In this document: in pieces, positions 1-64,000 of the stretch | Layout: each line of letters opens with the position of its first letter | Position numbering within the stretch: position 1 is the stretch's first letter | Assembly: GCA_016906335.1 (NCBI GenBank) | Contig: JADEYG010000001.1 | Coordinates: 1,674,001-1,738,000, forward strand | DNA length: 64,000 nt | Direction of reading: 5' to 3' | Source of the DNA: Novakomyces olei | Taxonomy: Eukaryota | Translations under genes and position numbers: made by a program | The notes under the pieces: generated by a model | Told to the model about the DNA's origin: nothing | Databases searched by the model: none | The model's input: only the letters and a program-made list of their open reading frames with translations

Positions 1-29
1 GCAACGAAACGACGACGACTCGAGGCTGT

Positions 30-41
30 AAATAAACAAAC

Positions 42-73
<32 letters not shown>

Positions 74-92
74 AATTAATTAATTAATTAAA
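30..92. repeat. (AAAC/AAAT/TAAT)n microsatellite tract
   Basis: Directly visible simple tandem repeats. Confidence 0.85.
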
Positions 93-239
93 TGCCTTCT
101 CCATATACGGCGTATACTTCTATCAATCACTCCTCTTTAGGTACTAATATTCTCGCTCAACATGTAACATTAGTGAACTACGTATTTTAATCTTCATACA
201 CATAAAACTACATTAAATACTCATAATCCGTTTAGAAAT

Positions 240-2244
240 TCAAAGCTCAATCAGTGACTCCTCGGCTACTGGTTGCTGAGAAGCTTTGCTATATGTTTGA
301 GGTATAACAGGTTGCGGCTCCGGCTGAGCATTAACAGGATAGTGACCATTATTACGCTCAGAATTTCCAGCCGTATTATAATACGGGTTGCTTCTCTCTG
401 TATAATAATAAGAAGAGGGCGGCGGATGCGATTCACCGCCTGTAAACTGTGGAGCCGGAGGCTCCACTGAGGCCGGTGGAAGCGATCCCCGACCATAAAA
501 TCCGGGATCTCCTTTAGCAGGCCCACCATATAAAGGCAATTGTTCCCCAAAATTTGGAACCCGTCCTGATACATCCGCACTATAGCTGAATTCATTCTGA
601 GGCGGCTGCTGTTGCGAAAAGGCTGGAGCGGAAAAGTTCTCGGTTCTTCGAGCGTAAGCAGATGATAAACGTTCTTCTAACAACGCATCATAGTACCGAA
701 TAGCCGTCCCAATTTTTGCATGCATGTCCGCCAATTTGTCTAAAAGTCAGATTGAGTTTTACACTAATATTAAAGGTAAAGCCTGCAAATACACAGAAAT
801 GTAAATGGACTTCAAAAGTGTGTATTCAATTTGATAAAACAATAAATGTTTAACATTTCATGTGGATCTCCAACATACCGTATCGTGACATTGATTCACC
901 AAGGCTTCGCATCAGACGTGGCCGTATTGCGCCCACTGTTTCGTAGAGTTCCTGCACCTTTGGCTCGCGTAAAATAGAGCCAGTCGGGGCTGACTTGAGT
1001 CTTTCAATTTGTGAAGCAAATAAATTAATGTTTTCCGCGTCTTGAGAAGGAAGCTCTGCATTGTCGTAAGCATTTAGAGAGTCGCTCATAGCGGCACTGG
1101 TCACTGGCTGTGTAGATAATGAGGGTCCCAAATCTTGAGCACGAGCATCAGCTAAACTTGCTTCAATAGCTGCTCGTAATTCTGCATCCTCTTTGTCTTC
1201 TTGTTCCTGCTGAGACTGTGCAGACAGACCCGCATCAGGTCTTGCTGCCTGTCTTTGTGAGTCTTGAAGAGAGAGTTCAAGTGCCCGTCGTAAATCATCG
1301 TCTTCCTGACCCGCAGGTTGCTCCAGAGCAGTCCGCGGTAAGGCTTTTGCTGCGCTTGCTGGAGACTCTAGAGCACCAGAAGGCTTGCGTCTTGCTTGAA
1401 TTTTGGCATAGCATCCGTCACAAACTCGTACAGGTGTAGTAATGCCCAAATGATGAAGCTCCAGTGTCTTGGAAGAACAGGCTTGATCAAACGTGTTACC
1501 GCAATTACGGCAATGGTGTTTCCTATTGGTAAAGGAGAATGGTGTACGGCAGCGCATACAAACATCCGAGTCACCCCACTCGGGAGGCTTTAAAAACAGT
1601 TAGCTTTATTCAGGGCCTCAAATATAAATATGCGTACCGCAGTAGAATCGATAAAGCTCAAAGGTATCTCTTCCGGAGGAGGGAACTCCAGTCCTTCCAG
1701 TTTTAGCTCGTTATACACTTGACTCGCATATTGAAACTGTGGCTTTGCTTTTGCCGCAAGCGCAAACATTTGTATGACGCGTAAGAGCGCCGTCTTCACA
1801 TCGAAATTCGACTTTTATGATTTTAGTATAATATTCGATTACGTTCTTGCTTTCGCTTTTGCAAACATGATGCCTTACACTCTGTCGATACAAGGATACG
1901 AGATCGTCGATAAACTCGCGCGATCCAATCTCCGCGAGAAAATGATCACCTCCATTTTTAAAGCAGGCCTCTACAAGTTTGAGTGCGGATATCTGTACAT
2001 TAGGATTGGCATGGCCGATCCGTCGCTTGAGCACGCGCATCGCATCTTTGGCTGGGACTTTTTTGCTTCGTATTTCATCGCAGGCCTCTAGTTCAGATAC
2101 AATATCTTCTTCACCGGCAGGTAGCGATTCAGACGTTGCCTTCACTAAATGTAATTAGTACATCGGCATGTCTATTGTTCACAAGATACCAACAAGCTGT
2201 TCAAATGCCGTAGCCGCAGCCGACATGCTGAACCAGCCAGACAT
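240..2244 (-). CDS. VPS27: Vacuolar protein sorting 27 (ESCRT-0; VHS-FYVE-UIM), 5 exons: 2244-2190, 2144-1879, 1811-1638, 1587-879, 739-240
   Basis: Spliced reading MSGWFS...VKATSESLP (VHS), [13 protein letters not shown]...RKHHCRNCG...RVCDGC (FYVE), two UIM-like helices ([18 protein letters not shown]) and C-terminal clathrin box LIEL. GT-AG introns keep frame. Confidence 0.95.
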
Positions 2245-2557
2245 GACTTTGACTGAGACTATGAGATTCCCGTTGATCTTTCAGGCTGTCCTTATAGACT
2301 CGCTCAACAAATATTAAAATGTGGGAACTACTAGACTAGCCCGCAAGATAGAGGCTATATTTGGGTCAGCAGTTGGAATATTTGTTATCTTCGACACGAT
2401 TTGAACAAAAGGGTTAGTTAGGGTTAGTATAATATGGATGTATCAGAGATTAGTTTTCTAGCTAGCTACCCAACAGCTTTGTTCAGTATGCAACTTTTAG
2501 AAAAGAATTTACAAGCGACCACGAAGCTAACGTAGGATATTTTAGAGGCTAGGATAT

Positions 2558-2603
2558 TAAAATAAAATAAAATAAAATAAAATAAATTAAAAATAAAATA
2601 AAT
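2558..2603. repeat. (AAAAT)n tract in the VPS27/GCD1 divergent intergenic region
   Basis: Directly visible. Confidence 0.8.
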
Positions 2604-2709
2604 AGTCATCTTTCGCTGTTGAAATGAGATTGCAGTTGTAATTGAGTCTGTGATTAACAATAAACTGGTGCAGTAACAAGAATTGATCTGGCAATAGGCA
2701 CTTTTGAGA

Positions 2710-4353
2710 ATGTTTTTCGATACAGTGGAACGCTCAAAGTCGTTCGCCAATGTATCGAACTCACAGGAGTTCCAGGCCGTAATCCTGGCGGGTTTTGGCA
2801 ACAAGTATCACTCTGAATTCTCTGCTCGCGCTGACATGTTTGTACAGTTTATCGCCTCTTACCGATGATTCCGCCGCAACTAAGGGTCTTTTGCCCGTCG
2901 CGAACAAGCCAATGCTGCATTACCCGCTGGAGTGGTGTGTACAGGCAGGCTTTTCTTGTATGCTACTGAAAAGTTGAACTTTATGACGCTAACTTTTTCA
3001 TTTTAGCTGTAATTGTCGTTTGTAACCAAGAAAGCGCAACATCTGTCACAAGCTGGATTAGGAATGACTACATGGGCCATATTAAAGTCAGCGTTGAATC
3101 GCCGTTTTCCTTAAACGATGCAGCAGGTACGGCTGAAGTAATCCGTGCTATTAGACACAAAATAAAGGTAATGAAAAAGCTACATCAATCAGAGCGCTAA
3201 TACCGCGAAAGGGAGACCTTATCGTTATTTCGTGCGATCTATTTATAAGCGTTCCACCTTACGAGATTCTAGATCATTACCGTTTAGAAGATCCCTCAGC
3301 GCTCATGGTATTCCATGATCTGTCTCGGCAAGAATCGTTAGGAAATCTTAAAGAGTTTGATAATTGTTATTTTACAGGCATAAATCACGAGAATGATCGT
3401 GTGCTATATTTCAAGCCTGCGGCTGACGTGGGCGATGAATTTGAAATGCGCAAGTCACTTTTGTGGAAATTTCCTCGGGTAACGGTGCACACCGAGCTGC
3501 AAGATGCCCATTTATATATTTTAAAAAGTTGGGTTTTGGATCTTGTCGTCAAAAATGAAAATATCTGCAGCTTAAGAGATGATTTAATACCCATTCTTGT
3601 ACGCTCTCAATACATGTCCGTCTTGAGGAGGCGACTCGGTCTTGATATGGGTAATTATTCATACAAATTTGTTATCTTATCAACTAGGCAATGACTCTCA
3701 AAACGAGAACCCTGATTTGCGAGTGGGTAGCCATTCGTCTGCTAAGGGTATCCGAGTGATGCCATTTATGGTTTCGCCAGCGCAGCTGTGTTTGCGAGCT
3801 AATAATTTGGCTTCTTACGTTGAACTGAATAGAAGGGTATATATAGATTTTGTTTACGTTTGCTACTTCTTTGTGTCTTGATTAACATGATCAGCTATCT
3901 CGGTTAAGTACGGACCAACAACGCATTTCTTCCTCCGCTGAAATTTCCACAAAATCTGTTGTTGGTGCAGATTGCTTAATCGGCAATCTGACCACGATTG
4001 GGGAAAAATGTAACATTAAGCGAAGTGTTGTAGGTTCACATTGCAAATTCGGTAAAGGCGTTAATATTACGAATTGCGTTATTATGGATGGCGTCGTCAT
4101 TCAGGATTAGTAAGTTTACGGTGAAGCTGACGTTATTAATAACTTTCTAGTGCGCGATTGGACAGCTGTATCTTGTGCAGAGGCAGTGTTATCGGGTCAA
4201 AGGCAAAACTTTCCAACTGCAATGTTGGCTTAAACTTCCATGTCGACTCGGAAAGTGAGTAACCCAATTCTGTGCTTTTACTAACAATAAACAGCCTCCG
4301 GGAAAAACGAAAATTTTATGGAAATGGAACAAGTCATGACCGAATCGGATTAA
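2710..4353 (+). CDS. GCD1: Translation initiation factor eIF2B gamma subunit, multi-exon
   Basis: EFQAVILAGFGN...KGLLPVANKPMLHYPLEW nucleotidyltransferase-like N-terminus, LQDAHLYIL motif, C-terminal hexapeptide repeats (VGADCLIG, IKRSVVGSHCKFG). Several short introns. Stop TAA at 4351-4353. Confidence 0.88.
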
Positions 4354-4488
4354 ATAAAACGTTGTCTTTTATATTTGCTTGTATAGAAACTAACCATTTA
4401 ATGATTAACCACTTTGTTTTGCAATATAAAAAAATGCAAATACACTTGCCCTCTCCCTTTAATGAATTCTGAGCCTCAGAGCAGCCTT

Positions 4489-6192
4489 TTAACAAGGGTA
4501 GGAGAAAATTCCCTTGTGACGACGCCGTTCGAGACGGTTCAAATGATGCTGCATATTCTTCACGTTCTCTGCCGCATGTTTTCCTATTTCATGCTCCACT
4601 TTAGAGACCGTATCCTCATCGTTCTTGCTATCATGAGCGTGAGCCACTGAAGCACTTAGTCTCTCTGCCGAGTACGACGGGGCAAAGGCATGGACTTCCA
4701 AGTCATCAGCAGTAAGCAAATGCTCCATTACAGTGACAAGGTCACTTACAAGCCGATCGACCAGACTGGAAGAGAAACTTTCACGCACAACAACTCTAAG
4801 AATTTCCGAATCCTGCTCGTTTGGCGGCAAAGGATAATTTGGAATAATCCAGCCTTTATTACGGAGCAATGAAGAGACAAGAACCTGTTTAAGATCAGGA
4901 CGCTTACTGCGAAGCTCATCAGTGAAGCGAAATGCAACAACAGGTAGTCCGAAATTGTAATCGTTAGGATCTTCAATTCCCGTAATTGCCTGGGTAGGGC
5001 TGAATCCCCATTTACCACGCTCACGATGAACATCGCTCACACATTCAAAGAAGCCAGAAGCTTCAATTGCCTTGGACAGGATTCGAGCATTCAATAAATC
5101 ACTGCTGGCAATAGCACGATAGCCCTCAAACCCAAGGTGGAGAAAGTTAAAGTACTGTGCAATTACTTGAGCTCCAGGTCGGGAAAAGTTGAGAGTAAAT
5201 GAATCTTCAGTGGAACCAAGGTAATGCAGTTCAAAAATAAGATCGCGGGGCAAGAATTGTTCATCCCTCCACAATATCCAGCCAAGACCAGCGTAAACAA
5301 GACCAAATTTGTGTCCACTGCAGTTTATAGATTTAACCCTGGGCAACTCGAATGACCACTTGAGTTTGGGGTACACAAAGGGTGCAACCATTCCGCCGGA
5401 AGCTCCATCAACATGAATCGGGACATCATTACCCGTTCGCTCCTGATAGTCGTCGAGGATTTTTGAAACTGCCTCCACGTCTTCAAAGTGGCCGGTGTAA
5501 GTTGAGCCTAGAATGCAATACACCCCAACTGTATTCTCATCGACATAGTCCAGTAAATGGCTATGATCCATCACGTAATGTGATTCACGTGTAACCGGGA
5601 CAATACGCGCCTCCACGTCAAAGTACCTTGCAAATTTCTCCAGTGAGCAGTGGGCATTAGCTCCGAGAATAATATTGGGCCGATCCGTGGATTTGCCTTC
5701 CGCCTTACGTTTAATCTGCCAGCGTCTTTTCATGGCCAAGCCGCCCAGCAAAATCGCTTCACTGCTGCCAGTAGTAGCACTGCCGATAGGGTTTTCTCCG
5801 TGCTGAACCTTCCACAGACGAGCAATCATTGAAACGCACCGGGAGTGAAGCGCCTGAAGGGCAGGATACTCTTCGCCGTCGGCCAAGTTCTTTGATATAT
5901 TCTCCATAATAAGCTTATTAGCTTCGGGCTCCATCCAAGTGTGAACAAAGCTGGCCAGGTTCAGATTGGGAAGCCCATCAAAATCCAGTTCATCGTGCAC
6001 GAGCTGGTAGGCCGACTGAGCTCCAACGCCTTTGCCAGGCAGCTCGTACTTTGGCACAGGCTCGGAAGAAGCATAGCGCTGAGAGTAAGGCGACATTACC
6101 GTGCTCCCGAGCAATTGTGCCGCCTGTCGGTGGCCAGGGTTGCGAATCTTGCGCAGTACATCCTCCGGGTTGACACTTCTGCTCAAGACCAT
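4489..6192 (-). CDS. GAD1: Glutamate decarboxylase (PLP-dependent group II), intronless
   Basis: NLASFV, TTGSSEA, IHVDGASGG, SGHKFG (PLP lysine), GWIIPNY. First ATG is at 6192 (the ORF track starts at a TTG). Confidence 0.95.
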   Translation of the reverse strand: MVLSRSVNPEDVLRKIRNPGHRQAAQLLGSTVMSPYSQRYASSEPVPKYELPGKGVGAQSAYQLVHDELDFDGLPNLNLASFVHTWMEPEANKLIMENISKNLADGEEYPALQALHSRCVSMIARLWKVQHGENPIGSATTGSSEAILLGGLAMKRRWQIKRKAEGKSTDRPNIILGANAHCSLEKFARYFDVEARIVPVTRESHYVMDHSHLLDYVDENTVGVYCILGSTYTGHFEDVEAVSKILDDYQERTGNDVPIHVDGASGGMVAPFVYPKLKWSFELPRVKSINCSGHKFGLVYAGLGWILWRDEQFLPRDLIFELHYLGSTEDSFTLNFSRPGAQVIAQYFNFLHLGFEGYRAIASSDLLNARILSKAIEASGFFECVSDVHRERGKWGFSPTQAITGIEDPNDYNFGLPVVAFRFTDELRSKRPDLKQVLVSSLLRNKGWIIPNYPLPPNEQDSEILRVVVRESFSSSLVDRLVSDLVTVMEHLLTADDLEVHAFAPSYSAERLSASVAHAHDSKNDEDTVSKVEHEIGKHAAENVKNMQHHLNRLERRRHKGIFSYPC

Positions 6193-6696
6193 TGCCAATG
6201 TGTATCAAAAAATGTATCAAGGGCCTTTGACGCGAAGATGGAACGGTAGACGAATCACAAAGATGATGAATCTTAAGAGAAAACAAACTCAGACGCAATG
6301 GCAATTTTTGCTACAACAATTGGTGGTCTGACGGGATTGTAAGACTGAACCCAAATTTTGTCAGTTGCTCTTACTGTAAACTTTTGATTGCCGGATCGGT
6401 TCTTATAACAGGCACTGCCGTCGATCCCCGTGTCAGTGATGAAATACAAGTAATACAGATTATAATAATAGTAGACTCGTGCGTCATTTAATATATACTA
6501 TTGGTACTATTATTATTACACGTTAATAACGGCAACGTTTTGCGATATACTGAAATATTTACCCTTTGCATTTATCGTACAGCAAATGTACTCGACGATG
6601 GCGCTCGGATAGAGCAGTATCACAAGCGCGACAAGCGCATTATTGCAACTTGAAATAGAATAGCTAAAATGTCCATATGAGAATGTAAATGCGGAA

Positions 6697-8040
6697 TTAA
6701 AGAGCCGTCAGTTGCGGCGCACCCGCAGATGGCGCTGAGCTGAACCGTGTTTGAATAAAAAATTTTTCGAGGCCAGGTACTTGTTCGTCAAACAACTTGT
6801 ATCCCTTGGCAGCATCTTTCAAGTCAATACGGTGCGTCATGACCATGAGCGGGTTTACGCGGCCAGGAATTATATAGTCGCCCAATATTTCATCCCAATA
6901 CTTTTGCACAGGCGCCTGTCCGTTACCGATAAAGCGTATCCCGCGTTCCATGACTGAGCCAATGTTGAAATGGTTCGTAAACCCTGCGTAGATTCCCGTA
7001 ATACCGCAAGTTCCAAAAGGGCGAACAGACAAAATCATCTCGTTCACTATATCAGACGTATCTGTTTCCAGCGCTAAACTCATCTCCACCTTGTGCAAAA
7101 AAGATTTAGCAAACTCGCCACTAGCACACTCTATCGCTACATCCACACCGCCAGGGACCAATTCGCGTACCCTGCTGGATACTCCGTTTGGGCAGTCGTT
7201 GGAGAAATCAATCACCTCCATCCCGGGAACCTTTTCAGGCGCATTTTTAATGCGCCAGCCATGGTCAATGCCGATTACACGTTTTGCGCCCTTTGCAAAG
7301 GCCCACATTGCTGCGAGTAGGCCTACTGCCCCTAATCCCCACACTGCTACAATACTGCCGGGGACAACGTTAGAGTCAGTTACTGCGTGGTAGGACGTAA
7401 CAAGTACGTCCGAAAGGTAAAGTGCCTTTTCGTCCGGCACTGAGTCTGGGATGCGTAGCAAGTTTACGTCGCCTAGTGGCACGCGCACAAACTCGGCCTG
7501 ACCCCCAGCAAACCCGCCCGTCAAATGTCCATAGCCAAACATGCCGGCCGTGCGTGAACCGAACAGTTCCTTGGCGAAGGCACTGTCGTTAGTGTGCTCG
7601 CAGACACTGCTGAGCTTCTCTTTACAAAATCGGCAAGCACCGCAGGCGATCTGGAACGAGGCTACCACCCGATCGCCCGGTCTAATCCTCTCCACCTGCG
7701 GCCCAACACTTTCAACAATACCCATAAACTCGTGGCCAAGAATATCACCGCTACGTAGAGTCGGCACTGATTCGTGCAGCAAGTGCCTGTCAGATCCGCA
7801 GATAGTTGTGCCTGTCACCTTGAGAATTACATCGCCGGCATCCACCAGCTTAGGCTTGGGTACTTTCTCCACGCGCACATCATTATGCCCGCGCCAGACG
7901 AGTGCTAACATTTGTTCGCCGTCCGTATCGGCCGCAACATCAGGATGCTGCAGTGGCTGCGTATGTGTAGACACAACTGCGTCTCCACGCTGCGAGTCCA
8001 AATAGTCCTCCAACTTGTTTGCCACAAAATTCACTGCCAT
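6697..8040 (-). CDS. Zinc-dependent MDR alcohol/formaldehyde dehydrogenase-like protein
   Basis: ICGSD, GHEFMG, CGACRFC..C structural Zn site, GLGAVG Rossmann motif. Intronless, with a TATA about 45 nt upstream. Confidence 0.9.
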   Translation of the reverse strand: MAVNFVANKLEDYLDSQRGDAVVSTHTQPLQHPDVAADTDGEQMLALVWRGHNDVRVEKVPKPKLVDAGDVILKVTGTTICGSDRHLLHESVPTLRSGDILGHEFMGIVESVGPQVERIRPGDRVVASFQIACGACRFCKEKLSSVCEHTNDSAFAKELFGSRTAGMFGYGHLTGGFAGGQAEFVRVPLGDVNLLRIPDSVPDEKALYLSDVLVTSYHAVTDSNVVPGSIVAVWGLGAVGLLAAMWAFAKGAKRVIGIDHGWRIKNAPEKVPGMEVIDFSNDCPNGVSSRVRELVPGGVDVAIECASGEFAKSFLHKVEMSLALETDTSDIVNEMILSVRPFGTCGITGIYAGFTNHFNIGSVMERGIRFIGNGQAPVQKYWDEILGDYIIPGRVNPLMVMTHRIDLKDAAKGYKLFDEQVPGLEKFFIQTRFSSAPSAGAPQLTAL

Positions 8041-8684
8041 AGTTTTTGATTGCCGTGGACCCGGCCAGCGTCCTCTTCGCGTATATATACATCTCTGACG
8101 GGTTTCCGATTGACGTCAATACTGAACATCTACACGAGGACAAAACAGGCAATCTCCACGATCGATTTCATTTCAAGCTATCTTCTAACTAACCCTAACA
8201 CGATAAAGAATATTAACCCTAAATAGTTTAATTCTACTGTCCAAGTGGAACCCAAACTTATATTAGGCTTAGGGTTAGTTATGTGAAACAAGAATACACA
8301 TATATATAGATATATAGCGTACCTAAATATATTATCCGTCTTAACAATCACTACGTGCGCTAACTACGACAAGAATGTCAAAATTCGATACGCTAGAGCT
8401 GAAACTGAAAAGGATAAAACTGATATTGCATTCGAGTTATTCAAATTACTAAATCCAATACAACAAAGCGCGCCGCCATACTATATAAATCGGTTTTATA
8501 TAAATCGATTTTTTACAAATCGGTTTATTATATATAGTCGCTGCAATTATGATTCACCAACTAATCCTAACCCTAACCGTCACAATGACAGTGTATAGTA
8601 TATGATATAATCTCAATTGACAAACCCAAAGCTTAGCACAGTTACTAACGCGACACTTTGCGACGTGAGCCGTCCACGACACCG

Positions 8685-11552
8685 CTACTTTATGTAAAAG
8701 TAGTCTGCGATAAAGACGCACTCCTCGGGCTCTTGCCCCATGATCTGCTTGTAGTGCGCACTGTGGAGAGCAATGTCATGAAGGGCAGTTCCGTTCGCCG
8801 CGAGAAACAGGCGCGACGCAGAATCTGCAAATAGGCAAACAAAAGGCAAATAGACATTTCCCCTTGTATCCAGACCCACAACGTGGCCAGTCCCAGAATC
8901 TTGATGGAGAATGGTTAGTTGGCTGTTTTGAGGAATGGCAATTGTTTCTGCAAACCGCAAGCGGCTGACGCCGAACGCTTGCAGCTCGTTTGCATAAGCG
9001 TGCATCACTCTTTCATCCGAATCAAAGACAATCTCCCCAGAATCGGTGGCCACAAACTCCGGTCCAGTCACTGTTAGCGCCTGCAATGTCGATCCTAGTC
9101 CGGACTGCACTTTGGTGACGTATATGTTGCCATCCGCGTTTGGCGTAAGCTCGTAATTTCCGTCGGCAGAGATGAGCCGGATTACAGACGGTTCCTGCAG
9201 CGCTGCCCCATCAGTGTCCTCCGGGTATTCTCGCTTTAGCACGTTCCAGCAATAAGAATACTTTGGTCCGCTCCAGGACGAGAGTCCGATTTTAAACCTG
9301 TCTGCTATATTGACCGACACGGAATTGTCGATTCCCAATTCAATATTGATGCCCTTGTGGCATGCATCTTCTTGGTCGTCTGTGACCGTTGCACTTAGGT
9401 ACAGGGCTGGTTTTTCGGATACGGCCGCCTGGAGTTTGTATTTGCCATTTAAGAGATCCAGGCCGAAAGCTAGACTTAATTGCAGAAAAAGCTCGGCTCT
9501 CAGCTGAACACTTTGTGTACAATTCCAGATGGGCTCAACATGCGGTACCCATCCGCTTGAGTGGCAGTTTGCACTGCTGAACAAGTCGAGATGTGCAGTA
9601 AATTCAGGCCATTGCAGACGGAATCCGGCTAGGACTTTGACTTTACCATTAATTTCTACTCCGGTGCCAACTTCTAACGTCATCTCCGGTCCGAGAACAA
9701 GAACACCTGGAATTGCAAAGTTGCTTAGCGGCGCGCCAAAAAGTTGGACCGTTTTGTCCGCGCCAAGTGGGAATTTGATGTCTAAACCAAGCGCCTCCTG
9801 TGCCGTCAGACTACCACTCAAATCAATGGTTCCTTTGGTGAGTCCGTCCTTTAGGGTAAAGCTGAACACGGCTGCCGCATTCATGTCGAATGTGACTCCA
9901 CAGCTTACACAATACAGTGTACTTTTAACATCACTGCCAACCTCAGTAAGAGAAATACCTTTTTGACCAAAAATCGTGTCCTCACCGGACCAGACGGTGG
10001 AGAAATGGAAGGATTGGCTCAGCTTTATATCGGAGAATAATCTGTTCAGACTGTCTATCGCCTCTTTGGCTCTGCGGAGTGCTTCTTCAATCGCCTTTTT
10101 AATGTCATCCCACCACCAACGTTTCAGCAATGTGTGGCCAACATGCTTGTGAGCCACGGATACAACTTCCTGAGACAGAGAGCTTTCTTGGAACGTTTCT
10201 AGCCCGTACTTCCTGTCTAGCTCTTGGTCAAATGCTCCAGCACTAGCAGTCTCATTGGCAAAATTAACGAGGCCGCTAAGACCTCCGATGCGCCAGTCGT
10301 TTACGAGGACCGTAATCTCTGTACTGTCTCCGACATAATCCTCAAAGGTTATGTGCTCAATCTCTAGGGCAATTGCCTTTTGATCACGGTCCATCTTGAC
10401 TGACTTTACCAGAGCATAGCCTCGTTCGCCCTGGTTGCGAGCAGCACAACCTTCATGGTTTGTTACTACCACAAAGGGCTTGGCTGATCTCCAATTGTCA
10501 TGGGCTGCCTTTAAAGCTGACAGGGACGCAAAGGTAACACGGGCAGATTTGTCATCACACGTGACGGCTTCCACGTGGGCACTGTTCTCTAACTGCACTG
10601 CAGGATAATTGGCAGAGGGGACGGCCATATGAACTTCACGGGGCGCTTTTTGGCCGGGCAGAGAAGAGTAAAAAAATGATTGCTCATGCTGCACAAACAG
10701 TGTTTGTATTTCAGACGCATAAGCCCCGGGATTCGGGAGGGGCAACAGGTTCACACTCTCCGCTTTCTTTGGTTTTGGAAAGGATGTATTCTTATCCCCG
10801 GATTGGGCACCAATCTTTTCTTTCGTTTGGCTATTTTGGTTTTGATTGCCTTTTGCATTGCATTCCTCCAGCTTGACTCCGGTGGTATTGCTCTCAGACG
10901 TTAAATTTTGTGCTCGAGGTAGGGTGGCATTGCAATGCGCTTCTCTAGAAATGTTCACCAACCTATTATTATTCTCAGGTTTCGTCGACTGCAGATTATT
11001 TTCCGGTGGACTGGTTTCGTTCCGTGAAACGTGGGATAGAACAGTATTATTATCCACGTCCGTGAAATTCCCCAAATATTTTGAATCAAACGGGGTTTCA
11101 GGTAAACCGCTCGAATTAGAAAGCAATGTACCAAATTCTACCAATTCGGGCACTTTTGTCACTTCGCTGCTCTGCAGTGTTGGACTGGCTGGCGAAAAAC
11201 TTGTGTATTGGGAAAGGCTTGTGTTTTCCACGAAAGGGTTTTTCTTTTTATCCGAAGCAAGTGGTAAAGAGGGCCAGTCACTTTGCGATATATCTCCGAA
11301 TCCCGTGGTGGAGACTCTTTCACGAGCGTAAAAGTGCAGTTCAGGTGCAGCAGATGTTGTCAGATTTGCACCAGCTCTTGTAGAATTGTCTGGCACAATA
11401 ATTAGAGTCTTTGGTGCGACAGTTTCAGATTGATTAACTGTCGATATGGTCGGGCTAATATTTTTGACGTTTATTTTAGGCAATCGCTCCCAAGGATCGG
11501 CTTGGGATTCGCCAAGCAATAGTGCCAATACAGGAACAAGACAGAAATACAT
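8685..11552 (-). CDS. Large secreted fungal protein of unknown function (about 955 aa): signal peptide, Ser/Thr/Asn-rich region, beta-rich Cys-containing domains, KR processing sites
   Basis: Long intronless ORF. First in-frame ATG gives MYFCLVPVLALLLGESQA (signal-like). Many NxS/T sites; LLKR|WWW and VLKR|EY; YCVSCG and IPGVLVLGP motifs resemble an uncharacterised fungal secreted family. Confidence 0.75.
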   Translation of the reverse strand: MYFCLVPVLALLLGESQADPWERLPKINVKNISPTISTVNQSETVAPKTLIIVPDNSTRAGANLTTSAAPELHFYARERVSTTGFGDISQSDWPSLPLASDKKKNPFVENTSLSQYTSFSPASPTLQSSEVTKVPELVEFGTLLSNSSGLPETPFDSKYLGNFTDVDNNTVLSHVSRNETSPPENNLQSTKPENNNRLVNISREAHCNATLPRAQNLTSESNTTGVKLEECNAKGNQNQNSQTKEKIGAQSGDKNTSFPKPKKAESVNLLPLPNPGAYASEIQTLFVQHEQSFFYSSLPGQKAPREVHMAVPSANYPAVQLENSAHVEAVTCDDKSARVTFASLSALKAAHDNWRSAKPFVVVTNHEGCAARNQGERGYALVKSVKMDRDQKAIALEIEHITFEDYVGDSTEITVLVNDWRIGGLSGLVNFANETASAGAFDQELDRKYGLETFQESSLSQEVVSVAHKHVGHTLLKRWWWDDIKKAIEEALRRAKEAIDSLNRLFSDIKLSQSFHFSTVWSGEDTIFGQKGISLTEVGSDVKSTLYCVSCGVTFDMNAAAVFSFTLKDGLTKGTIDLSGSLTAQEALGLDIKFPLGADKTVQLFGAPLSNFAIPGVLVLGPEMTLEVGTGVEINGKVKVLAGFRLQWPEFTAHLDLFSSANCHSSGWVPHVEPIWNCTQSVQLRAELFLQLSLAFGLDLLNGKYKLQAAVSEKPALYLSATVTDDQEDACHKGINIELGIDNSVSVNIADRFKIGLSSWSGPKYSYCWNVLKREYPEDTDGAALQEPSVIRLISADGNYELTPNADGNIYVTKVQSGLGSTLQALTVTGPEFVATDSGEIVFDSDERVMHAYANELQAFGVSRLRFAETIAIPQNSQLTILHQDSGTGHVVGLDTRGNVYLPFVCLFADSASRLFLAANGTALHDIALHSAHYKQIMGQEPEECVFIADYFYIK

Positions 11553-13378
11553 TGCAGCACAGGCACAGAGTGCATAGGGTATTGCACTGAACAATTCATG
11601 ATGGTGAACGCACAGCCGTACAATTGCGAATTTATAATACAGCTGAGATCAGTAATAGAGCGCACAGATGAAGAGATCAGCGCATTTCTGCTGAACATTG
11701 GGAATTTGTTGCAGCTCAAGCAAGTCAGTTCACGAAAAACGTTTAGATTGACTCTTTAAAGATTCGACGACGATGAACTAGGTATAGTGAAGTAAATGTG
11801 TTTACCAAAATGTTCATTGATCTTACTGGATAAAAAAGTGCTAAAAAAAAATAGAAAACTAATGACCGAAAAGGCCTTAAAATTAGTCGAGCTGATCTTC
11901 CCTTGATCTTCCCCCACGTGCAGGGAGGGATTTGGCATCTTTACCTAATTATTTGCACGTCGTACGTGGAAATTATATGTTGTGATATGTACCGACAACG
12001 TAGTGTAAATTTAAAGAAAAGATTACCCAAGTGGCATATCAGAAAAAATTAGAAGCACCCTTAATTTTAGTGAAAATCCCCCATATACCTATTAAAATGT
12101 TTGAAATTATCATAAATTCACTTCTGAAAATCAAAGTATGCTGCTATTAGCCCTTTTCTTCCTTTATGGAAGTCTGTGAAAACGCGGGAAAATGGCGTTT
12201 CTTGGACATATTGATGAGCAGTTGATGATGAGAACGAGCATTTGGAATTCCGAATAATAGCCCTAACTAACCCTAAGAAATCGTGCTTTTACAAGTGGTT
12301 TCTATATAAAGTCTGTTGATTCGAAATGGAATACAGTTTATGCCTTATCGTGTGAAGTATTACAGTCTCGCCTATTTATTATTTTACGCGCTATCTATAT
12401 GGTGATTCCATCGTTAGTGCAATAAACCGTGCAGAATCATGGATCTACGAGTCTAAAACAAAATTCAAGTAGATAGTATGAGACGTCAACTGTAGGCATG
12501 AATCTATAGAATCACAAAACTTTTGGGCTAATTTTGAGGCTCGCATTTAATATCCCGCTACTATATATGGGGGTCTCTAAGTATGATGGCGCATGACTGC
12601 TGTTTATGATTATAAACACGCTGTATTATCCAGTATTGGTTAGCCTTTTCCTGAGCAAGCGACAGATCATGTTAATTCTGGCCCGCAGATTGGTCTACAT
12701 GGCGTTTTGATCGCTATCAAATCGACTTTTCATCGAACGAAGTAGTAATATGTTTACTCTTTTCTTGGAAAAATGAATAAGGCTGAGACTGTATTCCCAT
12801 AAAGCGGAAAGCGCAAAATATGAACATGTTTTGCTGCAATGACGTAATATACAGCGCGCCATAGAGCGGTGTAGATTCAGGTTTAAAATGACTATGAGCA
12901 CCATACCATTCATGAAATTGCTCTTGAGCTTTTCATAGCCGCTTCGATATATTTGACGAACGCATTAATGCGGATCTGCGAGCTACGCATGAACCCTTGA
13001 TGATTCTGATTAGGCATATTGATAATTTGTCGTTGGGCACGAATAGAAGGCGATCTTTTAAAGTATATATCTTTACGAGTTGACATTGAATACGCAAAGC
13101 AGATAAAGAAGTGATCCAGATGGCTCATGGGCAGTAGACTTAATTTCTAAAACATGACATAGATTCAAATTGGATTTCGGCTACTTGATAAATTATTTAC
13201 AATAATTGCAGCTGCTGCAGACTATCCAACCCAATCCGTTCATAATCAGACCGAGGGCCATTAAAAATTCATGGAAAGCCCGCAAAGTCCGCAAATACCA
13301 GTCCAAAGACATTGCGTATGAAATACTCGCACCTAACATAAATAAACTAGCGACTTCGATTCAAGCCGTTTAAAACAC

Positions 13379-14167
13379 TCATGCATCCAAGTTACGGCCA
13401 CGCAAATACTTATCGTAAGCATCGTGGCTCCAAGTCGCGATGCGAGCCCATGCAGCATTTGGCGAGTCTAAAGCAGGTCGAATGTCAAGATGGAAAACAG
13501 GATTCCCGTCTGCATCAGGAGCGCCAGAATAATAGTCGATCACGTAACGGACAAGCTTACTATTACGCTGCACGTACCAGTCGTGGCGGTCAAAAGGTGG
13601 ATCAGAACTGAATGTGCTGGGTGCCACTCGGCCCAATAATTGGAATAGTCGGGCCTTGGGGGAAAGCTCTCCAGGACGGCCTTGAAAGCGAGTAAGTGAA
13701 GGCTGATCGTTACCCTGCCGCCGTTCCCATTGCTCAATTTCCTTCCAAGCTTCTTCATTAATCCAGTTGTGTACATCAACCATAGCAGGTACTGTATCCT
13801 GCTCACTGGCGTCGTAACCTTTACGCACCATGGCATTATACATTTGCTGCGGCGAAGGATATTCCCACGGCTTCCCCGTATCTGTGCGCGGGATACTTGA
13901 AATCATCCGGTCTTTAGGCAAATCTTCAGCCTGCTGAGGAGCACGATCTTGCGAGAGATAAGAAAACATTTGATTCAGGGGATTAAGCGAAGGCTTGGAC
14001 TTCTCCGCCGAATCTTGTGGCTCTTTGCTTGAAGCCGTGTTTGTTGCCGATAAAGGCGAAGACTTTTGATACGGATACGGACATTTCGATTCTGTGTCCT
14101 CTCGACCGGCCCATTCTGTAAACTGCGGCTTTTTATCGTCTGCACTCGCCCAAAACCAGCCGCCCAT
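13379..14167 (-). CDS. CYC3: Cytochrome c heme lyase (holocytochrome c synthase)
   Basis: MGGWFW start, CP heme motif, WEYPSPQQMYNAMVRKG, VHNWINE, PFDRHDWYV, RYVIDYY, DIRPALD. Confidence 0.92.
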   Translation of the reverse strand: MGGWFWASADDKKPQFTEWAGREDTESKCPYPYQKSSPLSATNTASSKEPQDSAEKSKPSLNPLNQMFSYLSQDRAPQQAEDLPKDRMISSIPRTDTGKPWEYPSPQQMYNAMVRKGYDASEQDTVPAMVDVHNWINEEAWKEIEQWERRQGNDQPSLTRFQGRPGELSPKARLFQLLGRVAPSTFSSDPPFDRHDWYVQRNSKLVRYVIDYYSGAPDADGNPVFHLDIRPALDSPNAAWARIATWSHDAYDKYLRGRNLDA

Positions 14168-14550
14168 TGCGTCGGTGTCAGCAATCTGTACACGCAAATT
14201 GCTATCTACAATTTGACATTAAATTATTTTTTATATACTGCCTTTTAGTTTTGCCCTATCTCACTACAATATTTATTACCGTATTTCATCACTGCTATTA
14301 CATATATGGACAAGTAATAAATATGCGAACGTATTTGTTACATGCTCCTTGACTATTAGATCAAACAGTTATATGGGTATTTAGGATTAGGGTTAATTCT
14401 CCATGTATTGGGGATTACCTCATTACGACTCAGTCTTACCAAACGACATCTTGTATTGTCACGCGTGGTCAGAACACTCTATGACTATGATTAGGCGTCG
14501 TTTCAATTCGCTGATTCGCGATTAACGTCGCTGCGTATACTTGTTGACTA

Positions 14551-15300
14551 ATGGCCTCGCGCGGTTGGATTCAGACTGTAATTGATACACTGTATTTCTT
14601 TTTTATTGTTTAATTTTTTTATGATTTAATTTTTTATCTTTTTTGGTATCAGTCTAAATTGTGTAGGAGAGCGGCAACAAAATATCGCGTCGCGGTACAC
14701 TCCTTGCCGGAGCACCAAACATTTTATTAGGCGGAAAAGATATTGTCCATGACGGAGTTTGTATCCGTGGAGACTTGACGCGCAGCAGCCGAGACGAGCA
14801 GGGCAAACCCGTTTCAGCGACGAGTGTAAGCATTGGCCGATACTGTGAGTTTGCCAAAAACTGTGTTTTGAGGCCGGCTGGGAAAGTGTACCAAGGGTTC
14901 GTTGTATCCTTTTTGTATGCCCTACTGACATGTTGCTTTGTATAGCAAATTCAACTATTACCCTTTACGCATCGGGGATTTCGTATACATTGGCGAAAAT
15001 TCAGTCGTAGAAGCGGCCCAGATCGGCTCGCGCGTACGTATAGGCGCAAACAGTGTTATTGTATGAGTTTGTCGTTTTTGCGCAGATGTGCGGCTAACAT
15101 AAAAGGGCAAATTGGCAATTATTCGGGACTGCGTTGTGATTGAGCCAGGCGCAGTTGTTCCGCCAAATGCAGTTATTCCACCGTACACGCATGTTTTCTC
15201 CGTGCGACGGGACGATACGACCGATACGGAGCTGCCTGAATCTGTAGGATTCTCGTTTGAGCAGCAGTCCCGCCAACGGTTTGCAGAATTCATGATCTAG
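14551..15300 (+). CDS. DCTN5: Dynactin subunit p25 (left-handed beta-helix), 4 exons
   Basis: Spliced [17 protein letters not shown]...NILLGGK...CIRGDL...IGRYC...[45 protein letters not shown]. First intron 14578-14666. Confidence 0.85.
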
Positions 15301-15459
15301 ACAATACACAACATGATTATACGCTATCAATTACGTCGACCTGGCAACAATGATAACACATTTATTGATATATGTTTTGTCTAAACCAATCTCACCTTGG
15401 CCCAAGTCAGAAGCGTGCTCTATGTCAGAACGTGCTCTGTGTCACAGCCTTGCTCTATG

Positions 15460-16119
15460 TCAGAAGCGAGCAGGGTCATGATCAGACGCAAACGAAAGCT
15501 TACAAGGCGAATCAATGTCGGCTGGAACTATCCCTGTTTCGTCTCGTAATATACAAAGTAAGATTTCAATAAGCTCTGTATCAAAGCACTCCAGCACTTG
15601 AATACAATGCCATACGTCCCAGAGCACTTGACAGAGGCAAGTGTCGCGCTGCTCAAATCTAAAAAAAGGTCGATCGAACAAGACAAGACTATAGTACGTG
15701 GCGATTGCTTGAGATAGCTCGTGATAGAGTCCTTGTTTGTTTCGAGTATAAAGCCATCTCCAAACAAGGAGAAACGATGCTGCAGAAGGCACTTCAATTT
15801 CGCCCGTCTCAAACCGTAGCCCATACATGTCGAGAACGGATGCATGAAGAGGAATTCTCATTGTAGGCCGGAAGGGTTTCCCTGCATAGCATTGATAAAC
15901 GGGCTCGATAATACTCTGAAGGTGCACGCGCAGCCAGGTTTGAGCGTTATCGCTACACATGAGCTTGTCAGAGCTGCACTGAAACACGCCTTTTTCATAT
16001 ACAATTAATGCATGTTTCATTTGATTTGCCAATTCCCAGAAGGGCAGCAAATAGCGGTCCATTGTCGATTTATTTTCGTCAAATGGTGTTGCCGTCAACA
16101 CGAATAACTGTTCAATCAT
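15460..16119 (-). CDS. Hypothetical protein with a Clp1 (clampless1)/BTB-like motif pattern
   Basis: 219-aa ORF from the first ATG (16119). Ordered motifs HALIVY, PLHASVL, VPSAASFLLVWRWLYT, LWDVW...LECFDTEL. Confidence 0.55.
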   Translation of the reverse strand: MIEQLFVLTATPFDENKSTMDRYLLPFWELANQMKHALIVYEKGVFQCSSDKLMCSDNAQTWLRVHLQSIIEPVYQCYAGKPFRPTMRIPLHASVLDMYGLRFETGEIEVPSAASFLLVWRWLYTRNKQGLYHELSQAIATYYSLVLFDRPFFRFEQRDTCLCQVLWDVWHCIQVLECFDTELIEILLCILRDETGIVPADIDSPCKLSFASDHDPARF

Positions 16120-16617
16120 CGTGCAATAATGATTTTTTTGTCCTCTCTTTGTTTTCTGCACTTGGACAATTAAGGAGCTGTCAAGGGACCCGAGCGTATT
16201 TACTATGTATGTAATCTTTGCTAAGCAAACACAAATTTTGGGAATTAAAATTGTAGACAAATGGCATTAACTATCAGCGGCTTGCGTGGGCATTTGCTGT
16301 TGAATAAACTCGAATGTGCCTACGCGTTTGCCCTCAATCTGCCCGCTTCATATGCCCACACCACTCCTATCATTACCCGATAAGTTTATTATTGGGTATC
16401 GAGAAAACCCTGCCTTGTCCGGGGATTACCGTTTGCGGAATAGTAAACATTGAATAAAAGTCGAGGTTTGCGACAAACAAAATTGCGATTCTTTTGGAGT
16501 AACCGACACGGGATCGACGCGCAACAAATTGAGAAGGAATTCAAGAGTAGACAAACAAGCCAGATCTAAGGGATGCGGTGAGACCTAATTCTCCAATCTT
16601 TTGTCAATTAAAAAACT

Positions 16618-18441
16618 ATGCGCCAAGAAGGCGATTCGACTGATGAGGGTAATACAACACAAGACCAGATTCTAAAAAGCCCTGGTGAGCAAGGCACTGC
16701 AAGGAAGAAAATTGTACTGATTGCACTTGCTGCAGTCGCGATTCTTATAGTTGTGCTTTGTGCCGTGCTTATCCCTATTGGCGTAGTAGTAGTAAGACCA
16801 AAACATCAATCACAAAATGACAATAGCGGTGTTGCTCCAGCGCCGGCGAGCACGACAAGTACTGCGTCAGCCACGCCCTCGCCGCATTCGCCTTCAGCGG
16901 CAAGCGTGCCTGTGAGTGTTCGAGGCAGCTACCTCGATCCTGCCACTTGGGTGGTTCAGCGAGGGTTTAATTTGACTTTTACAAACGAAACTTTTGGAAA
17001 TTTATCGACAATTGGGCTAAACTCAACTTGGCAGGATGGGCAAAGGCCCAACCAAAACGTTCCCCCCTTGGAATCTGCCTTTCCTTACGGACAGCGCCCC
17101 GTTTATGGTGTTAACATAGGCGGATGGTTGGGGCTGGAACCCTTTATTACTCCTTCTTACTTTGAAAATTTCAGTGCTAGTGAAAATGTTACTGACGAAT
17201 ATTCCTTGAGCCAGGCACTTCGACGGCGTGGTACATTGCAAACGTTTATGGAGACGCACTATAACGAGTTTGTTACGGAGGATACTTTTAGGGAAATAGC
17301 CGCAGCTGGCCTGGACCACGTACGTATTCCCTACCCTTACTGGATTGTGCACCGCTTCGCGCAGGACAGTAATTCACCTTTTCTGTTCAACGTGGGCTGG
17401 CGTTATCTTTTGCGCGGGATTGAATGGGCCAGAAAGTATGGGCTACGGGTCAATTTAGATCTCCACTCAGTACCAGGCAACCAAAATTCTTGGAATCATG
17501 GAGGCCGTGAGGGCCAGCTGGACTGGCTCAACGGCTCCAATGGGACAATGAACGGGGAACTTTCTCTGCAATTGCACGACCAATTATCCCGGTTTTTCGC
17601 TCAAGAAAGGTACCGCAATGTAGTAACCATGTACGGGATTGTTAATGAGCCCAACATGCTGGTGTTGCAGCGGCAAGTAGTAACAAATTGGACCCGGCGC
17701 GCGTATGATATTGTTGTACATAATGGGATAAACAAGTTTATCATGGTGTCCGATGGCTTTCAAGGCCTTCTCAATTGGCGTATAGATTACCCTGCAGAGC
17801 AGTACCCATTAATTGTCCTTGACGGGCACGAGTACGTGATTTTCAATACGGACAATATTATGATGTCACACACGGCCAAACTGAACTTTGTATGCAACAC
17901 TTGGGCGGGTATGATGAGTGCTGCCACTGATAACAGTACCACAGCAACTACCCAGCCCCCTGTCCCTGGCAGCCCCGGCACAAGTCCCGGCACCAGTCCC
18001 GGGTTTGGTCCCGTTGTGGTGGGCGAATTTTCGCTGGCGGATACAGACTGTGCGGCCTATGTGAACTCTGTAACCCAGGGAGCTCGGTGGGATGGTACTT
18101 TAACCACTTACCCTGGTGTTTGGTGCCCAGTAACACCAAACTGCTCATGCACTCCGGCGAATGCAAACCCGTCGGATTATGCCGACATTTACACTACTTA
18201 CTTGGCGCGAATGGCTGAAGCCCAGTTTGAAGTCTTTGAGCGGACTTGGGGCTATTTTTACTGGACTTGGGACACACAAAACTCGACGCAGTGGAGCTAT
18301 AAGAAATCCATGGAAGCGGGCATCATTGCCACTACTGCATACGATCGTAATCGGACTACTCGGCACCTTGATCATTGGACTTGTGCTAATACTACCACCA
18401 GTCCGGACTATAGTGTGCTTGGGCTGCCAGAATATTACTAG
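16618..18441 (+). CDS. Membrane-anchored GH5 exo-beta-1,3-glucanase (ExgD/Exg2-like)
   Basis: N-terminal TM helix after RKK, GVNIGGWLGLEPFITPS, LDHVRIP, NLDLH, VNEP (acid/base), VVGEFS (nucleophile), YFYWTW. Confidence 0.92.
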   Translation: MRQEGDSTDEGNTTQDQILKSPGEQGTARKKIVLIALAAVAILIVVLCAVLIPIGVVVVRPKHQSQNDNSGVAPAPASTTSTASATPSPHSPSAASVPVSVRGSYLDPATWVVQRGFNLTFTNETFGNLSTIGLNSTWQDGQRPNQNVPPLESAFPYGQRPVYGVNIGGWLGLEPFITPSYFENFSASENVTDEYSLSQALRRRGTLQTFMETHYNEFVTEDTFREIAAAGLDHVRIPYPYWIVHRFAQDSNSPFLFNVGWRYLLRGIEWARKYGLRVNLDLHSVPGNQNSWNHGGREGQLDWLNGSNGTMNGELSLQLHDQLSRFFAQERYRNVVTMYGIVNEPNMLVLQRQVVTNWTRRAYDIVVHNGINKFIMVSDGFQGLLNWRIDYPAEQYPLIVLDGHEYVIFNTDNIMMSHTAKLNFVCNTWAGMMSAATDNSTTATTQPPVPGSPGTSPGTSPGFGPVVVGEFSLADTDCAAYVNSVTQGARWDGTLTTYPGVWCPVTPNCSCTPANANPSDYADIYTTYLARMAEAQFEVFERTWGYFYWTWDTQNSTQWSYKKSMEAGIIATTAYDRNRTTRHLDHWTCANTTTSPDYSVLGLPEYY

Positions 18442-19052
18442 GCCTAGGCCTATGCTGCGAAAGAAAACAAGCGAATGACTATCTAATTTAATGTAAGAGG
18501 AGCATGAATATTATGTATAGTGTGAAGAGTTATACTGTGAAAAGTACACCGCGCAAGTAAACTGTTTCATAGTGGATTACTGTGAATCGTTTGCATTACG
18601 AATTAATTATAATACTGTGGACAAATATGTTTAGTTAAAATTGAGGCAATGCTAGATATCACGTACTTAGCAGAGTTTTAATATGTACTAGAGCCGTGAT
18701 CATGACAATAGCCAAAGATTAAGTATTCTGATCCATCTGCTCTAGATTATTAGCGAACAAATGCTGGCAATAATAATCGCTACTCGCAAATGAAAACCCT
18801 AATCTTGTGCACATGACTGTGGGGTTGGTACATGATAAACAAAGGCACATAAGTAGCACGTACCGTTATCTCTGTCCCACGATACATTAAACCAGCTGCA
18901 GATTAAAGTTTCTCCATTAAGCACCGGCCCGGCAGTACGCTACCATTTGCACATATATTCAAGTATTCCGCAAGTTCCGTTCACTCGTATTATTTATATA
19001 TATAAATATTTTGTCGCTCAAACCTTTACTCCAAACCCATAAAGCCTTCCAA

Positions 19053-20429
<1,377 letters not shown>

Positions 20430-20926
20430 ATCAAGTATAATGGCCCATACTAAATAATATCCATTGTTGTCCTATGCAGTGCTGATTCGGTACGCTTAAA
20501 CGATATCCATTAGACGGCCGTATTATGAATAGTGAGCACAGTGTTACTGCCCTGTAGCGTATCCGACCGTTGATTCCTTTAGTATATGACTACGACAGAC
20601 TTGACGATATTATTACCCGCTTTTTCTGTGTGCAATACGTAAAAGCTGCTAGAGCAAAAGTCCACTTCATTACGTCATAGTCTACAAATCTTTCACGTGA
20701 CTCGAAAAAATGCGCGTCCAAATGTGACACGTAGGCTGTTTTAGACGGTAAAAAGTGCATTGAAAAAAGGCATTGCGTCTATGTGGCTGTCAATTTATGG
20801 TTAATTTGCAAAGTCTTTTACTCTTAGTTGAACAGCTTGGCTGGAAATTCTTTACGTGGCAGATTTTTTACGTGACACTTGTACAAGCTAGTCCGCCTTG
20901 ACGGGTGATGGAGCAGTAGAACGGAG

Positions 20927-21496
20927 ATGGATCGGCTTACGATTGCCGGGGAGGATGCAAAGTGTGTACAGGGCGACGCTTGTGCTGCTTACCGTCCCCA
21001 AAAATTTGAATGTCAGGCATTAGACGCAGCTTCAGGTTCATTACTGACTTGGGCTTGTAGGGCAAAAGTGCCAGAGGACCTTCGACTCGGAGCCACTGAT
21101 ATTATATGCCCTACTGGCGACGCTGGGAGGATTGGAAAGTGCCGATTGGAGTACGGTCTTTTCTACCGGAACCCACAACCGCGAACGGCGGCAAACAGTG
21201 CAGAATATATTTTTGTAATTTTTACAATCGCGTCTTTCCTATACATTCTATACTCTATTTTCCAGAATCGTGGCCAACGTGGCCCGCCACCGCCACGTCC
21301 TGGCCACGGCAATGACGGGGACGGGGACGATGGTGGTGACGATAATCGTCCTTGGCCTGATGACAGTCGTGCGCAAAGGCATTTTGCTGTTAAAAGACAG
21401 AACAACTTTGGCCAGACATTCAATGAGAACGATGCGGGAAGGGCATCGGGCGCACTAAAAACCTCGATTGGGTTTGGGACGTTGCGGAGGGAGTAG
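20927..21496 (+). CDS. SARAF/DUF1183-like single-pass membrane protein (5' exon uncertain)
   Basis: Cys pattern KC..C..FEC..WACRA..LG.TDIIC..CRLEYGL, a TM helix, a Pro/Gly tail and C-terminal TSIGFGTLRR. No signal peptide in this ORF, so an upstream exon is likely. Confidence 0.65.
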   Translation: MDRLTIAGEDAKCVQGDACAAYRPQKFECQALDAASGSLLTWACRAKVPEDLRLGATDIICPTGDAGRIGKCRLEYGLFYRNPQPRTAANSAEYIFVIFTIASFLYILYSIFQNRGQRGPPPPRPGHGNDGDGDDGGDDNRPWPDDSRAQRHFAVKRQNNFGQTFNENDAGRASGALKTSIGFGTLRRE

Positions 21497-21717
21497 ACGT
21501 GCACAGTTTTAAATATGGAAAAGCCTGCATTTGTTTGGCAATTTTTCTGACTGCAAATAAAGTTTGGCTCCCTTTCACACGAGATGTTCATTTTAAAAGC
21601 ATAGACGGTAGTACCATGCGCTTATTTCGAACCTTTTTGCTGGATAATAGTAAATTATTTCCTGAATGTATACAATTTCATTACTAAAAGTCGGCCTGAC
21701 CCGACCCGGCGCTCTAT

Positions 21718-22384
21718 CTACCCTTTGCCGTAAACGAGTCCGACGTAGAAGGCGGCGGCAAAAGACGTCTAATTATAAGCAATTTTCTTTTACACAAGTC
21801 TTACGTTGAAGGATACGTCTCGCAATAAAAGCGAGCTCAACGACTGCGAATATTCCCGAACGTTTTCGCGGTTCAGGACGGCTGATTGCAGTCGTTGCCA
21901 TGGCAAACGGATAATGTGGTAGCGTTCAAGAGCCTAGAATTAGCCTGAACGAGGCGGTAAAACCGAAATTAAAAAACCCTGTCTGTTACTCGTAGTGTCA
22001 TACGTAAAGAGTAGCCCCACACCCGGCCAGAATCCCTATCAGGATTGAGCCCACGCGCCTTACGCCAAACCCTAGAGCAAGGCCCAGCATGCTTCCAGTA
22101 GTCAGCTGGTGCGGATCGATCTTGAGCTCGATTTTCCGTGGCTGTGTTTCCTTGACTTTAACGCCTGAAATTAGCAAAATGAATTATACTCCAGCAAAGG
22201 ACGGCCACGCAAACCTACTACGCATAAACGGCTGTTCCGTGAGCCGGTCGATATTCTCCTGTCGCGGCTGACACCGTATTCCGCTTACTGTGCCAGCATA
22301 TGCATTTGCAAGCGAAAACGTTCCCACTACACCCGCAGCACCTGCGAGCACTCTGCCGCCACATACTCCAATACGCAACAGCAT
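21718..22384 (-). CDS. FUN14-family mitochondrial outer-membrane protein, 4 exons: 22384-22219, 22164-22004, 21933-21805, 21768-21718
   Basis: Spliced product has a presequence-like N-terminus, QLTTGSMLGLALGFGVRRVGSILIGILAG, IIRLPW and C-terminal SFAAAFYVGLVYG. Introns of 54, 70 and 36 nt are all GT-AG and keep frame. Confidence 0.8.
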
Positions 22385-23145
22385 CGTGGTTCCGCGGCGC
22401 CAATCACGAGGAGTGCGTTACTTGGGGCAAAGCGTGTTCATATGATTGCATTATATCATACATTACTTTTACCCTGTGCGTCCAACAACAGTATGTGGAT
22501 AAATGATTATTATATGGAAGGAAATAGGGGAAATTGTGAAAATCCCCAGGACCAATCAATAATAATAATGCATTCAAATGCCATAGCGCTGCAATCAAAC
22601 ACTGCGACAAAGAGCCGATTGACCATAAATAAATAAATAATTAATTAGAGCCAACGTTCGTTCACAAATTATATGCATACAATATTATTACGGCTGACTT
22701 CGTTCATAGGATTATGCAGCACACAAAGTTTATTACAAAAAGTATTATAAATTTATAGAAAACCTCAACTTTAACAAAATTTCAATTGATTGTAAGAACA
22801 TGACTTGTACAACCTGATCTGCTAAGCGATGCATTTGCCGTACAAAGTGCTCATTCAGCAGGCCAAGGCAAGCATGCCGAGCCGTAGGACAAGGGCAATA
22901 CTTTCTGCAAACCCAACTCCACTTGAACTTTTCGCGAGATAAACTGGAAAACCCTATACCAAAATCGTACGAACCCTATACCTAGCCTTGTTTAGCACGC
23001 AAGCTTACTTGGGTGCCACTTCCCCGAGGTCCCCTCCCTTGTGCCGAGTCCCGGAAATACGCAGCTGCGAATAATTATTATATATATACGCAATACATAA
23101 GATGACAGCGCAAAACACTCTGCTGTGGGGTAACAAATTTCGCAC

Positions 23146-23398
23146 ATGCGCGGTGTCCTTTGCTCCTCTCCGCGAGCTATCGCCCTCAAGTTGAGGACTG
23201 CAATGGCGCCCGGATCAAGGGTAAGACTAATTATAATTCAATGCCGGCAGGCGGCAGGGACATGAACTTTTCAAAAGAGGAAAGAGTGGAAACAAACAGG
23301 GATCTTTAGAGCAATTAGATGATAGAGCAATGAAAAAACAGAAAAATCAAAATCAAAAAAAGAAAAAGACAAAGAAAAAGGAAAAAAAAAACCACAAA

Positions 23399-23436
<38 letters not shown>

Positions 23437-25383
23437 CAGTAAAAAGCAAAGAAAGCCAACCCAAAAATTCAAAAATTGACGAGGGAAACACTACCGATAT
23501 ACCAAACTGAACGTGCAAAAACAAAAACTAACGCATGTTTGCAGACACTTTCGATTGACGGCCGACCGCACACGTACCGGGAAGATTCCTCACGTGGAAA
23601 ACTGCTTCGATGGGAAGACTCTCTTCCCCAATTGCCTGTTCCCGAACTGAAGGACACGGCTCAGCGCTACCTCCGCTCGCTCGAGCCGTTGCTCAGCAAG
23701 GAGCAGTTTGCTCATACGCAGTCAATAGTGCACGACTATATCCGTCCCGGAGGCGAAGGCGAGGCGGCACAGTCGCGCCTGCTCGATCGCTCTCGCAGCC
23801 ATGAGAATTGGCTGGCCGAGTGGTGGAACCGCAATGCCTATATGACGTACCGTGACCCTGTCGTTTTTAATGTGTCCTACTTTTACGCTCATCGCGATGA
23901 CCGTACGCTACAGGATCCCGTGCGTAAAGCTGCCTTTCTTAGCGCGGGTGCTCTAAAGTTTAAATCCCTGCTGGACTCTGGCGAGTTGGAGCCAGAGTAT
24001 ATGAGGAAACAGCCGCTCGAGGCTTCGTCTTACAGCTGGATGTTTAATGCTACTCGCCTCCCACGCGGCCAAGAGGATTTTAGTGAAAAGTTTGATCCGG
24101 CTACGAACCGTCACTTGCTCGTTATTAGGAAAAACAAGTTTTTCGCAGTACCGCACGCTCACCCGGACGGATCAGATTTCAGCGTACCGGAACTCGAGAC
24201 CCAGTTCCGCCGTGTTTTAGAGCTGGCCGGCAATGAGAAGGGCCCTGCCGTTGGCAGTCTGACTAGTCAGCAAAGGGATGATTGGACAGAGTCACGCAAA
24301 TGGCTTTTGCGTGATAATGAAGCAGCATTGGACAAGATTGATGCCGCCTCATTTGTCGTTTGCCTTGATGATACGAGCCCTGTGACTCTGGAGCAGCGTG
24401 CTCGTACTTACTGGCACGGAGATGGCTGTAATCGTTGGTACGATAAACCAGTACAGTTTATTGTCGGGGAAAATGGGGCTTCTGGATTTCTTGGAGAGCA
24501 TTCAATGATGGACGGGACCCCAACCCACCGATTAAACGACTGGATCTGTCGTGAAATTGCCGCTGGTAATATTACCTATGAGGCAGGTGAACCTGTCGCC
24601 GACTCTTTGCCTGGTCCGGAACCGTTGCCGTTTGAACTTGACTTGAAATTGGAAAAGGCTATTGAATATGCACAAAAGGAGTTTTCTCAACTCGTGCGCT
24701 CACACGATGTTCGGGTACAAGCTTACCAGCGATACGGTAAAGGTTTAATTAAACAGTTCAAGTGCTCACCGGACGCGTACGTACAGTTGTTGATTCAATT
24801 GGCCTATCATAAAATGTACAAAGTTAATCGGCCGACGTACGAGTCAGCCGCCACTCGTGCCTTCAAACAGGGCCGTACTGAAACATGCAGAGTCGTTACT
24901 AGTGAAACTAAGGATTTTTGTGAAGCGATGGCTTTGCCACAGAGAGATGTGCCGGAATGTCTGCGGCTGGCACGAGCTGCAATTGCTCGTCATGTTGAAA
25001 ATATTTCACTGGCTTCTGTGGGCCAAGGCGTCGACCGGCACCTGCTGGGCCTCAAACTGGCCGGGAGTGATCCTGCTCATCCACATGCTATTTTTAAAGA
25101 TCCTGCATTTGCCTGTTCCGGACACTGGTTCCTATCAACGAGCCAATTGTCCTCCGAGTACTTTAATGGGTATGGGTGGGGTGAAGTCTGCCCCGATGGC
25201 TATGGAATTGCCTACATGGTGAACGAGGACTGGCTTAATTTCAATATTGCTTGCCGCAATGATTACTATAAGGGCGAGCCGGGTACTGATCCAACTAATG
25301 CCGATGACATGTGGTACTGGCTGCGTGAAGCAGGCGACGACTTGCGTGATTTGTTTAGCCGTGAAGCCCGACCAAAACTGTAG
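23146..25383 (+). CDS. CAT2: Carnitine O-acetyltransferase; exon 1 23146-23220, intron 23221-23544, exon 2 23545-25383
   Basis: LPQLPVPEL, NRWYDK, EHSMMDG (catalytic His), YESAATR..GRTE, GQGVDRHL, LSTSQL, DGYGIAY. C-terminal RPKL is PTS1-like. Confidence 0.93.
23399..23435. repeat. (TTA)n microsatellite in the CAT2 intron
   Basis: Directly visible. Confidence 0.9.
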
Positions 25384-25889
25384 CGTTAACGAATTGAATA
25401 AACTTGGTCTTTTTATGTGAAAATTTATCTATTAGTTGCTCAATAAGGGTGTATACGCGTGGAACGACGTGAATCGACTAGTAGACTGGTAATGATACAG
25501 AGTTACAATCCTGGTAGAGCTGTTGTTGCAGAGTGCAAAGTTGTCGACTGGGATTTTACGGCCCTTTGACCATAATTCCAAAAGAATGATTATTCACATA
25601 TATCCATCTTTAACCCTAACCCTATGTAAACCTATTCCTCTAGTTGAGGTATATTCTGGAGAAAGCCAGCTGTGTAGGAGGGTGAATTCCTATAATATCT
25701 GTTGGCATCTTTTCCCGTTACGAGCAATCGCGACACAATTCAAGTAATATTGTGGTGAGTATCGTGCTATCGATATCCCACGCAACAGAGTAAGGTCTTG
25801 CGTGCTCCCGCGTAATCATATTTAGCTCTTGGAGTTTGCGATCAAATAAACTAGGACGCAAATACAATATCCGTCGTATTGCAATAAAT

Positions 25890-27768
25890 ATGGTTGATCC
25901 TGGCAACACCCGTCCCTTTTTCCTCAATGCATTTTTAATGCCGAGCGTGTCGCATTTGTCGCACGGACAATGGAGAGACCCCAATGACCAATTGGCAGAT
26001 GAATACAGTTCCGTGGAGTTTTGGGTGAAAACTGCCAAATTGCTAGATGAAAGTGGGGGAATTTTGGCACTGTTCTTGGCAGACCAGTTTGGTACAAACG
26101 ATAGCTATGGTGGCAGTTCAGACGTTGCGTTCAGTGCTCCTGGGCAAGTGCCAATTATCGATTCTGCATGCGTACGTAACTCTTTTTTGAATTCAGAGAT
26201 TGGTTTTTATCTTTTGGATGTGCTCAATTTTCAACGGCTTTTTATATTTCTAGATGTATCTGTTCCATTAATTTGTCTATTTTACTTTCTTTAATTGTTT
26301 CATGATCAATTCGATCTGTTTGCTCAATTTACCTATAGATTGTATCAGCAATGGCGGCGGCCACTAAGAATCTTGGTTTTGCTATTACTCAGTCCACAAC
26401 ATATGAAGTTTACCCTTATATCTTCAGCAAAAAGCTTTCAACTCTGGACCATCTGACCAAAGGACGTTTTGGTTGGAATGTCGTTACCTCTCATTCACGC
26501 ATGGCTGCCAGAGGTGTCGGCCTTGACGACGTTATCGACCATGATACTCGTTACGAACGGGCCGACGATTATCTTGATGCCGTCTACAAGTAAGAAGAAA
26601 ATTTCATTTTTCGGCTCTAAATATTCAATTTTTGTATTTTATCATGACTGTTTCACGTTGCATTAACTAATACTTACAGACTGTTGGAAGGTTCCTGGGC
26701 CGACGATGCCCTTGTTAAAAATAAAAAGACAGGGCTTTATGCCGACCCATCAAAGATCAGACAGATTAAACATAGCGGCCCATACTACAAAGTAGATGCT
26801 CGTCATATTGTGCATCCCTCCCCGCAGCGTGTTCCTTTCCTGTTTCAAGCCGGAACTTCAAGGTAAATTGAAAAAAGGAAAAATAAATTAATGCATAATA
26901 CAAAAACCAAAAAGGCTATGAGTCGCAAAATAGAAAAATGTCTTAAAATGACACTTAATTTATACTAATGCTTAGCGCTGGGTCTGCTTTTGGTGCCAAG
27001 CATGCAGAAGGGATCTTCATATCCCAACTTTACACGTCCGTAGCGGCCCCCAAAGTTAAGAGACTGCGAGACCTGGCTGAACAAGCAGGTCGTGATCGTC
27101 AGAGTCTTAAAGTTGTTACAACGATTACGCCATTTATCGGCCGTACAGAGGAGGAGGCCCGTGCGAAACATGCGCGAGCTAAACAATATGCTTCTATCGA
27201 TGGCTCTCTTTCGACTTTTGGTGGATTTTTGGGTATCGATTTAAGCCATTTCCCGCTGGATGAACCTCTGCCTCTGCCTGATCATAAAATCCGTTACCTG
27301 CAATCTGCTCTAGATAATCTTAAAGCAGATGTGGAAGAAAATAAAAGCGGATGGACTAAACGTCGATTGGCAGAAAGTCTACTTTTTGGAGCCAATGGAC
27401 CAGAAATTGTCGGCACGGCAGAGCAGGTCGCCGATACATTGGAAAATTGGGTTAATGAGGCGGACGTTGATGGATTTAATTTGGGTACTGTAACGAGTCC
27501 TAATTCGTTTAAAGATATTGTAGAATTGCTTGTACCCGAGCTGAGAAAAAGAGGAGTTTTGATTGAAAACGAGCCGAATACGACTCTGCGTGAAAAATAT
27601 CTGGGCCGTGGACAAGCTCGTTTGCGGGACGATCATTACGGTCATCAGTTTTTCTATTCTGAACAAAAGAAAATAGAAGAAAACGGGGGAAAAACAAAGG
27701 AAGCGGACACAACTAAGAGAAAGGAAAGAAATGAGCATAAGCGTGCTCATAGTGCTGTTGAGGCATAG
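25890..27768 (+). CDS. Luciferase-like FMNH2-dependent monooxygenase, DszA/NtaA/SnaA family; 3 introns (about 26172-26338, 26590-26679, 26863-26975)
   Basis: HLSHGQWR, LFLAD, STLDHLTKGRFGWNVVTS, HDTRYERADDY, PSPQRVPFLFQAGTS, DVDGFNL, LVPELRKRG. Confidence 0.9.
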
Positions 27769-28499
27769 AATCTTGCTATTGTTGTGGCTCAGGTACAGTA
27801 ATTAGGTCTATTTCGAGTATGTTTTAGTTTTTAAGAAAGTGTTTAGTACAAGGGATTTTGAATTAAAAATCTTTGTTTGTACTATTGGTTTCAGCCAATG
27901 TACGCCTATTTGAAAGTCGATCATAAAACAAAGCTCTTTCACCGGACAGAGACTCAATAGATTTTGCTTATTACACAGCACGTCAAATCATTTGTGACTA
28001 AATCTGAAAACAATCTTTATTAGTTATTAGATATTAGATATATTATTAATAATTCGCGACAGTATATGACGGGGATAGACCCGAAATGTCGAACCCAACC
28101 AAATGAGCAGTAATTTTGAAGAAAGAAGGCAGTCTGAAACTCGCGCGACCAGATATCTTAAAAGCCACCCCATAGTCATTTGCATTAGGCGTGAAAACCA
28201 CGATTACGTTTTTGTAATCACGCGAGAAGGTGGATATGGAAAAGCAACGAGTAACATCAAAAGAACAATCGTTACTTGTTTTGGTACTGTTTTCCATTTA
28301 TGATGAATATTATTGATGAATAGAATACAATACAGTAAATCCTAAGCGAGCACGCAAGTATGAACTGCCCGCATATAACGTGGGCAGTAATGGCGCAAGA
28401 ATGAAGTTAAATAATGCATTTTAAATCCCACGTATAAACTCGACATATATCAGCCGTCTGATAATTGTATTTTGCTCCCTCCGAAAACTTTGCACGACA

Positions 28500-30370
28500 A
28501 TGACAGTCAGCCATGGAGTGAGCGGCGTTAATGGCCATGCTAATGGCCACACTAATGATGAGGCTAGACTGCATTTTAGTTTGGAAGATCATGCTATTGA
28601 TGACCATCCGCCTCTGAAGGTACGGTGCATGAAGATTGAGCGAAATAATTTGTTATTAACAAATAATTCAAACAGGTAGTAGTTGTTGGTGCAGGCCTGG
28701 CAGGAATAACGGCCGGGATTTTGATACCTCAAAAGGTGCCAAAATTGAATCTCGTTATCTTTGAAAAAAATTCGGGAGTGGTATGAATATAAACGAAAAT
28801 TGAGCTTAATTTACTAACATGTCAGGCCGGAGTTTGGCGTGAAAACGTTTATCCAGGAGTACGCTGTGACGTACCAGCACACGCGTATCAGTCAACATTT
28901 AGTCCCAATTTGGACTGGTCCGAGCCTTATGCGCAAGGAAAAGAGATTCGTGAATACTGGGAGGGTCTAGTAAAGAAATTCAATGTGGACAAATATCTTA
29001 GATTAGAAAGTCGTGTGAAAGAGGCAGTTTGGGACGAAGAGGCCGGTAAATGGCATCTTACTGTTGAAGAAGTAGTTACAGGTCGAACATACACAGAGGA
29101 CACTGATGTACTTATTTCCTCGACTGGCCAATTTAACGATTGGCGTCTTCCGGATTATCCTGGAATCGATACTTTCGAAGGACATTTGCGCCATTCTTCC
29201 AACTGGGATCCCACGTTTGAACCAGATGGTAAAAAAATTGCTGTTATCGGCAACGGTGCAAGTGGGATACAAGTTTTGCCTCAGCTACAAAAAAAGGCCG
29301 GACACTTGTACCATTTTGCACGTAATCCGACGTGGGTAGCTGGAAGTTTTGGTGGAGAAGAGCGACGGCTTGAACCGTTTACTCAAGAGGAGCTCACACA
29401 AATTAAAGATCCTGAGTTTTATTACAAATTTCGTAAAGAACTGGAAGGCCGATTCTGGACAAATTTCCCAAATGTCTTCAAAGACTCCGAGGGCAACAAA
29501 GCACTTCGTGAAGAGATTTTGAAAACCATGCGCATTCAAGCGGAAAACGATGAGGAGCTTTTGAGTCTGCTTACACCCTCTTTTTCACCTATTTGCCGTC
29601 GTCTTACACCCGGACCCGGTTATATTAATGCTATTCGCCAAAATAATGTTGACTATATCCGTCCAAGAATAGCCCGCTTTACCCGGAATTCTATCGTTAC
29701 TGAAGACGGTGGCGAATATAAGGTAGATGCTGTAATTTGCTCTACAGGCTCAAGCCCATCTTTTGCGCCCTACTTTAAATTGGTTGTTGACGGGATTGAT
29801 TATGCCAACAAGTGGCGAACTCAAGGTCCTACGGATGCTTACTTGGGCATAGGGTACTCCAAAGTACCAAATTATTTCACAATTGGTGGTCCTTATTCCA
29901 CTGGATACTCGGGAACGGTTCCATTCTCCGTGGAGAACGCTACTACCTACATTAGTCGTGTACTGAGAAAGATTTCGCTGCAGGGAATAAAAAAGATAAT
30001 CATAAAGGACGAGGCGGCTCGTGATTTCCAGGCCTATGCCAAAGAATTTTACAAGAAGACAGTATGGCAAGAAAACTGCAGTAGCTGGTATAAAGGTGGG
30101 AAACATGATGGGCATATTTATGGAGTGTTTCCCGGATCTGCAAGACATGCGGCAATTGTGCGAAGCGATCCTCGCTGGGAAGATTTCAGTTATATTTATA
30201 AAAACCCAACTAATCGGTTTGCTTGGCTTGGCAACGGATGGACTACAGTAGAGGAAAAGCTGATAAATGGTGAAGATTATCGTAATCTTGATATGACACC
30301 CTATCTCAAGCGTCCTGATGAGCTTGTTGATCTTCGAAATCATTTAGAGTCGTGGTCTCTGTGGCTATAG
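28500..30370 (+). CDS. FAD/NADPH flavoprotein monooxygenase, type I Baeyer-Villiger-like; 2 introns near the 5' end
   Basis: VVVVGAGLAG, GVWRENVYPGVRCDVP, fingerprint FEGHLRHSSNWD, second Rossmann motif IGNGASG, RRLTPG, CSSWY. Confidence 0.9.
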
Positions 30371-30757
30371 ACTCACTATTTTACTACTTTAGATAGCTCG
30401 AAAGTTGGAAATCATAATAATTACGATTATTAGAGTCATCATCAGTGTCAAAAGCGTAAACTTTCGTAAATCCAATACAATAAGCTTATCCTAACGACTT
30501 TGGAAAACGCTAGTTTCATGATAGTAGTAGTATTCAAAACAAACTAGGATTGGTGATGAAGCAAATCAAAAACGGAGCCACATAATATAATATTGTTTCT
30601 ATATTATTTCAAATCTATTTATGGTTATGAGTTGTTGTACTCATATCGACATTGGCACCATCAACGTCTACTATTGTGTCTTTTTTGATGCAATACAAAT
30701 TATTGATCATAAAACTCGTTCAAGATTAGCGCACTTTTGAAAATCCCAATCTGGAAT

Positions 30758-31974
30758 TCATATAATCTGTACCACATACTTTGCGCCACGCTGACCACCT
30801 GTCTCGTTCTTCTGCAATCGCCGTAATCCCTCTTCAACCCAGTCTAATCCCGGAAGTACTTTAATTTGCGGGAACTTCAATAACCCTTTCCCTGCTAAAG
30901 AAGTCAAAGCCTTTTGATATTTAGAATTTTCTTCGTGCAATATAAACCATTTCATCTGCACGTCATGTACAGTAACACTAGTAGTCACAGAAATATCTTT
31001 GGGTAGAGGACTTGCCAATGACGCAAAATCCCCGCCACCAGACTCAGCCAAAGCTTGTAAACCACTTTTTGCCGTGTTTTCATTAGCTAAATCCACAGCA
31101 TACTCAATGACGAGTCCCAAATTTAAAATTTTGGTCTTAATTTCATCGTTGCTCAACCCATCCCTTACAATGAAATGCTGAGCACCGAGAGATTCGATAA
31201 GCGAAGCTGAGGATTGTGAGCAAATAGTCACTACTACTAGACCGCTGAGGCTGGCCAGCTGAATCAAGTACTGGCCCGTAACTGTTGCACCACCCCAGAT
31301 AAGAATAGCTTTTCTTGCACTCAATACACTGCTGCCAGATTCTGGGATGGGGACGTTGAACCAATGCCAAAGCGTCATTGCTGCTGTAAGCCCACATACT
31401 CCGAGCGTTGATGCTTCATAGGCTGAAATTGCATTCGGTACGTGGTCTACTGTATGTGCAGGCACAGTCACGTACGACTGAAAGCATCCTGCACGACGGT
31501 CTCGGTAATATGTAGAAGTCCAGACTAAATCACCGATATTAAGTCCTTTGACATCTCCGCCTACGCGCACAACACGGCCAGTAAGCTCACGTCCAATAAC
31601 CTGCATATTAGTAAATTATAGGGCAATAACAGAAACAGAAAAGAAAGAATTGACAAGTATACCCATGGTCTTTCAGGTAAACAAAATCCGTACTCCACAC
31701 TTTTCCAGTCTATCGGGTTTAATCCTGCTACGTAGGCCTCAATAATCACTTCATTGGCTGAAGTAGACGAAGAAACAGGGAAAGATTCCGTATACTCGTA
31801 TGTTTTGCCCTCGCGAACTAGAAATGCTTTGCCATGACTGGGAAGCTTTGGAAGAGGGTCGCTCCTGCTCCCTTCTACTTTTAAAGCACGCTTCAAAGCA
31901 TGGCTATGATAGTTGTAGGGCTCTTGTCGGTAGCTGGCCACCTGAAGTTGACCTATGCTTCGTGCAACGGGCAT
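30758..31974 (-). CDS. MDR-family NADPH enoyl/quinone reductase-like protein (ToxD/LovC-like); one intron near 31602-31662
   Basis: AGLNPIDWKS, PW|VIGRELTGRV, GCFQSYV, ILIWGGATVTGQY. Lacks the Zn-ligand cysteines. Confidence 0.85.
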
Positions 31975-32893
31975 TATATTTGGTTACGGGCAAAGTACCG
32001 CAGATGAAATTTCATCTATAATTTAAACCTTCTAAATAATGAATATCAAGGTTGCCCACATATGCCACGCAACACGTGGGAGATGGCGTGTAATATCGTA
32101 ATATGACTTGATATTACAAGCTCGTATTACGAATACGGTACTCGGTTAGAAAAGAACAATAGTTGATACACACGTAGCACGCATATTTAATAGTAGTAAA
32201 AGTGTGCATTTCATAATATGTGATAAAACTAAAGTTGCCCTTGGAGTGTTGCAAAATCAATCGAATTGAGTGCTAAAAATACAAGTAGACGGAAGTCGCA
32301 AGAAGTACTGTATTATTGAATAGTAAATGTTAATAAAAAGTACCAGTATGATATACAGCTTAAATAAATTTGTTCCGGATATGTAATAATTGAAGAAAGC
32401 CCAAGGTTCAACATTTGACTCAAATTCATGACTTTTGGGAGTGATATCATACATTTCTAAGCTTTTAGGCAAGAGCCGGCAAAGGGGACTTTTAGGCACC
32501 CAGTAAAAGACAATCCTGTTAACAGACGAACTTTTAGCAAGGCTTTGCATCTATAGCTGATTGTCATTAGATTGGTGTATGTGGTGCAGGACCGAAATTT
32601 CTGCGTTTACTTATGCAAACGTTCGTCATTTGACGTTTTGCATATGGGTCTGCTACATTTAAAACTTTTTCAAGAGCCCCAATTCATGGTGGACGTGTCC
32701 AAAATTTTAGCAATAGACAAGTGTCTTCTTTTGAGTACAAAGCCATGTTAGCTAAAGGTCAGCCTCTAATGATCAGCCTCTAACTGGCAGAACTGCAATG
32801 AATGCTTTCATATAAACGTCAACACTATAAGCCGACCGTTTTACACCCTTGTATAGTCCTGTCCTAAGTAGCAGCCTTACATGCAAGCGCTGC

Positions 32894-34210
32894 TTAAACA
32901 GAAATACCGCGGCTCACTAAAACGTCTGTAAATGCCTTTGCCACAGTCACAACTATTGTCTCAAGCTCCTCTTCCGTAATGATAAACGGTGGCATGAACA
33001 TTATTGAGTCGTTCACGAAAACGGGATAGACGGCAACACCTTTGTCAAATGACTTTTGAATAATCTCCTTGTTGACACGTGGCTCAAAGCTGCGTTTGCT
33101 CTCACGGTCTTCAACAAACTCCACCACTTGGAATAGGCCAAGACCCCTGATTTCACCAACGTGCTTAGATGCCCCAAAGTGTAATTTAAGAAGCCTAGTG
33201 AGTTCTCGTGATCGATCGCGTACAGCCTGGCGCAAGTCGTTCTTGATTATGTATTTTTGAGCCGCAAGGGCAGCAGCGACACCAAGGGCATGGCCTTGAA
33301 AGGTATGGCCATGAATAAAAGAAGCAGCCCGATCATGACTGAGCATCGCGTCATGTATTTTTGGGCTAAGCAACACGCCTGAAACAGGCTGATAACCCGC
33401 ACTCAGACCTTTGGCAATAGTTTGGACATCTGGTGCAGGTGCCTCAAGCGTCTGCCAAGCGTGAAAGTCCCCTGTTCTATTCATACCGCACATGACCTCA
33501 TCGTAAACAAGAACTGCACCATATTTATCACACATTTTACGTAGTTCCCAGAGCAGCTCGGGCTCGTTTGGTATACAGCCAAGGGTACCCCCGGATACTG
33601 TTTCGGACAAAACAGCAGCCACATTTCCCGGTCCAAGCTCCTGGAACATGGCCTCGTACTCGTCTAGGATATCACGTGTAGTTTTCCCGTCTCGATATGG
33701 ATAGTAGCGGGAGACGTGGTGAAACGCGGGCGAGCATAAAGCTTCGAATGGATGGCGCCGACCATAGTTGTACCCTGCCGAAAGTGCGCCAAGCGTATTT
33801 CCATGGTAAGCGTCGTAGCGACAAATGTACTTTGTGCGCTCAGGTTGCCCGATAGACAAAAAGTACTGCCGAACGACCTTTATGGCGGATTCAATAGCCT
33901 CTGATCCAGAGGTGAGGTACATGACGTGGCTAAAGGCTCCGTCACTCTCGTTCATAATAAGAGTGGCCAACTCCTCTGCCGGCTGAGACGTGAAGGAGCC
34001 GAGATGCGCGTAGCACACCTGCTGCGCCTGTGAGATAATAGCATTTATCACTTCCTTGTTGCTGTGTCCAAGACACGAGACTGCCGCTCCGCAGCAGCCG
34101 TCAAGAATCTTGCGGCCATCACTCAAGTGCAAGTAAACACCGTCTCCCCGCGTTACCACAGGGTACTCTTTGCCCAGAGTTTTGTGGAATACATTCGTCG
34201 TTTTCGTCAT
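32894..34210 (-). CDS. Class III PLP aminotransferase (omega-amino acid/BioA-like), intronless
   Basis: LDGCCGAAVSCLGH, SGSEAIE, YHGNTLGALS, YDEVMCGMNRTG, IAKGLSAGY (PLP Lys), HGHTF, IRGLGL. Confidence 0.92.
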   Translation of the reverse strand: MTKTTNVFHKTLGKEYPVVTRGDGVYLHLSDGRKILDGCCGAAVSCLGHSNKEVINAIISQAQQVCYAHLGSFTSQPAEELATLIMNESDGAFSHVMYLTSGSEAIESAIKVVRQYFLSIGQPERTKYICRYDAYHGNTLGALSAGYNYGRRHPFEALCSPAFHHVSRYYPYRDGKTTRDILDEYEAMFQELGPGNVAAVLSETVSGGTLGCIPNEPELLWELRKMCDKYGAVLVYDEVMCGMNRTGDFHAWQTLEAPAPDVQTIAKGLSAGYQPVSGVLLSPKIHDAMLSHDRAASFIHGHTFQGHALGVAAALAAQKYIIKNDLRQAVRDRSRELTRLLKLHFGASKHVGEIRGLGLFQVVEFVEDRESKRSFEPRVNKEIIQKSFDKGVAVYPVFVNDSIMFMPPFIITEEELETIVVTVAKAFTDVLVSRGISV

Positions 34211-34320
34211 ATCGCCCAAGTCTGTCTTGAATCCAGAACTATCAGCTGCTACCTTTGTTATTATATATATTCATTGAGGCCGCGTCCTACGTCAAAAGCA
34301 ATGTCATTGATAAGGCACGT

Positions 34321-34574
34321 CGGCAATTTACCGCTTCGCCCACATTTCCCAGCCTGGCAATGAGCCATTGATTACAGTGTCGTTCTGTCTTCTGGCAGTG
34401 CCAGAAAGTTTCAGGTATAGCATTGGCAAATGTATTGAAGGAGAGACTAAACAACATAAATCCCTGTTTATTCTGATCAAGTTAGCGCGAACAGCTTTTG
34501 GTCATTGTGGCAGGCCATCGTACAATTAAATATATCGCGTTTCTGTTTGAGGTCCCAAAACGGCATTTTACCGC
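34321..34574. promoter_or_regulatory. Two CGG-N7-CCG elements (CGGCAATTTACCGC at 34321; CGGCATTTTACCGC at 34561) upstream of the aminotransferase
   Basis: Near-identical 14-mers seen directly. Inverted CGG triplets are typical Zn2Cys6 sites (established); function here is inferred. Confidence 0.5.
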
Positions 34575-35064
34575 ATTTCAAATGTGCCCACTTACTTAAA
34601 TTATAGGCAAGTCATATTGAGCTGATACGGCGCAAAAGTTGGACACAGTGACATACATTGGTGCAAAGACGAACATATACAGAGGCAGACAGATACAGAA
34701 GTAACAAATAAAGAGACAGCGGCAGAAAATGTCCAATTACAGTGGTATGGAATTGCGCAGATTCTTTGCAGTGCCAAGTATATTGATCATAGTTATTTTA
34801 TTGTTCTCTTGCAAAACCCTTACTGAGACATTGGACTCTAATCGTATTCAATTGTGCGGCTCTATTTATATATTCAGCTATGGACGGTTGGGCAATAGCA
34901 TTGCAGATAAAGTCAGCGTTATTAATGTAAAGGGCGCGCGCTTTTTATGAAATATAGCCCGGCTGCAGAGATATTTTGGGACTCTGATTTGATTTATTTT
35001 TGTACGCACAGTTTATTATTACCATCATGCTTTAATACAACTAAAATTCACTTTTATCCCAGTG

Positions 35065-36902
35065 CTACTTGTTGAATGGTAGCCCGGTGAGCCCTAAACT
35101 GCTATTTTCGACAGAAATATCGTCTCCAGAGTAAACTTTACCCACTTTCTCAGCCTGTAGACGTTGCTTGTGCACGCCGACAATATCAGACTCACGTCTC
35201 CAAGTAAGAAACCATGTTATCGCGGAAAATAACAAACTGATTAAAATGAATATGAGGCAAAGCACAAAAGATGTTCGGTAACCGTTGTAAGCCCACTTTT
35301 GCTTGAAAAGCTGTGGGCCGACCGCTCCACCAATTTGGCCAATTGATGATTGAAAGGCTAAACCAAACGCCGCTCCCGTTGCATTATTCAGACTGCCTGA
35401 ACGCCAGGCCCAGAAGGGAATAAAAAACGCAGAATAAAACATGGTGGCAATGACACACGCAGCATAAACTCCACCGCTTGATCTGGTTGCCACAAAAGTA
35501 GCGAATCCCCCAGTCGCAATAACGGTATCTAGCATTAGTTTCAGGTCTGGATACAAATAAAATGGTTCTCTTACAAAGAATACACATCGGAGCACGCCCG
35601 ATCCAGCCGCGGCCTAAAACAATTCCAGAAATAATGATGAGCACAACCGAACCTAAAGAAGGTGGCTGTTTGTTAATAATTAACTGTCTTTGTTTGCTGC
35701 TCAAACTTACAATATTCAAAAGTTGGTTGCGTGGTAGCCCAGCAAATCCAAGATCCGTTGTGATTGTTGGAAGGTACCACGATAGCGAATAGCCAGCCAA
35801 GTTTTGAAATACTTGCGCAATCATAAAAGAGTATGTGCAAGGGTTCTTAAGTACGCGCATAATTTCCCCTCCGTCCAAATTCTTATCAGAATTTCGAGGT
35901 GCATTTGCGGAAAGACGAACGGAAAGAAACTTTTGTTCACGTTCCGTCAGCCATTTTTTCGATCTTTCTGATTCCGGCCAGTCCGGTAAAACGAACCAAA
36001 TGAAAGCCCCATAAATTATTGTTGCAACTCCTTCCAAAATAAAAAGCCATCGCCAGGCACTAAGACCACGGACACCGTTCATGTACGATATACCATACGC
36101 AAGTAAACTACCAAAGATACCGCTGCAATTTTGCAGGCCGAAAAGCCATGCAATAGGCTTTCCCATCTCATCTGATCTGTACCAACCACATAATTGGGCG
36201 GCAATGCCTTTTACATTAAGATGTATAATAATTATAAAACAGGGAAATTTTTACCTGGAAACATACTCGCCTCAGCCAGCCCCAAGAAGAATCGCGCAGC
36301 ATAAAATCCTGTTTTTTAGTCAGATCAAATTAACAGTAAAGTCGAGCTATATACCCTCTTTATTCTTTAAGGCTCCATGGCACGCCAATACAAAACCCCA
36401 TGTTATAACAATTCGAGTTTGCCATACCCGAGGAGTGATACGTTTCAATAATAAATTAAAGGGAGCTTCAAAAACAATGTAGGAAATCTAAAATATTGTC
36501 AGCATCTTTAATGAATTTTGAGTTTGCCTACATAGTAAATTGTTTGCACCCAATTGTATTGATCAGATGTCATATTGAGCTCAATCATAATGTTATCGGG
36601 CTGCTTCGCCTGAAGAACCCTATAAAGTCGGTCAGTTCGCCATTATGATCAAGAAAGAAATAAAATTCGAGTAAATATAAAGCGGAAAGATGAACGCACC
36701 TTGCGTTTGCAGCATTTGTATAATCAATGTTTTTAATACAATACAAAACACCAATAAGAAGGAGAAATCGTCGGTCGACTTTGCGAATAATTCTTTTTTC
36801 TTCTTCCGCCGAAAACTGCGACAAAAAATCAACGTCACTTTGCTCAGAATTCTCATCGTTTGCGGCAACAGCGGCGACTTCATTTTTTTCAATATCGGCC
36901 AT
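35065..36902 (-). CDS. MFS anion:cation symporter (Dal5/Tna1 allantoate/nicotinate-permease-like), multi-exon
   Basis: IIRKVDRR, PRVWQTRI, WYRSDEMGKP, GLSAWRWLFILEG, LPDWP, GGAVGPQLF. Several short introns. Confidence 0.88.
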
Positions 36903-37449
36903 GGTCGCAGGCGTTTGTATTCTTGCGTTCTTTTATCAGGGACTGGACGTGGATTAAAGTTCTTATATTCTGCATATTCTCCTCTACATAGAATATATAT
37001 GATACGTGGGATGCCTACCTACCCACTCGCCTTTGCGTTATTCGTTTCATAACATAAGTTTCCCAATACGGTAATAACGATAGAGCAAGAATGACGTTCT
37101 CAGTACCTGTTTGCGCGGGATTGCGTTATTGCGTTATTGCTCAAAGCCCCGAATGCACAGCCCACGCTTGCCAGCAAAGAAGAAACAAGGTCTTGTTTTC
37201 AGTGGGATGCTGCTGTTACAATCAAAGTCAAAAAGAAAATTTTCAAAGGCTTATTCCGCTTTGTTTACTTAACAAAGCTTTGGTAAATTGTAGTAATATT
37301 AGACTATTGATAGTAGACTCAATTACTTCCATTGAGCTTTGGCTACGAAGGTTAGTAGCTAGACGAGCAAATTATGCAACAAATTGTTTCCATCCAAACG
37401 TGCCTATGTCAGCTAGGAGTTATATCCCCTACAGCTTTCAAATTCATTC

Positions 37450-38907
37450 TCAATTTTTAGCCTCTGAAGGCGGCGTCCAGCGCGACCAATTATAAGTCCG
37501 ACCTGGATGATCCTCTCGCAATTCCGGTCCAAAAGAACCCTCTGACAGATTCTCGCGCAGTGTCCATGAAGGCTTATCTGACTCTGTTTCATACTCTGTG
37601 CGGAAGAGTCCGCGGCTCTGCAATTCGGGAATCACCAAATCTACCAAATCCTTAAAAGATGCCCAGCGTTCAATATAGCCAACATTGAACCCGTCCACAT
37701 CAGCCTCCCTTACCCAATGCTCTAGTCCATCGGCAATCTGACTTGGCGTGCCTACCAGCAAAGGAGCATTACCGCCTAGAGCAATCTTTTGTCCTACAGT
37801 TACAGGGGTCCATTTATGATTTTCGCCAGCGGCCGTATTCCAATTGTCAACAAGGCTTTGCATAGCATTACTTTTCGTTAGTCGTACTTCATCGTCTCGA
37901 CCAATAGTTGCCAGGTCGAGTCCAGTCCACCCACCAAACAGAGTCAATGCACCTTCTACTGACGTGTACTTCTTGTACTCTTCCAGCTTTGCTTTTGCTG
38001 CGCCCTCTGTTTCTGCGGTCACAATTGTTATACCAGCAATGACTTTAATAGATCGCGGATCGCGACCTTTCTCGGCAGCCTTTTGTCTTATCAACTTCAC
38101 TCTTGGTCCCAGAATTGACGGTAAATGCCCCGACATGAAAACAGCTTCCGCGTGCTTGGCAGCAAATTCAATTCCGGCCGAAGAGGTACCGGCCTGGAAA
38201 ATTACAGGGGACCGTTGTGGCGAAGGGTCTACCGGGTGAGGACCCTCAACACTGAAGTGGTCACCTTTATGGAAAATCTTTCGCACATGTGAAGCATCAT
38301 ACAATCTGCCACTAGAAATTTCCCTTAATGTCGAGTTTTCCGTCCAAGAGCCCTCCCATAATTTAAAACAGACTTCCATATACTCATCGGCTCGGGCGTA
38401 ACGTGCATCATGGTCAAGCTGCTCCTTTCTTCCGCACTGTCTCGCCATGCTGTCGAGGAAAGAAGTTACAACATTCCATCCCACGCGTCCATGAGTGATA
38501 TGATCAAGAGTGGAAAACTTTCGAGCCAAAAGGTAAGGTTCCTCGTAAGTGGCGGTAGATGTTACGCCAAAGCCAAGGCGACGTGTTACCGCCGACATTG
38601 CCGGGATGAGGTAAGACCCGTCTAACTGGGGGAATTGTACAGCGTATTCAATAGGCAAAGTAGAGTTTGATGGGCCTTGATACACATCATACAGGGCAAG
38701 AGTATCAGCGAGGAAAAGAGCGTGCACTTTTCCACGCTCCAACAATTTAGCCAACTCTATCCAGTCCTCTATTTTGGCATAGTTTTCGCTTGTATCAGTG
38801 GGATTTCTCCACTGACCTGGAGCCAGATGCGAAACAGCACCCATAGCAAAGGCGTTGATGATCATGTGCTGCTTTTTGGTGCGCTTAGTGCCGTTTAACT
38901 CTGCCAT
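37450..38907 (-). CDS. Second DszA/NtaA-family luciferase-like monooxygenase, intronless
   Basis: HLAPGQWR, LFLAD, STLDHITHGRVGWNVVTS, PSPQRSPVIFQAGTSSAG.EFAAKHAE, DVDGFNV. Confidence 0.92.
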   Translation of the reverse strand: MAELNGTKRTKKQHMIINAFAMGAVSHLAPGQWRNPTDTSENYAKIEDWIELAKLLERGKVHALFLADTLALYDVYQGPSNSTLPIEYAVQFPQLDGSYLIPAMSAVTRRLGFGVTSTATYEEPYLLARKFSTLDHITHGRVGWNVVTSFLDSMARQCGRKEQLDHDARYARADEYMEVCFKLWEGSWTENSTLREISSGRLYDASHVRKIFHKGDHFSVEGPHPVDPSPQRSPVIFQAGTSSAGIEFAAKHAEAVFMSGHLPSILGPRVKLIRQKAAEKGRDPRSIKVIAGITIVTAETEGAAKAKLEEYKKYTSVEGALTLFGGWTGLDLATIGRDDEVRLTKSNAMQSLVDNWNTAAGENHKWTPVTVGQKIALGGNAPLLVGTPSQIADGLEHWVREADVDGFNVGYIERWASFKDLVDLVIPELQSRGLFRTEYETESDKPSWTLRENLSEGSFGPELREDHPGRTYNWSRWTPPSEAKN

Positions 38908-39512
38908 TGCCGATTGAATTGCTCGTAATAGGGAAAAAAGACTGTATTTGAGTGGTTCTCGTTAGGTGGGAGGGCTAATTCTCCATATAATGCAATGCTG
39001 AAATGTGGGTAGCCGATTGCGCAACGAGTATATCTGCTGCGTAAAAGATCAGATAAAATGGGTTAAAATTACATACTGATAAAATGTAATTCAGCTCTCT
39101 AACAAATACGCCAACTAGTGAAAATCATACTGCATTCAAATAATTAAATATCTAACACTAGTTTCGACCATCTACCATAAGGTAGATGAGCCGCATTGTG
39201 GGTCAGTCGTACCGATCAAAGTTCAGAATAATGTTCTGGTCAATCTGGACGAAGGTGGAATGTCTCAACAGAATCTGCTGTGGAGCTGCGTTGAATCACA
39301 GACGCTTAAACATATAGTACATAAAATAGACTGGACATAAAACGTAAAAGAATCACGTTACAATTCTGTGCTGTATGAATTATTAATAATAAACTTTAAT
39401 TTGCTTTATAATTATGTAATTGCACGTGTCAGTAATATCGCACTTGGCAATGCCATCATAGGATCGCGACAAAAGCGCCGGTCGGTTGCGAGCTGAGCTC
39501 CAGTCGGAAATC

Positions 39513-41416
39513 ATGTCGGACAAGTCTGTGTGGTCGCGGGCAAAGACGACGTCGAAAACGGGATTCGATAAAGTATGGGCTTTGGCTGACAAGCTGGGAG
39601 CTCCGGTGAACCGGCTTTCAAATAAACTTGGCTCAGAGGCCTTTTGGCCCACTTCGCTCGACAAGGAAAGCGACAAAGCTGCCCGGATTCTACGAAGTTT
39701 TTGCAGTAAGTTGATTGCTAACAGGCTTCTGATCTGCTATGCCTCCAAACTAACTTTGGCTTTAGAGGACGGTTACTTTGAAGAAGAAGAAATTTCTACC
39801 AACGATGGTCCTAAACAAAAGCAGCGAGTCTTAAAGAAGATTCCTCAGAAAGTACGTTTGAGAAGATTTTCCCTCTGTCTAGATTACAAGCTTCTTACAT
39901 ACTTTAGGTCATAAAAAATGCGGTTGGGCTTGCAATTTTTACGACGATGCGGACGGGGCTTTGGGTTTCCGGATCCGGCGGAAGTGGAGTTGTCGTTGCA
40001 CGACTCGCAGACGGTACGTGGTCACCCCCCTCAGGTATAATGTTGCACACGGCCGGGATTGGCTTCCTTGTTGGCGTTGATATATACGACTGTGTAGTTG
40101 TTATAAACACGCGAAAGGCCCTTGAAGGGTTTACTAAAGTACGGTGTACTGTTGGTGGTGAAATTAGTGCGGTCGCTGGCCCAGCTGGAGTAGGTGGTAT
40201 TCTTGACACGGAGATTCATGCCCGTCAAGCGCCGCTGTTTACGTACATGAAATCTCGTGGCTTTTACGCTGGTGCTCAGATCGATGGAACAATTATCATT
40301 GAACGAACAGATGAGAACGCTCGGTTTTACGGGACTGACGTTTCCTGCCGGGATATACTTTCCGGGAAAGTACGGCACCCTCCTTTTGAAACCAAAAAGT
40401 TGATTGAAACTGTGAAAGCTGCAGAGGGTGATAAAAATATAGATCTTTCTCTGATCCCGGATGAGCCTCCTCCTGCTGATTTTGAAGTGGAGAAAAGAGG
40501 GCATTTGTTTGGGGTTCCAGATGATGATGATCCCGACCCGTTTGGCAAACATGCTCTAGAACAAGCGGGAACAGAAATAAGGGTCTCTGGGACAAGAGAG
40601 ATTCCTTCAGATGACGAGTTTGAGTTTCATCCGGCTCCTTCCAGTCCGGTCTATAAGCCAGATTCGAGAAAGAGCCATGACCACGAATCTAGTTCAAGCC
40701 GGCAGAGCTTCCAGGGACATACTAGGAGTTCTGAAGGGTCTCCTTCAGTCGGTGGTCTTCGTAAACATGCTGTCCCTCCTCCCTTACCTGCCCGGTCTCT
40801 GTTTCCGCACTCAAATAATGCCGGACACGAGTCATCTGCTGCAGAAGACGCTTCTCAAAGTGGTGCAGACGGCTTAGAGTCTCCTAAAGAACTGGAGGAA
40901 GAAACCGCTGTAGTGAAGCCAGCGTTAGTCGAGACAAAGAACAAGCCACCGGCTTTACCGGAGCGTAAATCAAGAGAAGAGCCTTTGCCATCCGATCGCG
41001 AAATTGATCAGTATCAAAGCTTATCTGCCGAACATAATCCGGAACACGCGTCACTTTCTGACCAAGATTCAAGTGCCGCCTACGAAAGTATCGATGAACA
41101 GGATGAATCCTTGGAGCCGGAACCGTCAAACGAGGAAAATGGTGAAAACAAAAGTACGCATGAACCTGAATTTCAGGCGGTGCCTGGAAATGAGGATGGG
41201 TCAAGTCAATCTCGGAAGAGTGACAACCAAGACAGCTTGGCTACCGCTGACCCACTACCTGTTACTGGTGAGGAACAAATCAGCATAGAGGACAATTCAG
41301 GGGAAGGCTATGATATGGAGCGAGTATCTTTGGACGATCCAACGCCAAACGATACAAACGTGGCGGCTTTAGAAGAAAAAGAAACAACTGGCAAACAAGA
41401 TGTGGACTTGACATGA
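39513..41416 (+). CDS. SYLF/Ysc84 (DUF500) domain protein with a long acidic disordered tail and no SH3; 2 introns
   Basis: SEAFWPTSLDKESDKAARILRSFC, GLAIFT..R.GLWVSGSGGSGVVVAR...WSPPSGI, YMKSRGFYAG..IDG, PPPLPAR. Confidence 0.85.
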
Positions 41417-41953
41417 TTCTGCTTGCCTGATAGCGCTTGTTTGTACAACTTTTTCCCATTGTAGTATGCTCAGCTACTTATCAAAACACCTATTTTAATT
41501 TTGTTCGATTTTGTTTAGTTAGTATTGCCTATGTAGCGCGTTTTGAACTTGAGAAGATGGGGATTATGAATTCGTAACAACAGCTGTATTAGTGATTGCA
41601 AAATAATTTAGCCTGCTTGCTTCCTGGGCGGGAAGCGCGTTGCTTTATACGAAACTGTATCAGCGAGGAAAGACATGTGATTTGTCTCCGTAAAGGAATA
41701 TACAACATGATATGACCTACAATGCAATTAGCGCTTGCGGATAATAATTGATTTCATTGTGTTTGTGTCGTGCCAACTTGCAATTAAGTCAAGTAAACTA
41801 GAAAGAGGGTAAAGTTGGTCATTAAATGGCATTGAACAAAACTGCTCTGTCACTACTGTCGTCATTATAGCACTCAAAATTTTACAACCAGTACAATCGA
41901 GACACATATGGCATTATAAAATATTCTCTCTCCAACTAGAAACAAAACGCACA

Positions 41954-43636
41954 TTAATTTTTTGGCGCCCGGGCATTAGCAGCGGCGACGTAGTGTCCCC
42001 AAGTAATCAGCTCTCCACTGCAATCGTCCTGGTCAATGACGCACTCAATCAGGGTTGGCCCATCTTTGTGGGTGTGTGCTTTCTTTATGGCCTCGATCAA
42101 TTCGCCAGAGGTAGTAGCACGGTACCCGTGAGCATTGTTGTGATGATCCCCATCAAGAGCCCTTACAAAAGCGCCATAGTCCCAGTTTTGGATGCGATTG
42201 TAAGGTCCGTCATGGATCTCCACTTCAATAGTGTAGCCTCGGTTATTGATCAAAAAGATCAAGATCGGCAATTTGTGTCGAACCATCTGGGAAACTTCTT
42301 GCGCAGTTACTTGGAAAGATCCGTCACCAATCATAACGACAATATGACGATCCCGTTCAGCGACAGCGTAGCCCATAGCGGCAGGAATAGACCATCCAAT
42401 GTGGCCCCATTGCATTTCAATCTCAAACTTGGCTCCGTGTGGAAGCGTCATTTGCTCACCATTGAACCAAGAATCGCCGGTATCAACAAACAGCGTTGTG
42501 TCCGACGTCAAGACCTGCTGTATCTGACGGGAAACCTCTTTGCGGGACAAACTTTCCGTGGGACCCACTTTATGGAAAGTGGGTGGGTCATTACGGATAC
42601 GATTGTACTCGACAAGAGTGGTATCGTTACGCTCTACTTTTGTCGCGAGCGCCACCAACAAATCTCCGAGCCGAATGCGTCCAAAATAGGCACCGGAAAA
42701 CGCCACGTGGTCCAGCTGTGCTACCATAATCGGACTGCTTGGGCGGGCTGTCCATCCCACGGTAGTGTAATCGGTAAACATAGTGCCCACGCAGATAATG
42801 GCATCGGCCCAATTAATAATCGTATCTGCCCCGCAAGTACTCGCCTGACCCCAGTAGATGCCGGCGAATTGCGGGTGGTCTTCCGGGAAGAAGCCCTTGG
42901 CGGAAGGCTGTACCGTCACGGCACAGCCAATGGCCTCGGCAAACTGAAGCAACTGCCGCTGAGCACTGGCCGCCCGTACTTTGGGGCCCACCAAGATTGC
43001 CGGCTTGGCTTTCCCACGCAAGTAATCGGCGGCAGTTTCTACAGCGTGGGCAAGCACGGACTCGTCATTGGGCTGAACGTTCCCCAGAGTGCTCAATGGC
43101 CCGGGGCGCACGCAAGGTGCACCCGACAAGTTTGTGGGGACTTCGATATACGCAGGTTTCCGTGTGATAAGCGCGGTGCGAATAGCGCGGTCGATAAGCC
43201 GTGGAGCATCGTACGCGCGTGGGATAGCAACGGCACATGACGTAATGTGCTTGGCCATTTCGAGCTGATAAGAATAGTTGTTGGTAGCAAGAGTGTGGTG
43301 CAAAAGGTTAAACTCGCCAGCGTCGTTTGTATTGGGGGCGCCGCTGATAAGAATGAGCGGCAGATTTTCACTATAAGCGCTTCCGGTGCCGTTGAAAGCG
43401 GAAAAGGCGCCCACGCTAAAAGTGACCACGCACGCAGAAACGCCCTTGGCACGGGCATAGCCTTCAGCGGCCATTGAGCAGTTTAGCTCATTGGCGCAAT
43501 TAACCTCTGACAGGTCCGGGTTGTTTTGCAGTTTGTCCAAAAGCACCAGATTATAGTCGCCAGGCACGACAAAGTAGTTCTTGACTCCGACTTGAGCCAG
43601 TCGCTCAGCGAGATAATCACCCACTGTGTATGTCAT
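41954..43636 (-). CDS. PDC: Pyruvate decarboxylase (ThDP-dependent; Neurospora Cfp/Zymomonas-like type), intronless
   Basis: TVGDYLAERL..PGDYNL, NELNC..AAEGYAR, LHHTL, MQWGHIGWS, GDGSFQ...NNRGYTIEVEIHDG. Confidence 0.95.
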   Translation of the reverse strand: MTYTVGDYLAERLAQVGVKNYFVVPGDYNLVLLDKLQNNPDLSEVNCANELNCSMAAEGYARAKGVSACVVTFSVGAFSAFNGTGSAYSENLPLILISGAPNTNDAGEFNLLHHTLATNNYSYQLEMAKHITSCAVAIPRAYDAPRLIDRAIRTALITRKPAYIEVPTNLSGAPCVRPGPLSTLGNVQPNDESVLAHAVETAADYLRGKAKPAILVGPKVRAASAQRQLLQFAEAIGCAVTVQPSAKGFFPEDHPQFAGIYWGQASTCGADTIINWADAIICVGTMFTDYTTVGWTARPSSPIMVAQLDHVAFSGAYFGRIRLGDLLVALATKVERNDTTLVEYNRIRNDPPTFHKVGPTESLSRKEVSRQIQQVLTSDTTLFVDTGDSWFNGEQMTLPHGAKFEIEMQWGHIGWSIPAAMGYAVAERDRHIVVMIGDGSFQVTAQEVSQMVRHKLPILIFLINNRGYTIEVEIHDGPYNRIQNWDYGAFVRALDGDHHNNAHGYRATTSGELIEAIKKAHTHKDGPTLIECVIDQDDCSGELITWGHYVAAANARAPKN

Positions 43637-45008
43637 GCTGCTCTAAACAATTTTGGTATTGCCCACAATGACAAAGAATTATATACTCCAAAACGTGGCG
43701 TGACAAAGGTAATAAGCGACACGTCGTTCGCCGCCCGGCTCGCTTTCGGGCTTGCGTGGGTCGATAGCCGGGTAGTCAGGGTTTTCTTTTTCTCTCGGAG
43801 ACAGGTGTGCCCGAACGAATTTGCCAATCGTACGTTGTAGATCTGTTTCACGTGATCGTGATGGTGAGACAATGGGTTCGGCGTCTATTCTATCGAATTC
43901 TGTCACGCTCGCCATGAGCGCTCTTTACTGTGCGGCTCACCTGTATTTGATTGGCCAAAGATTGATTGGCTAACATTTAATTGACTTTTTGGCCCTGTTT
44001 GATTGGCTTGTTTCCAGTCTACCGCTGGCCGCCGTATTGCCACGAACTTGAGTCTTATTACTTGGCATTTTGGGGCAGCAGTTTATGCGCAGACTGTTAA
44101 AACTGTCGTTCATAAAAGCTTTGTTGTCGCATGCGCACCAATTTCTTCTAGCCTGGTCTTATACATAGTAACTTGATGCGTACTTATAGGCAATTGATGA
44201 TTTTGTGAAGCATATAAGGCAGGTAGCAAAGAGCGGTCATCTCTCAACAATATGTGTACTTCAGACTGTCAGATTTAAATACTACAATGATAAATAGGCT
44301 GTAGACTGCCATGTTTTGTTCAGTCTACGCCGGGCATAATTTGTTCCTGTAATTGCAGGAACTAGGATTAGTGAATTATCACAAGTCTTAATTTTTAACC
44401 AGTTGTCGAATTATTAATATCTGTTAGAAATTTATATTTCAGCAAAGTTCCTTATGTAGAATGATTGAATTAGCAACAAACAATAGCTTCAGCTGAACCC
44501 CCCAAAGAGTTCTGGGAGTTCGCTTGGTCTATAAATATAACTATGAGTTGTAGAGTGAGATCCGGTAGTAAACTAAAGTCAAACAACTGACGGGCGCGTT
44601 GGATGTGTCTGAATATGGAAAAGATAAGCAAAACTAGTATTAGGGGACAAAAGACTCATATTTCAACAATATCATTTTCAACTTCGAACGGTGATATAAG
44701 CTATCTGCTAAAGTAACGAATGGTAAAGGTCCCACGGACTCAGAGGCTGCGCTGTTCCACGCCGTCTCCACACACGGCAATTTGCACGCATGAAGCCCGG
44801 GGGAAAAGGAAAATACATATATATAAACGTGCTGTCTGCGTGGCTCTGTAAATAAAACGATAGCGAGCCATATGCGTAGTAGCAGCGCAGTACTTGCGTG
44901 GCTGGAAATGTGACTCTAGGGTTTACGTGAGTTTTGTGTCAAGAGGTCGGTATTGCAACTTGCAGTGCAGACATGATATACAAATAAAAGCGCTTCTGCA
45001 AAACCACC

Positions 45009-46877
45009 CTAGTTCTTCTCCGTAGGGGAAGCCCGCTCAACGTCAACATGGCCGTTTTCCTTGCTGTAGGTATTCACGTTCTCGCCTTGTTCATAGGAGG
45101 AGGAAAGCTCCAAGCCTTCCGTCCGCTCATACCCAAAAGTTGTATGATCAACCAGGCTAGCCCTGTCCGGGAAGAAATGGCTGAGGGCGCCGTACACGAG
45201 AATACTGCTGACAAAGCCGTAGAGCCAGTCAAAAGAGTACAAGTTATTAGCGCCCGCAGAGATGTTGACCTTGCCCGGAGTGATACTGTACGCTAGTCCC
45301 GGCAAATTAGGGGCAATTGCAATGACAAAAGCAACGACGGCGCGCCAGTTAAAGCCGTAATAGTAGCGGTAGCGGCCGTGCGGGTCGTAGAGAGCGGGAA
45401 CGTCAAAGTGGCGGCGTTTGACAAAATGGTAATCAACGGCCATAATGCCGCTAAAAGGCGCAAGAAAGACGGCGTAGCCGCCCATAAAGGAGAGGAAAGT
45501 TTGGGCCGAGTTGAGGATTTCCCAGGGCACGATAACCCAGCCGCCGACGATAGCGGCAATTATACAGCCGCGAGTAATATTAATGTACTTGGGGCAGAGG
45601 ACGGTGAGATCGTTGGCAGCAGAGATGGAGTTGGCCGTGATATTGGTTCCGACTTGGGCGATGTACCAAGATAGGCCGGCAAAGAACATGGCAGCGCGGC
45701 CGCCGTGGGATCCCTGCCACTGGGAAATGATGTCGAGCGGGTTCCACATATAACTCCCATAAACGACTCTCGAGGCGGAGGTGGTGACGATGCCGAGGAC
45801 TCCGCAGACGGTAAAGATGAAGGGCAGAAAAGGCAGCTGAACATACTGGCCACGTGAGGTTTTAGCGTAGCGTGAAAAGTCTGGAATATTGCAGGCAAGA
45901 GTGGCCCAAGAGCCGGTTACGGAGGACATACAGGAGAGCCATTTCCAGGCGTAATCGCTGCCATGGACTTCGCGCGGGAGGCTGAAGAGCTCACCGCCAC
46001 CGCCGGCCTTGTGGACGATCCAGCCCATCGTGGCAATGGCCGTTACGGGAGCGGCTACGAGTTTAACGAGGAAGAGCCAGCGCAGACGCGTTGGTGGGAT
46101 AAGGAGAAGCGGGAGCTGAATGAGCCAGAACAAAAAGTAGGAGCACATGCCCATAGTAGTGATCCCGGCGCTGTCGGAGAGCCGATTGGGGATTCTGCTG
46201 TAGGAAGGCCAAATGGCAGAGAGCATGACTGTGATGCACACAGCGCCATTGGCGCTCTGGATACCGAGCCAAAACATGGCGAGAATGGCACGGGAAAAGA
46301 TGCAAAAGTAGGCAAAGTAGTAGCCAAAGCTGGAGCGTGTGATGACGGCGAAGGGGATGTCTGGACAAGTCAGCAAGTGAAAATGAAATGAAATGAAGAG
46401 GAATGAAAAGGAAAGGAAGAGGAAAGGAAATTAAAAGGAAAGGAAATGAAATGAAAGAAAATGAAATGAAATCAAAATGAAATGAAATCAAAATCAAAAT
46501 CAAAAGAAAAGGTTAAGTGGGTACGTACGCATTTTAGCGCCTATGGCGCCGTTGAGGACCATAGGAATGGCGACGCAAAAGGTGCCGACGACCATAATGG
46601 GGATAGCGTCGCGCCAGATGAGGCCGACAGATACGATAGAGGAGGCAGTTTCCCAGGTGCCGAGATTGATGGTGTCCGTGGCCCAGTAGGCCATCCAGGT
46701 GACGAGCGTCCACGTCTGGTCCTTCTCGGGCGTAGGGTCCATGTCCGGGTTGGTCCACACATCATCGGGCGCGACGGCCGACTTTTGCTTAGGCAGCTCC
46801 CAAGCCTTCATGGAGGTGAGGCGAGCCTTGACGGTCTCACCGCTCGGCAGATAACGGGTAGGGGACATTTGCGACAT
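45009..46877 (-). CDS. NCS1 nucleobase:cation symporter (Fur4/Dal4-like uracil/allantoin permease); intron 46361-46528
   Basis: WTNPDMDP, MHIPFAVITRSSFG after splicing, WLGIQS, NIPDFSRY, NITANSISAAND, VPW, DYHFVKR, NWRA. Confidence 0.92.
46378..46505. repeat. (GAAAT/GGAAA/CAAAAT)n simple repeat filling the NCS1 intron
   Basis: Directly visible. Confidence 0.85.
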
Positions 46878-46882
46878 GTAGG

Positions 46883-46979
46883 GCAATTTGGACAATTGGA
46901 CAATTGGACAATTGTTCAATTGGACAATTGAACAATCCGACAATTCCACAATTTGAACAATTCCACAATTCCACAATTC
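46883..46979. repeat. Degenerate 8-bp tandem repeat (GGACAATT/CCACAATT) just upstream of the NCS1 ATG
   Basis: About 12 CAAT(T)-core units are visible. Confidence 0.85.
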
Positions 46980-48518
46980 GAAGCTTGGGACGGATGGGCA
47001 GTTTTGTACTGACGTGTACGCTTGTAAGGATGCACTGATAAGGCCAAAAGTAGGCAATAAGAGCGACTGGTGACAGAGATATCAGGGGCTGAATATAGGT
47101 CTGGGCCTTTAGCGGCGTGGGCGCAGGCGAGTAGCGATAGCTCGATTAGGCAGAGATAAGGTCACGTGGATTCCCGATGGGGGAAAGTGCAAGCGACTGG
47201 AACGGGCGAATGAAATGGTTGGTGAACAGGCCAGGAGGGAATCCCACGCAAGCCGGAAGAGAGGGAGAAACCCACACAAGATGGAAGCAAGGTAAGAAGG
47301 AACTGGATGTGGGTTGGCTGTACCGCGTTGCTGCAGCGGTAGTGGCGAACAGCCGCATTGCCTCGTCCACGTGAGCGAACAAGTAGTCTACCGGTCGACA
47401 AGTATTCTGTAAGGAGAAAGTAGCTTTGCCGGTATTTTGCGTAATGTTGGAGGGTCCGAGTAGTGTTGCGTAGTGGTATATGTGCAATGTATACTGAAAG
47501 GGCCTAAGCTCAATATCATGTTATGATAATCTAACATTGGGCTAACCCACGGTTTATCTCCTTGTAGCGACTTAAACCACTAATTTAAAGGGATTATTAC
47601 CGAAACTTGGTGCTTTGAAAACATCACTGCTTCAGGACGCCGTTATCTATAGTTTCGCCTGTATTGCGATAGCGCGCTGCTACCTTGTTTCATTTCTACA
47701 GGGACTGGATACTTAGGTTACTTAAATCAAACATTGGTTTGGGTCCTAGCATTTACGAGTAGTATGTTTGCCGTCCACACTTGCTTGGGCTATAAAACTT
47801 GCATAGGATGAAAAGTAATGCTTGATACAGTAATTGACTCAAACAATGACGAACACTAAGATAGCCGCCCGCAGCTATCTATTGACGACTACGACACGTA
47901 GTAAAAGAATAAAAGACAAGAAATTTGAGCTTTAATAGCAAATACGAGACAATAGATAATAATAGTTCTAGTTTCAACCTTTTTCTTGCAAGGCGGAACA
48001 TCTCTCTTGTATACGATTGTTGTCCTTGTCCCCTTTGTCGAGTGATACTTCCCATGATGGGGTACAAGGGCAATAAGATTACTTGTTTATTACATATGGA
48101 AGGTTTTGTTTTCGATAAGATAAATGTTGAACTGTATTTCTGGGGAAAGTCAAGATTGACGTCTTTGGTGGTCTGAAAGTTGCGCCGAAGGAGGTTCTGC
48201 ACAAGAGGCGCAGGCCACTTTTCAGCGCCTCGGTATTGACGGCAATGGCTCGTATAGCCACACTCGTTCGCCACAATAGAGCAAGCACTGTCAAAGCTGG
48301 AGTGTTTTATTGTCGACAAGATTGCACTTCAGCTCAGTCACTACCAGTGTTGGGTGTGTGTCGCTGAGTTGGACGACTCATTGTCCCGGAGGCGACTACG
48401 GATGCCGGTCGACACAGCAGCAATTTGTTAGTAGTAAGTGTTATATGGGCATGCGTATTGTTGGAACTACACCCTACAACAGCCTACACGAACATAAAAA
48501 TCAAAATCACGTTCATAT

Positions 48519-49505
48519 TTAAGCATTGCCAGATCCTGGACCTGTCCCTGGGCGATATGAACTAATCTTATATCTGTCTATGAGATCTGTCTCAGGATCC
48601 CACCCTAACACTGAAACCGGATTCGGTCTTGTTGCGGCAACTTGATTGCCTTCAATTGTGTCACCATCGAGCGGGTCAATTTCGATATTCTGTTTTCCGT
48701 GAACATCAAAGACAATATTTCCCACGAACTTGTTTCCACGGCCTTGCTTTGTGTGATCGACTGGGTCATCTTCAGATATAATACCACTTCCTGGTGCACT
48801 AATCACCAAATTTCCTTGGACCGTGTCGCCCGATGCCCCCATGATGGCGATGCCTCTTCCGTAAGCGTTTTCAAGAGCAAAATTCTTCTCAAAAATGTTT
48901 CCCTTATCGGCCGTAGGGTCCGTTTGATAAGAATCATCGGAAAAAGAGTCATCGCCTGCTTGGTACACTTGATTAAATTCCACAACGTTGTTCTTGGACT
49001 GGTTCATAATTGCAATGCCATCAGCATTTGAGCCTTGAACCAAATTATGAATAATTTGGCTGCACTCGGAATTATCTACTCTGATCCCGTTTGAACCAGC
49101 ACCTAAAGTACAAACATGACTCACTGTTGCGCCAGAAGCGTTTTGGACCAAGATAGCAGCTGCCTCAGGCATGTTGCTTCGTGTTGGAGAGGACGCTTTA
49201 ATTACAAGTTGCTGTAGAACTGATTTAGAGCCCGACAGTCGTAAAGCACTTTGATTTGGATTTGTTGCAACCATCAAAGTGGCATATCCTGCTCCAAACA
49301 CGGTAGCATTTTCCATATTAATAGATCCAGAGTGATTGTAAGTTCCCTCTGGAATATACAGCGGACGCCTTTGGCCCGCTGCATTTTGAATTGCGCTCTG
49401 TAGCGCCGCGGTATGATCTTCTAGATTCCCTGCATTGTATGAAAGAGCATTGGAAAACTGATTAGCACTGAGAGGCTTCTTTGACGGTCCAACTCTGCTT
49501 GCCAT
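48519..49505 (-). CDS. Pectin-lyase-fold right-handed parallel beta-helix protein, intronless, no signal peptide
   Basis: D.TAALQSAI...LYIPEGTY N-cap, then stacked NGIRV, ADGIAI, GDDSFS, GRGIAI, GSGIIS coils with an Asn ladder. TATATAA lies about 70 nt upstream. Confidence 0.8.
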   Translation of the reverse strand: MASRVGPSKKPLSANQFSNALSYNAGNLEDHTAALQSAIQNAAGQRRPLYIPEGTYNHSGSINMENATVFGAGYATLMVATNPNQSALRLSGSKSVLQQLVIKASSPTRSNMPEAAAILVQNASGATVSHVCTLGAGSNGIRVDNSECSQIIHNLVQGSNADGIAIMNQSKNNVVEFNQVYQAGDDSFSDDSYQTDPTADKGNIFEKNFALENAYGRGIAIMGASGDTVQGNLVISAPGSGIISEDDPVDHTKQGRGNKFVGNIVFDVHGKQNIEIDPLDGDTIEGNQVAATRPNPVSVLGWDPETDLIDRYKISSYRPGTGPGSGNA

Positions 49506-50405
49506 TTTCGAGTCCAGAATTGACAAGATAGGTGCTTTCAAGTAAAAGCGCTTTGCTACGCTACGTCAAGGCTTATATATTCTTAAACATGCTCATCAAT
49601 GTTATCACAATCCAATACACATCCGCACCATAGACAATTTCGGGGATGAGATTTCCAGTTCATATCTGATTCTCGTAGAGCCCATGCAGGTCGTTCAAAC
49701 AAAAGTGTGCGCATTACAACGTGAAGCGAAGCAATTCGGCACTATCGGCGTTTCCTTGTGCGGTTATAAGCAGGTCGTAGTCCTCTATCTCTGCAAAAAA
49801 GTTCAAGTTCTAAAGAAACAGAGATACGGTTAGTCACGTGTTGGTCTCAATATGGCGGAACAGGACTTGACGTCGCATGATAAGAGCCATATTCTGACGA
49901 GTTTATCAATTAGTGCTTTCATTTGCCGAGCCTCGGCCGATAAATGATGATCTATTTTTCAAGCACGTCTAAATTCTTTCCTTATTTAGATGTACAATCA
50001 GGAATATTGCACTGGATACGACAGAGGCCGCACTCGATATCGGTTTCCTGTCACCCACCGGTCGCCTAGCAGCGCCCGCTGAAGTGAATTATTATATCAA
50101 ATTATACCAATTCAGAAGATCTGCAAAACACCATTTAGTGAATTTGAGCCTGTACTGTAAGCGCGTGCCATATCGACGTGATCTGTAGGCAAATTGGTGA
50201 AAGCGCAGTCTTTATTACCAATTATAGTAGTCAGTCGACGGCAGAATGCGGGTCTCAACGCAAAGCACGTGGAAAAATTGCATCTGCTTTAGTGATTTAC
50301 GAGCTTTGCAAAGACTTTACGTATTAGACCGCGCAAGTGTTTTCGAATATCGGCCGCGTTTATATAAGGACAGCGGCTTTGAAATCAAAAAAGTATCTCA
50401 ACATT

Positions 50406-50975
50406 ATGGGCGACGCACCGGTAACAATAATCATAACAAACAAATTTCCCTACACAATCAAAGTGGGAGAGTTTGTGAGTCAAAACGCTAATCCCGTCAA
50501 TACAGTCAATATTCCGCCAGGACAGGAGAGATACCTTGGATACTGGTTCCAGCAGAGCGGATATGTCGCAGTGGCAGATGCAAACGGAAATTTTCAATGG
50601 AACGCTAGTCGTCTCGAGTATAATGCAAACGGCCAAGGCCTGACGTCAATTGATGTGAGCTACATTGATGGAAGAAACTGCGCAATGTCCATAGATGATG
50701 GGCAGGGAAAGCGTAAAGGTGATCATAGTTGCATTGCAAATCAGGCACCAGGTGATTCTGTTTTGCACGACAGCGGAGGTCGTCCTACAATTGCGGGATG
50801 GTACGATGGAAATTCAAGCGCTGGAAAAGATGGTGAGGCATACATGAGAAGAGTGTTGCCAGCTGGATCAGCCTATCTTAGACCAAATGACGACACTCTA
50901 CCTTTTTCGCAAAACCCTATGACTATGTCGATGGATCCCAGCAAGCATTATTATGTTGATTTTGGGCCCGCGTAA
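50406..50975 (+). CDS. Small thaumatin/osmotin-like-fold protein, Cys-poor, no signal peptide
   Basis: ITNKFPYTI, SRLEY, DVSYIDGRNCAM and AYLRPNDD parallel the TLP motifs N.C.YT, TLAEF, YDVSLVDG.N.P and AYSY..DD. TATA at about 50361. Confidence 0.6.
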   Translation: MGDAPVTIIITNKFPYTIKVGEFVSQNANPVNTVNIPPGQERYLGYWFQQSGYVAVADANGNFQWNASRLEYNANGQGLTSIDVSYIDGRNCAMSIDDGQGKRKGDHSCIANQAPGDSVLHDSGGRPTIAGWYDGNSSAGKDGEAYMRRVLPAGSAYLRPNDDTLPFSQNPMTMSMDPSKHYYVDFGPA

Positions 50976-51269
50976 AGTCAAACTATTCGTACTGCTTAAT
51001 TAATTTTATTGTTTCTAGTTTAGTGGACCACTGTGGCATCGCAGTTCTAAAGAATGAACGACTAGACAATACCTTTTTAAAACCAGTCCAGCATACAACA
51101 TAAGCACATTTAATAAGTCATTTCCTGACTTCATCGCACTACGCATGTGTTATGGAATATATATCTGAAAATATGAACTCAAAAAATCATTGACTCCAAA
51201 CTTCAAGTAAAAACGCGCATCTGGGGCATACAAGCCATATGATATTCTCATGTCCACTCTGGTACAAAG

Positions 51270-52085
51270 CTATATATTGATGTAGGTGTCGCCGAGAGAT
51301 GTATTGACCCCCGGACCAGCGAGTAGCGACGTGAAATGAGGATCTGGGCTGAGTTTACCCGTGAACCAGGCATATCGGGCAACATCATTTCTGTCTTCAC
51401 AAATCGAAACCATTTCTCTCATTTGACCAATTTGCTTTGCTTCGCTTGTAATTTGCGCACCGTCATTCTGGCTATGCCAGTTTGCAAATTCAGTGACCCA
51501 GAAGGCTTTTCCATACTTTTTGAGCCTATCTAACTGTGCGCTGAGCCCATAGTCATACCAATGGAACCCTAAATAGTCAATTTGAGGATGCCTGCCACCA
51601 TGAGCTGAAGAATAGGCTTGAATGAAAGCATCAAGCCACTTAATGGGGTCTTCATAGCCTTTCATGGTCCCCCATGTAATCTGAGGACCAACAATTTTAA
51701 CGTTGGCGCGTGCAGCCACATCTTCATATCTAGGCCAGAAGCTGGCAGCGCTTTGAGGGGTGGCATTCGATTGACCAGTCAAGTTTGGCTCGTTCAAGAC
51801 CAAAATGTACTTTGTAGAAGGATTGTCTCGTAGTAGACCCAAAACAGCATCTTCGTCAAAATTATTATCCCACAACATAGGAATAAAGTCCACATCTTCA
51901 GAAGCTGAAAGCGCCATAGATACACCTTCATCGGGTGACAGTCCCCAGTTGTAATACCAAGATATTCCAGGCGACAGAGCATTGAGGTCGCCGCCAAATT
52001 TCAGGTTATACGCGAGACCCTTTTTAGGGCTTTTGTGTGGCATAGTCAAGAGGTCAGTAGCACCAGATTTCAGTTTAATTGCCAT
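51270..52085 (-). CDS. GH128 beta-1,3-glucanase catalytic core, intronless, no signal peptide (start may be the second ATG at 52043)
   Basis: KKGLAY, SWYYNWG, FIPMLW, LNEPN (acid/base), GFHWY, WVTEFA (nucleophile), RYAWF. Confidence 0.88.
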   Translation of the reverse strand: MAIKLKSGATDLLTMPHKSPKKGLAYNLKFGGDLNALSPGISWYYNWGLSPDEGVSMALSASEDVDFIPMLWDNNFDEDAVLGLLRDNPSTKYILVLNEPNLTGQSNATPQSAASFWPRYEDVAARANVKIVGPQITWGTMKGYEDPIKWLDAFIQAYSSAHGGRHPQIDYLGFHWYDYGLSAQLDRLKKYGKAFWVTEFANWHSQNDGAQITSEAKQIGQMREMVSICEDRNDVARYAWFTGKLSPDPHFTSLLAGPGVNTSLGDTYINI

Positions 52086-52529
52086 TTTGTAGTCTATACC
52101 TTTTATATAGTTATTCGCAGCCTAGGAGGAGAATGCGTGCTGTCGTGCGTTATCAACCAGCTCGTAGATCAAAGAGGCGCCTTTTCAGGGTATTTTGGAA
52201 ACGATAAAACTGATACAAACTGCGCGTGAGATAAGCAGGCTACAGCCTCGGTAAATATAATTTAATCAGGACCAATTCAGACCGCTGATCCATCATCCAG
52301 TTTTCGTCCTGTACTAAATACAGAAATTTTGAACGAAGGACCGAAGCAGCCATTGTCCTAGAATCTTGGTTAATCAATGGGAGTTTGGTTTCACAATTTT
52401 GCATCCGCCTTATCTATTCTCGTCCTACTCCCTATCCCGCACCATATATTCATCTACCTACTCGTAACTGGAAACGGCAAACTTGGTCACCGAGCTTTGA
52501 TTTTTATCAGCCATTTCCAAATTGAAGGG

Positions 52530-53285
52530 ATTATTAGCTTTGTTTACGATATTTGGAACGCCTACTGCTGGAGCCCTCGGAGGTCGAGGGCTTGGAGCCA
52601 GCACACTTGAGCAAGCCAGGGCCATGATCCAATAGACCCGTGCGCTTACACCACACGTGATTCATGCAAATGTATTTCGCCATAAACGCTAGCGCTGCCC
52701 GCGGATGACGAGATTGCCAGCGAAGTGCTATTCGTTTTTCAACCGAGTCTATGAGACTCGGCCCTTTAAATCCCACGAAACTGCTCCGGGATATACGAGT
52801 TTCCGTGACAGCCAAGCAATGTTACAGGTCCTCCTGCAAACCCAGCCCACGCAGCACCATCTTACCATAATTGCAGTGGGCAGTATCATGGACGGCCAAA
52901 GAATTAAAGCTGTATTGGAATTAGGCGCTAGCGGTGCTCAATTAGGAACCGCTTTTGTGCTGTGTCCCGAGTCTGCTGCTGACGTGGGATATCGGCAATT
53001 GCTGCAAAGCCCACGAGCTATACCACCCGGCTGACGGGTACTATTTCGGTCAAACCGGCACGAGCAATTGTTGACAATTTTATAAGGCAACCCGAGGTAT
53101 TAGAGATTAAAACGCCGGTGATCTCTCGGGCGTATTCTGCATAAAAGGCGCTTTATGCGGCTGCTAAAGCTCGAGAAAGTTATGAGTATGGGGCTTATCG
53201 GGCGGGACAGTCGACTCCTTCAGCCCGCACTCTACATGCTGCTGAACTCGTTGCAAAATTGCATTCTGAACTTGCACACACTTGA
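52530..53285 (+). pseudogene. Decayed nitronate monooxygenase (2-nitropropane dioxygenase family)
   Basis: Fragments across frames: RALTPHVIHANVFRH, YTSFRDSQAMLQVLL, IIAVGSIMDG...GAQLGTAFVLCPES, ISVKPARAI, KALYAAAK...YRAGQ...AAELV. Frameshift near 53020, in-frame TAA at 53142, central region missing. Confidence 0.8.
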
Positions 53286-53595
53286 CGATTTTTTCAATAA
53301 TTTGTCATACAATCTTAACCTGCTAGCCATGGGCAAAAATTGTTGAATATTTACGAATGCCCTGGCATGCAATACAATCAGACTGGCCTCTGATTCAAGC
53401 TTTTAATGTGCTCTCTTTTGAATATCTATGTATATTCGTATATGATGAGCTCCGCCTATTATCACATGACCGTCTAAAAGGCAAAACCGCCCAACAAAAC
53501 ATACTCTACTTATTCATTAATTTCAACTTTGCAGTTAGAAACCGTGAGCTGATCATTAAAAATAGAAAATTCGAGCCATTCCGGTAATATTGGAA

Positions 53596-54465
53596 TCATA
53601 ATTCATCGCGGAATATGCGAGTAAGCAGAGGCATAATATAGTGTATGATGTATAGTCCACCGTTCGGACTAGCCGTACCCACAAACTCCAATTGGTTCCT
53701 GGGTGGCAATTTTATGGCAGATTCCTGGGCGATTGATTCGCTGCCAGCAAAACCGTTACCGTGGAGTACAAAAGCTAAATGAATAGAATCGTGGGTCTCA
53801 ATGACACATTTTTGGCCTTCTGTTATGTGTATTATTTCAACGGCCAATTCACGCTCCGAAAAAACGCCTAATGGCTTCCTAAAGGTCCCAGGAAACTCCG
53901 TTATCTCTTTCCATCCAAAAGCTTCTGGTCTCATAATAACGATAGCGTTATACCGCCCAAGAGGGTACGTCAGTTTGCGTTTATTATAATACTCCCAGAG
54001 AGCCTGATAACCGTCAAGACTTTCACCATTATCTCGCACATATTTTCCGGCCTCGAACTTCCCGTATTTTTGTAACTCTTCCTGGCCTTTTGAGAGCTGT
54101 TCATGAGCTAAGAAGCCCTGGCCGCTTGCGCCTCCAGTTTGCAGTACTAAGACAATCCGTTCCCCGGGCCCGTCATCTTGAGGCCCATACTTTACACCCT
54201 CGGGATGGTAGCTTAACCAGCCCTGGCGCAACAAGCCATCAGGGCCAGGAAGCAGAGATATATCGCCCTTGTAAGCATACCGAAACTGATCAAAATTGTG
54301 GCTATGCGTTGGCGAATAAAACTCTTCCTGGCGAGCAAGAACGAACAGAAAGTTTTCTGGTGTCCCCTCGTCACCCTTAAACAACGTTTTGAAGGCTAAA
54401 CCACTGCCTCGATGTTTAAGCCCAAAGCGCTCAAAGTCTATCCCTGCTCCGTGGACAATCTCCAT
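53596..54465 (-). CDS. Uncharacterised RmlC-like cupin protein, intronless
   Basis: Cupin-like metal motif SPTHSHNFDQFRY..KG followed by YHPEGVKYGPQ and LVLQTGGASGQGF. Confidence 0.7.
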   Translation of the reverse strand: MEIVHGAGIDFERFGLKHRGSGLAFKTLFKGDEGTPENFLFVLARQEEFYSPTHSHNFDQFRYAYKGDISLLPGPDGLLRQGWLSYHPEGVKYGPQDDGPGERIVLVLQTGGASGQGFLAHEQLSKGQEELQKYGKFEAGKYVRDNGESLDGYQALWEYYNKRKLTYPLGRYNAIVIMRPEAFGWKEITEFPGTFRKPLGVFSERELAVEIIHITEGQKCVIETHDSIHLAFVLHGNGFAGSESIAQESAIKLPPRNQLEFVGTASPNGGLYIIHYIMPLLTRIFRDEL

Positions 54466-55141
54466 TCAGGGCAAGAATAAGAGGACAAAAATACTAAAGG
54501 AGCGGCATGTAAGCTTCATTCAGATTCGAGACACGGACAAAGATCCATTGTTTGCTCATTGCCTATTTTATCACTTTAGCTTTAGTGCGATCTTCCGGGA
54601 AGGGAGAAGAGGCGCTATATATATATTACGTAATTCTTATGCGGGCTTTATTCTTGCCGTCGGCCCTTTAAGATGCTTATCTTAGAAACCCTAACCCTAA
54701 GCGTGATGACACTTGAATAAACGCCGACCCCAGCAAATCTCCGCGAGAAAATTCACGAGACAGTGGAAGATTGCTTAAATGGAATATTACCATAACATTA
54801 AAGCTTTAAATTTACGGTTACTTGAACGGTTTATCTATTTCAACGTCCCCATATTTCTTCTCCCTTTATTGTTGTTCGAACTGGAACAAAATTATGTTCC
54901 TACGAAAAGACGTGCTGGGCCAAAGCCGCGCGCAGATAGAGCGCCGACGGTAATATGCATTTAGGATGAGCAACGCACTAGGGCACATGTTCCTGCGGGT
55001 TGAAGTGCCTAAAACATCGATTTTCAGTCTGTTACTACCGTACCCATACTATTACCTGTTTCCAGGACTGGCATCGAAACAAATCAGCGTAACACTCTTT
55101 GTAGAGATTTAATTATATACTGTGTAATGGGCGAACTGAAT

Positions 55142-55954
55142 TCATACATCTTCATCAGTTATACCATCAACTCCGGGCCAGTCTTGCGTATCTTTATTAG
55201 CCCATTGCGCCACTAATTTAACAATCTCGGCAACCTTATCGATTTCCTCCAACTTCATCCCAACTCTTTTCAAGCCACGAAGATGCCAAAGTGTAGGGTT
55301 ATGCAAACCTTGGCACATAATGCCAGGCACAACGACAAGCTCGGTTTCCAAGCTGTTGAGTATCTGTAAGTCCGAGAGAAAAAGACCATAGATTACGTTT
55401 TTTTCCAACCAATCAAAACTGTCTGCATGACTACCAAATTGTTCAAAAATTGCTGGTAGAGTATGTTGGTATATTGACTGAAGGAACTTGGTCCCCCGCT
55501 CTTCTATCGCATCGTCTAATTTGTAGTCTTTCCTGTGCGATAAGCATTTCGTCTGGAGACCATTCAAATATTTAATTAGCAAAAAGCATAATTTCATACT
55601 GATGAAAGTCGGCTTCTACATCTTCAGCGCGTTCGACTTTTGCCAGCGAAGCGACTGCCTCTATCACCAACGGAATGCCGACAATGGTCCATATTTTGAA
55701 AAATAGTTCACGAAAGCGTCGAGAGAGCCGCCGTCGTTCTTCCGTATTTTGGAATTCCGTTTGCTTCGTTAAATATTGGTATAAGTCGGCAATATTTGCG
55801 GACCGCGAACAAGCAATTAATGAGACTGCCTGAATTTAATTAATACAATAAATGCCGGCTTGACATGAACTTACGACAGAATAAACCAAGCATCAGAGGC
55901 TATTGACTCCGGCGAATGCGCTTTAAGCTGGTCAAAAAGATCGGTCAAAGACAT
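55142..55954 (-). CDS. AhpD/carboxymuconolactone-decarboxylase-like all-helical protein, 3 exons
   Basis: Spliced MSLTDLFDQL..WFILS|AVSLIAC..RFRELFFKIWTIVGIP..|..RGTKFLQSIY..IYGLFLSD..LETELVV..WHLRGLKRVG. Confidence 0.7.
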
Positions 55955-56209
55955 AATGAAACTTGATAATTGTCTATTCTGGACTTTGCGTATGTTTCAC
56001 ACCTTTTGTAAACGTTTTATGGATCCTGAAATATAAAATGGACTAAAATTTAATATATTGTACACATCCTCTTCAAACATTTTTAGCCGAGATGCTGCTG
56101 TTGGCGATCCAGAGATTCTAAAAATAGGAAAAATACACTGATTCAACGAGCTTAATCCTTTCCACTGCGCAGAGATTATGTTACTGAAGTGAAACGCAAC
56201 TAAATGCCT

Positions 56210-56231
56210 CGGAATAACATGAATTATTCCG
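56210..56231. promoter_or_regulatory. Perfect inverted repeat CGGAATAA-N6-TTATTCCG in the divergent AhpD-like/deaminase promoter
   Basis: Seen directly. CGG...CCG geometry is typical of Zn2Cys6 sites; function is inferred. Confidence 0.5.
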
Positions 56232-56671
56232 CGACTTTAATCATTTGTTAGGGTCAGCTTTTTTGAGATCATATACTACTATATGACGGTAACATAAACC
56301 TTCAAATTGCATATAGCTTAATCACATTCTCTCAATTTTTAATTTACTCTGTTTCGCCTAAATTGGGTCCAGCGCCATGATAAGCATGATGCACCAACAC
56401 CAACGGTCGTCGTGCATAATGCCCGCAGCATCGATAAAAATACTTTAATTACTTATATGTCGGACAAAATCTATATTTCTACAAATATTAGTCCAAAGGA
56501 TTAGGGTTTATGTCCGCTACTAGCTCTGCTTAAAATGAATCCTACATTTTTAACCAAAACCTTAAGAGTCTATCACGACCAAAATTCAGTTTTTGCACAC
56601 GAAAACTTGTAACGTGGGATGCATTTAATATTTATATAGCTTGGATACCCATTTCCCCCCAAAACGAAATT

Positions 56672-57721
56672 ATGACTGTCGCCGAAATAGAGCGCCTTGA
56701 GCGTATTTGTCATGCGATACCAAAAGTGGAACTTCATTGCCATTTGTTGGGAACGTTGCGCCGAACAACTTTTCGATCTTTAAATAGAAAAGCCGGAAAT
56801 CCTCTTAGTGATACCGAGATTGATCAGTTTTACACTAGAGACGAAAAGCCAATTGGGGTTTTAAGGATTTTGCGAGCACTGGAATCAGATTTGATAACAG
56901 ACCCATCAGATCTTTGCAGAATAACTGAAGAATACCTCGAGGACGCTCAGGCACATAATGTGTTCTATACAGAGTTTTTTTGGAATCCAACTGGTTCAGT
57001 ACGCGCGGGTTGGTTTTCATATGATCAAGGTCAAAAAGCCATCACTGACGCTATTCGCAAAAGCAAAACCAGAATCGGAATTTCTGGCCGATTAATACCT
57101 GCCATTGATCGGGAGGCCGATCCAGAGGAGGCAATAAAACTTGTTAACTGGATGATACAATACCGGGATCCTCTAGTCATTGGATTAGGCATTGATTACA
57201 ATGAGGTTAATCATCCACCTGATCTTTTTGTGGAAGCTTACAAACGTGCGCGAACTGCAGGCTTTTTTACTACAGCTCATGCAGGAGAGTTTGGTTCTCC
57301 CTGGACAAACATTGAAACAGCTCTCACTCAACTTGAAGTAAGCAGAGTCGATCATGGGTATACTGTAATTGATAACCCAGACCTTGTCCAGCACTGTTTG
57401 GATAATGATATTATATTCACAGTGGTTCCAACTAATTCGTTTTACCTTCGAACATTAGATCCTTCTGTTTGGGCACAACGACATCCTATTCGTGAGATGG
57501 TTCGTCTCGGTCTAAGAGTACATCCAAACACAGATGATCCGACTTATCATCGGACAACGCCAACAAAGTCGTGGCTTATGATGCTTACTGAGTTCAATTG
57601 CTCTGTCGCTGATCTCAAGCAATTTTGTTTAAACGGAATCGACGGCGCTTGGGTACCTTTGCGAACAAAAAATATTTGGCAACAACAATGCTTGAAATTT
57701 TTTGATGATTTAGAGATATAA
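56672..57721 (+). CDS. Adenosine/adenine deaminase-family metallohydrolase, intronless
   Basis: PKVELHCHLLG, GIDYNE, TAHAGE, RVDHG, NTDDP metal and catalytic motifs. Confidence 0.9.
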   Translation: MTVAEIERLERICHAIPKVELHCHLLGTLRRTTFRSLNRKAGNPLSDTEIDQFYTRDEKPIGVLRILRALESDLITDPSDLCRITEEYLEDAQAHNVFYTEFFWNPTGSVRAGWFSYDQGQKAITDAIRKSKTRIGISGRLIPAIDREADPEEAIKLVNWMIQYRDPLVIGLGIDYNEVNHPPDLFVEAYKRARTAGFFTTAHAGEFGSPWTNIETALTQLEVSRVDHGYTVIDNPDLVQHCLDNDIIFTVVPTNSFYLRTLDPSVWAQRHPIREMVRLGLRVHPNTDDPTYHRTTPTKSWLMMLTEFNCSVADLKQFCLNGIDGAWVPLRTKNIWQQQCLKFFDDLEI

Positions 57722-57893
57722 TCCCATCGGGCAGAAGCCGTCTCGTGCATTTAGTATATATTGATTAAAGCGCAGTGGGAAAAATTGTACGGATTTGTTT
57801 ACATACGTGTCTTATTATATATATATTTCATTTACACAACAGAAATTCAGCTTCAATTAATCGCCACAAGAAATGAAATTAGATTGTTGCCCA

Positions 57894-59414
57894 CTAGAGC
57901 TTGTACCTGAACTCTGGGTCTTGCTTGTCTGTCAAGTCAGAAGCGTTCGGAGGCAGAGAGCTAGATGATGCAACCTTTCTCCGATTTTCCCACATCAGAT
58001 AACATCTCAGAACCGCACCAAAGAGAATAGTTAAACAAAAACAAATAATCATAGCCTTGAAAGAGGTCTCATAGCGTGGAGCTTCAGAATTTCTGAAAAG
58101 CTGAGGCGCACCAATATTGCAAGCACTAGACTGTTAGAAATACGCGATATATATAAAAAGACAAATGATTTGAACTTCTAAACAAAATGTAAATTTCAGA
58201 ACAGCTTACCAGTATATTATAAACATCAATGCCGTGGCAGAGTTTCGCTTCGTGGCACCAATAAAGTTCCCTCCGAGAATAGCAAGTACACTGGGAAACG
58301 TTGCTGGCTGCACCTGCAAGAGATAGTATCCAAACAGTCGCAGTCCTTTAGCATGAGACGGAACTCTATAAATTATGATTGCCCCGGCAATAGGCAAGAT
58401 TACAGAGGCAATAATGACAAGACATCGCATATTTTTCCATTTACTGGCAACAAATCCCGCGCTAACAATTGCAATCCATGTAATAACAGAAGCAGGAACC
58501 ATCAGCAATGTAGTCTCAATTGATGTATAGCCAAAGCCATCAACAATGATAAAACCATATGATAGAATAGCGCCATTAGGCAAGATGGAAAGAACAGTGA
58601 TGCCAGCGAGCAGCCAAAACTGGATATCAGTAACGCATTCCAACAGCTGAGACCAGTTCCATTCGCTTTTAATGGGCTCCTTTACTTGAACACGAGCATG
58701 AATTTCCTTCTCTTCCGCCGTTAAAAAGCGAGCTGTTTGTGGGCTGTCCGGAAGCAAAAAAAAGATCAAAATTCCCCAGGCTACAGTAACGCAGCCTTCC
58801 ACAATAAAAATGTACCTCCAAGACGAGGTGCCACCATTAATATGACCTAATCCAAAGGCAACAAAACTGGATACGATCCCGCCAAAATCGTTTCCTGCCC
58901 ACCAAATACCCGTGCGCAAAGGTTGCTGGCGAGAAGACCACCATGTAGATGAAATAAGAACGAATATAGGACTAATTCCGGATTCCAAAAGTCCCGAGAA
59001 GAATCGAGCGGCTAACAGTCCGGAGTAAGAATGGCAGGCGGAGGTTGCCGCTAAGACTACACCCCACAAAACCAAAAGTGTACCTGTTAACTTTCCAATA
59101 GGCAAGACTTGCACGAGACGAGCAATTGGCATATTTCCCAGTAAAAATCCAAAGTAAAAAATTGCCGATACCCAGGAATAAGCTTGCCCGTGTAGATTAT
59201 TGTCAGTGCGCAAGTCAAAAACTGCCGCCGCACTGAGCGAAAGTTTGTCCATAAATTGTAACGAATAGGTGAGGAAAAGAAGTGGTAATAAGTTAAGGTC
59301 AATTTTTCTTGTTATAATCTTCCATTTCTGAGCATCAACTGATGAAACGTCGCCTTCAACCTCGTTCTCGCGCAGTTTGTCGTCGACTACGATATCAATC
59401 GATTTAGTCGTCAT
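57894..59414 (-). CDS. MFS Dal5/allantoate-permease-like transporter; one intron near 58128-58209
   Basis: RKIDLNLLP, LQFMDK, YSWVSAIFYFG, ARFFSG..E, QQPLRTGIW, WRYIF..EG, LPDSP. Last exon reads CNIGAPQLF...DLTDKQDPEFRYKL*. Confidence 0.9.
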
Positions 59415-59827
59415 TTTGAGACAGAACACCAAGAGGGTAACGAGCCGAAAAATCAATGAATGATCAAAAATAAAGTAAACACTAGAAGTCCTTGACTATC
59501 CTCCGTCTCAAATCCTAAATCGATCCCGGCAATTTGTTGTTCGACAGACTTTAAAATAATCATGGCATGATAAGCCAATTTATATGTGTTATGGTCATCT
59601 TTATTTATTAGACGGAAAATATCTTATCGCTCGGAAAATTATTGGATTTACCGAAACGTGGGCTATTTATCCGGAAGTTATCCAAAAACTTAACCCTGGC
59701 CCTGCCTGATAAGTCAAGGTTCTATGCCTACAAAGTTTAGGACACATAGGAAAAAGGCACATAAACTAATTATACAATAGAGCTGAAGTGTATACCAATG
59801 CTATAGACAATTCTTAGATAAATATGT

Positions 59828-61344
59828 TTAAGAAACAAGGCCAGGATACTTTGCACGCAGGGAATCTATGATCAAATTATCCGCTGGAATCGAGCTTCTA
59901 ATGCCGTCCCAGAGCTCTTGGGCCAACACGCCCAATGTGTGGCTAGCATGCGTAGTGTTATCACTTACTGTGTTGAAATAGTGGCAGACCTTCCGTATTC
60001 GATCGTCTAAATTGAAATTTTTGCAGATCTGATGAGAGTGATAGTTCATCCGAATATGCATGAGAACACAGAGCGCATAAAACAAGATGATGAAATAATT
60101 TCTGGTGAATGCGAGTTGGTAACGCTGTCGGTTAGGAAAATCCTGCATGGCTAGAGCGATGAGACGCACTGCATGAGTGCACACAAAGTTCAGGTCCCGT
60201 TTAATATCAGTGAAACAATTGCGAAAGGGTCGAAAAAGTAAAAGCTGTGATAAATAATATGGTATTTCCACCATAAAGCCCATTTGCTGGGCAAAGAGGT
60301 ACTGCCATTCTTCACGCCACTGTTCCAAATCATTGTAATGCAAGCAATCGAAATTTTTTGCACTTAAATGCCGAAATAAAATGCTGTACAATGCCACTTC
60401 TGCAATAGTTCGGCCGTCTCGCGCAGTCGACAGAACGGAATTAAAAATACACAATCCGTAGTTTAAGTCATCATCAGGAATATTGCAAGGTCTACCAGAT
60501 GTCACTGAAGCCCTAATGTGTACAAGAACAAGTCTGTTCCAAGCACGAAACCGTTTCACAGCAACGCTCTGTTCCGGGATAGAAAGTGAAAATATATCGA
60601 CGACATTGCGTTCGCGAAGCCAATCGTTAGAAATACAGCAGTTTATGCCGTGGGCACTAATTAGCCATGAATCGATATTGACAGTGGGCATCTCGTATGG
60701 GCAAGATGAGAGAAGCACAAACATTAGCACTTGCTCAAATGACTGCTCCAAAGAAAAGACTGTTGCCCCCATCGACTCTATAATCTTTTTTTCCAAACGT
60801 TTGATATTGTCGCCGTCACGTATTTCCACGGGCAGGGATTGCATACCGATCCAGAGGCACAAATACAGGAGCAAGCTACTTGCTTCAAGTTCACGCCAAG
60901 TTACGCTGCTGATATCGCCCAGTAAATTTGAATTATACTCCTCAAAACTGAAGGTAAATAAAAACTTTTGTTAAAGCATAAATAATCCAAAGACAAACCT
61001 CTGCAAAGCATGAGCAATCAGGCTTTTGGAAAGACTCAAACCTGGAGCGAAGCCGATTTCCCGGATGCTCGATGATTTGTTTACCATAATAGACGAGGTG
61101 TTTAAATCCACAGCTGTACTATCTGTTAGACCATCCAACTATACTGAACCTACCCTTGTCCCTGATTGAAAGGCAAATTCAAGAACGAGCACGCAATTTC
61201 CTTTGTAGCGCACCTCCGGCATGTCATTTTAGTGGATTCCTCCATCCAAAGCCATTCACATTTTACTTTTGAGGCCTGACAAGCTTGGCATGCCGTGTTT
61301 GGTCGTCTTTTAAGTTTCGACTTTGAGATGCGTGAGCCAAACAT
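59828..61344 (-). CDS. Zn(II)2Cys6 transcription factor, multi-exon
   Basis: ACQACQASKVKC...CRRCATKEIAC binuclear cluster at 61150-61344, joined to a downstream fungal TF middle-homology-like region (RAWNRLVLVH...SGRPC). Confidence 0.8.
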
Positions 61345-61702
61345 CTTTGGGCATTGTTGCGCTAAGCTGCAACTCAATCAACAAGCTTAACAGAATGCCT
61401 CGTAAAATAATACTAAAGCTCGACGTAATGCAAATTCAGTCGCGCGTACTTTAAATTTAGTGTTCAACATTCAGGGTTAGTTAGGGTTAGGTTATCGTTC
61501 TCCCTCGCAAGCCGATATAATATAAACAGCTATTGTAATAGCGTAATAGCATTATAACACCAGTCAGGGTTAGTCAGGGTAAAGCCGAAAATGCGAAGGG
61601 CCGAAGTCCGAAACGTCGGTGAATTCGGTCCGATTTTACGTGTACACTATATTATAGACGTGGAGGCACAAAAGTACCAAGTCAGTCAAGGACAATTTAA
61701 TA

Positions 61703-62662
61703 ATGGGTTTCGTGTATTCTCAGCTGTTTGTAACGCCGCCATATCCTACGACCCTGTTTACAGGAAAGACCGTCATAGTCACCGGTTCAAATGTTGGTTT
61801 AGGAAAAGAAGCTGCACGCCATTTTGCGCGGCTGAAGGCATCTCGCGTGATTCTGGCTGTTCGCAATCTGAGTGCAGGAGAGGCGGCCAAAAAAGACATT
61901 GAGCAGTCTACTGACTGTGGCAGTGATATTGTGCAAGTCTGGCATCTTGATCTAGCCTCTTACGACTCTGTCAAGGCATTTGCGAAAAAGGTGCAAGACA
62001 AGCTTCCACGTCTGGATGCCGTGGTCGAGAACGCGGGAATTGCACCAACAAAATACGACGTAGCTGAAGGCCATGAGCGTACTATCACAGTGAACGTGAT
62101 TAGTACATTCCTGTTGGCTTTACTATTGATTCCTAAGCTTAAAGCGACAGCGTCTCAGTTCAATACTTTGCCACACTTGACAATTGTGTCTAGCGAAGTT
62201 CATGGCTGGGCCAAATTCCCTGAGCGCTCGGCCAAGAACATTTTCGCTGCTCTTGACAATAGAGATGCAGATATGGGAGACCGGTATCAGTTGAGTAAAT
62301 TGCTAGAAGTATTGGTTGTCCGGCAACTGACTCCCAAACTCGCCGGTACCGGAATTGTTTTGAACATGCTTAACCCTGGCTTATGCCACTCCCAACTCGC
62401 ACGCGATTTCACCGGTGTCACTTTACATGTTTTAAAGTTTTTCTTGGCTCGGACAACTGAGGTTGGAAGCCGAACACTAGTTGCTGCCGCCTCGGCTGGG
62501 CAAGAATCGAATGGGAAATACATGTGTGATAGCGTGGTTAAAGACGATAGTCTTTCAAACTTTGTTACTAGTGACGAAGGTAAAGACGTCTCCGTAAAGG
62601 TGTGGGACGAATTGCTTGAAATCTTAGAAAAGATTCAGCCGGGGATCAGTGAGTCGTACTAG
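61703..62662 (+). CDS. Short-chain dehydrogenase/reductase (retinol dehydrogenase/WWOX-like), intronless
   Basis: VTGSNVGLG, LDLASYDSV, ENAG, VSSEVH, YQLSK catalytic motif, NPGLCHS. Confidence 0.92.
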   Translation: MGFVYSQLFVTPPYPTTLFTGKTVIVTGSNVGLGKEAARHFARLKASRVILAVRNLSAGEAAKKDIEQSTDCGSDIVQVWHLDLASYDSVKAFAKKVQDKLPRLDAVVENAGIAPTKYDVAEGHERTITVNVISTFLLALLLIPKLKATASQFNTLPHLTIVSSEVHGWAKFPERSAKNIFAALDNRDADMGDRYQLSKLLEVLVVRQLTPKLAGTGIVLNMLNPGLCHSQLARDFTGVTLHVLKFFLARTTEVGSRTLVAAASAGQESNGKYMCDSVVKDDSLSNFVTSDEGKDVSVKVWDELLEILEKIQPGISESY

Positions 62663-62905
62663 ATATAAAGCTCGATGATTTATACATACATTCAGCGCTT
62701 TTGAATGTTGTAATTAGAGCTGGGATTAGAGTACAAGATTGTTAGAGCCTTTCCTTATTATACATACGATAATTATGTTTGAAAAGACCTTTTTAGTAGA
62801 AAAAAAAAATGTTGATATTGCCATTGCCAAAGTCAGTGTAACAGATACAATCATCGGCCTCTATCGATTATACTTTTCTTATTGTCTATTTTTGAACACG
62901 TTTAC

Positions 62906-64000
62906 TTATAAGGACAAATTTGGCTGTGTGTTTATGACTCGGAGCAGTGTGCGCATGTGATGCTTGCCCCCTCGGTTTGCACGATTGTAAAAAGGCACAA
63001 AGCGTAAATCGAATTTAGACGACCAAGTTCGTGGCTGGGTGGAAAATGGCTTAACGTTATCGAGCCCGAAAATAGGATCAGGCTTGCTAGGTAGCAGACT
63101 CCGTCCGCCACCTATAGCTCTGATAAAAATTATTCCAGTTTCCTCATCACGCTCGGTCGCAAGCTCTGAAGCAATATCAAGACCCGTCAGCCGGTAATCT
63201 TGGTCAGCGTCATCAGTCGGATTATCAACGTCTTCGATGCAATACACGAGAGGCCCGTAAGCGATACCAACCACGTTTTGACCAGTTTCAGCAGGCGGGT
63301 AAATCAGTCGTGGTCGCAACTCTAGTTCAATCGTAATGCTGCCCTGGGCATTGGCAATTTGCAGATAGCCACCATCGGGTAAAAGCGTTGCTTGAGACTC
63401 GGCGTTATCTATCTCCACACAAAACTTGTTTCGAGCCCACAGTGGGATTCTCACCCGTAGCTCAACGACACAATTTTCAACTTGCTGCTCAACATTGATC
63501 TCAACACGGCCCGAGTAAGGGTAATCCGATATGATGGATACATGCGCCAGACGTGTCCGTATGTCCATACTCGCAAACGCGTGAATACGAACAATGCTAT
63601 CATTTTCCTTTGTGTCCCAAAAGTATCCGGAAATAATGGCAAGGGTGCGCAGTAAATTGGGCGGGCAGCAGGCACACATGAACCAGGAATGCCGTTCACA
63701 GGGCTCTCCAGGCCCAGAAGCAAGAGGATTACAATAGCTGAAAGCTTGGCCAGAGCAATCATAACTGCCCAGCACTGTATTGTACAAGGCAAGTTCCAGT
63801 ATATCTCCATACTCACAGTGCTCTTGAATTTGGAAAAGTCGCTGTGCCACCATCAGTACACCAATACTAGCACAAGTCTCGGCGTAACATCCTCCTTCTG
63901 CGTTAGACTGGGGTAGGTAATAATCGAGGTGAAATCCCTCCCATTTCGATATCGAGCCAATGCCGCCGGTAACATACATCTTCTTCCCCACCATATTTCC
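62906..64000 (-). CDS. GH127 beta-L-arabinofuranosidase-like protein, 5'-truncated by the window edge
   Basis: MYVTGGIGS, YAETCASIG, ELALYN, YCNPL, CACCPPN, LRVRIP.W, GPLVYCIE, VPFY.RANRG. Confidence 0.88.
   Translation of the reverse strand, partial: GNMVGKKMYVTGGIGSISKWEGFHLDYYLPQSNAEGGCYAETCASIGVLMVAQRLFQIQEHCEYGDILELALYNTVLGSYDCSGQAFSYCNPLASGPGEPCERHSWFMCACCPPNLLRTLAIISGYFWDTKENDSIVRIHAFASMDIRTRLAHVSIISDYPYSGRVEINVEQQVENCVVELRVRIPLWARNKFCVEIDNAESQATLLPDGGYLQIANAQGSITIELELRPRLIYPPAETGQNVVGIAYGPLVYCIEDVDNPTDDADQDYRLTGLDIASELATERDEETGIIFIRAIGGGRSLLPSKPDPIFGLDNVKPFSTQPRTWSSKFDLRFVPFYNRANRGGKHHMRTLLRVINTQPNLSL

Follow-up and report, generated by a model that had tools for sequence, protein, structure and literature searches.

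Three adjacent, intronless open reading frames, encoding a beta-helix protein (ORF1), a protein with a thaumatin fold (ORF2) and a glycoside hydrolase of family GH128 (ORF3), lie in the 64,000-nucleotide stretch of Novakomyces olei DNA analyzed here (the window), and are followed by a fragmented nitronate monooxygenase (NMO) pseudogene, as a sequence-only reading of this DNA had described (Table 1). The flanking gene content of the window is eukaryotic (cytochrome c heme lyase, carnitine acyltransferase, Ysc84), and the adjoining permease gene carries an intron with the signals GTACGT...CTGAC...CAG.

Table 1. Positions of the island genes and their associated elements in the window
Feature	Position	Strand	Remarks
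ORF1	48519..49505	-	328 aa; ORF call, standard code
Divergent intergenic region, common to ORF1 and ORF2	49506..50405	.	900 bp
ORF2	50406..50975	+	189 aa; ORF call, standard code
ORF3	51270..52085	-	271 aa from first ATG; ORF call, standard code
NMO pseudogene	52501..53285	+	fragments in at least two frames
TATATAA	49573..49579	-	74 nt 5' of ORF1 ATG
TATATAA	50361..50367	+	45 nt 5' of ORF2 ATG
TATATAA	52103..52109	-	24 nt 5' of ORF3 first ATG; 66 nt 5' of Met15

The best named matches of the three proteins are bacterial, as would be expected from bacterial contamination or a chimeric assembly, but the assembly data speak against both. A single 32.9-kb contig from the sequencing run that is probably the source spans positions 40000-56362, a contig from another study's run covers 46935-49439 with 0 differences and joins exon 1 of the intron-bearing permease gene to ORF1, and in two runs read depth stays flat from one flank through the island to the other; the linkage to the flanking fungal genes, for which a check had been proposed, is thereby supported. 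The GC content of the three ORFs is 0.45-0.46 (GC3 0.37-0.44), against 0.47-0.72 in the bacterial thaumatin-fold family (20 metagenome loci, 16 of them at 0.65 or above), and their codon fit is within the spread seen for 15 other ORFs in the window; their base composition is fully ameliorated. The spacers between the island genes measure 295-900 bp and contain TATA boxes. Since this is eukaryotic DNA that runs on into intron-bearing fungal genes, in the other study's run as well, we take it not to be a contaminant: an artefact of either kind is hardly credible, and ORF1-3 are almost certainly real genes in a fungal chromosome.

Each ORF has, as previously noted, a TATA box just upstream, i.e., a TATATAA heptamer on the coding strand (Table 1). 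This heptamer occurs 23 times in the window, where 10.2 occurrences are expected, and with a frequency of about 0.018 per 100 nt per strand its presence at all three genes is not due to chance. All three ATGs, as read from the DNA, also have A at -3, which supports the earlier suggestion that these genes, which are catalytic-domain-only versions, have gained fungal promoters. The region between ORF1 and ORF2, where no ORF with a family match was found, is a possible bidirectional promoter. For ORF3, whose TATA box is as close as 24 nt to the first ATG, Met15 (codon at 52043; 257 aa in length) is a likely alternative start, and its sister sequence P0030 begins exactly at this position.

ORF1 matches the Pfam families Beta_helix (6e-10) and Pect-lyase_RHGA_epim (1e-9), and has GH87 enzymes as its best structural and profile matches (Agl-KA 5zru, Streptomyces 7c7d and Paenibacillus 6k0m), its AF2 model (pLDDT 95) being best matched by the alpha-1,3-glucanase 5zru (TM 0.70) and by 7c7d. 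The family profile aligns ADG...GDD to 5zru, and residues D162, D185 and D186, invariant across 60 sequences, show the same 23-residue spacing as the GH87 triad D1045, D1068 and D1069 named in PDB titles. Judging from these matches, ORF1 is a minimal right-handed beta-helix, closest to GH87 alpha-1,3-glucanases and with the Asp/Asp-Asp triad kept. It probably encodes an alpha-1,3-glucanase or some related glycanase, the substrate being a guess, since ORF1 scores below the cut-off for the Pfam GH87 domain (D2; 20 against 27 bits) and has about half the size of the GH87 catalytic unit (328 aa, as opposed to ~560-610 aa in the solved chains, at ~20% identity). It may form a family of its own, termed 'GH28-related' or 'parallel beta-helix repeat protein' in sources. 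In the trees, which for all three ORFs contain no fungal comparators, the nearest relatives of ORF1 are forms with a signal peptide or a CVNH domain, and their branches are long.

ORF2 gave no Pfam match even at E 10. Its AlphaFold model (pLDDT 89) has as top Foldseek match the Amycolatopsis thaumatin-like protein (TLP) 7p22 (E 2.6e-11, TM 0.74), and 28 thaumatin or TLP entries precede any other fold. The label 'thaumatin-like' given earlier therefore stands for the fold, which ORF2 has in common with TLPs (PR-5, GH152; also Puccinia 7p23), but not for the sequence family: ORF2 lacks a PF00314 match, is only ~15-19% identical to TLPs and has no signal peptide. Its two cysteines compare with 16 in classical TLPs. 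A 30-sequence family alignment has 29 invariant columns, and ORF2 conforms to them all, including those in the motifs ASRLE and SYIDGRN, which resemble strands of the TLP acidic cleft and may be their equivalents. ORF2 probably binds beta-1,3-glucan or acts as a weak glucanase.

ORF3 belongs to Glyco_hydro_cc in Pfam (PF11790, GH128; 6e-48), and is matched in the PDB by 6uaw (E 5e-98, residues 15-270) and 6uav (E 2e-97, residues 18-270), with the remaining GH128 chains at 7.7e-38 or weaker and those entries that we take to be fungal at 4e-31 or weaker. The entry 6uav is PvGH128_II (PMC10956234), and PvGH128 is reported to be endo-acting (PMC13195107). In a 27-sequence alignment, ORF3 agrees with the family at each of the 82 invariant columns, among them N98-E99-P100 and T198-E199, i.e., the catalytic NEP and TE motifs shared with GH128 subgroup II, and is thus predicted to be an endo-beta-1,3-glucanase of subgroup-II type with its catalytic motifs intact. 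Unlike subgroup II, it has neither a signal peptide, with either start, nor a lipoprotein leader, and is encoded in a eukaryote; together with P0030, which likewise starts without a signal, it forms a separate signal-less branch, sister to 37 other top matches and not nested among them in a careful, unrooted tree.

The NMO pseudogene that had been recognized behind the trio is also found in searches: positions 52693-53034 match only positions 181-243 of the 331 of Pfam NMO and residues 209-269 of PDB 4qit (E 1e-16), and positions 53145-53282, in a different frame, match residues 307-349 of 4q4k (E 0.02). The other four pieces of the region match nothing in Pfam, and 52983-53141 has no PDB sequence match at E 1. 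Given these partial matches in different frames and blank pieces, the gene is fragmented and frameshifted, with most of its N-terminal two thirds missing or unrecognizable; its 5' limit, at about 52501, is a reading of the sequence without a significant match. The proximity of so clear a pseudogene, and the long end branches in all three trees, would suit the view that ORF1-3 are themselves neutral, decaying relics with no present function. However, their frames are open across 189-328 codons and have lost none of the invariant residues of their families, each ATG lies in a good context with a TATA box before it, and the AF2 models of ORF1 and ORF2 are confident, all of which makes such decay very improbable.

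All relatives with an organism name are bacterial, at 45-65% identity (6 of the 66 matches of ORF1, 1 of 29 for ORF2 and 5 of the 120 listed for ORF3), and no fungal name occurs among the 215 matches listed. The Atlas clusters nearest to ORF1 are 100% Bacteria, and scanning 185,579 genomes of prokaryotic species for a motif located 29 loci of the ORF2 family, all bacterial and 25 of them in Acetobacteraceae. The horizontal acquisition that had been proposed is supported by these named relatives, but less so for ORF2, which is placed with seven short signal-peptide forms as its nearest relatives (SH-aLRT 99)—none of them recovered in the scan, whose motif is present in only two of the seven—and whose most similar ESM Atlas cluster (191 aa, score 0.94) is 78% eukaryotic and mostly Ascomycota, so that a fungal family is possible. 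Bacterial ancestry can be considered fairly likely for ORF1 and ORF3, and evenly balanced for ORF2. A second Atlas cluster close to ORF2 (0.93) is largely Ascomycota as well, consistent with rare, patchily retained and vertically inherited fungal families, or with transfer from fungi to bacteria, where the bacterial look would reflect poor sampling of fungi. The same history would account for the grouping of each ORF first with sequences unlike the typical bacterial form, the limited identity to any bacterium, the complete amelioration, and the absence of the window's own proteins from a 15-billion-protein collection, which indicates that the lineage is unsampled there. It is improbable, however, in view of the lack of fungal names, the bacterial clusters around ORF1, the small size of the ORF2 family (31 representative clusters in 1.84 billion in a full HMMER scan, none above 49% identity) and GH128 subgroup II, which to our knowledge is bacterial.

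The idea of one acquired block is not supported. In the fetched flanks of 49 bacterial loci of the ORF2 family, GH128 is never present and a beta-helix gene only twice, and in one bacterial genome with both, the GH128 and thaumatin-fold genes lie ~350 kb apart; transfer of a single operon finds no support in this linkage, and transfer as a single three-gene block is distinctly improbable. ORF1-3 would rather have been acquired from bacteria long ago, not as a copy of one operon and with at most the beta-helix and thaumatin-fold genes transferred together, and would since have been maintained by selection. The trio would be a known kind of gene transfer in a moderately unusual form: budding yeasts have received metabolic genes and operons from bacteria, and these are likewise clustered, intronless genes of bacterial type with acquired eukaryotic promoters, whereas the cluster here mirrors no bacterial operon and its products are wall hydrolases without export signals.

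None of the three proteins has a hydrophobic N-terminus as judged by Kyte-Doolittle hydropathy only (top 9-mer in the first 45 residues 0.61 in ORF1, 1.48 in ORF2 and 0.76 in ORF3), in agreement with the lack of signal peptides reported earlier. Unrecognized 5' exons had been named as a possible source of such signals; when the upstream sequence was scanned heuristically for an exon plus intron, no candidate emerged for ORF1, ORF2 or ORF3, and the ORFs start 2-17 residues ahead of the conserved domains. That export signals were lost is only partly borne out: the fungal versions are signal-less, but a Sec signal is also missing from many of the bacterial proteins related to ORF1 and ORF2, which have instead harpin-like, Gly/Ser/Gln/Pro-rich N-termini and lie inside type III secretion clusters with HrcU-family and HrpK-family genes as neighbors. 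In HrpW-type proteins, a harpin is fused to a pectate lyase and exported by type III systems. These relatives similarly pair a harpin-like N-terminus with a wall-polysaccharide domain, but the enzyme domains here, one with a thaumatin fold and one GH87-like, suggest a glucan wall as the target and not pectin, and the fungal genes retain the C-terminal domain only. ORF1-3 might be exported after all—by unconventional secretion, from lysing cells or through a missed 5' exon—and act on the glucans of other organisms, as the closest relatives of each of the three are extracellular tools (Sec-signal forms and type III cluster proteins among them) and the three activities together fit a fungal wall. 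Considering their N-termini, the exon search, the short leaders and the TATA boxes directly 5' of the ORFs, we regard export as unlikely. Its corresponding roles would be antagonism of other fungi, or foraging on beta- or alpha-glucan.

Since none has a signal peptide, the three proteins, whose families either bind wall glucans or act on them, would most likely build up in the cytoplasm, and their substrate could be the cell's own alpha/beta-1,3-glucan wall, reached from inside at a set moment, with endolysis of an ascus, sporangium or mother-cell wall, cell fusion and autolysis as candidates. In Schizosaccharomyces pombe, Agn2 is a GH71 endo-alpha-1,3-glucanase and Eng2 a GH81 endo-beta-1,3-glucanase. 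Two reports describe both, with Exg3, as glucanases without a signal sequence that work from the cytoplasm (PMC4384723, PMC9214231), so that such enzymes are known, contrary to the earlier impression of a module not recognized as described. Agn2 and Eng2 are placed in the epiplasm and assigned to ascus-wall endolysis (PMC9214231), and the route by which signal-less glucanases reach the outside in cell fusion is called 'currently unknown' (PMC4384723), a point that also favors export in the present case. By analogy, inside-out wall lysis is a conceivable though doubtful function of ORF1-3, and the whole reading, i.e., three intact domain-only genes acquired from bacteria and acting on the own wall from inside, is put forward tentatively, at somewhat less than even confidence. 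The S. pombe set, as described there, is also directed at alpha-1,3- and beta-1,3-glucan and signal-less throughout, and the genome here is ascomycete-like; its families, however, are unrelated to the GH87-like, GH128 and thaumatin-fold proteins of the trio, whose genes are clustered and of bacterial type.

The three genes of the island, which encode a beta-helix protein (ORF1), a thaumatin-fold protein (ORF2) and a GH128 protein (ORF3), are intact, possess promoters, keep every invariant residue and, by hydropathy, lack an export signal. The reading made from the sequence alone is confirmed here as an observation, i.e., three intronless and uninterrupted frames, no signal peptide, and a TATA element directly upstream of each. 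A 900-bp spacer separates the divergently oriented ORF1 and ORF2, ORF3 and ORF2 are convergent, and none of the three N-termini contains a hydrophobic stretch (top Kyte-Doolittle 9-mer 0.61, 1.48 and 0.76 for ORF1, ORF2 and ORF3). TATATAA lies on the coding strand at -74, -45 and -24 from the respective ATG, which has an A at -3 in all three cases; as the heptamer occurs 23 times on both strands of the window against 10.2 expected, its presence within 100 nt of three genes out of three is far beyond chance. Hidden 5' exons supplying a signal peptide, raised earlier as a possible objection, were modelled for none of the ORFs in a heuristic scripted search for an upstream ATG exon and a GT...branch...YAG intron leading into each frame.

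Genes of the island and remnants of the adjacent nitronate monooxygenase (NMO) gene, in window positions
Feature	Position	Strand	Description
ORF1	48519-49505	-	328 aa; open frame, standard code; right-handed beta-helix (Pfam)
ORF2	50406-50975	+	189 aa; open frame, standard code; thaumatin fold (model)
ORF3	51270-52085	-	271 aa; open frame, standard code; GH128 (Pfam)
NMO piece	52693-53034		model positions 181-243 of 331 only; 4qit residues 209-269
NMO piece	53145-53282		other frame; 4q4k residues 307-349, E 0.02

The island is integrated in a eukaryotic chromosome and is not a contaminant. Its flanks encode a cytochrome c heme lyase, a carnitine acyltransferase, a Ysc84 actin regulator, DUF7029/DUF7223 proteins, MFS transporters and a purine-cytosine permease with two exons and the intron signals GTACGT, CTGAC and CAG; 15 other long ORFs from the window span a range of GC, GC3 and codon fit that includes ORF1-3. 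In Logan, a single 32.9-kb contig of the probable source run spans 40000-56362, and a run from another study, with another organism label, yields a 2.5-kb contig (46935-49439) that extends with 0 differences from permease exon 1 to most of ORF1, together with a further contig at 53011-54342. An assembly chimera, which would have undone the proposal, is thus countered by contigs from two runs and two studies that bridge to intron-bearing genes, and with depth even across all 30 bins, contamination or chimerism is very unlikely. The same DNA (40000-59900, 0 differences in the pieces compared) is found at about 4x in that roughly 1-Gb run of the other study and organism label, with traces in a sister run, so the fungus has its habitat in or on some other sequenced material.

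No repeats or ncRNAs bracketing the island were found within 43000-58500, and there is no tRNA in the window. The permease intron (46373-46518) is full of TTTCA/TTTCC-type microsatellite. Between the permease gene and ORF1, a short dispersed repeat (47495-47746) has several diverged copies in both runs, with depth raised 2-5 fold and loose ends on both sides, and may represent a solo LTR or else a mobile element of small size beside the island. At the start of an adenosine deaminase gene (56398-56981), both runs have several short contigs that vary by substitutions and small indels, which suggests a paralogue or allelic variation.

ORF3, a putative endo-beta-1,3-glucanase, covers the complete core of the Glyco_hydro_cc family (PF11790, profile 1-237 of 237, 6e-48, 163.8 bits against a cut-off of 21), and is closest to members of GH128 subgroup II rather than to those of other subgroups. 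In a sequence search of the PDB, its best matches are 6uaw (E 5e-98) and 6uav (E 2e-97), followed by 8j3x at 8e-38 and the remaining GH128 structures at 4e-31 to 1e-9. ORF3 retains every invariant column (82/82) of an alignment of 27 sequences, itself included, and the motifs N98-E99-P100 and T198-E199, whose glutamates we take to be the catalytic pair of ORF3, are invariant in the 27 sequences and align to 6uaw. The roles of these glutamates of the NEP and TE motifs, the catalytic residues of the retaining mechanism, follow in part the GH128 family description (PMC10956234), which also lists 6uav as PvGH128_II of subgroup II; another report presents PvGH128_II as an endo-acting laminarinase (PMC13195107). 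In a careful, unrooted tree, ORF3 pairs with P0030, a 250-aa protein of the subgroup-II type with 63% identity and no signal peptide (support 100/97), and the 37 remaining sequences form the sister group of this pair. Residue 1 of P0030 aligns to Met15 of ORF3 (MPRKSFKKG vs MPHKSPKKG), and since the TATA box lies only 24 nt before the first ATG, Met15 (codon at 52043) may be the true start. P0030, encoded on a 5-kb contig, may itself be another eukaryotic copy.

For ORF2, the earlier assignment as thaumatin-like stands for the fold and fails for the sequence family. Its structure model (pLDDT 89) retrieves thaumatin and thaumatin-like proteins (TLPs) as the first 28 Foldseek entries (best 7p22, E 2.6e-11, TM 0.74), with GH64 beta-1,3-glucanases and SUN4 domains far down the ranking. 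Up to E 10, however, ORF2 matches no Pfam family, PF00314 (Thaumatin) included, and a sequence search of the PDB finds no TLP or other relative. TLPs have a conserved disulfide framework of 16 or 10 cysteines, which is absent from ORF2 with its two; as it has only these two cysteines and lacks a Thaumatin-family sequence match, ORF2 has the thaumatin fold but belongs to a family of its own. The family has few members (29 matches in a word-indexed search; 31 representative clusters in a full HMMER search of 1.84 billion proteins), and the acidic residues E71, D88, D98, D106 and D162, candidates for the acidic cleft of TLPs, are invariant across it. A 78-row tree places ORF2 with seven forms of about 215 aa (SH-aLRT 99) that carry signal peptides and two conserved cysteines, apart from 70 forms of the type associated with type III secretion systems (T3SS). 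Among its relatives, the T3SS-type forms mostly have no cysteine, and the short secreted forms have two other conserved ones. The best identity of ORF2 is 48-49%, to the related protein P0216.

ORF1 is probably a minimal GH87-like glycanase according to its modelled fold and conserved residues, its substrate being a guess. It matches Beta_helix and Pect-lyase_RHGA_epim in Pfam and scores 20.0 bits on the alpha-1,3-glucanase D2 model CatAgl_D2 (PF22816), under the cut-off of 27, where its relatives reach 23-28 bits. The structure model (pLDDT 95) is most similar to the GH87 alpha-1,3-glucanases Agl-KA (5zru, TM 0.70, 20% identity) and 7c7d, the latter also being the sole significant PDB sequence match (1e-6), and then to alginate epimerases, GH110 enzymes and phage tailspikes. 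In a 60-member family profile the ADG...GDD motif aligns to the same motif of 5zru; all members share D162, D185 and D186, and the spacing of 23 residues from Asp to Asp-Asp is that of D1045/D1068/D1069 in GH87 mutant structures (PDB titles). With 328 aa against aligned GH87 targets of 539-578 (target-normalised TM 0.40-0.41), ORF1 is about half the size of a GH87 catalytic unit, and because of this and its score below the Pfam cut-off, it is not assigned to GH87. It groups (97) with four forms carrying a signal peptide or a CVNH domain, and then with the beta-helix proteins of two metagenome loci (L039 and L042) and Burkholderiaceae types, in a tree whose long branches call for caution. NCBIfam gave nothing useful for ORF1-3 or for the bacterial thaumatin-fold proteins.

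Where relatives of the three ORFs carry an organism name, that name is bacterial in every case. For ORF3, five among 120 matches listed are named (Granulicella, Terriglobus, a Gemmatimonadaceae MAG, Rhizosaccharibacter and Silvimonas; 58-64% identity), for ORF1 six out of 66 (Stigmatella, Hyalangium, Trinickia, two Paraburkholderia and a Pseudomonadota MAG; 35-51%), and for ORF2 one out of 29 (Kozakia). When a single genome of each prokaryotic species was scanned for a motif of the ORF2 family, 29 loci were recovered, 25 of them in Acetobacteraceae (Gluconobacter, Acetobacter, Tanticharoenia, Rhizosaccharibacter and MAGs) and the other four in two Lichenihabitans, one unclassified alphaproteobacterium and Cernens. 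The ESM Atlas clusters most similar to ORF2 (0.94 and 0.93) are mostly Ascomycota, and those most similar to ORF1 consist of bacteria alone (100%). None of five proteins of the window was recovered by exact look-up in a collection of 15 billion proteins, and the lineage is therefore not annotated there. All three trees are unrooted and hold no identified eukaryotic sequence among their rows. A bacterial ancestry is likely for ORF1 and ORF3, and about as likely as not for ORF2. Given 45-65% identity and full amelioration, the transfers would be old or from unsampled donors.

The transfer of a single block, as originally proposed, is not supported by the arrangement of these genes in bacteria. 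None of the 29 genome loci of the ORF2 family has an ORF1 or ORF3 homologue in its fetched flanks, and among 20 metagenome loci (GC 0.47-0.72) a beta-helix gene is present in two (L039 and L042), 0.5-3.7 kb away, and GH128 in none. Five whole genomes with a thaumatin-fold gene include one with GH128 (Rhizosaccharibacter, 61% identical, about 350 kb away), and the beta-helix query has no match in the same five. A single bacterial operon as donor can therefore be rejected, since GH128 is never (0/49) and the beta-helix gene seldom (2/49) found beside the thaumatin-fold gene. At most ORF1 and ORF2 came together, and the trio was put together inside the fungus or derived from an unsampled donor.

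The least expected result is the link of the bacterial relatives to T3SS. A Sec signal is absent from most of the bacterial ORF2 homologues and from many of the ORF1 homologues, which have instead a long N-terminal region rich in Gly/Ser/Gln/Pro and containing short 'LLQQL' stretches of helical character. In L039 (20-3467), a gene of the FlhB/HrcU/YscU family (PF01312, 1e-64) is followed by the thaumatin-fold and then the beta-helix gene, and in L042 (624-10201) the thaumatin-fold and beta-helix genes stand in alternation with two translocator genes of the HrpK1/HrpF type (PF16937, 3e-44 and 6e-22). By tblastn, 28 of the 49 thaumatin-fold loci have an HrcU-family gene within their fetched flank and six have an HrpK-like gene, five of these being additional loci, for one or the other in 33/49; several of the loci with neither measure only 2-5 kb as contigs. 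A Klebsiella aerogenes plasmid has a homologue with 37% identity whose annotated neighbours are sctJ/sctL/sctN to one side and an HrpK-domain gene to the other; a plasmid tblastn with ORF1 gives matches of 26-29% identity only. Loci with the family inside T3SS clusters include L001-L013 (around 8400-10600) and L051:52-8558. The Lichenihabitans form P0221 (499 aa, identical to the thaumatin-fold protein of L025:9273-9839) consists of DUF1521 (PF07481, 25.8 bits vs a cut-off of 23.6), a long Ala/Gly/Pro linker and the thaumatin fold, DUF1521 being a domain known from rhizobial T3SS effectors. In L026, L047 and L048, a module related to the P0221 N-terminus (72-84% identical) precedes the thaumatin-fold gene by 1.4 kb, and the same type of module heads the beta-helix protein of L042.

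These bacterial relatives resemble the harpin-plus-enzyme helper proteins of T3SS but, unlike them, bear domains suited to a glucan wall. The relatives of the two ORFs would constitute an undescribed, Pfam-less family inside T3SS clusters, which may matter more than the fungal side. The hosts of these clusters (acetic acid bacteria, lichen-associated Alphaproteobacteria, myxobacteria, Burkholderiaceae and a Klebsiella plasmid) hint that the systems may be aimed at glucan-walled, i.e., fungal, cells. Literature searches, judged by title or abstract, had nothing among the papers listed on a thaumatin-fold/harpin T3SS fusion, on Acetobacteraceae T3SS and yeast, or on horizontal transfer of GH128 in yeast, which does not prove absence from print.

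As to function, the three products would be made in the cytoplasm and act jointly on an alpha-1,3/beta-1,3-glucan wall. A precedent exists in Schizosaccharomyces pombe, where Agn2 and Eng2 reside in the epiplasm and break down the ascus wall from the inside (PMC9214231, PMC3846778). Like the trio by hydropathy, these enzymes lack a signal sequence; the trio has no homology to GH71 or GH81, so that the relation is a functional analogy to the endolysis system and not membership of it. The precedent favours reading the trio, tentatively, as a module for wall lysis from the inside (spore release, fusion or autolysis) made from foreign parts; if true, developmental wall lysis rebuilt in this way would stand as a clear example of convergent recruitment. 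The main rival, that the products leave the cell by unconventional export and serve antagonism or foraging, is somewhat less likely in our estimation.

The origin of such an internal wall-opening kit may also lie in the T3SS-associated relatives, although we consider this improbable. Some Proteobacteria would aim T3SS at fungi, with harpin-like helpers bearing thaumatin-fold and GH87-like domains to breach the glucan wall; the fungus would have captured these domains and a bacterial GH128, removed the secretion parts, gathered the genes at one locus and turned the kit to spore release, fusion or autolysis. If so, the island would record an old bacterium-fungus conflict and the bacterial family would be a new class of T3SS accessory protein.

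The transfer of carbohydrate-active enzymes from bacteria to fungi is well known. As signal-less glucanases are known too, the fungal side is less exotic than the sequence-only reading proposed: a system it did not recognise as described has a precedent in the signal-less glucanases that open the ascus of fission yeast from inside (PMC9214231). Its finding is nonetheless real and mostly well read. What is new is that three bacterial-type genes directed at wall glucan stand side by side, each cut down to its catalytic domain without an export signal, at a locus that is not a copy of a bacterial operon.

The adjacent NMO gene also proves to be the pseudogene it was taken for: two partial matches lie in different frames and the remainder is unrecognisable (no Pfam match in 52501-52632, 52983-53141, 52374-52607 or 52289-52522, and no PDB match in 52983-53141), as expected of a frameshifted, largely deleted gene. 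It is followed by two intronless ORFs, one of 289 aa with a sub-threshold ChrR-cupin match (53596-54465, minus strand) and one of 151 aa with no Pfam or NCBIfam family (55142-55597, minus strand). The NMO fragment and the cupin-like ORF, used as queries, have no match in the 50 loci compared. Elsewhere in the window, partial and full luciferase-like monooxygenases and a GH127 beta-L-arabinofuranosidase, families common in bacteria, are encoded at 26959-27768 (plus), 37450-38961 (minus) and 62906-64000 (minus), and the region as a whole may harbour many metabolic genes that were acquired or are accessory.

Follow-up and report, generated by a model that had tools for sequence, protein, structure and literature searches.

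A bacterial-type deaminase in a probable subtelomeric patchwork of accessory metabolic genes in Novakomyces olei

The fission-yeast-related fungus Novakomyces olei carries, 27–34 kb from telomere repeats, five contiguous coding regions that lie at positions 53596..61344 of the 64-kb stretch of DNA analysed here (the window), as the first-pass annotation had claimed. An intronless gene on the minus strand (53596..54465) encodes a 289-aa bicupin of an uncharacterised family and is followed by an AhpD/CMD-like gene, likewise on the minus strand, which forms a head-to-head pair with a deaminase gene on the plus strand (56672..57721; PF00962, E 1e-48). The deaminase is an intronless cog1816 protein of 349 aa from the subfamily of PDB entry 4GXW. 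Next come two minus-strand genes, namely an intact two-exon MFS transporter of ~478 aa (57894..59414; PF07690 and splice join, intron 58209-58126), and a three-exon Zn2Cys6 factor of ~476 aa (59828..61344; PF00172, introns 61153-61119 and 60998-60948), in which all six cysteines are intact and the body is Fungal_trans-like (Atlas). The transporter, labelled Dal5-like in the first-pass annotation, can be placed no more narrowly than as an MFS_1 protein, a family with 36 matches in the N. olei genome. A short-chain dehydrogenase (SDR) of 319 aa (61703..62662, plus strand; PF00106) is divergent from the Zn2Cys6 factor, and the head-to-head arrangement described earlier is indeed present; as to its suggested membership in the cluster, the SDR does sit beside the factor, but nothing beyond this position supports it. 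Further neighbours include a broken nitronate monooxygenase gene and a GH128-like gene that is 60% identical to bacterial ones.

The AhpD-like gene departs from the earlier view that all five genes are intact. Using tblastn with five fungal homologues and an enumeration of splice pairs, exon 1 was placed at 55875..55954; splicing from its consensus donor at 55874 would put exon 2 (55600..55829) out of frame by one base. Exon 2 is open and 35–39% identical to the homologues. Exon 3 (55142..55532) is also open, with 45–50% identity, and would be joined to exon 2 across a putative intron at 55599-55533. Because the conserved start offers no in-frame GT-AG join, the gene is probably frameshifted and dead. 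The region itself had no Pfam match; its homologues are named carboxymuconolactone decarboxylase-like, and a full-length profile match (probability 97%) connects it to the PF02627 protein that N. olei itself encodes on contig C2, a Pxp2-like fungal carboxymuconolactone decarboxylase-family protein. Compared with these Pxp2-like proteins, the AhpD-like gene represents a separate subfamily, with named relatives in Pezizomycotina only and with the present copy out of frame.

The cupin nests among Pezizomycotina proteins in a phylogenetic tree, and its AlphaFold model (pLDDT 93) recovered cupin folds. Six residues of the N-terminal barrel (H54, H56, Q60, Y86, E89 and Y93) are invariant in all 64 alignment rows and likely form the metal site; the second cupin motif usually carries a His where this protein has a Tyr. 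PDB sequence searches gave no useful match, and fold comparison singled out no family, the matches being ties at 12–16% identity. The bicupin fold is shared with ChrR-like and DUF861/ureidoglycine aminohydrolase proteins (3o14, 1sfn, 2qdr and 4e2q; Z 20.4–22.4, rmsd 2.6–3.3 over 205–221 residues), though at only the identity just given. DUF861/ureidoglycine aminohydrolase structures are among the closest folds (Z 19.6–21.3), which makes a ureide role conceivable, but unrelated bicupins reach similar scores, and Pfam yielded only a weak Cupin_7 match below cut-off. At the 11 bacterial cupin loci, TctC carboxylate binders adjoin in six and HpcH-type aldolases in four, and an organic acid or lactone would be the more likely substrate. 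We also considered that the cupin might cleave ascorbate-like enediols to threonate, a reaction for which there is an orphan enzyme; this was rejected, as it was backed by one lineage only (Rhizobium loci with threonate genes), and our literature search found no paper for it. Similarly, TctC genes, which neighbour bacterial cupins as well as deaminases of the Variovorax type, were dismissed as a link between the two because such genes, of which there are several per locus, are very numerous in these bacteria.

The deaminase matches PF00962 at 166.5 bits (cut-off 27) and aligns as a TIM-barrel with ADA structures (Foldseek TM 0.83–0.96), with H22, H24, H203, E206, H228, D288 and D289 intact and invariant in 21 alignment rows. 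It groups with 4GXW-type proteins at more than 50% identity, which assigns it to that subfamily. With 4GXW itself (cog1816 amidohydrolase EFI-505188 from Burkholderia ambifaria; 55% identity, TM-score 0.96, rmsd 1.6, E 3e-131) it shares the motifs HLLG, FWNPTG, IDYxE, HAGEFG and NTDDP, whereas the window gene is fungal and has no adjoining hydrolase or NCS2 gene. The 4GXW entry title gives no substrate, and we found no paper on its function. Against the NCBIfam adenosine deaminase model (TIGR01430 equivalog) the protein scores 207.2 bits, narrowly missing the 216.55-bit cut-off. In the alignment, the second histidine is followed by Leu, Phe or Tyr, where ADA and Aah1 have an acidic residue. 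The enzyme is not the housekeeping Aah1, in agreement with the first-pass annotation: the genome has another gene, of the Aah1 type and with introns, at C1:618.6 kb, and an AU test rejected the grouping of the two (p 1.6e-90). Fungal and bacterial adenine deaminases (Aah1; PDB 3ou8 and 3rys) have the fold and the catalytic zinc residues in common with it, but are only 27–29% identical, and their specificity motifs HxEG, FFDPQ and LDSxE are replaced by HLLG, FWNPT and IDYNE. Within cog1816 there is a precedent for other specificities, since the group 3 cytokinin deaminase Patl2390 is described in PMC13296781 as accepting N6-substituted adenines and not adenine or adenosine; we claim no orthology between the two.

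Compared with its distance from the Aah1-type enzymes (about 26–29% identity), the deaminase is far closer to proteobacterial proteins (55–63%), and all organism-named matches among the best 120 of 2595 were betaproteobacteria. In our trees, which were quick searches, it is nested in the bacterial subfamily (SH-aLRT 99). The gene is intronless with a GC3 of 0.33, its fungal neighbours on the contig carry introns, and contigs of an independent study cover the region. Because it is nested among bacteria, intronless and on a fungal contig, the gene is, judged by its sequence, a horizontal acquisition from proteobacteria. Transfer of a Burkholderia-like deaminase into another yeast is already published, and the window gene adds a further case: Dekkera (Brettanomyces) bruxellensis gained a Burkholderia-like ADA gene in this way, as related in PMC2459174, which cites Woolfit et al. 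2007. Both are acquired, Burkholderia-related ADA-family genes in yeasts and, going by that description, likely of the same subfamily, although the hosts belong to different subphyla.

A second fungal relative is the database protein P0279, in which a yeast Urh1-like hydrolase is fused to a 4GXW-type deaminase. The window deaminase and P0279 group together (SH-aLRT 97–99), the pair survives Dayhoff recoding, and an LG tree places it beside, not inside, the betaproteobacterial core. We did not accept a single fungal origin of the two as established, given their identity of only 51%, a near-tie in rare residues (they share 11, and the best of the long-branch bacterial controls reaches 10) and a low-GC amino-acid bias common to both.

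The segment 56331..63639 has a decayed second copy at G000:C4:364373-365500, in four pieces that are 94–97% identical. This copy shows three large deletions and, in its deaminase part, two one-base indels, and thus acquired two frameshifts within 4% divergence versus none in the window copy. The contigs of the independent study contain a second set of letters, which we rejected as an allele. Depth did not differ between the skipped parts and their surroundings, and this, together with the match to C4, identifies it as the paralogous relic.

We examined bacterial gene neighbourhoods, with homologue searches restricted to 0.55–1.75x the query length. Of the 86 bacterial deaminase loci, 47 extend for 4 kb or more to either side; 31 of these 47 have a nucleoside hydrolase no further than 5 kb away, in three operon layouts, and 16 do not. 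At 90% identity, the linkage holds for most members in 13 of 23 clusters. An NCS2 permease is present in 12 of the 47. No hydrolase lies beside the window deaminase, and the two PF01156 loci of N. olei are elsewhere in the genome. The linked bacterial hydrolases score best against the pyrimidine-preferring RihA and Urh1, which fits a purine substrate poorly, and the hydrolase part of P0279 is closest to the uridine ribohydrolase PDB 8rih (175 bits, next 120). A cupin or AhpD-like gene was found at none of the 86 deaminase loci, and a nucleoside hydrolase, NCS2 permease or deaminase at none of the 11 bacterial cupin loci. One bacterial genome (G257) encodes the cupin as well as the deaminase, on separate contigs, and a search for the deaminase alone across named bacterial genomes gave one weak, irrelevant match. 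A lack of conserved linkage elsewhere had been named beforehand as refuting the proposed pathway, and these two null counts speak against a single pathway as far as the bacterial loci go. In the two Talaromyces species with both cupin and AhpD-like genes named, the only fungi and the only gene pair covered for synteny, the genes are unlinked, on contigs that differ in length (2/2).

All five GATAAG/CTTATC hexamers reported earlier were found at their positions (54676, 56379, 59569, 59623 and 59708), which over the cluster promoters compares with 1.27 expected (P 0.008). Three of them (59569..59713) lie upstream of the MFS gene, the only enriched promoter (0.29 expected, P 0.006). The lone CTTATC upstream of the cupin (54676..54681) and the lone GATAAG between the AhpD-like gene and the deaminase (56379..56384) are at chance level, with 0.4 expected in each case (P 0.34), and the promoter between the Zn2Cys6 factor and the SDR has none. 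The intergenic background of the window is 18 sites per 22.9 kb, the five included. Clustered sites, as in nitrogen-catabolite-controlled promoters, are thus seen at the MFS gene only, and a role of the boxes as a mark of the whole cluster is not confirmed. A CGG-containing 7- to 10-mer common to four promoters was not found (a search that would miss short degenerate sites), and shared 8-mers were at chance, comprising only telomere-like or AT-rich ones.

Taken together, the proposal of one five-gene pathway with cupin-mediated ring opening fares poorly, in view of the missing cross-linkage in bacteria, the unlinked Talaromyces genes and the probably broken AhpD-like gene. We favour, at roughly 60%, a subtelomeric patchwork that brings together accessory metabolic genes of varied origin and has the proteobacterial deaminase as its working core, because of the null linkage counts, the placement of the cupin among Pezizomycotina, the broken junction, the nearby telomere and neighbours that are broken or bacterial-like. 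A newly assembled, self-regulated cluster, in which the MFS protein imports an amino-heterocycle, the deaminase strips its nitrogen, the ring product is opened or hydrolysed by the cupin, and the Zn2Cys6 and a GATA factor control all genes, is in our estimate unlikely. Gene clusters do assemble at fungal subtelomeres, and the bacterial context need not apply to a new one; the tight packing, the head-to-head AhpD-like/deaminase pair, the three GATA boxes at the MFS gene, the ureidoglycine aminohydrolase folds near the cupin and the co-occurrence in G257 would all suit it. It is at odds, however, with the absence of cross-linkage at the 86 and 11 bacterial loci, the TctC and HpcH-type neighbours of the cupin, the out-of-frame AhpD-like gene, the lack of a shared CGG motif and the tied cupin folds. 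That the entire segment is decaying subtelomeric cargo without current function appears very improbable: the AhpD-like and nitronate monooxygenase genes are broken and a relic duplicate exists on C4, but the deaminase, cupin, MFS, Zn2Cys6 and SDR genes keep full frames and conserved residues despite a shift of GC3 to host levels, and the frameshifts fall in the C4 copy, not in that of the window.

Under the favoured patchwork reading, the chemistry of the deaminase can be outlined by analogy with the ADA family. Zinc held by H22, H24, H203 and D288, all of which are present, would activate water, E206 would pass a proton, and the amino or alkylamino substituent of a carbon in the heterocyclic ring would leave as ammonia or amine. 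The genes linked to it in bacteria, for a nucleoside hydrolase of the IU family and a nucleobase or ABC importer, suggest as substrate a base or nucleoside derived from debris of nucleic acids, which is consistent with the earlier suggestion of nitrogen scavenging from a modified purine. We lean slightly towards a non-standard purine (N6-alkyl, 2-substituted or oxidised adenine) as the substrate; plain adenosine or adenine seems considerably less probable, an aminopyrimidine less so again, and any other compound would come as a surprise. More specifically, an adenosine deaminase that converts adenosine directly to inosine, then hydrolysed to hypoxanthine, in a yeast-like fungus that otherwise deaminates free adenine only, strikes us as rather doubtful. 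Sources name the family this way, PMC2459174 calls the Dekkera gene ADA, and the hydrolase linkage and P0279 fusion suit a nucleoside route; yet database names are automatic, the score falls below the NCBIfam cut-off (207 vs 216.55 bits), and Leu, Phe or Tyr follows the second histidine instead of an acidic residue. The product would pass into the host's ordinary salvage or breakdown via hydrolases encoded elsewhere, and, judging from position, the GATA-rich MFS gene and the Zn2Cys6 factor may, with about even odds, feed and control the enzyme.

The deaminase thus probably helps to recycle unusual nucleic-acid bases, and the ways in which microbes reclaim modified bases from degraded RNA and DNA are known only in part. 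An importer, a regulator and enzymes adjoining at a fungal chromosome end are in themselves weak evidence of a pathway. If the grouping of the window deaminase with P0279 is true, it would mean one entry into fungi, then fungus-to-fungus transfer or wide loss. More tentatively, the 4GXW subfamily might be an undescribed modified-nucleobase deaminase with an IU-hydrolase partner in bacteria, which would have moved into ascomycete yeasts belonging to two subphyla, regained a hydrolase partner in one through fusion to Urh1, and here be joining a new telomere-proximal importer-regulator-enzyme module. For the structural-genomics orphan 4GXW, the bacterial hydrolase-permease-deaminase operon, the fusion and an intact gene in a fungus, next to a candidate importer, provide a testable setting.

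The first-pass annotation had proposed a single self-regulated, GATA-controlled catabolic cluster of five contiguous genes, perhaps joined by a short-chain dehydrogenase gene (SDR; 61703..62662, plus strand), an observation that our analysis partly confirmed. The coding regions of all six genes were present, but exon 1 of the AhpD-like gene (55142..55954, minus strand) lacked an in-frame GT-AG join. The splice joins of the MFS gene (57894..59414, minus strand) and of the Zn2Cys6 regulator gene (59828..61344, minus strand) were clean and in frame; an intron of only 35 bases (61119-61153) was inferred in the latter. When all GT/GC-AG pairs were enumerated for the junction of AhpD-like exons 1 and 2, no GT-AG pair connected the frame that starts at ATG 55954 with that of exon 2. 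The consensus donor/acceptor pair was one base out of frame, and frame was restored only by non-consensus GC donors, by the internal ATG 55893 combined with the next acceptor, or by far upstream ATGs with introns of approximately 190 bases or more. Five homologues aligned to the DNA all covered exons 2 and 3, while three of them matched exon 1. A short-read contig (run X1, which may be the assembly source) crossed the junction gap-free, and no indel was seen there in any sequencing run. From its sequence, we read the gene as probably carrying a recent frameshift. Its relatives were Pezizomycotina proteins named carboxymuconolactone decarboxylase-like (18 matches), and its profile matched the genome's own PF02627 protein on contig C2.

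The window corresponds to G000:C1:1674001-1738000 in the 14.3 Mb host genome (15 contigs). Contig C1 (1,761,951 bases) ends in telomere-like repeats, which places the five genes 27-34 kb from the chromosome end. The host is probably a Taphrinomycotina fungus, given that its uL3 was closest to PDB 8esq (716 bits; next entry 650), which we take to be from fission yeast.

The deaminase gene (56672..57721, plus strand) was intronless and kept all zinc and catalytic residues. Its best structure match was 4GXW (E 3e-131, TM 0.96), a cog1816 amidohydrolase of Burkholderia ambifaria whose entry title names no substrate, and among the best 120 of its 2595 homologues (56-63% overall identity) every organism-named one was betaproteobacterial. 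It is not the housekeeping adenine deaminase, as an Aah1-type gene with introns lies elsewhere in the genome; an AMP deaminase is also encoded. Two quick trees, one of 81 rows and one of 25, nested the deaminase in the bacterial subfamily (support 99), and the AU test rejected its grouping with Aah1 (p 1.6e-90); a 50-row LG tree put it beside, not within, the core group. Since its GC3 was 0.33 versus a total GC of 56-72% in the bacterial loci, and since contigs of a second study covered 30 of 30 bins of the region, this gene is an old transfer and not contamination. The acquisition of a Burkholderia-related ADA gene by Dekkera bruxellensis is cited in PMC2459174; a search of literature that included few subscription journals found nothing further on such a gene in Taphrinomycotina.

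A decayed copy of window 56331-63639 was located on another contig (C4:364373-365500). This relic has shrunk to 1.1 kb, its four pieces (94-97% identical to the window) being separated by losses of roughly 4.0, 1.5 and 0.6 kb, and its deaminase part carries two frameshifts, with replacement and silent changes at 6:3. A 48-base match to window 51005-51051 adjoins it.

Other genes surround the set. Fragments of a broken nitronate monooxygenase gene lie in several frames at approximately 52530-53230, with 50-66% identity to bacterial proteins over short stretches. Three intronless genes at 48519-52121 are possibly further bacterial transfers: a beta-helix protein (28% to Burkholderia/Cupriavidus), a 188-aa protein (50409-50975) without Pfam match, and a GH128-like protein whose catalytic core, in a comparison covering bacterial proteins, shared 58-61% identity with those of Eleftheria, Deinococcus and Cupriavidus. 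At 62906-64000 and L114:1-999, a GH127 beta-L-arabinofuranosidase-like gene is followed on the telomere side by an amino-acid permease gene. The stretches 45009-47081 and 47011-48518 hold what we take to be an NCS1-like nucleobase permease gene and, in the 1.5 kb 5' of it, three GATA boxes; this gene lies about 10 kb from the deaminase gene and is a candidate rival importer. The MFS family had 36 matches in the genome, many close to contig ends, so that an MFS gene beside the deaminase is unremarkable.

All five GATA hexamers proposed for the promoters were found exactly as described, and the four promoters together held more than expected (5 versus 1.27, 2000 shuffles). The MFS promoter, with 3 boxes against an expected 0.29, accounts for all of this excess; the remaining promoters were at chance. 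No CGG-containing 7- to 10-mer was common to the four cluster promoters. Telomere-like boxes (54692, 59691, 61473, 61483, 61566) occur in three of the four, doubled in the regulator/SDR interval; with 18 such heptamers in the window, promoter sharing was not above chance.

The cupin gene (53596..54465, minus strand), single-copy in the genome, encodes a confidently predicted bicupin of an unnamed family that spans fungi and bacteria (535 matches) and is also found in Atlas. The protein nests among Pezizomycotina proteins, themselves within bacterial ones. Residues H54, H56, Q60, Y86, E89 and Y93, invariant in 64 of 64 rows, suggest a metal site. Of 11 bacterial cupin loci (one unannotated), 6 had TctC binders near the cupin gene and 4 had divergent HpcH-type aldolases, three of these 4 coming from closely related rhizobia; lactonases and acid dehydrogenases were also among the neighbours. 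In the rhizobial loci L011, L127 and L129, the cupin gene is divergent from the HpcH aldolase gene, beside lactonase, tartrate dehydrogenase and L-threonate genes, a neighbourhood which suggests sugar acids or ascorbate-derived compounds as cupin substrates.

That the five genes form one pathway is unlikely in our estimation, even with their contiguity in the window. In the bacterial loci compared, the genes were not linked: none of 86 deaminase loci (80 from metagenomes, the top-ranking ones of 373 confirmed matches, plus four genomes and two plasmids) had a cupin or AhpD-like profile match, and none of the 11 bacterial cupin loci had a deaminase, hydrolase or NCS2 gene. Among 301 genomes of one order, five had the cupin and four the deaminase; the single genome with both, the chosen centre of the sample, had them on different contigs. 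The cupin and AhpD-like genes listed for Talaromyces islandicus and T. proteolyticus are on contigs that differ in length.

In bacteria, the deaminase keeps company with nucleoside hydrolases. Among the bacterial loci, 47 extended 4 kb or more to either side; within 5 kb, 31 of these had an IU nucleoside hydrolase gene and 12 an NCS2 permease gene. When grouped at 90% identity, they formed 23 clusters, and in 13 of these the majority of members had the hydrolase. Recurring layouts were porin-ABC-hydrolase-deaminase, porin-hydrolase-NCS2-deaminase, and deaminase-TctC with or without hydrolase. Independent support for the pairing comes from a 679-aa fusion protein (P0279, known from two contigs) found when 1.84 billion representatives were searched without a profile. 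Its C-terminal half is a 4GXW-type deaminase and its N-terminal half a yeast Urh1-like nucleoside hydrolase, which scored highest with the uridine ribohydrolase 8rih (175 bits, against 120 for the next entry) and is nearer to the host's own fungal hydrolase than to bacterial ones.

As to the substrate, plain adenine is less likely, because motifs common to Aah1, 3ou8 and 3rys are replaced in the window deaminase. The linked bacterial hydrolases scored best with pyrimidine-preferring RihA, which counts against a purine, as do the genes directly after hydrolase-NCS2-deaminase on a Novosphingobium plasmid (L007:6354-13028), which we take to be rut-like pyrimidine degradation genes. One cog1816 enzyme accepts N6-substituted adenines, not adenine, according to PMC13296781; the literature search, which included few subscription journals, found nothing further on 4GXW or on the hydrolase-deaminase pairing. 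The firm result is a bacterial-type deaminase that is intact and is tied to nucleoside hydrolases by both operons and fusion.
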